The notes beneath the pieces are model-generated. The model saw nothing but the letters and a program-made list of their open reading frames with translations. It did not search any database and had not been told where the DNA came from. Made by a program: the position numbers and the translations under genes. 64,000 bases of DNA from Callorhinchus milii (taxonomy: Eukaryota): the NCBI RefSeq assembly GCF_018977255.1, contig NW_024704765.1, positions 4,402,001 through 4,466,000 on the forward strand. The letters are read 5' to 3'. Shown piece by piece: positions 1-64,000 of the stretch; position 1 is the stretch's first letter, and every line of letters starts with the position of its first letter.

Positions 1-885
1 CTCCGTAGCCTCCTTCAAGATCCACCTCAAAACCCTCCCCTTCGACCAAGCCATCAGTCACCCCCCGTCCCCTCCCCTCGCTTCTCCTCCACTGACCCCA
101 GCTCGGGTCTGAAATGCTGTATACTGTCCAGCGCCTTTGGAATTCATATCCACGTGAAAGGTGCTACACAAATGTAGTCTTGTTGTTGTTGTTTCTATCA
201 CATCTGTATCTATAGGCAATTGTAGCCTCGACTCATACCATTTGAGGGAGAAAAATCTGTCCCAAGACACTATCCTGAGTGAAGGACAACAACAGCAACA
301 CCAAATTACATTTGTATATATAGTATGTATATTGTATATATATATATAGGTGCTATACAAATATAATCTTGTTGTTGTTGTATAGTGACTTTCTCGTCGG
401 GAGGACGTCCTAAGGCGCTGGACACTAAATAGATGCGAGTTGTTGTTGTTGATGTTGGTTTTTCACCATATATATATCTTTTATGTATGTTTATTTCTTT
501 TCATTATTTTTAAAATTTTGGGGATCTTTGCGTTCGGTGAACATGCTTCATCCTGAATCTCCAGCAGGTAGCAGCAGAGGATCGGGTGGAGAGCAGATTC
601 ATGTTATCTGAAGATTCTTACATGTCAAAAAACATGGTCTCCAGATAAACTCATCCTGAAGCCAGGCTTAGAGATCAGTGCAACAAGGTGTCGCCTCAGG
701 TGCACTTCTCAGCTTCAACGAGAGTTGCTCCTATTGTTAAAATGGGAACTGATGGCCCAGGGTTGATAACCCTTTTCATATCCCTTCTTAACTTTTCATT
801 CATCATCAGCAAGGATGCCATGGATTTAACAAGAAAAAGCCGATCATGCTGTTCAACAACTGCACTGATGTTTCAGGATTTCTTT

Positions 886-1225
886 AATAATAACAATAAT
901 AATCCTTGCATTTGATCACTTCTTTACGACGTCTAAAAGAGCTTCACAGGATACACTGTAAAGTGAATTGACTGTATATTTTGTGGGCGAAATACAGCAG
1001 CCAATTGTGCACGGCAATGTCCCACAGACAACGGTGGATTGAGTGACCAAATTATTATTATAATTTTATTTTTATAAGGGATTAATACTCCTGGAAAAGC
1101 GATCTGCCAATCAACTAACAACTGGATTCCTACTAACTGCTAGGTAAACAGAGGCGTGTGGAGTAAGGAAACTTAACCAATGCTTCACCCTCTCCGGGAT
1201 ATCGAGGCAAGTGCTCTAACTAAGC
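886..1225 (-). mobile_element. tRNA-derived SINE, same family
   Basis: Same tail, body and degenerate head as 8043-8420. Confidence 0.75.
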
Positions 1226-2398
1226 TATATGACTCCACTTTAATGTAACTAAGTATGTTTCTTTGTGTTTTTGTGAGGATGGAATAGGCAAATATACATA
1301 CTTTACAGTGGAGCAAAAGGAGGAACTTATGCTGAACTTTCCCAATTCCAGCTGAGAAAAGAGATAGATCTCGGCCTGTGCATAGTTCTGGGCATCCCAT
1401 TTTAGGAAGGATGCCAATGTTATGAAGAGATGACAGAGGAGATTCACTTCGATGAGAATCATACTTGTGAGGAAAGACTAGAGAAACAGAGGCTGTTTTC
1501 ACTCAAACAAACAAGTTGAAAAAGGATCTGATAGAGCTGTTCCGAATTATGAAGTGGTGGGGGGAAAGATAAGACTTTTTTTTAAATCTGAGGGATCGTT
1601 GGCCAGGATACTAGGAGAAACTCCCTTCTGTTTACAAATAGTGCTGCAACATCTTTAACATTCACCTGAACAGCCAGGTGGAACCCTGGTGAATGATCAG
1701 TTCATCTGGAAGGTTGTTGGCCAGAACATGGGGAAAATCTCCCTGCTATTTTTCAGTTGGGTTGTAGGACCTTTAATGTCCACCTCCTCTACCGGCACGG
1801 ATGGGAACTTGGCATAAAGGCTCATCCAAGGGCTGATACCTTTGACAATGCGGCATTCACCCAGAACTGCTCTGGAATGTCATCTTGAGCTGTGAGCTCA
1901 GGGTCAGGCGTCAAGCTTGAACCCTACATAAGTGCAGGAGGTTGGAAGGAAAATGGCTAACTTCCCTCCCTCCCTAGACAACAAAAATAAATTGTCAAAT
2001 ACTCTTCTATTAAGTTGCTGCCATATTTAATTTAAAAAATACAAATTATAAATGTGACCAGGGAGCAGGTTGTGACTTCAGTCCCGCAACACTACAAACC
2101 AGGGAGCAAACACCTTCATAAACTGTCATCAGTTAACATTACAAAAATACATTCGAACCTTCTGTATAACCCAAGCTGTCAATATGACAGTTCATCAATT
2201 TGTAATTACCACAAAAGAAAATCAATTTCCTTCATTATGAAGGTTTGACATCCACAAATTGTCCAGGTATTTTACAAAAGAAAAGTCAGGACATTTACAT
2301 TTACGGAGAGCACATCTCTCCTACAGCACAGCATGCAACCACTCTCTAGCGAGGGAATGGTGGTTGAGGTATGAGGGGAGAGAGAGAGAGAGGTCTGT

Positions 2399-3850
2399 TC
2401 AGCTCTGCCAGGGTCTCCAGAGAGCACGGACGCTGGGCTGGGAGCTGTGCGTGACAGAGTCCTGACAGGACTTGCTGTGCGGAGGGCAAACAGTGCAGTA
2501 ATGTGGCTCCTCTCCCGCTCCCTGTAATGCCTGCAGTAAGTTGCGAACGCCTGGTGTCCTGGTCTCTGGCAACGACAGAAAGTGCAGCGTCTTCTGTAGA
2601 CAGCGAGAGTAGCCGGCCTTATAGTCCTGCAGAGGGTTTGGCGTCTGGCAATCAGCTGCTGTGAGAGAGAAACAGTCAAACGTTATAATAATAATAAAAT
2701 AATAATAATAATCCTTACATTTGATATAGTGCCTTAGCTTGTCTCAAAGCACTTCACGGAATATACCGTAAAGTGTATTTTGTGGACAAAACTATGTATA
2801 TGTCTTTATGTATAAGTAGACTAATAGACAAATGTTCCTATGTACTGTATAATGTTTATGTCTTTACGTATAAAGCTCCAGCTCATTCACAGACAAGTGT
2901 ATCTACCATCCAGGAACCAGACTACCAAAACTGCCACAGAAGGCTGGCTTGATTCTGACATTCTGTTGCCGAACGTGTCACCCCGGAGCCAATTCAGCTC
3001 CAAGGAGACCTTCTTTACTTTCCTCCCCCCAGGAGAATTTTTTCTCCTGGAGAATTTTTTCTCCTGGGGGGAGGAATGACTAATTGGTCATTTGACATCT
3101 GAGAAGCGCGGGTTTGATCCTCATTAGATGAATGATAGATACGAGTAAAGGTCTGGGAGCTTCCTGGTGGGCAACGCAGCTCAGCATGAAATAGGTGAGA
3201 GCTTTGCCAACATCTTCCTGTCCGCAGCTGGGACACGAATACCTTCCCATCAGGCACTGGCTGGTCAGTTAGCCTTCAGTTGCAATCACACAGTGCGCAG
3301 TCAGTGCCGGCGGAGGCAACGTGTGGAAGACAGACACTCACCGAGCTCGGGGTTGTGTTGCAGGTAGCTGAGTGTGCTCTCCAGGATGACCGCCTTCTCC
3401 AGTTTGCAGTTTGCTCGCTCATTCTGTAACTGTGTCCCCAGTAACTGCTTCAGTTGGGCGATGCTCTGGTTGATGCGATCCCGTCGCCTCTTCTCCACCA
3501 TCGGCTTCATCAGCTGCACAGACACACAGAGAAACATGACCGTCAGCAACTCTGACCCCCAACACAAGACACTCACTGGCAGCATTTACACTCTTTATTA
3601 GGGACACAATTGCCCCCCAACAGCTGTCAGACACCCACAAATAAGACTCTGAGTAACAATTACTGTTAAATGGCAATCAGACCGCACGCGCACACAATGC
3701 CCTCGTTCCCTCCCAAACTGTTGTGGTTTCAAACGGAATCCAGTTGAAGTGGCTTCGCTGCCTCTCACTTACTCTGCATTTCTCTTTGGCTGTCAGTGGA
3801 CCCTGACACCGGCCTCTGCTCAGATACTCCACACGGGCGCTGGGAGCCAT
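2399..3850 (-). CDS. hes5: HES5-like bHLH-Orange-WRPW transcriptional repressor, copy 1 (intact, 169 aa)
   Basis: Exons 3850-3773 (MAPSARVEYLSRGRCQGPLTAKEKCR), 3513-3342 (LMKPMVEKRRRDRINQSIAQLKQLLG...KLEKAVILE) and 2658-2399 (Orange QDYKAGYSRCLQKTLHFLS ... LWRPWQS*). GT/AG junctions keep frame (510 nt). The MAPS..LT.KEK.R/L.KP.VEK.RRDRIN start and 3-exon layout resemble HES5, not HES3. Exact paralogue name uncertain. Confidence 0.85.
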
Positions 3851-3914
3851 CGGTGCCAGTCTGGCCAGGAGCAGAGCAGGGAGCGAGTGTGAGTGGTACT
3901 GCCTGGTGCAGGGC

Positions 3915-4003
3915 ATTTAAAGCCCCTGTATTTAAAGCCCATGATTAGCATCTGAGTGCGTGAGGCTCTGCCTTCCCACAGGTTCCCACACTCGGCCACC
4001 AAT
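3915..4003 (-). promoter_or_regulatory. Proximal promoter of hes5-like copy 1: CSL/RBPJ sites, CCAAT, TATA-like
   Basis: TGTGGGAA x2 (3983-3990, 3973-3980), inverted CGTGAGGC (3959-3966), CCAAT at ~3999-4003 and TTTAAATA. The block recurs upstream of all four hes copies. Confidence 0.75.
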
Positions 4004-4424
4004 CCCCGGTCTCAGGGGGACAGTGAGTGATGGCTCCATTATTTCAACTTCTATTGACCGCTGGCTCTGGTTAAACACATTGCCTGATGGCAGTTTGAGT
4101 CTGTGGGAGACAAGGTTCAATAGCCAGAGTCCGGGGTCTCCCTGCAAGATCCTGGGAAACCCCGGGGTCAAAGCCTTCCCACCAAATCCACTGTCTGTCA
4201 TATTGTTTTGCAATTATTGTTCTGTTTTTGCTCCCTTGAATACTTAAATTCTTAATTCAACCTGCCCTGCACAGCATGTTGTTCAATTGCCTTTAGAGTG
4301 AAGGGTCTCATCTGACAAGAGGGCTTGAAGCCCTACTTCAGGCTGGGATTTCTGTGCTGGTTGAGGAATCCTCTGCTACATTGTCCAAAAGGGCTGTCTC
4401 AATATTGAGATAGTTTTATCAGTA

Positions 4425-4805
4425 CAACAATAACTTGATTCATATAGCGCCCCTAATGCAGGGTAGTATCCCAGAGCGCTCGACAGTGGCAGAGCACGAA
4501 GCCTACCCGGGGGGAAAGAAGGGTGACTATAGCCACGGACAAAGAGGAAGGTCTTCAGGTGTGATCTGAAAATGGGGAAGGAAAGGACAAGTTGGAGGGA
4601 TAGTGGAAGAGTGTTCCAGAGTTTTGGGGCGTAGTGGCTGAAAGCGCAGCCGATGATGGTGGAATGTAGGGCATGAGGGACACGGAAGAGGCCGGAGCCA
4701 GTCGAGCGGTGGGTTGGGGAGGTAAGCAGGTCGGAGAACTAAGGAGTAGCCGGGGCATGAAGGGATTTGAAAATGAGGTGTGAGGATCTTGAAACCTATC
4801 CGTTT
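4425..4805 (-). mobile_element. Degenerate L2-like 3' fragment
   Basis: The reverse complement carries TTCAAGATCCTC, GCTTTCAGCC..CTCTGGAAC and the GGCGCTATAT tail. Confidence 0.6.
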
Positions 4806-5516
4806 GGCTAGAGCAGTGGTTATCTTCCTTGGGGTGGGGGCAAAGTGGGTCTCTTTGGGCCTGGATTCAACGGACCAAAAATTTCCACAGGCCTAGCTAA
4901 GGACTTCTGCTAAGTCAACTCTCCTGGCACCCATCAACACTGCGCTCAGAAGCCCCTCTGCCCTTGCTGGCCTTCATAGCAGCCAGGGAGACCAACTTTG
5001 ATTCTGATTGTTTGAATCCCAGGAGCAGAAAATAGCTTCTCCGCTATCTGGGATTCAAACAATTACAATGCCAGTACCGGCATTTACCAGTATTTTCGAA
5101 AAATACTTATATTATCTGGGGTATAGGTGTATTCCAGGACAATGTTGATGATGGATCAACAACAACAACTTGCATTTATATTGTGCCCTTCACGCTGGGT
5201 AGCATCTCAGAGCGCTTGACTCAGCGTAGCTCAATGGCAGACCAATTACTGGGGATGAGATTCTTCCCGCTCGGCTCCTGATAACTCTGCAAGCCAAAGC
5301 CTTGACAGGTAGTGTAGTCTTCACTGGGCAAGTGTGAAGCATCTTCCCCTGACATCCTGCCTTGCAGACCTGGGCTAACACTCCAACCCTAACAAAAACT
5401 CCCCTGAAAAGCAACATCTGCCGCAGTAGCGTAGCTGCCTGCTGTAAGATTGGTCAATAAAACATTCTTGGTTTCAGTCACAGGTGGCAAAGAGAGTGCC
5501 TCTAAGTGGTGCCTCA

Positions 5517-5710
5517 GTGGAGCAGTGTGCCTTTAAGTGACGGTGTTGTTCGCACAGTTCCACAATGAAGAGTTTCAGTGGCAAACCATCCACACTATTG
5601 TTCCTCTCAATGAGGTTTTTCTTTTGTGAAGAGAGCACAGCTGTGGAGCTGAAGCCTCTAATCTGCTGCTCGTGGGAAACATGCTGCACCAGCCCTCTCA
5701 CACTCTCCGT
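5517..5710. promoter_or_regulatory. Candidate distal Notch-responsive enhancer, duplicated at 10628-10810
   Basis: CTATTGTT (SOX-like) 5595-5602, CAGCTG 5638-5643, TAATCT 5659-5664, CGTGGGAA 5671-5678 + 16 bp + CTCTCACA 5695-5702. The same motifs occur in the paralogous block. Confidence 0.6.
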
Positions 5711-7705
5711 CAAATTCTGCCTGTCTTTGCACTTAAGGCAGAATGGCACAGAAATAATTGTTCCAATGAGTATGATTCTTCCCGATGAAGTTCTTCTCCC
5801 TGCGTTTTATATCTTATTTGAGCCTGGATCAGATTTTTTTTAATCATTATTTTTTCTCTCCCTGTTGAATACATCTCATCTGTTTAAGGACAAATCAACC
5901 AGAGTTGCCTCACCTAATCACTAACCCCACCCCACCCCCAACACCCAACACACGCACGCATGCCATGGAGTACATGCATGGTTAGATGTCTGGCAATGAC
6001 ACAGGAACATGGTCAGTGCACAAAGTCAGGTATCCTGCCCACACTCACTAGGCTTAGACACGAAGAGTGTCACAGGATAGGAGGTGGGCGTGGGTGGGAG
6101 GGTGGAGGGGCTTAGCGGAGGTTAATCAGCGCCAGATTGGCTAACAGACGGGGTGTTAAACTGTGGCTTTGCTGTGCTGTTCGGCTGGGTTTCACATGAG
6201 GAAAATCTTTTCATCATGCAGTCATTTGAAATTAAGGCAGGAAAGCAAGTATCTGAGATGACCAGGTTAGTGCTAAGCACCTCTTCCACATGTTTCCCAA
6301 ACTCAGACGCCAATCACTGCATTCAGCCACAAACACTATATCAAATGCAAGGTTATTATTATTATTATTACATGGGCATACCGAGGCCAATTGGAGTTCC
6401 ACCACTTCCCCAAGTGACAGCCTCCCTCTTCACCTTTGAACCTCTGCATTGATACACTTGGAAAACTTTAAGGAACTTTGTCATCAACAGTGGAAAGACC
6501 TAAAGGAGGAATTCCTTCCTGCACACTTTGTGATCTGAATTTAAGGATGGTGGGGAATGGGTCAGTTTACTCTTAATATACCACAGTTATATTCCAGAGG
6601 ATGTTCACAAGTTTTGTGTGTGTTTTTCTTGTGATTCTTATATTCTTAAACTAAATTTTAGTTCCTTTAGTTCTTTCATTTTTCTTCCAATTGTTTTGTT
6701 TTGTTTCTTCTCCAGAAGCCATCAGACTATTTATGGTTCTGCAATTACCCTCCAGTACCTCGCAAAAGCTTATTAAGTAACCTGGAAAAGAAACTGTCCC
6801 TATTGATTTCTGATTTAATTAGCCCCCGTCCCCCCAAATAAAGACTGAATCCCATGAGTTTAAACCCAAACCACCTTGGTACAGTATAAAATATCCCTCA
6901 CATTGTTTCAAAATTATTTTATTTATCCATCCTAGTTTATAACAACAACAAGAACAACTTTCATGTATATCGCACCCTGTAACATGCGGAATCATAAAAC
7001 AAAAACAGTATTTGCAAAGTATAAAACATTTCATGCAAAACCACATCTCTTGATCACAACAGTCAATTTTGCATTCACTGACCCTCTCAGTCTTCGTGCG
7101 GGAAGTATGGTGAGGATGAGAAAGAATGTGTCTCATGACCTTTCTAATTTTCTCCCCTTCTCCCCTAAAGGTACCAACATGAACTAGACATTCGATCTAC
7201 AGGTCCCTCCCTGTCTCAAGTGACCTTTTTTCATGCGCCAGTAAGACAGTGAGTGTTGATATGATATTCAACCATGAGGTGCATTCCAACCAAGGCGGAT
7301 CTGGTCTGATATCCACAAGCATGACCTTGACCAGCAGGCAATAGTGATCAGGAGAGGGAACCCTCTGGCTAAATCTCAGCCCCTGTGATTACAGGGTCTT
7401 TCTATTGCGTCCAATTAGCCACAGTTGTGGCACGTTGCTGATTTAAATCCTACTCTCAGTTCTATATTCACACTCATAGTTCATCTGGGGATACGGAGGC
7501 TTATCTGTCTGCAACAAATAAGCCACCTGGATCCGTGCTATTGGTGCCTGACTCAGCTAGGGAAACAGGATTTGTGTGACTTAGCATCAGGGCAATAAAT
7601 ACTCATCATCTCACTGGCGACATTTGCAAATGATGGACACACTGAAAACCAACCCCACTGAGCTGACACCTCCAAAAGTTCCTAAGTCTCTACATTTCAC
7701 AGACA

Positions 7706-9320
7706 TTACACATCACAAAGAGCAGGATTCTGGGTCCAACTGAAGCAGCTTTTTGAGAGAGGGAGTGTATGTGCAAAGCCTTTCAACTCTGTCTGGATCT
7801 GCTGAGTATTGGAGTGACACGGTCCCTCTTCCACACTTTCCTTCAGCACTTCCAGAGTTGCTGCCATCTTGGGTTGACCACAAGTGTCGGATCTCTTGCA
7901 CACACTTGTTGTGTATCGCTTGAATTTATTCGGCTGGTGGGATGCTGCAATCAACCAAAAAGAAAGAGATTTGTGAATGAAATGCTAGCATTATTACAGG
8001 GGTTACTTCCCAAATCTAACTATTAACAGCAATGATTGAAATTATAATAATAATCCTTGTATTTGATAAAGTGCCTTATCACGTCTTCAAGACGTCTCAA
8101 AGCGCTTCACAGAATATACTGTAAAATGAATTGACAGCATATTTTGTGGGCGAAATGCGGCAGCCAATTGCACACAGCAGCGTCCCACAAACAGCCGTGG
8201 ATTGAGTGACCAAATTACTATTTATTTATTTTTGAAGGGATTATTAGCCCCGCAAAAGCAATCCGCCAATCGACTAACAATCGGGTTCCTACGTACTGCT
8301 GGGTAAACAGAGGCGTGTGTGGAGTGAGGAAACTTGCCCAACGTTTCACTTGCCGGGAATCGAACCCAGGGCTCTCGCTTGCGAAGCGAGTGCTCTAACC
8401 ACTGAGCTACAGGACTCCACAATGCCATTTCTTGTCACAATCTAAGGAGCACTTGAGGAATTGGAAGCTTACTCTGAACTCAGGGCGTGTGCCAGCCTCG
8501 GTGCTGCTTCATTTCCATGATGACAGCTTCCTCCAGTTTGCCGAGTGCTCCATGTTCCTCTCCACCAACTTCTTCAGCTGAGTGATGCTGTCGTTTATAC
8601 GATCTCTGCAGCTCTTTTCAATGATGATTGGCTTCATCAACTGTAATGAAGCAAAAAAAAGACATTGATTGAATTGTCATCAAAATAATTTCCCTCCCTC
8701 TCCCCATGCATTATTCTCGCTTGAGGATGTAGACTATTGTCTTGGAGGATAGTTACAGTATCTTTCCCAGTCGTCTTGATGTGTTAAATCAGACGATGAG
8801 TGTTGGTAGAATATTTAACCACAGAGGCATCACAGCTGAACCCAACCCTTACCTCTCCCCCTGCCATAATGCATACAGCAACGAGAGATCTAAAATGTGT
8901 TCAGGAACTGGAACATTTTCACTGATTCCCCCCCCACTCCCCTTTATAATTCGCAATCAGCAAACTCAGCACCAAACAGGATTGTAACTAATAACAATAA
9001 TAATAATCATTGCATTTGATGTAGCGCTTTATCATGTCTTTGAGACAGCTCAAAACGCTTAACAGAATATACTATAAAGTGATTTAACTGTATATTTTGC
9101 AGGCAAAATGAGACCTTCTGGGATCTGGCTGTCTGTACTTACCCACTGATCCATCAGAGGAACCTTTATTAAAAACTTTACATTTTAGTTTAGCTCTAGA
9201 AGTGACGCATTTACACTCCATATTATTTGGAAAATCTGAACTTACTCTACATTTCTCTTTGGCTGTCAGCCTGGAGTACTCTCCGATTAGCAGGAGATCA
9301 GCAGGGGCACTTGGAGCCAT
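7706..9320 (-). pseudogene. HES5-like copy 2, degenerate pseudogene
   Basis: Exon 1 9320-9246 MAPSAPADLLLIGEYSRLTAKEKCR. Exon 2 8640-8473 LMKPIIIEKSCRDRINDSITQLKKLV..., then a frameshift before KLEEAVIME and an in-frame TGA at 8509-8511. Putative exon 3 from 7944 with an Orange-like relic (HNKCVQEIRHLWS) and no WRPW. 3' boundary approximate. Confidence 0.75.
8043..8420 (-). mobile_element. Full-length tRNA-derived SINE (abundant family in this window)
   Basis: Head GTAGCTCAGTGGTTAGAGCACTCGC..GGTTCGATTCC (A/B boxes), body GGGCAAGTTTCC..GCCTCTGTTTACCCAGCAG, tail GAAGCGCTTTGAGACGTC..AAATGCAAGG(ATT)n. Confidence 0.88.
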
Positions 9321-9409
9321 TGCGCTAAGACTGGATAGGAGCAAAGAATTCTGATCTGGACGTCGCTGGTGCTGCCTCTTGCAGGTCTGAAGACTTCAGC
9401 CCCAAAACT

Positions 9410-9665
9410 CCTGTATTTAAAGCCTGTGATTAGCATCTCAGTGCGTGAGGCTCTGCCTATCCACAGGTTCCCACACTCGGCCGCCAATCCCCGGTCTCAG
9501 GGGGACAGTGAGTGATGGCTCCATTATTTCAAGCTCTATTGACCATTGGCTTTGGTTAAACACATTGCCTGGTGAGCAGGTGGAGTATGTGTGAGCCAGG
9601 GTTCATTGCTGGAGACTGAGGACTCCCTGCAAAATCCTGGGAAAACCTGAGGTCAGAGCCTTCCC
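9410..9665 (-). promoter_or_regulatory. Promoter of hes5-like copy 2
   Basis: TGTGGGAA 9468-9475 intact, inner site mutated (9458-9465), CGTGAGGC 9444-9451. Upstream sequence is homologous to 3990-4185. Confidence 0.65.
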
Positions 9666-10627
9666 ATTCTGGGAGAATGTTGGCCACGGGTAATAAGTGA
9701 GGTCAGACACACGTTGCTGTGGTATTTCATTGATGCAAGTCAAAGAGCTGCAAAGAAGAAACCAATCCAACAACATCCTGACAGCAGGCCCTTATCCGCA
9801 CGTACACCCAGTTCCCCATGACCTTTCATTTAGCTCTTTTCTTTAACCTAAAGAAGACACAATTCAGGCATCCTCCCCAGCTCTCAATATAAAGTGTTGG
9901 TAAACCTAACTATTGTATTCAGGAATATGATTCTTATCAAGTCCAACTTCTGCTTACTGAGAGACTATAGTTAAGTGCAGCAACATTTTGTAGGAAAACA
10001 CAGCAGTCAACAAGAGCAAGAACCCACAAACAGCTAAGGTTATGCACGGATTATTATTATGAGGCAATAATCCGATTAATCTAGAGATTGTTGACCAACA
10101 ACTTTTAAAATCCAACTGAAGTTGTTTCTAAATGATCAAGGACATATTTGCAAATGTTAGCAAACAGAGACCGGTTCCTGTAGTTAGCTAACAATAGCAG
10201 TACATAGCAAACCTCGTGAAGAGGAATAATAAATAATCCTTATATTTCATAAATAGTCCTTATATTTGATACAGCGCCTTTCACGTTGAGAGGATGTCTT
10301 ACAGCTCTTGATAGGATTTACTAAACGTATAGTGACTGTGTATTTTCCAGGTGAGAGAGCTATTATACAGCAGAGGAATTGCACATAGCAATGTCCCACA
10401 AACACAGATGAAGTGCATGAACAATTTTACCAGGCGGATTGTTGGTCAGGGTATACCTTTCTCTTTTCGAATGGAGCCATGTCCACCTGAAGAGCCAGTA
10501 ACTGGGAAAGAATGAGTTAAGAGTAGTAGCGATGAGCCTTTATTTTAATACAGTGAGAATGTATTGGTGCTTGGGAGGAAAGTTCAGATGAGCAATGACA
10601 ATAGTGGTATCAATTTAAAGAAGGAGA

Positions 10628-10810
10628 ATGGAGCAGTGTGTCTTTAAGTGGTGTTGGAGTTTGTTCAGCTTCACAGTAAAGAGTCTCAGTAGCTCTATTG
10701 TTCCTCTCAATGAGGCTTCTCTTTTGTGAGGAGAGCACAGCTGTGGAACTGGAGTCCCTCTAATCTACTGCTCGTGGGAAACACACTGCTCTGGTCCTCT
10801 CACACTCCCC
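10628..10810. promoter_or_regulatory. Candidate distal enhancer, paralogue of 5517-5710
   Basis: CTATTGTT 10695-10702, CAGCTG 10738-10743, TAATCT 10761-10766, CGTGGGAA 10773-10780 + 16 bp + CTCTCACA 10797-10804. Confidence 0.6.
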
Positions 10811-13800
10811 GGTCAGCAGCACACACATGCATGCACACATCCATATGCTCAGGAATAGGAACCTTGGCTGATTTTGCCTCTCCCTAAGCCAAGGGGACTG
10901 AAGTCAGTTGTAGCCCTGGATGATATCTGCTAACTGAGTACTGATTCAAAACTGTGATTTAAACCTGGGATATTCTTAGCTTGCGTGCATCATCTATTCA
11001 TTCGTTCATTTATTCACTGGGTCACCAGAGCAACAGTTTATATTTGCAGGGGGTTGTGCAGTGTGAATGTAAAAATATTTCACATATAAATGCCAACAAA
11101 ATATACAGTCAATTCATTTTACAGTATATTATGTGAACTGCTTTTAGATGTGTCGAAGTTGTGATAAGGTGCTATATCAAATGCAAGGATTATTATTGTT
11201 ATTTCAATGATTGCAGTTAGTAGTTAAATTTAGGAAGTAACCACTGTAAAAACGTTCATATTTCACTCAAAAATCTCTTTCTTGATAAAACGCTATATTA
11301 AATGCAAGGATTATTATTGAGTCAAACTTTAATGTAATTCACTGGCAGAGCATATCAGAGAGTGGTTGCAGGTGTTCCAAGCAATAGAAAATACGATAAC
11401 GTTAGTAAATTTGGACTAAATTAGAGACAAAACAAATAAATTCTGTTTCGTTTGGACTTTTATGATCTTTTCAATATATTAATGGTGCAGAAATAAGCTT
11501 GGAGATGTACGTTTCGAAGAAGAAAGCAGAAAATTGTAAAGGGACATATTAAGTGATTGGGCAAATTTATGGCAGAAGGAGTTCAACATAGCAGGTACTT
11601 GATAAGAATGGATCTGAAATATAAAAAGAAGGAAGTGTTGCTGTAGCTATATAAAACACTGGTCACAACTCATTTTGTGTTTGGTTTTGAACACCTACCT
11701 TTGATAATTCCTGTGATGAAGATACTTAGCCTATGATGAGAGGTTGGGTCAACTAGGGTTATTCCCTGGTGGTGAGGAGGTAGAAGGGATGTGATTGAAG
11801 ATTTTAGTGTGAAATATTAGAAAGTGGCTTTCCCTGGGATACTCTGCAGACGCAGTGTTATAATTTCTCCTCAAAACTCTGAGACTGATTTTATTCAGTT
11901 TTGTGCCTCCTTTATTCCAGACACAAGAAAAACACAATCTTGTTTCTAGCGCTCAAATCTCAATAGAGGAGACACAACAACAACAACTTGCATTTCTATA
12001 GTGCCTTCATGTTTGTTTGTGGGACACTGCTGTGCGCAATTGGCTGCCGCGTTTCGCCCACAAAATATACAGTCAATTCACTTTTCAGTATATTGAAACA
12101 CTTTGAAGCGCTGAAATTGAAGTATTTCAGCGAAGCACTTTGAGACGTCTCAAAGAGATCAGAAGGCGCTATTGCAAGGATTGTTATTATTATTGTAGGG
12201 TGGTATCTTGGAGGGCTTTAAAGCCAGACAGGGAGCCAGGAGAGGAAAACTGTGAGGCAGATGACAGCACTTGCACAGGTCTGGAACCTTGGCAAGGAGT
12301 TCATCTCCACTGTTCTAATACGTGGAACGTGTTACATTTGTTTTATTTTGGGTTTTCATTTTCTGAGCAGTTGGCATTAAAGGGTTAAAATCAGGCACTG
12401 CCTTTGTGTCCTTCAAATGGAAATGTTCCTGGCCCTAATTACCCTCTGAGCACTGAGGGGCTGAGCTTTCTCAGGCTCTGGGAATTTCACATGACATTAA
12501 TATCCTGGGGTGTGAGCGACACACTTACTGTCCAGATGCTCCTCAAGGAAATAGGTTGCAACTGCCCACGATCCTGAGTCACAGCCCAGCACTAATTCCC
12601 CGTGTACTCAGCCACACGCCTTTTGTGTCTTGCCGACTGAAACAATTGACTGCAGTGTGGGAAACTGTGAACACACAGTCTTGTCATCTCTATTACCCAA
12701 GCCCTCTCTCTCTCTTTGCTATTCTCCTCTTGACTCCATCAAAAGTAAGTCTTGCTCTGCTAAACTTCCGTCCTGTGAGATAGTAGATGTTATTTACCTG
12801 GAATTTGGAAAGGCATTTGACACTGTTCCATCGACTACTGTAGAAGATTTTGCCTCCAAAGCCAGTCACTGTGCTTGACAGTAATCACTTGTCAAGCGCT
12901 TTAGGATTTTTGACATGATAAGGTGCTATAAAAATGTAAATTCAAAGGTTTAAAACAATGCCATAGGTCCATTAAACTGGTTCAGCAAATGGATGTTTTA
13001 TGTGCCACAGAGGGCAGTGCTGGGACCACAATTAGTTATAATTTAAAAAATTAATTGGCGAACTGGTATTCTGGCAATTGCATCTAAATTTCCAAATTGG
13101 AGACTATTTCAATGTGACAATCAGCTGCCGCATTTCATCCAGAAAATGTACAATCAATTCATTTTACAGTATATTCTGTGAAGCGCTTTGAGATGTCTCA
13201 ACGACGTGATAAGGCACTATATCAAATACAAGGATTATTATTATGATGATAATCAATGTGCACTAAACCAGAGGGATTTGGAGTAACTGAAGTTGTGGCT
13301 CTAAAGGTGACAGATGCAGTTTAACACAGAGACATGTAAAGTGATGGCATTGGGCAGATGAAAGGGCAGTGTGGAATACGTGTAAAATTGTGTCCACCCT
13401 GGTGAGATCACATTAGCTTGAATGTGAAACTACACTGTTTGAAGTCATTATTTGCAGTTTGGGCTTTCCTTATTTCAAAAAAGATGATTTGTAAGAGGGA
13501 TTGAGTTTAGCTGTGACACTCTGTCCATCTCCTTCCCATGACTCAGTTATGTAACCTCCAGACACTGTGCCAACTGAAATAATAAACCTTGCATTTGATA
13601 TAACCCCTTATAAAGTTTCGAAGCACTTCGCAGGATATGCTGTGAAGTGAATTGACTGTGTATTTTGTGGGTGAAATTACCATTCGAGATCAGGTACCAA
13701 AAGATGTCACAGGCAGCATAGGCGAGGATAGGAGAGAAATAGAGGAGGGAGTGATGCTTTCATAGAGAAAAGGAACAACATGGCAATTTTGATGTAACAT

Positions 13801-14497
13801 TTTATTAGGAAAAGGCAACAGCTCCGTAAAATATACAAAACCTTCTCATGAAAACACAACATACACAACACATCAATTACCTGATAATATTCGCTTTTAG
13901 TAACAAAGCTACAGAACTCACACATGGCGGAGAAATAACTTATTTTCACACTGTAAATTCACTGAACTTGAGACACTGTGTGTGTGATTATTTTGATTGT
14001 CACCCCCAAACACTGCTCAATTCCATAAATTTACCGTCAAGTGAAAAAAAAAATACCCATTCAACCTTCATCTTCCTTCCAATTACATTCCCAAGATTGA
14101 AATAATTTTATACATCACCAGAAAAGGAAATGATTACATCACATATTGATTTACAATCACAAGAAAGGACTTGCATGTGCACAATGCTTCAACAAATGAA
14201 AATGCTTCAAAACACTTTACTCCAATGACTACTGTAGTGACTGTGATGGAAAGCACAATTGTCAATATGACAAACCGTCATAAATAGTGTTATATTTACA
14301 ACACCATCAGATGTGATGGGAATGGGAATATTCCTTCACAATGAAGGGACATCAGTATTTCAGGCTCCTGAAATAACACACTGGGTGGAGCACACGTCGC
14401 CCACATAACAACAACAAATTACACTTGGACAGCGCCCTTCACGTCCGAAAGACGTCCCATAATGTTATGTTTACAGGCACTCCCGTGTACAGACATC

Positions 14498-15591
14498 TCA
14501 GCTCTGCCAGGGTCTCCAGAGAGCACGGACGCTGGGCTGGGAGCTGTGTGTGACGGAGCCCTGACAGGACTTGCTGCGCGGAGGGCAAACGGTGCAGTAA
14601 CGCGGCTCCTCGCCCGCTCCCTGTAACGGCTGCAGTAAGTTGCGAACGCCTGGTGTCCTGGTCTCTGGCAACGACAGAAAGTGCAGCGTCTTCTGCAGAC
14701 AGCGGGAGTAGCCGGCCTTATAGTCCCGCGGAGGGTGTGGCGTCGGGCAATCAGCGGCTGTGAGAGCGAAACAGCCAAACGTTATAATAACAATAATAAT
14801 CCTTACATTTGATACAGCGCCTTATCGTGTCTTTGAGACGTCTCAAAGCGCTTCGCAGAATATCCCGCAAAGTGAACCGACTGTGTGCTTTGAGGGCGAA
14901 ACCATGTATGTGCCTTTATGTATGAAGCTCCAGCTCTTTCACAGGGGAGTCGGTGTGTGCATCAGGCACTGGATGGTCAGTTAGCCTTCAGCTGCAATCA
15001 CACAGTGCGCGGTCAGTGCCGGCGGAGGCAACGTGTGGGAGACAGACACTCACCGAGCTCGGGGTTGCGTTGCAGGTAAGTGACTGCGCTCTCCAGGATG
15101 TCCGCCTTCTCCAGTTTGCAGTTTGCTCGTTCTTTCTGTAACTGTGTCCCAGTAACTGCTTCAGTTGGGCGATGCTCTGGTTGATGCGATCCCGTCGCCT
15201 CTTCTCCACCATCGGCTTCATCAGCTGCACAGACACACAGAGAAACAAAGACCGTCAGCAACTCTGACCCCCAACACAAGACACTCACTCGCAGCATTTA
15301 CACTCTTTATTAGGGACGCAATTGCCCCCCAACAGCTGTCAGACAGACGCCCAGAAACAAGACGCTGCGTAACGGTTACTGTTAAATGGCAATCAGACCG
15401 CCGGCTGTGCGGACGCACACAATGTCCTCGTTCCCTCCCGAACTGTTGTGGTCTCAAACGGAATCCGGTTGCAGTGGCTTCGCTGCCTCTCACTCACTCA
15501 CTCACTCACTTACTCTGCATTTCTCTGTGGCTGTCAGTGAGCCCTGACACCGGCCTCTGCTCAGATACTCCACACGGGCGCTGGGAGCCAT
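14498..15591 (-). pseudogene. hes5: HES5-like copy 3 (left palindrome arm) with a 1-bp frameshift in exon 2: young pseudogene or sequencing error
   Basis: Exons 15591-15514, 15224-15054 (171 nt vs 172 in copies 1 and 4; GGG instead of GGGG at ~15148-15150) and 14757-14498 ending WRPWQS*. Confidence 0.75.
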
Positions 15592-16254
15592 CGGTGCCAG
15601 TCTGGCCAGGAGCAGAGCAGGGAGCGGGTGTGGGTGGTGCTGCCCGGTGCGGGGCATTTAAAGCCCCTGTATTTAAAGCCCACCGTTAGCATCTGAGTGC
15701 GTGAGGCTCTGCCTTCCCACAGGTTCCCACACACTCGGCCGCCAATCGCAGCGTTCGACCTGCAAACAAAAGACGTGTGTCTGAGCCCCCGGGGGATTGG
15801 CACTGGGCTGTGACTCCTGACTGTGGGCAGCGGCTGCCCATTCCCTGAGGAGCATCTGCACAGTAAGTGTGTCTCTCACACCTCAACTTCTTACTGTCCT
15901 GGTGACACTCCCCAGAGCCTGGGAAAGGCACTGTGGCCACAAAGACACAACTTTTATTGCACAGAAGGATATCACTCTTCAAGGGGGTTTTATGTGTTGG
16001 GTTTGCTGATTGCCTAATATGTAGCCACTTTTAAAATGACCACTGTGTTTGATCTGATCTCCTGTTGAGACCTTTCAACATTTCCTTCACATTGTGCTTT
16101 GGTGCGAGGCTCCCTTGGAAGAAGACACAAGTTAAGACACATAGTATGGGTTCATAAATCACTTGGGAATTTAGAATTACCTTCGCATTTGGTATAACAC
16201 AGTTCATGTTGGGAGGATCTTCCACTCCAACTTAGATTTCCCCAGGTGAGGAGT

Positions 16255-16520
16255 TTGAACTCACATTTGGGGAGGCTGACACTCCAGTGCAGTGCTCGGG
16301 GGTGTTGCATTGTCAGAGATGCAATCCTTCGGATGAGACATTAATCTGAGATCCTGTCTGCCTCTGAAGGTGGATGTTAAAGATCCCATGACATTTTTTG
16401 AAAAAGAGAAGGGGGTTTCTCCTGGTCTCCTGGCCAACAATACCCCGAAATAAACTTGATCATTCACTTCATGGATATGTGTGAGATGTTACTGTGCAAC
16501 TGTTGGCGGCCTTCTTTGTC
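16255..16520 (+). mobile_element. DeuSINE-like fragment in the palindrome spacer
   Basis: GCATTGTCAGAGATGCAATCCTTCGGATGAGACATTAA..AAAGATCCCATG..GTCTCCTGGCCAAC, homologous to 47735-48165. Confidence 0.6.
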
Positions 16521-17209
16521 CACAAATAACAACAACAACAAATTGCACTTGCATAGCACCCTTCACATCGGAAACACGTCTCAGGGCGCTGGATAGTCAG
16601 GGTTGTCTGGACCCGAGCTGGAAACTAGGGTCAGGAGGGGTGGAGAGCATGGATGGGAGAGTGCCCGAAAACAGGGTCGAAGAGGAAGCGACGCAGTTGA
16701 AGAGGAAGGTCAAAAATACGGTATATCCTGTGGAGGATCCTCCCAACATGAACTGTGTTATACCAAATGCGAAGGTAATTCTAAATTCCCAAGTGATTTA
16801 TGAACCTATACTATGTGTCTTAACTTGTGTCTTCTTCCAAGGGAGCCTCGCACCAAAGCACAATGTGAAGGAAATGTTGAAAAGGTCTCAACAGGAGATC
16901 AGATCAAACACAGTGGTCATTTTAAAAGTGGCTACATATTAGGCAATCAGCAAACCCAACACATAAAACCCCTTTGAAGAGTGATATCCTTCTGTGCAAT
17001 AAAAGTTGTGTCTTTGTGGCCACAGTGCCTTTCCCAGGCTCTGGGGAGTGTCACCAGGACAGTAAGAAGTTGAGGTGTGAGAGACACACTTACTGTGCAG
17101 ATGCTCCTCAGGGAATGGGCAGCCGCTGCCCACAGTCAGGAGTCACAGCCCAGTGCCAATCCCCCGGGGGCTCAGACACACGTCTTTTGTTTGCAGGTCG
17201 AACGCTGCG

Positions 17210-17300
17210 ATTGGCGGCCGAGTGTGTGGGAACCTGTGGGAAGGCAGAGCCTCACGCACTCAGATGCTAACGGTGGGCTTTAAATACAGGGGCTTTAAAT
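17210..17300 (+). promoter_or_regulatory. Proximal promoter of hes5-like copy 4 (mirror for copy 3 at ~15655-15746)
   Basis: ATTGG, TGTGGGAA 17225-17232 and 17235-17242, GCCTCACG 17249-17256, TTTAAATA at ~17279. Confidence 0.75.
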
Positions 17301-17364
17301 GCCCCGCACCGGGCAGCACCACCCACACTCGCTCCCTGCTCTGCTCCTGGCCAGACTGGCACCG

Positions 17365-18471
17365 ATGGCTCCCAGCGCCCGTGTGGAGTATCTGAGCAGA
17401 GGCCGGTGTCAGGGCTCACTGACAGCCACAGAGAAATGCAGAGTAAGTGAGTGAGTAAGTGAGTGAGTGAGTGAGTGAGAGGCAGCGAAGCCACTGCAAC
17501 CGGATTCCGTTTGAGACCACAACAGTTCGGGAGGGAACGAGGACATTGTGTGCGTCCGCACAGCCGGCGGTCTGATTGCCATTTAACAGTAACCGTTACG
17601 CAGCGTCTTGTTTCTGGGCGTCTGTCTGACAGCTGTTGGGGGGCAATTGCGTCCCTAATAAAGAGTGTAAATGCTGCGAGTGAGTGTCTTGTGTTGGGGG
17701 TCAGAGTTGCTGACGGTCTTTGTTTCTCTGTGTGTCTGTGCAGCTGATGAAGCCGATGGTGGAGAAGAGGCGACGGGATCGCATCAACCAGAGCATCGCC
17801 CAACTGAAGCAGTTACTGGGGACACAGTTACAGAAAGAACGAGCAAACTGCAAACTGGAGAAGGCGGACATCCTGGAGAGCGCAGTCACTTACCTGCAAC
17901 GCAACCCCGAGCTCGGTGAGTGTCTGTCTCCCACACGTTGCCTCCGCCGGCACTGACCGCGCACTGTGTGATTGCAGCTGAAGGCTAACTGACCATCCAG
18001 TGCCTGATGCACACACCGACTCCCCTGTGAAAGAGCTGGAGCTTCATACATAAAGGCACATACATGGTTTCGCCCTCAAAGCACACAGTCGGTTCACTTT
18101 GCGGGATATTCTGCGAAGCGCTTTGAGACGTCTCAAAGACACGATAAGGCGCTGTATCAAATGTAAGGATTATTATTGTTATTATAACGTTTGGCTGTTT
18201 CGCTCTCACAGCCGCTGATTGCCCGACGCCACACCCTCCGCGGGACTATAAGGCCGGCTACTCCCGCTGTCTGCAGAAGACGCTGCACTTTCTGTCGTTG
18301 CCAGAGACCAGGACACCAGGCGTTCGCAACTTACTGCAGCCGTTACAGGGAGCGGGCGAGGAGCCACGTTACTGCACCGTTTGCCCTCCGCGCACCAAGT
18401 CCTGTCAGGGCTCCGTCACACACAGCTCCCAGCCCAGCGTCCGTGCTCTCTGGAGACCCTGGCAGAGCTGA
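17365..18471 (+). CDS. hes5: HES5-like copy 4 (right palindrome arm, intact, 169 aa)
   Basis: Exons 17365-17442, 17744-17915 and 18212-18471. bHLH LMKPMVEKRRRDRINQSIAQLKQLL...KLEKADILESAVTYL, Orange domain, LWRPWQS*. Canonical splice sites. Confidence 0.88.
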
Positions 18472-20932
18472 GATGTCTGTACACGGGAGTGCCTGTAAAC
18501 ATAACATTATGGGACGTCTTTCGGACGTGAAGGGCGCTGTCCAAGTGTAATTGTTGTTGTTATGTGGGCGACGTGTGCTCCACCCAGTGTGTTATTTCAG
18601 GAGCCTGAAATACTGATGTCCCTTCATTGTGAAGGAATATTCCCATTCCCATCACATCTGATGGTTGTAAATATAACACTATTTATGACGGTTTGTCACA
18701 TTGACCCTTGCAAAGCTGAGCAGACCTCTGTCTCCTCATACTTCAACCTCCATTCCCTCATCAGAGAGTGGAGTGGGTACAGGCCAATGTTATAACTTCA
18801 CAGTGAAGATTTGATGGGCTTTATCACAAGTTCCTGATTTTTTTTTGTAAAATTATGCTTTTTAAGCTTTCAATATTTGAAAGTTTTAGTAAATTTAAAT
18901 ATTGGGTCCTGTCGGTGAGCTGAGAGAACAAACGACTCACATCCCACTAATACCTCCAACTTTTGGTCAGATCATGTATCAGCTCAACTGGTGGCATCCC
19001 ATGATATTTGACAACAGAGGCCATCACAGCCCTGATCCCGTCTGTCCTCACTCTATGTCCACCTGACTGTGGTAGTCCAGTTCCTGAGTCAGGCAGGTTG
19101 GTGGTACCCCAGGGCACTGCTGATGACAGACCAGCAAATCTGGCTCAACAGCAGGACTTGGCTGGGCAGACTCGTCACTGAAAGTAGGGATTCTGCCCAC
19201 TTAACTCCTGTTAACCCTGCAAGCAAAAGCCAAGGGTGGTCCTAGCAGGGGAAGTAGTGGGAAGTTTGCCAGACGGTGCTCTCGAAGGCATTCTTTGCTT
19301 TCATAGCTGGTTAAACTCCAGCAGTTCCCTAACGCATACTCTGGGATCCTCATTCAGGCATCTCATTAGACATTTTTGATCCTGGTGTAATCAAATGAAG
19401 AATCATGTTTAAAATGTGAGACATTGTATTCCTTCATAGTGAAGGGGATTTAGAATCTTTTATTGTGAAAAGACGTTGTAATCTTATATTTTGATGTTAG
19501 CTCTGCGCTGAGCATTGTTCTGGCAGATGTGTCTGTCCCAATCTTGCAACGGGGAAGGTGCGGGTTGCTCTCTGCTGTGAGAGATTGTCACTGGAGAGCA
19601 GTGATGAGGGGCTCACATCAATCCACCATTGTGGAGTTCCACAGTCTACAATTTATTCTGTACTGTGTTTGCACGTTTGTCATAATAAAACGTATACCAA
19701 ATCTCTCTTCTTTATGGTTCAATTGCTCTGCTTGCTGTGAAGGCTGTTCCAAATATAGTGCATTACTGAGTACCTTAAAGTCCAACAACCGTCCCTACGA
19801 ATGGGTTACTGTTGAGTCAGATGTACCCTTTGCTGCATGTAACCCGTGCTATAGCTGTCCTGGGAGTGCTGTGTAAGACAGTGGGGAGGTTTTCTGTATG
19901 TAACGCACGTTATACAGTGGTTGAATTGGGAGATGCTGGTTGAGAATATAGGATGTAAAAGCTGTGAAACAAAGTCCCATTTCTTCAGTAATTACCGTCC
20001 TGAGGGAATCAATGGCTTCAGACCATTGATGTAATAGATGTATCATTCGCATCCGACATGTTATTTCCCGCCCGAAACCAGCAGAAGGCGCCAGAAGATA
20101 ACTAACAGCCAATGCCAAAAAAAAGCCACGAGAGACTTTCGAGATTTTAAGTTAATTCCTCACATAATAATCCTTGCATTTGACACACCTTCAAGACGTC
20201 TTAAAGTGCTTCGCAGAACATACCGTAAAGTGAATTGACTTGTGCATTCTGTGGGCGAAACCCGGCAGTCGATCGCGCACAGCAGCGTCCCACAAGGTCA
20301 CGGGAGTGAGCGACCAAATTATTATTATTATTAATGATTATTTTTTAATTTAACTGTACCACTCCACACGATAAGGCGTCTCCCATTTGTGTTACCCAGC
20401 TTCCTTATTAAGCAAGCTCCTTAAGTTTGCGCGGAAATGGTGGCACAATTTTTCCTCCCACTTGGTGATGGGTTTCCACTCGGTGATGGGCGTCACCTTG
20501 GCTGACACCAAAAAAAAAACAGTGCAGTTGGGGGCCCTGACCCCGGGGTCGGAGGAGAAAAGTCGGCCGGGATTTGGTGCCCCCGATCCGGAGAGCGAGC
20601 TCCCGCTGGACGATCCGTTGGGGCTGTGATACCAGGGTCAAACGTACCGGTGACGCTCACTGTTAAAGCTCAAACGAGGATCTGGGCCACTTGGGTGAGG
20701 TCCTGGGAGGCCACACTGGGAGGAGGGAACACTTTTCGGTGGGGGGGGGGGGGGGATGGGGAGAGGGACGGGGAGGGATGGGGAGAGGGACGGGGAGAGG
20801 GACGGGACGGAGGGAGGGATGGGGGGGGAGAGAAAAGCGCAAGAGAAAAAGGCTCTTAAAAATATTTGCAAACTATTATTGCTTTATTACCAATAGGAGA
20901 CATAAAAGTAAATGGACTCAAAAATTCTCCCC

Positions 20933-21860
20933 CGGTGCCAGTCTTAATGCCAGGCTCAGCTGCAAGTTCCTAATGCCAGGCTCAGGTGCCAGTCCCTGAT
21001 GTCAGGCTCAGGTGCCAGTCTTTACGCCAGGCTTGGGTAGGTGCCAGCCATGATGCCAGGCTCAGATGTCAGTCCCAGTCTCAATGCCAAGCTCAGATCG
21101 GTTACCAGCCCTGGTGCCAGGCTCAGGTGCCAGTCTCAATGTCAGGCTCAGATAGGTGCCAGCCATGATGCCAGGCTCAGGTGCCAGTCCCGATGCCAGG
21201 CTCAGGTGCCAGTCCCGATGCCAGGCTCAGGTGCCAGTCCCGATGCCAGGCTCAGGTGCCAGCCCTGGTGCCAGGCTCAGGTGCCACCCCTGATGCCAGG
21301 CTCCGGTTCCAGTCCCGATGCCAGGCTCGAGTAGGTGCCACCCCCGATGCCAGGCTCAGGTAGGTGCCAGCCCTGGTGCCAGGCTCAGGTGCCAGCCCTG
21401 GTGCCAAGCTCAGGTGCCAGCCCTGGTGCCAGGCTCAGGTGCCAGCCCTGGTGCCAGGCTCAGGTGCCACCCCTGATGCCAGGCTCCGGTTCCAGTCCCG
21501 ATGCCAGGCTCGAGTAGGTGCCACCCCCGATGCCAGGCTCAGGTAGGTGCCAGCCCTGGTGCCAGGCTCAGGTGCCAGCCCTGGTGCCAAGCTCAGGTGC
21601 CAGCCCTGGTGCCAGGCTCAGGTGCCAGCCCTGGTGCCAGCCCCGATGCCACCCCTGGTGCCAGGCTCAGGTAGGTGCCAGCCCTGGTGCCAGCCCCGAT
21701 GCCAGGCTCAGGTAGGTGCCAGCCCTGGTGCCAGGCTCAGGTGGCAGCCCTGGTGCCAGGCTCAGGTAGGTGCCAGCCCTGGTGCCACCCCCGATGCCAG
21801 GCTCAGGTAGGTGCCAGCCCTGGTGCCAGCCCCGATGCCAGTTCCCGGTGTGAGGCTCAG
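20933..21860. repeat. GC-rich minisatellite (TGCCAGGCTCAGG/TGCCAGCCCTGG variants) upstream of ICMT
   Basis: Many ~12-13 nt subunits forming 25/29-nt units, with a 183-bp higher-order duplication (identical ORFs at 21335 and 21518). Confidence 0.9.
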
Positions 21861-22051
21861 TGCTGGTGCCGGGCGGGGCGGGTCTGGTCTGGTGTGCTGT
21901 GGTCCTGCAGCGGCTCCTCCTCGGGCCCGGCTCCGGCTCCGGCTCCGGCTCTCCCGCTGCTGCTGCCCCGGGTCCCCGGGTCCTGTCCCCCCCCTCTCCC
22001 CCCTCTCTCCCCGCCCCCCGGGGCTCAGGCTCGGGGCCGCGGCTCTGGCTG

Positions 22052-25000
22052 ATGGCGGGCCCGGCTCCCGGCACCTTCGCCCTCGGCCTGTCGGTCACGC
22101 TGCTGCCCGCGGTGACCGGGGCCCCGGCCGGGCCGCTGGGCCGCGCCCTCGTCGCCGGGTACCTGGCGGCGCTCAACGGCCTCCTGCTGCTGCTGTACCG
22201 CGGCCCGGCCTACCAGGTCAGGTCAGGTCAGGTCAGGTCAGCCCGGGGCCTGGGCCTCGGCCCGCGGGCCCCAGTGCCGGGGGGGGGGGGGGGAGCAGTG
22301 GGGGGGAGTGGGGGGGAGGAGTGGGGGGAGCAGTGAGTGGGGGGAGCAGTGGGGAGCAGTGGGGGGAGTAGTGGGGGGGGAGCAGTGGGGAGCAGTGGGG
22401 GGAGAGTGGGGTATGGGGAGCAGTGGGGGGGAGCAGTGTGGGGTATGGGAGCAGTGGGGGGGAGCAGTGGGGGTGGGGAGCAGTGGGAGCAGTGGGGGGG
22501 GAGCAGTGTGGGTATGGGGAGCAGTGGGGGGAGCAGTGGGGGGGGGAGCAGTGGGGGTGGGGAGCAGTGGGGTGGGAGCAGTGGGGGGGAGCAGTGGTGG
22601 GGGGAGCAGTGGGGTTGGGGAGCAGTGGGGGGTATGGGGAGCAGTGGGGGGTATGGGGAGCAGTGGGGGGGGGAGTGGGGGATAATAATAATCCTTATAT
22701 TTGCTTCGCGTCTTGTCGTTGAGACGTCTCAAAGCCCTTCGCAAAATACACTGTAAAGGGTAGTGACTGTGTTTTTAGAAGGGTTGGGGGGTTGGGAAGG
22801 GGGTTGCCGTGCGGGCAGGATGGGAGGGGGGGGGGGGGTTGGGGGGTCTGGGGAGGGGAGTTGGGGGGGTCTGCCTCATTTGCCGGGGGCTCTGCTGGGG
22901 TCCGTGTACACCTCGGCCGCCTCGTAATCGCCGCCTCTCTCCGCAGGTCGCGGTCCGGGCCTGTTTCCTCGGGTTCGCCTTTGGCTGCGGTTTACTGCTG
23001 AGCTTCGGAGGGGCTTCGTGGCAACACTTTGGCTGGTAATCGGCCTCCGGCGAGGGCGCCGTGCGCCGCCGTGTCAGGGATCGCGCTCCTTAGCTGCGGC
23101 CGGCTCTCTTAATGAGCTTCCGAACGCTCCCGGCGCTTCTCCCCTCGCTGTGCGACGGTCAGCGGTGCCGTCGGGAGACTGTTCGAGGAGGACGTTTGAA
23201 AAGAGAAGAGAGTTAGTTCCTCCCCGGGTTCCTGGCCAGCGATCTTCCAAATTAATTAGTTATTCCCCCGGTGGCGTGTGGGACCTTGTTTGGCTGTTAA
23301 CGCAAACCTGACAGTCGTGGTGCTGATGATGATAATAATCCTCGCATTTGATATTGCGCCTTATCGCGTCTCCGAGACGTCTCAAAGCGCTTCACAGAAT
23401 ATACTGCGAAGGGAGTCGACTGTATGTTTCGTGGGCGAAACGCAGCAGTCAATCTCGCACAGCAGCGTCCCACAGACAGTCGTGAACTAACGCTAAAAAT
23501 GCATGTTCTTGCTCTCTGCTGCTTGGCAGGTATCTGTGCTCGTTGAGTTTTTTCCACTACTCGGAGTACCTGGTGACGGCCATCATTAACCCCCAGTCCC
23601 TCTCCCTCGACTCGTTTCTGCTGAACCACAGCCTGGAGTACAAACTGGCGGCCATGTCTTCCTGGGTGGAGTTCACGATCGAAAAGCTCTTCTTCCCAGG
23701 TTAGTCTGTCAACAACAACAACAACAACAACCGCAAATTACATTTACACGGCGTCTTTCACGTAGGGAGGACGTCCCAAGGCCCTGGACAGTCAAAGATT
23801 TGCACCAGAGCTGGGGCTTGGGATCAGGAGAGGTGGAGGGCAGGGGAGGGTGGGGGCAGGAGGGTGACAGACAGCACGGTTGAAGAGGTAGGTCTTGAGA
23901 CGGGCCTCGAATGAGGCGAAGGGACTCTGGGATGGAGTTCCAAAAGGTGGGGACGGAGAGGCTGAAGGCCCGAACGCTGATGGTCGGGCGGGCAGGGCGG
24001 GGGACATGGAGCAGGCCAGAGCTCCGCCAGAGGAGAGCGGTGTGACGTGTGAAGAGTCGAGCTGGATTATGAAATCTACCAAAGCTGACCGTGTGTGTGT
24101 TTATGTGTGTGGGTGTGTGTGTTTATATGTGTGGGTTTATGTGCGTCTTTGCAGAGCTGAAGCAGCTGAGGTGGTTGAGCTGCCTGGGCCTGGCGATGGT
24201 GCTGGTGGGAGAGACGCTGAGGAAAGTGGCCATGCTGACTGCCGGCTCCAACTTCAACCACATTGTGCAGAACGAGAAGTCAGAAAGCCACCAGCTCGTC
24301 ACCTCCGGGGTCTATGCCTGGTTCCGGCACCCCTCCTACGTGGGCTGGTTTTACTGGAGCATCGGCACTCAGGTACGGACGTCTGGCGTTCAGTCACTCG
24401 CTTCCCTGCTGAAACCACGTTAAATAAAAATAAATAACAATTGTATTACAGGGGGGGCGAAACGTTGGGCAAGTTCTTTACTCCATGCACCTCTGTTTAC
24501 CTCGCAGCAAGTAGGAACCCAGTTGTTAGTCGATTGGCGGATCGCTTTTCCAGTGGTGATAATCCCTGAAAAAAATTGGTCAGTCAATCCAAGACTATTT
24601 GTGGGATGTCGCTGTGCGCAATTGGCTGTCACGATTAGCCANNNNNNNNNNNNNNNNNNNNNNNNNGCAGAGCTGAAGCAGCTGAGGTGGTTGAGCTGCC
24701 TGGGCCTGGCGATGGTGCTGGTGGGAGAGACGCTGAGGAAAGTGGCCATGCTGACTGCCGGCTCCAACTTCAACCACATTGTGCAGAACGAGAAGTCAGA
24801 AAGCCACCAGCTCGTCACCTCCGGGGTCTATGCCTGGTTCCGGCACCCCTCCTACGTGGGCTGGTTTTACTGGAGCATCGGCACTCAGGTACGGACGTCT
24901 GGCGTTCAGTCACTCGCTTCCCTGCTGAAACCACGTTAAATAAAAATAAATAACAATTGTATTACAGGGGGGGCGAAACGTTGGGCAAGTTCTTTACTCC

Positions 25001-25825
25001 ATGCACCTCTGTTTACCTCGCAGCAAGTAGGAACCCAGTTGTTAGTCGATTGGCGGATCGCTTTTCCAGTGGTGATAATCCCTGAAAAAAATTGGTCAGT
25101 CAATCCAAGACTATTTGTGGGATGTCGCTGTGCGCAATTGGCTGTCACGATTAGCCAACAAAATATACAGTCAATTCACTTTATATTATATTCTGTGAAG
25201 CGCTTTGAGATGTCTTGAAGACGTGATCAGGTGCTATATCAAATGCAAGATTATTATTATATTATTAAAATGTTACATTCAAAACCTTCAAAGCTACCTT
25301 CCCCCCTGGGCCCGCCCTATCATCGGCGGTAGGGTCTTCAGCTTCTCTGTACTTACCCTTTGGAACTCCATCCCACAGTCCCTTCGCCTCGCTCCCTCCC
25401 TCCCTCCCTCGCCTCATTCAAGGCTCGTCTCAAGACCCTCCTGTTTAACTACGCCTTTGGCCAATCTCCTATCTGTACCCTCCCCCGCCCTCCGCCCCTC
25501 CTAATCCAAACCCCAGCTCAGGTCCAAATCCCTGACTGTCCAGCACCTTGGGACGACATCCCAACGTGAAAGGCATTATACAAATGCAATTTGTTGTTGT
25601 TCTAGTCTTGCTAACACGTCTTCCTGTTTTCCTTTGCTTCAGGTGATCCTGTGTAACCCCATCTGCATCGTGGGCTACACGCTAGCCTCTTGGCGCTTTT
25701 TCCGAGAGCGTATTGAAGAGGAGGAGGTCACTCTGATCCATTTCTTTGGCGAAGATTACCTGCTGTACAAGAAGCAGGTTTCGACCGGGCTGCCCTTCAT
25801 CCAAGGAGTCAAAGTAGAGCCGTAG
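22052..25825 (+). CDS. ICMT: Isoprenylcysteine carboxyl methyltransferase (274 aa)
   Basis: Exons 22052-22216, 22947-23035, 23530-23699, 24155-24372 and 25643-25825. Motifs RACFLGF, FHYSEYL, AGSNFNH.VQNEK, RHPSYVGWFYWSIGTQ and WRFFRERIEEEE. AATAAA at 26889-26894. Confidence 0.96.
22280..22681 (+). repeat. G-rich (GGGGAGCAGT)n tandem repeat in ICMT intron 1
   Basis: Dozens of GAGCAGT units separated by G-runs. Confidence 0.9.
24667..25157 (+). other. Duplicate of ICMT exon 4 plus flank next to the 25-N gap (likely assembly artefact)
   Basis: 24667-25157 repeats 24151-24641, apparently exactly, and the two are separated only by Ns at 24642-24666. Confidence 0.85.
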
Positions 25826-28119
25826 AGGGAACGAGAGGGAGCACTGTTGGAGCACCCAGTGCATTCATAGGCTACAGAGTATTTCTTAGCACTAAGTACT
25901 TAGGACTTGAGCTTTGACAAGCCGCCCTCTCTGCTGTAACTATCGGCCTCTGGGAGAGACTTCCGTCTGGCCGAGCCGAGAGGAACGTATCCAGATTCAC
26001 TCGCCCATGGAGAGTGGGACATGAAAACACAGTGCCCGTCCACTCGACCATTCCAAGGCACTGCTTCAAACTAAAGCCATTTCTGATTGACTTGATACTT
26101 CCTGCTGATCTCAGCCCCCCCCCCCCTCATCGCCCCCCAACCCCGGGCTGTTCTCTGCGGTCTCAGTCCGACCCTAACTCATCATGATGGGTAAACCCCC
26201 ACAACCGTTGTGAATCAGGATTAATCATGGTCCCGTCGTATGCGCTTAAATACACGTGTTTTTTTTCCCCAGTAAGTTATTGACATTTATTTTCGTACAG
26301 TTAAACGTTAAAGGGAAATATACTATCAAGTACGATGTTGAACATCTGCATTGATTTGGCAAGAGACATAGAGCTGTGTGGGTAAGGTTTCCTTTAAATT
26401 TGTCGATCCCTGAACCCCTCTCTCAAAAATCTACCCCCCCATAGCCTAACTTCTCCCCTCCTATAACCCCCCCAGCCACTCTCCCACCCCTCACCCGTTG
26501 TCTAACCACTGTTAAAATGTTAGAACCTTTTATTTTTTCAAATTCAGAGCAAAATCTTCGGTTAAGATGCAACTCTTTGTTTCAGAGTTGTGTGATTTTG
26601 CGATGTTTCATGTTTCTCTTTCCACACCCTCTTCCCCACCCCCCCACCCACCCCAAACAACTTGTAACAAAAGGGGCATCTCTGGGTTCATGAGGACCTG
26701 GGTTTAACATGCCCTCCTGTCTCCCCGCCAACTGGCTGGAGTCACTGTCCAGGGATTACTGCACAGAAACATGACTGTTCGGAGTCTGCCTGTGGCTGTC
26801 TAGTCGTTGGCTCAGGGCATAGTGGCTGATCAGTATAGGCCGTCGCGATGAATGAAAAGTGTCTCAATGTGACCTTGTTGCTTTCTCAAATAAACCAGCT
26901 TGAGTTTCTTCTCATGTTTAGAGAATGTGACGTGTTATTTTGAGGTTAAACACTCCACTGGACTGGGATAAACTTTCTACATTCACAGCTCTCGCTCCAT
27001 TTACCCTCTGCTCAGCCAATCCAGCCAGTCAACCCTATTTTCATTCAGCATTTTCCTCTCTTTGTGTTGGAGCTGGAAGTTTGACCGTTAGTTGCCGCTG
27101 TCTAATCAGGGAACGAGGGCCATGAGATGCCGTGAAGTTGAGCAAAGATGCTGAGGGTTAATAAGCACACTGAGGGGATCATTAGATGCTGGGGATTAAT
27201 GCCGCTATCCGCGCTGGGCTCGAAAGAACCTGAAACATTCGCCTTCAGAATGCCTCTGAACATTTCTGAATTACTTAAATTCAAACTGACTTTGGAACCC
27301 GATTTAACCCAGTGTGTGTCGGCGCTACTTTGCACGAAAGGCGCTACGGAAATGCAAGTATTTGTTTTCAGGAACCGCCTTCTGAGAGGTGTCAGGCCTC
27401 TGGCTTCAGCACATCAGTGTGAGGGTCAGTACCTGTCACGGGCTTTTTATTTTAACATGTAACCGTTTGTGTTTCTCTCTATGCGGTGAGCCGCGTTGCA
27501 GTGAGGAAAGTACAGAGACTAAGCTCGCCTCAGTCACGCAGACTGGCCTGGGGTGACCGACAGTATGGCTTATCCAGCCAAGGACCACCCTACCAGTTAG
27601 GGCTTTGACTTGCTGAGTTAACAGGAGCTGAGTGGGAGGATTCCCTGCCCCCAGTGACTGGTCTGCCCTTCCAGGTCCTGCCAATGAGCCAGGCTGGGCT
27701 GTACTGTCATCAGTCGTGCCCTGGAATACTGCAGACCTTTCCATTTCTCTCTTAAACATCCCTGTTCAAGGTCTGTCTCAAGACCTAATTCTTTGACCGC
27801 GATTTTGGTTGTGTTTCCTCTCCCTCACCCCCCTCAGCTCCCACCTCCAGCTCGTGTCCCAAGCCAGGACTGTTAAGCACCTTGGGATGTCCATCCCAGG
27901 TCTGATTTCAAGAATGTGTCTTCTTGCATTGGACTGCAATCCTGGAGGAAAGAGACAACCACTCTTGATTGTCAATGCTCATCTTTATTTTATTTTAAAC
28001 ACACTGTGCGACAGCCAGACACATGAGATGTCACCTGGCTCAGCTAGTTGCTCTCTCATCTCTGGATTAGAAGGTTGTCAGTTCAAGCCCCACATCAGGA
28101 CTGAGCTCACAGTCTAGGC

Positions 28120-28893
28120 TCCCGTCAACGCCTCCATACCCTCTGACGCTGACAGCATCACCCTTCATGGTTGCACTTTACACCTCACGGAGCCCATACG
28201 GAACCTTGGTGTCCTGTTCAACCCTCAACTGTCCTTCATCCCCCATATCCGTACCATAACCCACTCCGCCTTTCCCCATCTCTGCAACATTGGCCGGCTT
28301 CGCCACTGTCTCTCACCACAGGCCAACGAGACCCTCATCCAAGCATTCATCACATCCAGGCTCAACTGCCCAAACTCCCTGCTTGTCGGCCTCCCCAATT
28401 CCTCCCTCCACAGGCTGCAGATCATCCAGAACTCGGCAGCCGGTGTCCTCTCCCGCACCAGACTCCACGACCCTATCACCCCCATCCTCGTCTGGCTCCA
28501 TCACTCAGAGGATACTGTTCAAGATCCTGTTCCTCACCTTCAAAGCCCTCCACGGCCTCGATCCTCACTACCTCTGTGACCTCCTAATCCTCTACTAATC
28601 AGCGAGCTCTGGCCTGCTTAACATTCCCAACCTTACCCGCCCCACCATTGGTGGGCGGGCCTTCAGCCTCTCTGCCGCCACCCTCTGGAACTCCATCCCA
28701 CAGTCCCTCCACCCAGCCCCTTCCCCTTCAAGACCTGTCTCAAGAACCTTCTCCGGCTGTGCCTTCGATCACCCTCTTACCCCTACCCTCCCACCCTCCA
28801 CCCCTCCTGGTCCGAACCACCATCTTGGGAGCGGATCCGACTGTCCAGCGCCTTAGGCCGTCCTCCTGACATGAAAGGCGCTATACAAATGCA
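28120..28893 (+). mobile_element. L2-like LINE 3' fragment nested inside a DeuSINE-like element
   Basis: Encodes relics LIQAFITSRL, ILFKILFLTFKALHGL and GGRAFSLSAATLWNSIP. SINE head at 28035-28119, SINE core resumes at ~28895. Confidence 0.75.
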
Positions 28894-29366
28894 CAGTGCT
28901 TTAGCAAGCCCTGCATTGTCACAGGTGCCGTCCTTCAGATGAAACATTAATCAGAGGTCCAGTTCAGCGTTAAAGATCCTGGTGCTTGGACCAGAGAAGG
29001 AACTTTCTCCCAGTTATGGCCCTGGATCCTCCAGGTAAATTATAATAAATAATGTAAATAAGCCATTCACTTTATGGCTGTGTGCATGGAACATTAGTGT
29101 GTGTAACTAGTGGCCACATTTGCCTACAAATCCACAGTCACTACACTTTACAACAATTCCCTGTGAAATGCTTTGAGTCGTTGTGACGCTATAGACGCTG
29201 TGTTAAATGTGAGGATTATTTTCTAACCTACATTTCAAACCTGAACTTCACAATCGTGGATATGCTGTTGATGCTGTGTGGTATTTACAGTGAGAGGCGA
29301 GGAGACATGCAGTGAAGGGTGGGGTAGCAGTCAGTGGGGGTGGGGGTAGTTCATTTTGCTCCCGCA

Positions 29367-32300
29367 TTACAATGAGATCTCCTTCCTCCCCGGACTCTCG
29401 CTTTTCGGCTTTGCAGGACGGTAGAATTCCTTGCTTTTGCCCAGCGACTCCTCGGAGAGAATGTTAAGGGTCCGGTTGTCGATTATCTTCTCCTGGTTAT
29501 CCACTGGCTTCTTGTATTCCTCATTCAGGCAGGTTAGGTCATTCCTGGGAGCAAATAGGAATGTTGTGGACAGAGAGTGGGTGGTAGACGGTGTCCAAAA
29601 TGTGTGGCTTTGTTCCTTTGATCTTTTCTCGTTTTCCTCCCAAACTGCAAATTTCCCCTCCCTCCCTACTTCCCTCCCTCTTACCTGTGCTGCCCTTCCC
29701 CGGGGTCATCGTAGATCTTCAACATGTTGTCCGTCCGCTCATCCTTCACTTCCTCGGGCTCTTTCAGTCTAGGGAAGACACAGAGCGACGAACTTCAGTA
29801 AGTGACACTCACAACCCACGTCTTTTTACCCCGTCTGTGCATTTCCCCCTCCGGCACACTTAAAAATACGCTTGAGGTCCCAGGTTTGTTCGATCCCTGA
29901 TCTGCATTGAGTTCGTGAGGCCAGCACTCAAGATTACACTCAGTTATGGTTTATGTGTGTTTGTGTGTGTTCGTTTATGGGTGTGTGTAAGCACTCTGGG
30001 AACCAACCACGCATGAAGGGCACTATATAAATGCAAGTTGTTGTTGTATGTGGCTGATTGCCCTGCTAACACAAGTACTGACATATGAAAGCTCGGGTAA
30101 GCTATGGGAGGGTTTCTGTAGCGCTCTGCCTAGCGAGTTAGCAGCTTCAGGAGAGGATGAGGAGAGGAGGGAGTGGGGTGTGCAGGAGGGACTGACCTGG
30201 GCTCCAGCCTTTCTTTGACCTTGGCGATGGAGCGGATGTATGGCCCGATCTGGCGAGTGATGGTCGTCAGGTACATGTTCTCCTGCTTCAGCCGCAGCAG
30301 GTCGTGCAGTTGAGCTGGAGCAGAAAACAAGACAGAAAAGCGGATCAGGATCTGAACTTATGTAAAAGTGGTTAACGTCAGCGCACGGCAGCTCAAAGTG
30401 TTCTCCCCAGCCGGTCTGAGGCCACACCAGCAAACAGCAGCTTCCCCGTGCCTGGGACGCTACCCCGGTGAAGGGCGCTATATAAATGCAAGTTATTGTT
30501 GTTGTCTGGAGTGAGCTAGCCCCGGCCACAGTGCAGCTAAACAGCTAAATGTCTGTGTAACTTGTTATTATATCCGTGTAAGTAGAGCTGCTACCTTCAT
30601 AAATCTCCTGTTCGTTTGCCACTCTCTGGTATGTCTCCTCCCAAACCTGGGATTGCAAAAGAAACAACAGCATTAATGTCACTCTCTCTCCACCATCTCC
30701 TCCACACCTCAGGCTGTGACCCATCCTGTGTGTGTTGCGTGTGTGCGCGTGTGTGTGTCTGGGTGCGAGCGCAAAGGGTGATGATGGGCCACAGCCCTTT
30801 CTGTTCGAAGACGGCTTCCTGCTTTGTGACTGCGTTCTTGCACAAGAACTTTGGTCAATTATTTTAAAAGGGAATTGGATAGATATTAAAGTGAGTGTGT
30901 GTATGTGTCTGGGGGAGTGGGGCAGGGGGTGTGTGGTCAACCGAGTGTCTCCAAACCAAGCTGAGATGTCCATGCATCCCACCCACACGAGGAAATTCCA
31001 GAGATGGATTGTTTGAATGGAATGCGCACTCTCTCCCTGGAGTACGCGTGTATGGTGGGGGGAGAGAACAGACATGTGAGACTGGATTGAGGGGCTCATA
31101 TGGGGAATAGCCTGTTTCTGTCTGTAACGATAGGAGAGACAAGAGTAGGCCTGAGCCTCACCTCTTCGAACACAGCCTTAAGCAACTGGACAGAGGAGTA
31201 GTGTGAGGAGATCTGCACGTCCATCTCCAGTGACTTCTGCAGGATCTGCCCCATGGCATCTATCTTGATAAGCGAGTGGTGCTTGGTCAGGTCTCGGTGC
31301 ATCTCCTGCACCTGGTCCTTCAGGTTCTGCAGCTGTGTCTGCAGGGTCTGACAGAGAGAGAGAGAGAGAGAGAGAGATTCAGGCGTGGGGCGAATAGTCG
31401 TTCAGGTGGGTTGTGCTGAGCTGGGATGGGGCTACGCTGGGGTCGGGGTGGTGCCGGGAGTGGGGTTGCATTGGACTGGGGCTATGCTGGGGTGGGCCTG
31501 TGCTGGGGTAGGGGCGGGATCTGACACCCGGCCCTCTCTTTGCCTGGGGGGGGGGGGGGGAACCAGTGTGGGGGGGTTGGGGTAAACCAGTGTGGGGGGG
31601 GAGGTTGCTGCTCGTAGCGCTCACTTACTCTGAACGTGTTCTCGTAGTTGCGGCAATGCTCAGTGAATGGACTCTCCAGGCCCTCTGTCAGCAGGACTTT
31701 GGTGCTGATGTAACGGTGGGAGGTCGGCTTTCGGGCCATTGAGTTGGTGACCGAGGCGTCACCCATGGAGCCGGGACAGCAGCCGCTCAGCGGGTTCCTG
31801 TCGGCAACAACCAGGTTCCTGTGTCAGACACGAGGGGAGGAGTAACCGTGTCACACTCAACACAACCACACACAGCGGCCAAATAACTCCACAGTGGGTA
31901 AAGCTCCCCACCCCCCAACCACACCGTGGAGCTCGTGACAGGCCGGAATGGGATCCCGGGATTCGGGATTAAATAAAGAACAACCTAGCCAGGAAGCGAA
32001 GGACGGACCTAAATTACAATCCTAGAATTTTACAGCGCAGAAGGAGGCCATTCGACCCATTGTGCCTGTGCCAGCTCTTTGAAAGAGCTACCAACTCGTC
32101 CCACTCCCTCACTCTCACCCCATTCATTTCGATATAAAAATAACCAATAAATTGGAAGCTCCCACTCTGGGGTCTGCAGTTCTAAACCCAAGGTCCAGTC
32201 ACTGATCAGGTTGTTATTCCCAACAGGACGTGGGTTAAGACTCCCCCTGTCCCTACCCACTTCCCTCCCCAATAATCTCACAGCGAGGGGGGGTGGGGTG

Positions 32301-35300
32301 GGGGGGAGGGAGACAAACTGCTAAAGGTGACCAGTAAAGTTTTTCTGTAACAATGAGAAGGTGATGTATCACAACAGTAAATGGCAACAGACTATAACAT
32401 CAGCACCGAGCTCCGCCAGCACACAACAACAACAACAACCCACAGCTCACCTCTGGCCTCCGAACGAAGCCTATGGGCCTTTGTCCCGTGTTCGGGCCCC
32501 GTCGGGCAGCACTAGTCCCTGCACCCGTGGTCAGATCCCCCCAGCCTGCCTCATGCCCTGGCCTCTCTGCTCAGAACGCAGCTCCCTCAAACTCTCTCGG
32601 TGCAGTTAGGGGCCACAGTGACGTCAGTAGGCACTAAATATACCCAATCCCAGTGAATCTTGTGCTGGAGAGTTCCGTGAAATGCTGATAAAAATAGCGA
32701 TGGCAGAGGCAGGCTGCTCGCGGGGCCTAGCCTGCACCAAGCTCCTGTGCCAATCACTCATCACCACACGCGGAGCGATTAACATGAGCAGTGCCATGCG
32801 TCAAGTCAGTGATGGGCTGGGTGTCGGGGGGTGGGGGGGGGGGGGGAGAGGATTTGGAGGCGAGTAACTGGTTAATTAACACACACGCCAAGGGCAAGCC
32901 CGGCCTAGATTAAGCGCCCTGAGACATTACCCTGCGTGAGGGACGCTATATAAATGCAAGCTGCTGTTGTTCAGTCTCTGAGTCAAGGGTTTTGGCCCCG
33001 GGGGCAGTGGGGTGGTGGGGGGGGGGGGGTGGTAGGAGTGCTACATTCTCACATGTGCCGGCCTTCAAATGGATGTAAAAACCCGAGGTCCCGTCTATGC
33101 CTGTCCCAGTGAAGAATGTTAGAAAAGCGAAGGGAGTTTCTCCCGGTGTCCTGGCCACAAACTGTGCACGTGTCTACGTACACAGTCACTACACCTGACA
33201 GCAGTTCTCCCTGTGAAGCGCTGTGTGGCACTGAGGTGCTAAAGGAGCTGTAAAGGAATGCGAGGATGATGAGCTCAGGGCCTCGCGACGTTCCGAATGT
33301 TGGGGTGAAGTTTGCGGCATTTTATGACGTGTTCCCATCCCAGTCTCAGTCTAGCTCCCATTGGTAATCTCATTTTATTCCCAACCTCATTCCTGATCTC
33401 AATTCCTGCTCCTGATGAACGTCCTGTTGCCGAGGTCGCTTACATGTTGTTGCCGGAATGAGCGGCCGGCATTCCGGTGGCTCCGGGCACAATCCCGGTA
33501 CTCCTCTGGCTCAGGAAGAGCAAAGCCTCCAGGCAGCGGGCGAACTCCGCCCGGTATTCCGTGTTTATCTGGAAGAGTCGCAACAACAGGAGAGCTTTCA
33601 CCGTCTCTCTGCTGAGAAAATTGCTGGTCACTCGACCCACGACTGTTTGCGGGACGCTGCTGCGCGCAATTGGCTGTCGCGTTTCGTCCACAAAACACAC
33701 AGTCACTACACGTTACAGTATATTCTGTGAAGCGCTTTGAGACGTCTCGAAGATATGATAAGGCGAGGCTTATTATTATTATATTATTATTATCTGTCCT
33801 GAGGGTGGGTATGGCTGAGAGTGGGTAATGGCTGAGAGTGGGTATGGCTGAGAGTGGGCATGGCTGAGAGTGGGCATGGCTGAGAGTGGGCATGGCTGAG
33901 AGTGGGCATGGCTGAGAGTGGGCAGGGCTGTGTGGCGCCGGTGTAAAAGCCAATGCTCTTTGCCGCCGGTGAATCTGGAGGCCAGTCGCTGTGAGCTCAC
34001 CTTGCTGCTCTGTGCCGGTCGCAGACGGTGAGGCAGTTGGACAATCTTCTGCAGCCTCTCCATCAGTTGCTGTGAAAGAGACCCACAAAGAGGCTGAGAC
34101 CTGCTCGCTTGCAGACACCACCCCCACTACACAAGCTACAAGCTCCCCTCACGTCTCCCCTCACAGCCACTCCTCTCCTGCCTCGGTGGCTCGCGCTCTC
34201 GTTTCTGGATCAGAAGGTTGAGAGTTGAAGCCCACTGTCTAGGGCTAACACTGCCCCTGGGAGGAGGGCTGCATTGTCGGAGATGCTGTCCTTTGGTAGA
34301 GACATTAACCCGAGGTCCCGCCTGATAGTGCACGCCTGCTCACACGGGCTCTTACTCACGTAACCGAGATCCAGGAACTCGTACTTGCTGGCAGAGCTGA
34401 GGAAAGCAGAACAGGTGACAAGGTGGACCTGAGCAAGGTGAACAACGCATCCATTTAGCTAAGTTACTCAAGATAGTAACACAGAGGTACACACAGAGGT
34501 ACATGCATACATCGGCACTCACACACACACACAGAGGCACTGACACACACACACACGCGCACACACACAGAGGCACGATATGCACACAGAGAGGTACTGA
34601 CAAACACACACGCACGCACGCACACACACACGCACACTGACGCACACAAACCCACACACACACACACACTGACACAGATGTAAGCTGTGTGCTGAGGGCC
34701 TTGCTGTAGTCTGGGCTGTGCTCACCTGCAGTGTGGGCAGCAGGGAGGCCATGTGCGTCAGCTGGTCCTTAAACGCTTTCTCTTTCTCCTCGTGTTGACT
34801 GTTTGGGGGGAAATGGGCAGATTTAACGTGAAACCTTCCCGGGAATCTCAGCTCCTCACAGACCGTCAGCAGCTCAGGGCGGGGCGGGCGGGTGGGGTGG
34901 TGGTGGGGGGTAGGTGGTGGGAAAATCTTACCTCTGGGCCGTTCTGAGCAGAATCTTTCTCCTGTCAGCCAGTCGCTCCTGAGACATAAAACGTAGAAAC
35001 CAGTTATATCCATCGCCGCCAGCGCTTGCCTTTCACACTCGCTCGATTCACGGTGCGATCGCCCGCGTGTTATTATAATAATAATAATCCTGGCATTCGA
35101 TGTGGCGCCTTATCACGTCGGCGAGACCTGTACCTGCATGCTGCAGAAGAGTGTGGAGATGGCAGCCTCCTCCTCTGTCACGTTGACCCTGACCTCGGCG
35201 ATCATGGCTTTCAGCAGGATGATAGCCTCCCGCGTGGATGTCTGCAGCTCCTTCACAGCCTGGAGCGCGGGCGGCAAGAGATCACAGTCTCCCCACACCA

Positions 35301-38300
35301 CCCCCCACCCCCACCCCCAGCAGCCACTCCCCAACCCCCTCGCTCCCCCCCCTCCCCCAACCCCCTCACTCAATCCCCATCTTGCAGCCGTTCTGCACAC
35401 TCCCCGCACCCCCACTCGCTCCCACTCCCCCCCCTCTCTCCCTCTCTCATTCCCCCCCTCACTCCCTCCTCACAATCACTACCCCCGCGCTCCTACTCCC
35501 CCTCTCTTCCCCCCACCTTAAGCTCACTTCCCACTTGCTCTCATTCCCCCACTCCCTTCACTCTCGCTCTCACACTCACTATCCTTCACTCTGCACCCCA
35601 CCCCCCTGCCCCCCCCAACCCCACCAGCCCCCATGTACCAGCACAGCCTGGTCCAGCTTCTCACAGCCCTGAACGTATGCTGTCTCGATGTCGATGCAAT
35701 GGGCCCGGCTCTCTCTGCCATTCAGAGGAAAGAACACAACAAGTCACAGCTCAGCGTAACATCTCCCCTTCTCTCCACATAACGCCCCCCCGCCCCTCAC
35801 CTCTAGTGCAATTCCCCCCCCCCGACAACAACAACATGCATTTATATAGTGCCCTTCACGCAGGGTAATATAATAAAAAATATATAATCCTTGCATTTGA
35901 TATAGCGCCTTATCATATCTTCGAGACGTCTCAAAGCACTTCACAGAATAGAATATAAAGTGAATTGACCGTATATTTGTGGGCGAAACGCGGCAGCCAA
36001 TTGCGCACAGCAGCGTCCCAAGAACAGCCGTGGATTGAAGTGACCAATTTTTTTTATTATCAGGCGTGTGGAGTAAGGAAACTTGCCCAAGTTTTCGTCC
36101 TGCCGGGAATCGAACCCAAGTCTCTCACGAGGTGAGTGTTCTAACCACTGAGCTACAGGATTCTGTAGCGTCTCATTCCCCCAGCGCTTAAACACACACA
36201 CACACTCACACTTGCATGTCGCGGAAGCACTTGATGCAGAGCATGGATTTCTTCTCCGTGGAGAACATGATGTACGGCTCCTCGTGGAGAGCTGACGAGA
36301 CACAACAACACGTCACCCTCTCATCTCAGCACAGACGCTGACATGTCACCCCCACAGCACAGAAGCGACAGGGAGCTCGGGGAGGGGTGGGGGGGGGGGG
36401 GGGTGTTGGTGGGGGGGAGAGCAATCGCCGGCACAGATACAATGGGGGAGAGAGCAGGGAATGGGATTAGAGTTGAGAGTTCCAGTGGGGGAGCGACCAG
36501 AATAGACCCGATGGGGTGAGAGCAAATGTAATTTGTTGTTGTTACCACATGCGGGTGGGGGTGGGTGGTGGGTGGGTGTGTGCGCGTCCTCTCTCACCGC
36601 ATTTCTTGTGAAGCTCCTTGGCGCGCTTGGCGAGTGTCACGATCTCATGGCAGGCGAACATCTTGGCTTGGTGCGTCTGATCACGGCAGTTGGCACAGAG
36701 TGGCTGAGCACAGGTATTGCAGAAATACATTGAGATGGCGTCCTGTGAGAGGCACAAACACACAGTCACAGCTCTGCACCCCGTGTCCAGAAAAACAATA
36801 ATAATCCTTGCATTTGATATAGGGCCTTATCACGTGAGACATCTCAAAGCGCTTCACGGAATATACTCTAAAGTGGATTGATTGACTGTATTTGTGGGCG
36901 AAACACGGCAGCTAATTGCGCACCGCAACATCCCACAAACAGTCGTGGATTGAGTGAGCCAACCTTTTTTTGAGGGAATATTACCCCCGCGGAAAAGCGA
37001 TCTGCCAATCGACTAACAACCGGGTTCCTACTTACTGTTGGGTAAACAGAGGCGTGTGTGCGGATTAAGGAAACTTGCCTAAGGTTTCGCCCCAATCAAA
37101 CCTGGGGTCTCTCGCTAGCGAGGTGAGCGCGCTAACCACTAAAGCTACTGCACTCCACAAATCTTCAACTGCGAACCCGTAGTGATCAGAAGAAGAGAAC
37201 TGAGATCATTCCACCCCAACACCTTGCAGCCATTGCCTAGGGGCAAGAGGCTGAGATCAATGACTCAGCCCAGAATGTGTGTGTGTGGGGGGTGGGGGAG
37301 GGATCAAGCTCAAAGAACCTTCCCCCATCTCTAACCCATTTCTCACCTGAGAGAGGGCATCTCCGCCAATGCTGCGGTGCCCACCCCCCAAAAGCTCCCA
37401 TGTGCGAACGTTAGCCTGGCCCCCAACACAGAAAGCCTCCGGGTTGACTCTCGCCTCCCCCCGCCCCGCCCCCCCCAACCCTCCTCGAGGGAAGAGGAAG
37501 GGTCTCTGACCTGTGTGCGACATTCCAGATCACAGTTGGCGCACTGTGTGACTTCCTCGCTATCGGCACAGCTGTCCACCAGGAACTTGAGGAGCTGGTC
37601 CACCCGCGGGAGCCCGTTGTTCCCCTTCACAACCGTCAGCTGCCTGCGGACACCATCAGCACGGTGACATCCATTGTTCCCTGCCTTCCCCCTCTCCCTC
37701 CTCTACCCCTCAGCGTCCCCACTCCCCCCTCCTTGCCTCTCCATCCTCCCCCCACCCCACCAACTCCCCCTCCACTCCACTCCTGCACCCACCCCACTCC
37801 CACTCACCCCCTCCCTGTCCCCCCTCCTCCCTGTCCCCCACTACGCGACGAGGTTCTCACATGGAGTCTGCGGTTTCAGCCAAATGCATCCTCGCTCCTT
37901 ACGGTCGACCTGGGATTGTCCTGGGTTTGTGCTCACACTGAGCCGAGGGGCTGACACTGAGTGAGACCCTCACACTGAGGCTACTCGGCCTCTGGGATGA
38001 ATCCCATGTGTCAAACACCCTGTCACCAGCCCAGGGGTGTTGGGGGTGGCGGGTGGGGGAAGGTGGTGGGTAGAGGCTATTACTGTCACTCTCTCTTCCC
38101 TTATCTCGGCCCCCCACTCTCTCTTTTTGCTCCTGTCTCTCTCCCCTTCTCTCTCTTTCTTTCTATGCCCCCGCCTCTGTCTCTCCCTTTCTCTCTCTCT
38201 GCCCCCGTCTCTCTTCCCTTCTCTTTCTATCCCCCTTCTCTCTCTCCTCTCTCACTTTCTGCCTGTCTTTCTCTCTCTCTGCCCCTGTCACTTTCTCTCT

Positions 38301-41043
38301 CTCTCTGCCCTTTCTCTCTGTCTCTCTCTATCTGCCTCTGTCGCTGTCTCTTGTTCTGCCCCTATCTCTCTCCTTCTTTCTGTCTCTCTCCCCCTTCTCT
38401 CTCTTACTGCCCCTGTCACTTCTTTCTCTCTTTCTGCCCCCACTTTCTCCCTCTCTCTTTCTTTCTCTCTCTCTCTCTCTCTCTCTCTTGCAGGATCCTA
38501 TTGCGAGGGGAATGTTGGTGTCCTGTTCCAGCACCATCCCTTTTCACATTGTCAAACAATCTAAAATTATACCTTTAATAACAGATCAAATCTCCCTGAG
38601 ATTCCCTGGGGTGAGGGGGGGGGGGGGCGGTGGGGGGTGGGGGGCGCAATCCCGAGTCCAGCCCAGAGCCAGGCTATCACCGTGCTCCCCTGTTCGGTAA
38701 ACCGAGGCGTGTAGTTACCACCACCCTCTGGAACTTTGCCTCCTCATTTGTCTCCTGACGTGAAATGTAAAGCACTATACAAATTTAGTTTTGTATTGTA
38801 TTGTAAAGGCATTGTGTAAATGTAATTTGTTGATGTTGTGGAGGAAGGAAACTTGCCTAAGGTTTTGACCAGCCCTTGGTGGAATCAAATCCAGGTCCTC
38901 TCTTTTGCGAGGTGAGTGGTCTAACCACAACAGCCTTTTTTGTGGAAGTGCCAGGATTTAATGTCAGGTATATTAATATCAGGTCCAAAATACAGAATTT
39001 AATCAAACAGAGTAAAGAAAGTATAGAGGAGAACTAAAAAAGGAAATAAGAGGGGCAAAGAGATTGTATGAAAAAAGATTAGTCGTAACATAAAAGGGAA
39101 CCCTAAAGTATTTTATAAGCATATAAAGAATAAAAGGTTAGTCAAAGGTAGGGTGGGGCCGATTTGGGACCAAAGAGGAAATTTTCTTGTGGAGGCAGAG
39201 GGCACGGCTGACGTACTGAATGAGTACTTTGCATCTGTCTTCACAAAAGTAGAGGATGCAGCTAATGCCACAGTATCGCAGGAGATTGTAGAGAAATTGG
39301 AAAGGATAAGAATAAACAGAGAGGAGGTAATAAAAAGCTTGACGGTGCTCAAGGTAGATAAGTCACCTGGTCCGGACCAGATGCATCCTAGGTTACTGAG
39401 GGAAGTAAAGGTGGAAATAGCAGAGACTTTGGTCACAATCTTTCAATCCTCCTTGGATTCTGAAGTGGTGCCAGAGGACTGGAGAGTTGCAAATGTCATT
39501 CCCCTGTACAAAAAGGAGCAGAAGGATAAACCCGGGAACTATAGGTCAGTCAGCCCAACTTGGGGAAACTTCTAGAGATGATAATCCGGAACAAACTAAA
39601 TTTTCACTAAGAAAAATATGGTTGAATAAAGGACAGCCAAGATTTGTTAAAGGCAAATCATGTCTAACAAGAGTTTTTTGATGAAGTAACGGAGAGGGTG
39701 GATGAAGGTAGTGCAGTTGATGTAGTACATATGGATTTTCAAAAGGTTTTTGATTAAGGGCAACATAACACACTTGTTAGAAAAATTGAACCCCACAGTG
39801 TTAAAGGAATAATGGTGGCACGGATACAAAACTGGCTGGGGGACAGAAAATAGAGAGTAGTGGTGAACAGTTGTTTCTCTGACTGGAGGGTAGTATATAG
39901 TGGTGTCCACCAGGGTTGGGTATTTATAAATGACCTGGTCCTGGGTATAGGGAGCACAAATTTCAATTTCACAATTTGCAGATGACACAAAGCCAGAAAA
40001 AGTAGTAAACGGTGAGCAGGATAGTAGCAGCCTGCAAAAGGACATAGACAGATTGGTGAAATGGGCAGACACGTGGCAGATGAAATTTAACGAAGTGATG
40101 TATTTTGGGTGGAAGAATGAGACGAGGCAATATAAGCTGATGGTACAATCTTAAAGTGGGTGCAGGAAAAGAGAGACCTGGGGGTCCACATAAGCAAATC
40201 TTTGTAGATAAAGCTGTTAAAAATCATATGGGATACTTGGTTTTATAAATAGGGACATAGAATACAAAAGTAAGGAGGTTATGATGAACCTTTATAAACA
40301 CTGGTTAGGCCTCAACTAGAGGCTGTGTTCAGTTCTGGGCCCCACACTTTAGAAAGGATGTCAAGGCATTGGAGAGGGCGCAAAGGAGATTTACCAGGAT
40401 GGTACCAGGAATGAGGGCCTTCAGTTATGAGGAGATGCGAGAGAAGCTGGGATTATTCTCCTTGGATCGGAGAAGGTTAAGGGGAGATTTAATAGGGGTG
40501 TTCAAAATTATGAGGGGATTCAATAGGGTGAACAGGGAGAAAGTGTTTCCACTGGCGGGCGGGTTGGTAACCCGAGGACACCGATTTAAAATAGTTGTCA
40601 AAAGAACCAGAAAGGGAGGTGAGGAGAAACTTTTTCACACAGCTGATCTGATCTGGAATGCATCGCCTGAAAGGGTGGTGGAAGCTGATTCGACAACGAC
40701 TTTCAAGAGAGAAGTAGATAGATATTTGGGGAGAGAGCGGGGGAGTGAGATTAATTTGGATAGCTCTTTCAAAGAGCCGGCATGGACACAATGGGCCGAA
40801 TGGCCTCCTTCTGCGCTGTATAATTCTATGATTCTATGATTTGGTTTCTTACCCACAGAGCGGGCAGGAGAGGCGTCCATCAGAGGCCCTGCCCCTCAGG
40901 CAGTTGGCACAGAAGGTGTGGTGGCAGTCCAGTAGGCAGGGATGCTCATACTGCTGGTAGCAGAGGTGGCAAACTAACGGGTGAGCGTTGGCATTGTCCA
41001 GGTCACACAGGCTTTCCAGCGGAGAGAAGATACCTCCCGACAT
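29367..41043 (-). CDS. RNF207: RING finger protein 207 (RING, B-box, coiled coil; ~647 aa)
   Basis: Coding exons 41043-40853, 37643-37511, 36742-36598, 36291-36210, 35714-35639, 35259-35134, 34978-34932, 34798-34726, 34428-34360, 34069-34001, 33568-33444, 31818-31629, 31347-31162, 30646-30595, 30314-30197, 29768-29685 and 29544-29367. All GT/AG and frame-consistent (1944 nt). [28 protein letters not shown] and [13 protein letters not shown] match RNF207. Last exon less certain. Confidence 0.93.
33805..33922. repeat. 16-bp minisatellite (ATGGCTGAGAGTGGGC)n
   Basis: About 7 tandem units in an RNF207 intron. Confidence 0.9.
35870..36166 (-). mobile_element. tRNA-derived SINE, same family (internal deletion)
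   Basis: Head TGTAGCTCAGTGGTTAGAACACTC..GGTTCGATTCC and family tail. Confidence 0.8.
36798..37160 (-). mobile_element. tRNA-derived SINE, same family
   Basis: Near full-length match to 8043-8420. Confidence 0.8.
38085..38490. repeat. (CT)n-rich low-complexity tract
   Basis: Pyrimidine-rich degenerate CT repeat. Confidence 0.85.
38940..40840 (+). mobile_element. 5'-truncated, degenerate CR1 LINE (ORF2 reverse transcriptase region + 3' end)
   Basis: Peptides [52 protein letters not shown] and [13 protein letters not shown]. Ends in the (ATTCTATG)n terminal repeat typical of CR1. Confidence 0.92.
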
Positions 41044-42803
41044 CTACAGGGCGAAACGGCGGAGCCTGAAATAGTCAATGTCCCACCCGACCAGGTAATG
41101 GACACCCAGCCCCCTCCCACTACACACATCACCCCCCCTCCCCCCACACACACCCCTCTCCACACACACATACCCTCCCCACACACACACCCCTCCCCAC
41201 ACACCCCTCCCCACACACACACACCCATCCCTCCCCACACACAACCATCCCTTCCCACACGCGCACCCTCCCCACACACACACACCCCCCTCTCCACACA
41301 CACACCCCCTCCCCACACACACATACCCTCCCCACATACCCCTCACTCCACTCGACACACACTTCACTCGGCTCCCCATGCACACACCCCTTCCCACACA
41401 CATCATCCCTCCCATCTTGTGACTTCAACATCCCCACAAAATCCTGATAATGATCATATACATAAACCCAATCGCACAATAACAAGGTGCGCTTTCTGTG
41501 GATGTTTTAACACTGAATATCATTTCTGAGATGTAACAGCGGAACTTTGGTTTGGCTCACAGGACCTCCAATACTTTGGGAAATAGTTTGCATCAAACAC
41601 GTGTTCCGTGAAGATCCAAGGCCGTTATTTCAACTCCTGCCAGAAGCACTTGTAAGAGAAACTTTGCAATATTTTGTCCTCTGGTCTGCGGTGAATACCA
41701 AGGAGTATGACTTCTCTCTCAACAGCCAAGCAGAGGCTGGAGTTTGCTATTCCCTGTCAAACGTAGAGCTTTCTAACTGAATAAAGAACCTCAACTGTAT
41801 GAGCGGAAAGGCAGTCTCTGTAATAATAACACGAGGAGCTGGAGAGTGTATCTGGGAGCCTGACTCCTGTTCCTTACCTTGTTTTTGTCTCTCTCTCTGC
41901 TCTCGAACTGGAATGAAAGAAATCTTGGGTCTCTGTTCAAGAGCAGCTGCCTGTTGACGTCAGGACTTTGGTGAACTTGTGTCCTTCAGCAGTCTAAACG
42001 AGAGAACAGCTCAAAGCATGTAACGGGGGAGGGAGGATGGGCTAGATTTCCTCTCTTTACTCCTGAATCTTCCTTTTTGCGCACAGTTAATTCACCGATT
42101 AAAATATCAAAATCCTTTTTTAAAAAAACTGTAACAAGAGACCATTGAGTTCTGCTCACAAAACATAGTCAATCCACTTTACACTATATTCTGTGAAGCA
42201 CTTTGAGACATCTCAATCACGTGATCAGGCACTATATCACTTTAGTGAATTAAATGCAAGGATTGCTATTATTATCATTGAGTTCAGGGACTGTTTTATG
42301 CAGATCGTTAGGTTTCCTGTTCACAGGACAGTGCAGTTTACGAAGAGTCATTTTATCTCCTGCACAGGATATTCCTTTGAAAGTGGAGCGTGATTCTGAT
42401 TTTAAACTCATGTCATGTTCTGTATGAGACGTTTAGATTAGGTTTCATCCCAGATCTGAGTTCAGCTCCAGGGCAATAACAAAGGATGGCTGCATTGTCG
42501 GGTGGCTTTCGGTTGAGCCTTAAACCGAGGTCCCGCCTGTTGCCTATTTAGGTGGCTGTGACATATTTAAACGAGAAGAGAGTTTCTCCCAGTTCAGATC
42601 TGGTTGAGATTCCATTCCCTCCATTGAAATTCGGCAAAGAATGAATGAATCAATCATTCATCTCATTGCTGTGTACGGGAGAGATGCTATTGCCACATTG
42701 GAGACTGTAATGCAAGTTACTCTGAAGTTTAGAGACTGTAACATCATCTGGCCGGCTTGGCGTCAAACTACGGCGTTCCGAGACACTATGTAAATTGTTG
42801 CTG

Positions 42804-43412
42804 TAATAATAATAATAATCCTTACATTTGATATAGCGCTTTTCACGTCGGGAGGATGTCCCAAAGCGCTTCACAGAACAAACTGCAAAGTGAATTGACT
42901 GTATATTTGTGGGCAAACGCGGCAGCGAATTGCGCACAGCAATGTCCCACAGACAGTCGTAGATTGAAAATGACCAATTTATTATTGTTTTTGGTTTTGG
43001 AGGGATTATTATTAGGCTCTGTGTGGAGTAAGGAAAGTATTATTAGGCGTGTGCTGTAATCTGGCGTCTAATCTCTTGCGAGAGGACCTGGATTTGATAC
43101 CCGGGCAGGGCGAAATGTTCGCCAAGTTTCCTTACTCCACACCCCCTCTGTTTACCCAGCAGTAAGGAGGAACCCGGTTAGTAGTCGATTGGCGGTTCAC
43201 TTCCCGGGGGTAACAATCCCTCCAAAAAAAAAATTAGTAATAATAATTTGGTCACTCAGTCCACGCCTGTTTGTCGTGCGCAATTGGCTGCTGCGTTTCG
43301 CCCACGAAATGCACAGTCACTACACTTTACAGTATATTCTGAGAAGCGCTTCGAGAGGTCTTGGGAGGCAATGATAATACCCCCATATCAAAGGATTATT
43401 TATTATTACTAT
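42804..43412. mobile_element. Two oppositely oriented SINE copies (42804-43057 '-', 43060-43412 '+')
   Basis: Family tails point outward at both ends. Confidence 0.75.
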
Positions 43413-43559
43413 TAGTGTCCCACTGACAATGAACGATGAGGATGGTTTCCACTGGATTTCGATGAGGGAAGAGGGTGAGGAGAGAGGGTGAATGTGTGTG
43501 TGTATGTGTTTAAATCCAGGCCGAGCAGTGGATGCCAGAGATCCTGGATGAGCAGCGCG

Positions 43560-43767
43560 GTCGGGGTTCAGTGCGCATGCGCAGGAACATCGGGCGCGGT
43601 TCAGCGCGGGGCAGCCGGGTTGCCGCAGTGCGCAGGCGCGTTACGAGCAGGCCGAGGGGATGGGGTTTGTGCGCAGGCGCGGAGAACAGGCCCCGGGGGG
43701 GGGCGGGTCTGGTGCGCACGCGCGGGGGAGTCGCTCTCTCTCTCTTTCTCCTCCATCTTGTGCGGAC
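43560..43767 (+). promoter_or_regulatory. RPL22 CpG-island promoter with NRF1-like sites and a 5'TOP pyrimidine tract
   Basis: TGCGCATGCGCA 43572-43583 plus three TGCGCA(G/C)GCGCG at 43629, 43670 and 43713. CTCTCTCTCTTTCTCCTCC lies just before the ATG. Confidence 0.75.
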
Positions 43768-48493
<4,726 letters not shown>

Positions 48494-49924
48494 TCAGGGC
48501 GGCCTGGGGCTGATTGATTTGTACAAATAGTTCCAAATAAAATTGTTGAAAAAAAGTAAACAAACCCAGAGAATTGTTACGGTCTGACGCACTGACTGAA
48601 AGGGTGGTAGAAGCAGAGCTTTCAAAAGGGAATTGGATAGGTACTTTGGCTCCCAGCACCCAACCACAATAATAAGACCTTGAAACACCATCTTCCTCAG
48701 ACCTGTTGTCATTCACTTCCTGCTCCTCTTTCTTTCCTCAGACCTCCCCTGGTCCAGAGCTTTCAGACAGCTTTATGTTGTCACTCTGGATTCTTGATCT
48801 TTTGCCTCACATGTTCTCTGCCCGTCATTAAAACCCTCTGAGCTTTTCTGTCCATTGATCAATGCCCCCAACACCTCGCCCCCCCATCTCAGTGATCCCC
48901 ACAATCTTCGATCAGAGCCTCAACACAGTTATGCTGTGTGAACAACCACAGATTTCATTTATACAGTGCCTTTCATGTCAGGACGTTCCAAGGCGCTGGA
49001 CAGTCAAGGAGCCACACCAGAGCTGGTGGTTGGCATGAGGGGGTGGTGGGGGGTTAGGGTGACCGAAGGCATGGCTGAAGAGTATGGATCTTGAAGGAGG
49101 CAAGGGGTGGGATTATTATGAAAACAGCTGCCACATTTGCGCACAAAACCAGCTACTATAAAGTGCTCTGAGACGTGAAAGATGCGGGTGATTTACCTTC
49201 GGGTTTGGTTGTGTGTTGTGTTCATACGACCCCTTGACAAGGGCGCGGGTTTACTCAATGGACTTTTCAGTATCATCAGATGTACATGCGTCACTATGTC
49301 GTCCAATAAAGGGCCTCCAGGGGAAGCTGCTTGAAAGCTGCTCCCTCCTCAACAGTGCGCAATGGGACTTGGAAGGTGGGTTAACAACTGTAGTGAAAAA
49401 ATTTCCCTCGTTTCCTTTGTTGTTTGTTCAGACTTGCCAACTGATCACTGGGAGGAGGTGGAAGGGTGGCAGCTTGTACTTCCAACAATATGGCTCCTGT
49501 TCACAGCTATTTGCACGGCTGCAGATATGAGATTATCCCTACCCCCCCGAAGGCTGTGCGTGGGCGGAGAGGAGATGCCTGGCATCATCCATCGCGTGTG
49601 CCCCCCACTGGGGGCAGCCTACAGCCCCAGCCCCTCTCCACCAGCCCCACACCCTGTGGGCTTGTCGGGCTGAATGAATGGCTGGCTCCCATTTCTATGA
49701 ATCGATTGCACCTACCCATTTCATATAACATTTAAGTTGTGTATCAAGTGTGGTCTTAGGCAAAATGCATCAGTCAATTTGAGCACAGCAGTGTCCCACA
49801 AACGGCTGTGAACAGTCCATTTCACCTGAAAGGTTATTTGATTGGACAGAGAACTGGGAGAAACTTTCCCTATTTTGCAATAGTGTTGTGGGATCCTAAC
49901 TTTTATCTGAACTGACAGAAACAC

Positions 49925-50656
49925 AGGACCCGGGTATCTTGTTTGACCCTGAACTGTCCTTTCTCCGCCACATCTGCACCATGACTGGCACCTCCTACCA
50001 CCACCTCTGCAACATTGCCAGACTCCGCCACTGCCTCAACCCTCAGGCTGCCAAAACCCTCACCCACGCATTCGTCACATCAAGGCTCGATTACGGATAA
50101 CTCCCTCCTCATCGGCCTTCCCAACTCTTCCCTTCACAAGCTGCAGATCATCGAAAACTCTGCAGCTCATGTACCCTCACGCACCAGGCTCCGTGACCCC
50201 ATCACTCCCACCCTCACACGACTCCACTGGCTCCCCATCCCCCAGAGGATCGAGCTCAAGATCCTCGTCCTCACCTTGATGGCCTTGCCCCCTCATACCT
50301 CTCTAACCTGCTGACTCCCTACCAACCTGCCCGCTCCCTCCGTTCAGCGGGCACTGGCCTGCTCCATGTCTCTCGCCCGACCTGCCCTACCATCGGTGGC
50401 CGGGCTTTCAGCCTATCTGCCCCCACACTCCGGAACTCCATCCTCTGTCCCTTCGCCTCGCTTCCTCCCTCGCCTCCTTCAAGGCCAATCTCAAGAACCT
50501 TCTCTTCGATCGTGCCTTTGGTCTCCCTCCCACCTCTCTACCTTCCTTCACCCGTACACCACCCCTCCCCCATGCTCAGGCCCCGACTGTTCAGCGCTTT
50601 GGGACGTCCTCCCGACGTGAAAGGCGCTCTATAAATGTAATTTTGTTGTTGTTGTT
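49925..50656 (+). mobile_element. L2-like LINE 3' fragment
   Basis: NSLLIGLPNSSLHKLQIIENSAA..ITPTLTRLHWLPIPQRIELKIL, tail GTGAAAGGCGCTCTATAAATG(TTG)n. Confidence 0.85.
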
Positions 50657-52254
50657 AATGTGTCATCCAATGGACAACACTTCCAACCATCCAGCTTTCT
50701 TTCCAAACTGCACAAGTCTCAGCCTGGACTGAGCCCTGAAGTCCCGTTCTGGAACTCGAACCCACAACCTTCTGACCCATTATAGTGGACGAAGCAACCG
50801 CACACCACACATTGTTGACCCACCACTCCTTCCCACCTGCTGGCAGAGGTATCTCTGCTGGTGATTCTGGATTCCGGAGTCTTGGGAGCGAGTACCTGAG
50901 CCTTGTGACACTCAGCACAGGTACTGCGCTTGTACTGTAGTCAGATTCCAGTTAAACGAATGAAGTTGATAAGGCTCTGGGTAGCAAGCCCACATGGACG
51001 TTTTGACGGCCCCCGAAACTTTCTGCCTGCCAGTCATTGTTCCTGTTCCACCTGAACTTTTCCTGCCTTTCCTTTCCCTCCCCACTCCCCCAAATCATCA
51101 CACTCTTCCCACTGCAGCGCATTCAGAGTCCATAGCACCGTCTCTTAATTCATTCTTTCCCAGCGTCTCAAGACAGACTCCTCCCAAGTCTTGACTCGCC
51201 CGCAAAATATACAGGCCGATTGATTTTACAGCATATTCTGCGAAGCGCTAGGAGGCGTCCTCGAAGATGTGATAAGGCGCTGGTTCAAATGCAAGGATCG
51301 TTACATTATTAACCGCTGCATTACCTGAGAGCACGCAGCCAATTCTCATTTGTGGCCCTTGACCTGTGCTTGTTGTGTTTGCACCGTGAGGAACATAGGC
51401 CTTGCCCAGAGTTCCCAATATTATACTGCACATTTTCTTTTAAAAAAAACTTACCGTAGTCTCACACCCCCTTCGAAACCTACCCCAGAAACACCGAACC
51501 CGCCTGCGATTGCAAAAACCAGGAACACGTTCCTTTAGAAACAAGAAGCGTACGTAATAATAATAACAATCCGGTCACTCGACCCGCGACTGTTTGCGGG
51601 ACACCGCTGCGTAAAAACCGGCTGCCGCATTTCGCCCACGGGATGCGCGGTCGACCCCGCTTCGCGGTCGGTTCCGCGAGGCGCTTTGAGACGTCCCTTT
51701 GACCGTGCCTTCGGCTCCCCTCTCGACTCTCTACCCCCTCCTCGCTCCCTCCCTCCCCACCCCTCACCCCTCACCCTGACCATTTCCCCCCCCCCCCCCC
51801 CAATGCTCGGGTCCCGACCCGACTGTCCAGCGCCTCGGGACGTCCTCCCGACGTGAAAGGCGCTCCACAAATGCCATCTTGTGGATGCCGTTGCCGTCGT
51901 CCCGGAAGAGGCGCGACAGGGGCGCCGCGGACCCCCCCCCACCCCACCCCACCCCGGGCGAGGATCACCATCGGCTTCGACGGGAGAGAGCGCCTCATTT
52001 TGCTGCTCTGACGCGACTCTGACGACCGATCTCTTTACGCGGATAAATATAAAAAGAAGATGAAAGAAAGTAGGGAATCGTCGGCGGATTGAACCCGAAA
52101 TATCGGGGGGTGGCGGGTGGCGGTGCGGTGTGTGTGTGTGGGGGGGGAGAGGAGAGGAGAGAGAGGACATTGCACCCCCCCCCCCCCTTCCTCTTCCTTT
52201 TGCACTCAACCTGGTTAACCACTAACCATAACTAGCAGGTTAAGGGCCATGATG

Positions 52255-52315
52255 GGATGCCCGTTACCCCGGCAACCAGGGCAGACGTCACAACTGGGCA
52301 TGTGCGCTCCCATTT
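52255..52315. promoter_or_regulatory. Candidate CHD5 promoter elements (RFX X-box, CRE-like)
   Basis: GTTACC-CC-GGCAAC 52263-52276 fits the RFX X-box pattern. AGACGTCA follows. About 600 bp upstream of the ATG in CpG-rich sequence. Confidence 0.5.
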
Positions 52316-52684
52316 TTCCTGCCTCCCTCCTTTTTTTTTCTCTCTCTCTCGGTGATTATTTCTGGGGAGGGATTTTGGGGGGGGAGGGGAGGGGGGGGGG
52401 AGGAGGGAGAGCACAGACAGACAGACAGACACACAGAGAGAGAGAGGGAGAGGAGAGAGAGGGAGAGAGAGAGAGGCAGAGGGCTTGGATTTGGTGAGGC
52501 CGCCATCTTCTCACCTCAATAAGCTGTCAAAACACCAGTCAGTGGTTTGGGCTTCACTGAGAGCTCTCTCACACACACACACACACACTGCCCCCACCCC
52601 CACCCCACACCCCCCTCACCCCACCCCCACTCTCCCTCCCTCCCTCCTTCCTTCCTTCTCTCTCTATATCTCTCTCTACTGATC

Positions 52685-52715
<31 letters not shown>

Positions 52716-52877
52716 TGCTCTCTCCCTCTGTCTCTATCTCAGCCTTTCTTTCCCTTCCCCCCTCCCTCCCTCCTCCCTTCTCTCTCCCCACCCCCTCTCT
52801 CTCTCTCTCTCACTCACTGTCTTTCTTTTCCTCCACCTCCCCCCCCCTCCCTCCACCCCCTCTCCACACACCCAGTG

Positions 52878-64000
<11,123 letters not shown>

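Follow-up and report, generated by a model that had tools for sequence, protein, structure and literature searches.

Two hes5-like genes of the elephant shark, Callorhinchus milii, lie head to head as the arms of a palindrome, which raises the question of how two whole genes come to be nearly identical, introns included. For this locus, which lies in a window of 64,000 nucleotides (the whole stretch of DNA analysed), the original prediction offered either a very recent inverted duplication or an older pair kept identical by gene conversion between the arms. That choice was a fair one, and of its two branches conversion now has the better support. The genes form a real inverted repeat and are, with a probability of roughly three in four, an old pair kept alike by repeated, probably GC-biased, inter-arm gene conversion.

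Structure of the inverted repeat

Self-BLAST joins positions 14261-16225 to 18705-16730 in a single inverted match (1979 columns, 98.8%, 7 mismatches, 5 gaps), bearing out the predicted reverse-complement arms of about 1.97 kb. The left arm (14261-16225, minus strand), delimited by self-BLAST and alignment, comprises an upstream block, a promoter, a hes5-like gene with exons at 15591-15514, 15224-15054 and 14757-14498, and part of the 3'UTR. The right arm (16730-18705, plus strand) comprises an upstream block, a promoter, an intact hes5-like gene of 169 codons (exons 17365-17442, 17744-17915 and 18212-18471) and 234 bp of 3'UTR. Introns in both three-exon genes are GT-AG, and the start codons, at 15591 (minus) and 17365 (plus), are separated by 1774 bp. 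The spacer between the arms (16226-16729, 504 bp), predicted to be unique and about 500 bp long, is single-copy as a whole but consists mostly of two repeat remnants (16275-16467 and 16525-16652); compared with itself, it gives a weak low-complexity match whose score 6/300 shuffles reach. Folding of the inner arms, considered as a candidate feature, merely restates the inverted repeat.

Between the arms, 1962 bases align and 7 of them differ (0.36%; 99.6% alike). Substitutions number 4/634 in the upstream block and 5'UTR, 0/76, 0/171 and 2/260 in exons 1 to 3, 0/291 and 0/296 in introns 1 and 2 (0/587 together), and 1/234 in the 3'UTR; introns and intergenic DNA are as alike as had been claimed. 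Three of the five gaps fall within single-base runs. The reported (GAGT)n length difference is corrected here to 12 bp of repeat units, placed at the donor of exon 1.

The description of a whole three-exon gene in each arm holds for the exons and introns, but in the assembly the left copy carries a frameshift, one G being missing from the exon 2 G-run near 15150. This run (15147-15150, minus strand) lacks one base relative to the right arm and to copy 3, a paralogue described below, and the left coding sequence measures 509 nt against 510 nt. No corresponding gap occurs among the listed contigs of four other sequencing runs (X1-X4), and the frameshift is possibly an assembly error.

The surrounding hes5-like cluster

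The pair is present as originally described and belongs to a larger cluster, of which the original prediction missed copies 3 and 4. Copy 3 (2279-4004, minus strand; coding exons 3850-3773, 3513-3342 and 2658-2399) is an intact paralogue of 169 codons, 10 kb from the pair and spliced in run X18. Copy 4 (6935-9489, minus strand) is also spliced in X18 (9347-9246, 8640-8473, 7944-6935) and is broken, with its first stop after 68 codons and WRPW absent from every frame. About 3 kb from the pair stands an orphan promoter of arm type (12466-12681, plus strand), which differs from the right arm by 49 substitutions in 215 columns (23%), a score that 0/100 shuffles reach. No gene was found behind it (31, 34 and 7 of 100 shuffles reach the scores, and no in-window translated match lies there).

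The gene name hes5 is likely. Both intact copies, the right one and copy 3, carry WRPW together with what we take, by eye, to be a bHLH domain. In Hes proteins WRPW usually forms the final four residues; two residues lie beyond it in both intact copies. The gene icmt adjoins the cluster (Pfam PF04140). Of 8 neighbour frames, Pfam assigned 2, both to ICMT, and it found no match in four candidate frames for rnf207; the neighbours are presumably rnf207, rpl22 and chd5, named by eye, and neither nol9 nor pank4 was seen in the 64-kb window.

The elephant shark genes hes5 Sc58-1, -2 and -3 are described as clustered, with three exons and 169 aa each, in the hes5 clade (PMC8320183). They are probably the genes found here, matched by number, exons and length rather than by sequence: exon number and 169 aa are the same in copy 3 and the right arm, whereas the left arm is one base short. 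That study places the Sc58 cluster near nol9, a gene not seen in this window. Its main text does not mention a palindrome, near-identity, conversion, a broken fourth copy or relics. The same study reports icmt beside the zebrafish her4 cluster, but also beside Xenopus hes3.

Two tandem CSL/RBPJ sites matching the consensus of PMC7685452 lie in the right promoter (17225-17242, plus strand), with further pairs at the left mirror position (15714-15731) and in copy 3 (3973-3990); the left, right and copy-3 promoters thus hold two each, and copy 4 has one. The sites here are in tandem, whereas mouse and human Hes5 have a head-to-head paired site (PMC7685452). Because each gene of the pair has its own two CSL sites, both would be Notch-inducible; family knowledge predicts that they act as repressors adding to copy 3. 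The suggestion that the palindrome doubles the dosage of a Notch effector is not supported, given copy 3, intact and 10 kb away, and the frameshift in the assembled left copy. It is weakened further in that no listed RNA contig distinguishes the left arm from the right, and zebrafish without all nine hes5 homologues are reported to be largely normal (bioRxiv 10.1101/2022.09.15.508073). None of the listed pieces of runs X10, X11 and X18 falls on the arms, though X18 shows some depth in two right-arm bins, a result that speaks neither for nor against arm expression. Candidate 3'-end signals lie at 13806 in the left flank and at 19684 in the right flank.

The palindrome in other samples

The original prediction left open that the palindrome is an assembly fold-back or is private to the sequenced animal. 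The surroundings lend this some colour, as 491 bp of icmt are duplicated exactly on the two sides of a 25-N gap, and the single-base runs that hold most of the arm gaps point the same way. Contigs of other sequencing runs, 24 of them listed and all of one species label, served for comparison. In X1-X4, contigs of the left flank continue for 37-81 bases within the left arm, and those of the right flank for 37-79 bases within the right arm; spacer contigs run into the right arm and end at 16759 in 4/4 runs, while arm contigs begin exactly at 16730 (X1, X2) or finish at 16225 (X4). Within each of these runs, 3/3 listed arm contigs are deeper than 5/5 listed single-copy contigs, at 1.6-3.2x their mean, so the proposed read-depth check comes out in favour of two arms. 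Since contigs fork at the arm ends and the arms are deeper in four of four other samples, the palindrome is not a fold-back. In addition, a 412-base contig of X5 spans the short microsatellite form and matches the left arm at every base, and three 169-aa hes5 genes are reported on one elephant shark scaffold (PMC8320183). The artefact or private palindrome is thus already largely refuted, and we regard it as very improbable.

Probable traces of an older divergence

The outer end of the right arm (18657-18699, plus strand) is polymorphic among the contigs of X1-X4 and is likely a conversion tract. The window, X3 and X4 have a left-like form, whereas X1 and X2 depart from the left arm by 7 substitutions plus two differing letters within about 45 bases. 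X1/X2 differ from the left arm at 7/47 outer positions, whereas elsewhere the arms of the window differ at 6/1913 (Fisher p 4e-9 with each letter counted). These outer-end differences are clustered, about five events in all, and a single complex mutation might account for them. The divergent contigs continue into the unique right flank, and X1 and X2 have the same right-arm junction as the window. By eye, this outer end resembles copy 3 over seven letters (18674-18680 against 2204-2198), a hint too short to give the change a direction.

Immediately behind the right arm lies a relic of an older hes5-like gene end (18703-18853, plus strand), with last codons, stop and proximal 3'UTR of copy-3 type, which meets the arm at a 3-letter microhomology (18703-18705). 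It differs from copy 3 by 24 substitutions in 132 columns (18%), a score reached by 0/300 shuffles, and 2 of its 14 last coding letters are changed, one destroying the final W of WRPW; the relic could have been dead already before the arm landed on top of it. Other comparisons gave no supported homology: shuffles reached the score in 12/300 cases for left against right flank, 50/300 for left flank against copy 3 distal, 13/300 for right flank distal against copy 3 distal, and 146/300 and 20/300 for arm upstream against the upstream regions of copies 3 and 4.

Copy 3 is a mosaic whose likeness to the arms is confined to the stretch between promoter and stop, which is taken as a sign of conversion within the cluster. 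Its upstream region resembles copy 4 (24/176 and 29/184 differences), the stretch from promoter to stop resembles the arms (8/154, 3/78, 17/259, 8/172, 29/274 and 17/260), and the part after the stop resembles the relic (7/52 differences, against 21/49 for the arm).

At sites that differ between arm and copy 3, the arm base is G/C in 57 cases and A/T in 8; the ratio is 33:4 in a strict non-coding count and 20:3 at non-CpG sites, and comparisons leaving out the arms give 6:8, 12:8 and 13:12. A SINE-like remnant in intron 2 (18066-18191, plus strand), common to both arms and copy 3, is likewise GC-shifted in the arms: its changes toward and away from G/C stand at 9:1, and 24 other copies together give 97:103 (p 0.019), although 2 of these 24 single copies are equally shifted (10:0 and 9:1). 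The repeat tail within the arm 3'UTR has no such shift (3:2), the strict count of arm against orphan promoter is only 15:8 toward G/C, and polarising with copy 4 leaves just 8 sites, three of them adjacent. Because the arms are CpG-rich (observed/expected 0.66-0.67), low methylation may contribute to the shift.

Old pair or recent duplicate

The left gene may alternatively have been duplicated recently, in inverted orientation, onto a dead plus-strand copy and become common or fixed, with conversion in a minor role; the arms would then be alike because little time has elapsed. The sharp arm ends, the microhomology junction and the lack of supported homology between the flanks (12/300 shuffles) all suit such an origin, the arm difference of 0.36% lies within the window-to-sample flank difference of 0-1.4% per contig, and young head-to-head duplicates are reported to be common in vertebrates (PMC3194840). 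Yet X1 and X2 share the junction and are still 9 letters away from the left arm in the adjoining bases, copy 3 is a mosaic, and the arms are GC-shifted across their whole divergence from copy 3; a recent origin therefore appears unlikely. Purifying selection on protein and regulation, keeping two old copies alike without conversion, would account for the CSL sites kept in both promoters and for pN 0.044 below pS 0.092 between right arm and copy 3. It is scarcely credible as the whole explanation because selection does not hold intron or repeat DNA identical: the introns, repeat remnant included, differ at 0/587 sites between the arms, yet at 46/533 between arm and copy 3.

The old pair kept alike by conversion is favoured over a fresh duplication by the X1/X2 outer end, the relic, the copy-3 mosaic and the GC shift. 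Identity at neutral sites would exceed what the age of the pair allows, with no intron difference set against 15-23% divergence in the X1/X2 end, the relic and the orphan promoter, an age drawn from within one species. Other samples differ from both window arms at 17066/15890 (3/3 covering contigs) and 18050/14919 (3/4 contigs); these contigs keep one allele only, and polymorphism shared by both arms of one animal is no more than a possible reading.

Under this conversion reading, the cluster would have grown by minus-strand tandem copying, which gave copies 3, 4 and left, and one or more plus-strand copies would once have stood at the right position. A repair event may then have overwritten the plus-strand copy there with the left gene, to 234 bp beyond the stop of that gene, and closed at the 3-base microhomology, leaving the relic behind. 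Later breaks in one arm would be repaired on the other, 0.5-4.4 kb away. Because conversion tracts would seldom extend to the outer edge, old divergence could survive there on the X1 and X2 haplotypes, while on others (X3, X4 and the window) the edge would have been overwritten.

Comparison with known systems

Gene conversion is a well-known mechanism, but the literature searched, which did not take in most subscription papers, yielded no earlier report of it in hes5/her15 clusters and no relevant report of hes5 concerted evolution. The Y-chromosome palindromes invoked in the original prediction are an apt analogy in mechanism but not in scale or, as far as the analysis went, in chromosome type; close inverted gene pairs, insect hsp70 among them, come nearer. 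In Diptera, hsp70 forms a close inverted pair within a cluster, homogenised by conversion that fades toward the flanks, and whole 3'UTR tracts are converted in some alleles and unconverted in others (PMC3071340); that gene, however, encodes a stress chaperone, and its shared polymorphism was read from cloned alleles, which the contigs here cannot reveal. The Dlx genes of Capitella teleta are likewise an inverted, linked pair of developmental transcription factors with conversion, but stand tail to tail, 18 kb apart, and are homogenised in the homeobox region only (PMC3199776), unlike the elephant shark pair, which is homogenised over the whole gene and promoter. Primate X and Y palindromes share arm identity above 99% at substitutions, a unique spacer and arm GC enrichment ascribed to biased conversion; their arms reach more than 1 Mb on sex chromosomes and their age is established across species (PMC8981503), whereas the arms here span 2 kb and are dated within one species. 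Among hes5 homologues, zebrafish her4.1-4.5/her12 and her2/her15.1/her15.2 are also clustered, with high within-cluster similarity (bioRxiv 10.1101/2022.09.15.508073), but have two-exon coding regions against three exons here (PMC8320183).

Implications for hes5 evolution

In PMC8320183, hes5 orthology among frogs, gar and elephant shark is left unresolved because the copies of each species group apart. If true, conversion within clusters would explain this species-wise grouping, and hes5 copies would be older than sequence trees suggest. Because the locus is small and four samples include overwritten as well as unconverted outer ends, the length and direction of tracts could be measured here. 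A bolder and rather doubtful extension is that the head-to-head pair is ancient, common to cartilaginous fishes and perhaps to jawed vertebrates, and continually reset by conversion. Were that so, the species-specific hes5 clades of published trees would be an artefact of concerted evolution rather than independent expansions, and this locus would display the eraser in action as a common polymorphism.

An inverted hes5-like gene pair

Self-BLAST of the window identified a sole long inverted match, between 14261-16225 and 18705-16730, with 7 mismatches and 5 gaps in 1979 columns, so the near-perfect inverted gene pair proposed in the original prediction holds. The left arm (14261-16225, minus strand) and the right arm (16730-18705, plus strand) are separated by a 504-bp spacer. 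Of their 7 substitutions in 1962 aligned columns (0.36%), 4 lie upstream, 1 lies in the 3'UTR and 2 lie in exon 3, where one is silent and the other conservative; 0 of 587 intron columns differ. Three of the gaps are single bases (an A at 16880, a G in exon 2 and a T at 18551), one is of two bases (18664), and the longest spans 12 bases of repeat sequence at the exon 1 donor.

The right gene is split into three exons by GT-AG introns, and its 169 codons finish with WRPW and two further residues. A whole three-exon gene had been expected in each arm; the right gene is intact, but the left gene lacks one exon 2 G and loses its reading frame as assembled. Contigs from two other samples, X2 and X3, carry the in-frame form of this G-run, and none of the contigs listed has a gap there. 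Given these contigs and three published 169-aa models, we estimate that an assembly error is somewhat likelier than a null allele. In the right arm, the 12-bp unit repeated at the exon 1 donor (17441-17479) creates another donor-like site 12 bases further downstream, whose use would bring a stop into frame. The two residues past WRPW occur in every copy with an intact end (18460-18471, 14498-14509, and 2399-2410), the left arm being identical there.

The pair in other samples

The contig sets X1-X4 represent four samples from one study, each containing 0.70-0.77 of the window's words, and their contigs break where a two-copy repeat requires. Left-flank contigs stop at 14297 in X3 and X4 and at 14341 in X1 and X2; right-flank contigs start at 18669 or 18627, which a mirror map of the arms shows to be the matching positions. 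In each of the four runs spacer contigs stop at 16759, and there are arm contigs that start at 16730 in X1 and X2 or end at 16225 in X4. All three listed arm contigs are deeper than all five listed single-copy contigs in every run, at 1.6-3.2 times their mean, contig depth not being equal to copy number and some top arm values falling where the intact paralogue, copy 3, also matches. No contig spanning the left inner junction was present among the 32 listed of more than 41,000. An assembly fold-back, already argued against in the original prediction, or a private event is unlikely, given the breaks at arm ends and the deeper arms.

Some arm differences are real alleles, since the A-run occurs in its long form in X2 and its short form in X1 and X4, and the left-arm microsatellite form is present in X5, a further sequencing run. 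Samples are unlike both window arms at 17066/15890 (3/3 covering contigs) and 18050/14919 (3/4), a hint of polymorphism common to both arms, although each contig retains a single allele and polishing might have made the window's arms more alike.

Probable origin and maintenance of the arms

The outer end of the right arm exists in two forms. In X1 and X2, the contig that starts at 18627 and continues into unique right-flank sequence carries six differences from the window at 18657-18679 and two extra letters behind 18664, while X3 and X4 match the window, and are therefore left-like, at 18672-18679. The X1/X2 outer end differs from the left arm by 7 substitutions in 47 positions, versus 6 in 1913 for the remaining arm (p 4e-9 by letters, or about five events when clusters are counted once). 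Both forms have the same flank junction, which consequently predates their split.

At this junction, the arm is fused to a decayed hes5-like gene end in the same orientation, marked by a three-letter microhomology. This relic (18703-18853) aligns with the final codons, stop, and proximal 3'UTR of copy 3, with 24 substitutions in 132 columns (0/300 shuffles), and 2 of its 14 last coding letters are altered. The decayed end indicates, judging from sequence, that a plus-strand hes5-like copy occupied the right position before the present arm.

Copy 3 (2279-4004, minus strand; intact reading frame of 169 codons, 3850-2399) changes its closest relative twice, at the promoter and at the stop. Upstream it lies 14-16% from the broken paralogue, copy 4 (6935-9489, minus strand); from 4004 to 2399, including introns, 4-11% from the arms; and past the stop 13% from the relic, where alignment with the arm 3'UTR is impossible. 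At sites differing between arm and copy 3, the arm carries G/C 57 times and A/T 8 times, with 33:4 in gap-free non-coding columns and 20:3 when CpG is left out, versus 6:8, 12:8, and 13:12 for pairs without arms. Not every count follows this pattern: 2 of 24 other copies of the intron repeat are shifted as far as the 9:1 of the arm, the 3'UTR repeat tail stands at 3:2, and a strict count against an orphan promoter is 15:8. The shift resembles that of primate X palindromes, where GC-biased conversion yields it according to PMC8981503.

The pair is real and likely maintained by conversion. We assign a probability of roughly 0.74, on a within-species comparison, to a history in which a repair event would have copied the left gene onto an older paralogue of the plus strand, generating the present arms, with repeated intrachromosomal conversion keeping them alike since, least often at the outer edge. 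A recent inverted duplication is considerably less probable: the arm difference of 0.36% falls inside the 0-1.4% by which the samples depart from the window in flanking sequence, and fits a young fixed duplication and fast conversion equally, but the two outer-end forms, the relic, the copy 3 mosaic, and the GC shift argue against it. That selection alone keeps the arms alike is very improbable, and an artefactual palindrome, contradicted by the contig breaks and raised arm depth in X1-X4, is just as doubtful.

The surrounding cluster

The arm pair is the end of a larger hes5-like cluster. Copy 4, read from 9320, reaches a stop after 68 codons and lacks WRPW. Run X18, presumed RNA, contains spliced contigs for copies 3 and 4, with the intron limits predicted here for copy 3 and zero differences from the window for copy 4. 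The copy 4 contig (6935-9347, minus strand) is deeper than that of copy 3, though it has no long frame, and copy 4 is a candidate transcribed pseudogene or non-coding RNA. The copy 3 transcript departs from the window at four exon 2 letters (3372-3389, minus strand); two of the three listed are arm letters, and one restores the arm residue at codon 68. The arm-type orphan promoter (12466-12681, plus strand), whose CSL sites are decayed and behind which no gene was found, contains block 17029-17190 of the right arm, which copies 3 and 4 lack. Upstream of these copies lies a duplicated non-coding element (5518-5712 and 10629-10815) whose two versions differ by 29 substitutions over 184 columns; it carries a CSL-type site and is a candidate Notch-responsive enhancer.

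Next to the cluster lies icmt (Pfam), followed by rnf207, rpl22, and chd5, named by eye. A 491-bp exact direct duplicate (24151-24641 and 24667-25157) flanks a 25-N gap, so that one icmt exon appears twice, probably through a scaffolding error. A GC-rich minisatellite of about 0.9 kb with 12-25 bp units (20934-21860) lies immediately upstream of icmt, and, by eye, an rnf207-like intron contains a degraded LINE-like reverse-transcriptase remnant (39000-40800). GC content rises from about 42% at 1-14 kb to 45-64% past 20 kb.

PMC8320183 describes hes5 in the elephant shark as three genes sharing a scaffold, all of them with three exons and encoding 169 aa. They probably correspond to copy 3 and the two arms, a match by number and length rather than sequence. 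Its main text, as far as accessible, does not mention near-identity or conversion of these genes.

Function and comparison with known systems

Each promoter contains two CSL consensus sites, so both arm genes would be Notch-inducible repressors. The proposed doubling of dosage is not supported; copy 3 already encodes a near-identical protein (17 residue differences). Zebrafish in which the nine hes5 homologues are all missing are largely normal in appearance, according to bioRxiv 10.1101/2022.09.15.508073.

In three vertebrates, young head-to-head duplicates account for 13-21% of linked duplication events, as stated in PMC3194840. Our literature search found nothing relevant on hes5 or her15 undergoing conversion or concerted evolution. 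The hes5-like palindrome is too small for a sex-chromosome amplicon. The hes5-like pair would work like the inverted hsp70 pair of flies (PMC3071340), in which the 3'UTR likewise is converted in some alleles and unconverted in others, and like the Capitella Dlx pair (PMC3199776); it likely joins these known conversion-maintained inverted pairs.

Follow-up and report, generated by a model that had tools for sequence, protein, structure and literature searches.

A former hes gene end at the outer edge of an inverted repeat, and a possible route by which the repeat arm grew

Why does one arm of an inverted repeat, after carrying an intact hes-type gene, stop exactly where the end of another hes gene begins? 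We addressed this question in a 64,000-nucleotide stretch of Callorhinchus milii DNA (the window; all coordinates are positions within it).

The relic and the genes around it

Self-comparison of the window identified an inverted repeat, 14261-16225 versus 16730-18705, with 98.8% identity. The arms differ by 8 substitutions and 5 indels, which corresponds to a substitution rate of 0.4%, and each holds one three-exon hes-type gene facing outward (copy 3 on the minus strand, copy 4 on the plus strand). Beyond the right arm lies the gene end, hereafter the relic.

2176 to 3850, minus strand: copy 1 and its 3'UTR; coding sequence 3850-2399, 169 aa, intact; hairpins H1 at 2229-2243 and H2 at 2176-2190; the paralog matched by the relic
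14261 to 16225, minus strand: left arm, 1965 bases, with copy 3 at 15591-14498
16730 to 18705, plus strand: right arm with copy 4; exons 17365-17442, 17744-17915 and 18212-18471; 169 aa, intact
18703 to 18853, plus strand: relic, proximal part; last 17 coding bases (PLQS-stop) and a copy-1-type 3'UTR, based on alignment, single-copy depth and bridging contigs
18854 to 19402, no strand assigned: interruption of the relic UTR by high-copy repeat sequence; depth 1400-14700 in bins 19021-19401; matches within the window at 19109-19231
19403 to 19494, plus strand: relic, distal part; hairpin H1 at 19431-19445 and a decayed H2 region

When 18703-18853 was locally aligned with the reverse strand of 2415-2270, the score was 102 (108 matches in 132 ungapped columns). 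The part of the relic after the stop codon alone scored 78, versus 20.5 ± 3.5 and a maximum of 42 in 2000 dinucleotide shuffles. In a two-strand scan of the whole window in tiles of 300 bases, a score above 36 was reached, apart from self matches, only by the tiles with the copy 1 UTR (78); against the copy 3 UTR the relic scored just 38, a pair scored without a shuffle control.

The relic is the genuine end of a former plus-strand hes gene. A sequence-only reading of this DNA had proposed such a gene end, with a UTR of the copy 1 type, and had matched it to the terminal codons and 3'UTR of copy 1. All of the motifs that it quoted were located where it had placed them, the pairwise alignment lies far above shuffles both overall and after the stop codon, and this alignment supports the proposed gene end. 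Two details require correction. The relic codons, described in that reading as PWQS-stop, are P-L-Q-S-stop, with 2 of 17 bases differing from copies 1 and 4; and the relic, said to end at 18860, resumes at about 19403-19494 on the far side of a repeat, based on an H1 match and a weak alignment. The 15-base hairpin at 19431-19445 is found elsewhere in three hes UTRs only (4 matches, 0.01 expected), and 19403-19494 aligns weakly to the distal UTR of copy 1 (64/91 identical, with 4 of 1000 shuffles scoring as high). The middle ~60 bases of the relic barely align to copy 1. An Rfam search over 13500-20000 returned a single match at chance level (E 0.71).

We also considered the explanation that the relic is an artefact or a dispersed repeat, with either the junction mis-assembled or the common stretch a mobile element. 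Read evidence came from contigs of four DNA runs (X1 to X4) belonging to one study; such contigs drop rare alleles, and their depth is not equal to copy number. Contigs span the junction at 18705 in all four runs and reach 37 bases or more into the arm, and a second contig departs at 18705 into the left-arm flank in each of the three runs that were re-examined. In these three runs, relic bases 18709-18852 are represented by one contig per run at a depth of 5.5-9.9, versus thousands or more at true repeats, and the match to copy 1 begins inside coding sequence. Unique arm sequence has a depth of 13-17 versus 6-11 in the flank, a ratio of ~1.5-2, as expected for two collapsed arms. On the other side, the genome-wide repeat test was done on read contigs matched at 80% likeness, and contigs of the copy 1 UTR fell below this threshold, so that old diverged repeat copies could be missed. 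The assembly is also imperfect in this neighborhood. An ICMT exon is duplicated exactly over 491 bases (24151-25157) on either side of a 25-N gap at 24642, which looks like a scaffolding artefact, and the G run at 15150 in exon 2 of copy 3 is one base short relative to copies 1 and 4, causing a frameshift in the assembly; this 1-base deletion is absent among the entries listed for the four runs and may be an assembly error. Bridging contigs and single-copy depth largely refute mis-assembly or a mobile element as the source of the relic, and we regard this explanation as very improbable. With its single-copy depth and one other match in the window, the relic is not a dispersed repeat.

The translated hes-type gene, short and with three exons, contains a bHLH and a terminal WRPW motif, the latter followed by QS. 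We presume the label hes5 from likeness, length and exon number, together with the ICMT match and synteny from PMC8320183. Copies 1 and 4 differ by 17 nonsynonymous and 9 synonymous codon differences, and in the KADILE motif of copy 1 (3342-3513), V replaces D. Copy 2 (7700-9666) is a decayed coding region with repeat insertions, as read by eye; its upstream block 9404-9666 is 87% identical to 3919-4181 of copy 1, and its 3' region matched neither UTR type (107/500 and 374/500 shuffles as high). An ICMT exon lies downstream of the hes copies (Pfam PF04140, E 1e-22), and a long GC-rich tandem array occupies 20940-21860, directly upstream of the ICMT-like gene.

In passages of PMC8320183, the elephant shark cluster consists of three 3-exon, 169-aa hes5-like genes, and zebrafish her4/her12 adjoin icmt. 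The ICMT exon downstream in this window is a feature shared with the zebrafish genes among the hes5-like clusters of jawed vertebrates treated in those passages; they place the shark cluster near nol9, whereas the neighbor noted in the window is the ICMT exon. The term "gene conversion" occurs 0 times in the main text of that paper, and the same passages do not describe the arm structure or the relic. A search of mainly open literature gave, among its top matches, no report of gene conversion or of a gene relic within a hes cluster.

The outer junction and the polymorphic arm edge

14259 to 14273, minus strand: hairpin H2 of copy 3, intact; 6-pair stem and 3-base loop; straddles the left outer arm end
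18455 to 18702, plus strand: 248-base unit; last 17 coding bases of copy 4 and 231 bases of copy-3-type UTR; putative templated insert
18657 to 18699, plus strand: polymorphic arm edge; X1 and X2 each show 8 differences relative to the left arm; X3, X4 and the window are left-type; C at 18699 in every right-type contig listed
18703 to 18705, plus strand: GAC microhomology at the right arm's outer end; hairpin H2 is cut here at its 3' base; a loose contig end leads into the left flank

Arm homology ends exactly at 18705/14261, and the three bases GAC alone are common to both sides, in agreement with the earlier placement of a GAC-microhomology breakpoint in the last codons. From the GAC in the last codons of copy 4 (18455) to the GAC of the relic (18703) there are 248 bases, and this unit has a new junction at 18705 and no junction on its upstream side. 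Copy 1 and the arms are homologous as far as the stop codon, and the first base of the relic lies 17 bases ahead of that limit. Hairpin H2 has six pairs in both copy 3 and copy 1, with the closing pair swapped (U-A versus C-G). On the left, H2 closes beyond the junction, the first AATAAA follows 691 bases after the copy 3 stop, and homology between the flank and copy 1 is insignificant (162/500 shuffles as high). Because H2 is intact in copy 3, as it is in copy 1, and cut on the right, the new outer join is on the right side, where the sequence-only reading had put it. Short hairpins occur at both arm ends; positions no more than 3 bases from such a hairpin make up 4.2% of the window, and this post hoc observation is not relied on.

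Just inside the junction, the four runs disagree. In X1 and X2, the contig that spans the junction departs from the left arm at 18657, at 18658, by two bases behind 18664, and at 18672, 18676, 18677 and 18679. Eight differences in 23 bases have a probability of about 4e-11 as independent polymorphisms, if 1% is assumed. In X3, left-arm bases occupy the edge on a contig that continues into the relic; in X4, a contig with the same start has one difference only. The left arm edge is identical in the window and three runs. The window is without two bases at the polymorphic edge, which may be a consensus error. Four of the eight X1/X2 bases agree with copy 1 (by eye, in a gappy alignment), which weakly favors the X1/X2 bases as ancestral. 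The simplest reading is that the X1/X2 edge is an old divergence that left-to-right conversion has erased in some haplotypes, although one mutation affecting several bases could also account for the cluster. Since individuals differ at the arm edge, overwriting between the copies likely continues there. Elsewhere in the arm, contigs from X1, X3 and X4 (17224-17750) join the arm-type promoter to a copy-1-type exon 1 and intron 1; these are either real conversion alleles or graph mosaics, and we set them aside as possible mosaics.

Our preferred reading, to which we assign a probability of about 0.5, is that one-sided conversion from copy 3 lengthened the right arm by ~230 bases long ago and that copy 4 is the resident gene. 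The stretch 18703-19494 would then contain the final codons and 3'UTR with which a plus-strand hes gene originally ended, and these would have been pushed aside rather than overwritten. A break in the last codons of copy 4 would have been repaired one-sidedly from its mirror, copy 3: the upstream end, with long homology, would have invaded copy 3 and used it as template for the 17 terminal coding bases and 231 UTR bases, and the downstream end, with 17 bases of homology left, would have rejoined at GAC. The 17 bases would thereby have been duplicated, and the right arm would have grown by about 230 bases. A later left-to-right tract over 18657-18679 would likely still be segregating. A break at the relic start leaves one end with long homology and the other with almost none, which is the setting for microhomology-ended conversion in cultured mammalian cells. 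By simple arithmetic, a random breakpoint in a gene of ~2 kb lands in the last 17 bases ~1% of the time; a breakpoint within the last 17 shared bases therefore favors one-sided repair, which predicts it. The ancestral states of the locus are reconstructed ones and a 3-base microhomology is weak; two other routes, deletion between tandem genes and local tandem duplication with subsequent conversion, would end in the same sequence.

In the first of these two routes, a fifth plus-strand gene once followed copy 4, which itself had a full copy-3-type UTR, and a GAC-mediated loss removed the DNA from H2 to the last codons of that fifth gene. This would yield an identical sequence. Deletions with short microhomology are common, other gene remnants exist at the locus (the decayed copy 2 and an orphan promoter), and the X1/X2 edge would simply be the diverged UTR of copy 4 itself. 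However, the route needs an extra gene as well as a breakpoint that falls by chance among the final 17 bases common to the copies (about 1%), and we consider it fairly unlikely.

In the second route, the GAC-to-GAC stretch of the resident gene, from its last codons to H2, was doubled locally, and the first unit was later converted to the copy 3 UTR. In copy-1-type UTRs, an H2 with the same GAC does lie 237 bases past the coding GAC, and the ~90 bases that precede the junction show homology to the distal UTR of copy 1 (59/72, with 0/1000 shuffles as high). Two events are needed, however; the oldest visible edge allele (X1/X2) is still copy-3-like (42/51 columns, counted by hand); and the distal part of the relic has no significant likeness to the copy 3 UTR (131/500 shuffles as high). 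These points make local duplication quite unlikely.

The inner arm end and the age of the junction

12466 to 12681, plus strand: orphan arm-type upstream region; 166/215 identical to 17029-17252 (0/200 shuffles as high); in right-arm orientation, with no gene body found behind it
16240 to 16780, plus strand: SINE that makes up most of the spacer, broken at about 16529-16712 by a repeat tail on the other strand; the opening ~50 bases of the right arm are the SINE's own 3' tail

The sequence-only reading went further than the outer junction and had the whole right-hand gene replaced from the left arm: the 1965-base left arm would have been copied, inverted, over an older plus-strand gene, with two template switches, one at inverted SINE tails and one at GAC. 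The inner arm end bears on this model. Using comparisons against 26 SINE copies within the window, we found that the first ~50 arm bases (16737-16780) match the SINE tail (0/300 shuffles as high) and that the spacer bases at the right arm (16717-16732) match the SINE body (1/300 by mean score, 7/300 by best score), whereas the spacer bases at the left arm do not match the SINE body (192/300). An nhmmer profile of the same 26 copies found the spacer body (16427-16527) and found the tail at neither inner junction, a weaker result than the pairwise tests. A perfect 12-base palindrome occupies 16732-16743, two bases inside the inner arm end. A repeat-tail fragment in the UTRs of copies 3 and 4 (14407-14459 and 18510-18561) is also present in the spacer.

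Because only the right arm has the SINE body next to it, with none on the left side of the spacer, the right gene looks resident. The orphan upstream region at 12466-12681 ends at its RBPJ-like sites and could be a promoter left behind by inversion of the copy 3 body. Arm-type upstream sequence is absent from copies 1 and 2 (26/200 and 12/200 shuffles as high), and there is no second orphan promoter between these two copies (92/200). Taken together, the SINE, the orphan region and its absence from copies 1 and 2 suggest, short of proof, that the resident right gene donated its upstream region to the left gene.

Whole-arm replacement from left to right is not supported, since the SINE crosses the inner end of the right arm without a break and does not do so on the left. 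The new outer junction on the right agrees with the model, as does a gap of ~9 bases relative to most family copies exactly at the right inner boundary of the SINE. Template switching at microhomology has precedent in passages of PMC4888836. Given that gap and the tail missed by the profile search, the right arm may instead have arisen from the left by a SINE-mediated fold-back. Nevertheless, the plus-orientation remnant at 12466-12681 and the two other minus-strand copies without that sequence count against whole-arm copying, as does the SINE body on the right only; and one recent copy would leave the diverged X1/X2 edge unexplained. We judge this model unlikely. Of the proposed replacement, a left origin is needed for the terminal 248 bases only, and SINE continuity at the inner end points from right to left.

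Arm identity of ~99% is not a date for the junction, because X1 and X2 keep a diverged edge and the relic keeps its 2/17 differences; the latter exceed the 0.4% substitution rate of the arms (P = 0.002). The outer junction is likely old. Copies 1 and 4 differ at 20/353 non-SINE intron sites, versus 23/114 sites between the copy 1 UTR and the relic (Fisher p = 2e-5). When the intronic SINE is included (40/497; 20/144 in the SINE alone), this contrast has p = 5e-4, and when only the best UTR blocks are used (9/68), it has p = 0.03. Divergence is thus 5.7% in the non-SINE intron versus 13-20% between the copy 1 UTR and the relic. Homogenization between copies beyond the arms, by conversion, is indicated, and conversion between the arms has likely maintained their identity of about 99% since the junction formed. 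Near-identical arms, then, neither date nor orient a duplication.

Consequences for the 3'UTR and comparison with known systems

The first AATAAA follows 1212 bases after the stop codon in copy 4, versus 691 in copy 3. The copy 4 mRNA is predicted, from sequence, to carry a longer hybrid 3'UTR in which H1 occurs twice and H2 is broken. A hairpin with six pairs and a 3-base loop lies at 2229-2243, 14333-14347, 18621-18635 and 19431-19445; it is kept in all hes UTRs, and its loop varies. This H1-type hairpin is a candidate that, in our estimation, resembles Roquin-type decay hairpins.

A TGTAAATA site at 18666 falls within the polymorphic tract and is broken by the X1/X2 allele. We take TGTAAATA at 18666 to be a putative Pumilio site. 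Part of the tract also lies in a region for which copy 3 has a predicted 11-pair stem; among the four UTR stretches, the z-scores for folding were -2.7, -1.2, -1.4 and -1.3, of which only that of copy 3 is notable. In passages of PMC9840655, Pumilio-type and AU-rich elements are candidates for the fast decay of zebrafish her1. A more speculative extension, which we think unlikely, is that the palindrome has grown at both edges from opposite donors (the inner edge right to left, the outer edge left to right) and that the still-segregating tract toggles the Pumilio-type site and the 11-pair hairpin in the 3'UTR of a Notch-type effector. If this were true, creep of the arm edges would be a standing source of mRNA-stability alleles, and the locus would hold a dated germ-line record of non-canonical recombination termination. 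The locus also offers a test case in which two hes copies with nearly the same protein have different, polymorphic 3'UTRs.

No new biology is needed for the relic or the junction; the event is of a known kind, and the segregating edge is its best feature. If our preferred reading of one-sided conversion is followed, the closest known kind, by analogy, is the expansion of a palindrome arm with one new junction (PMC6790999). In both, one arm gains the flank of the other and a new junction forms at one end only; related junctions in that paper have 2-6 bases of microhomology. Whereas the expansion described there spans tens of kb, the gain here is about 0.23 kb; in addition, the arms here are 2 kb long with a Notch-type effector gene, the junction is present in all four runs, and a gene-end relic was left. 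The locus is a base-exact natural example of inverted repeat growth.

One-sided conversion ended by microhomology joining has been shown in mammalian cells, according to passages of PMC5104497. Common to that system and this locus is copying that passes the limit of homology, with the second end rejoined by microhomology. The experiments in those passages relied on a break induced in cultured cells and on the sister chromatid as donor, whereas the donor here would be an inverted paralog in the germ line. Near-identical arms, with paralogous variants that differ between individuals, are also known from arm-to-arm conversion in palindromes, as treated in passages of PMC3723533 and PMC8600007. 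The same signature by which such conversion is recognized was found here, with clustered paralogous variants in X1 and X2 and left-type bases in X3 and X4 (four runs, one study). Unlike the palindromes in those passages, this repeat has short arms in a fish-like hes cluster, was sampled in four runs, and has its direction of conversion assigned by parsimony.
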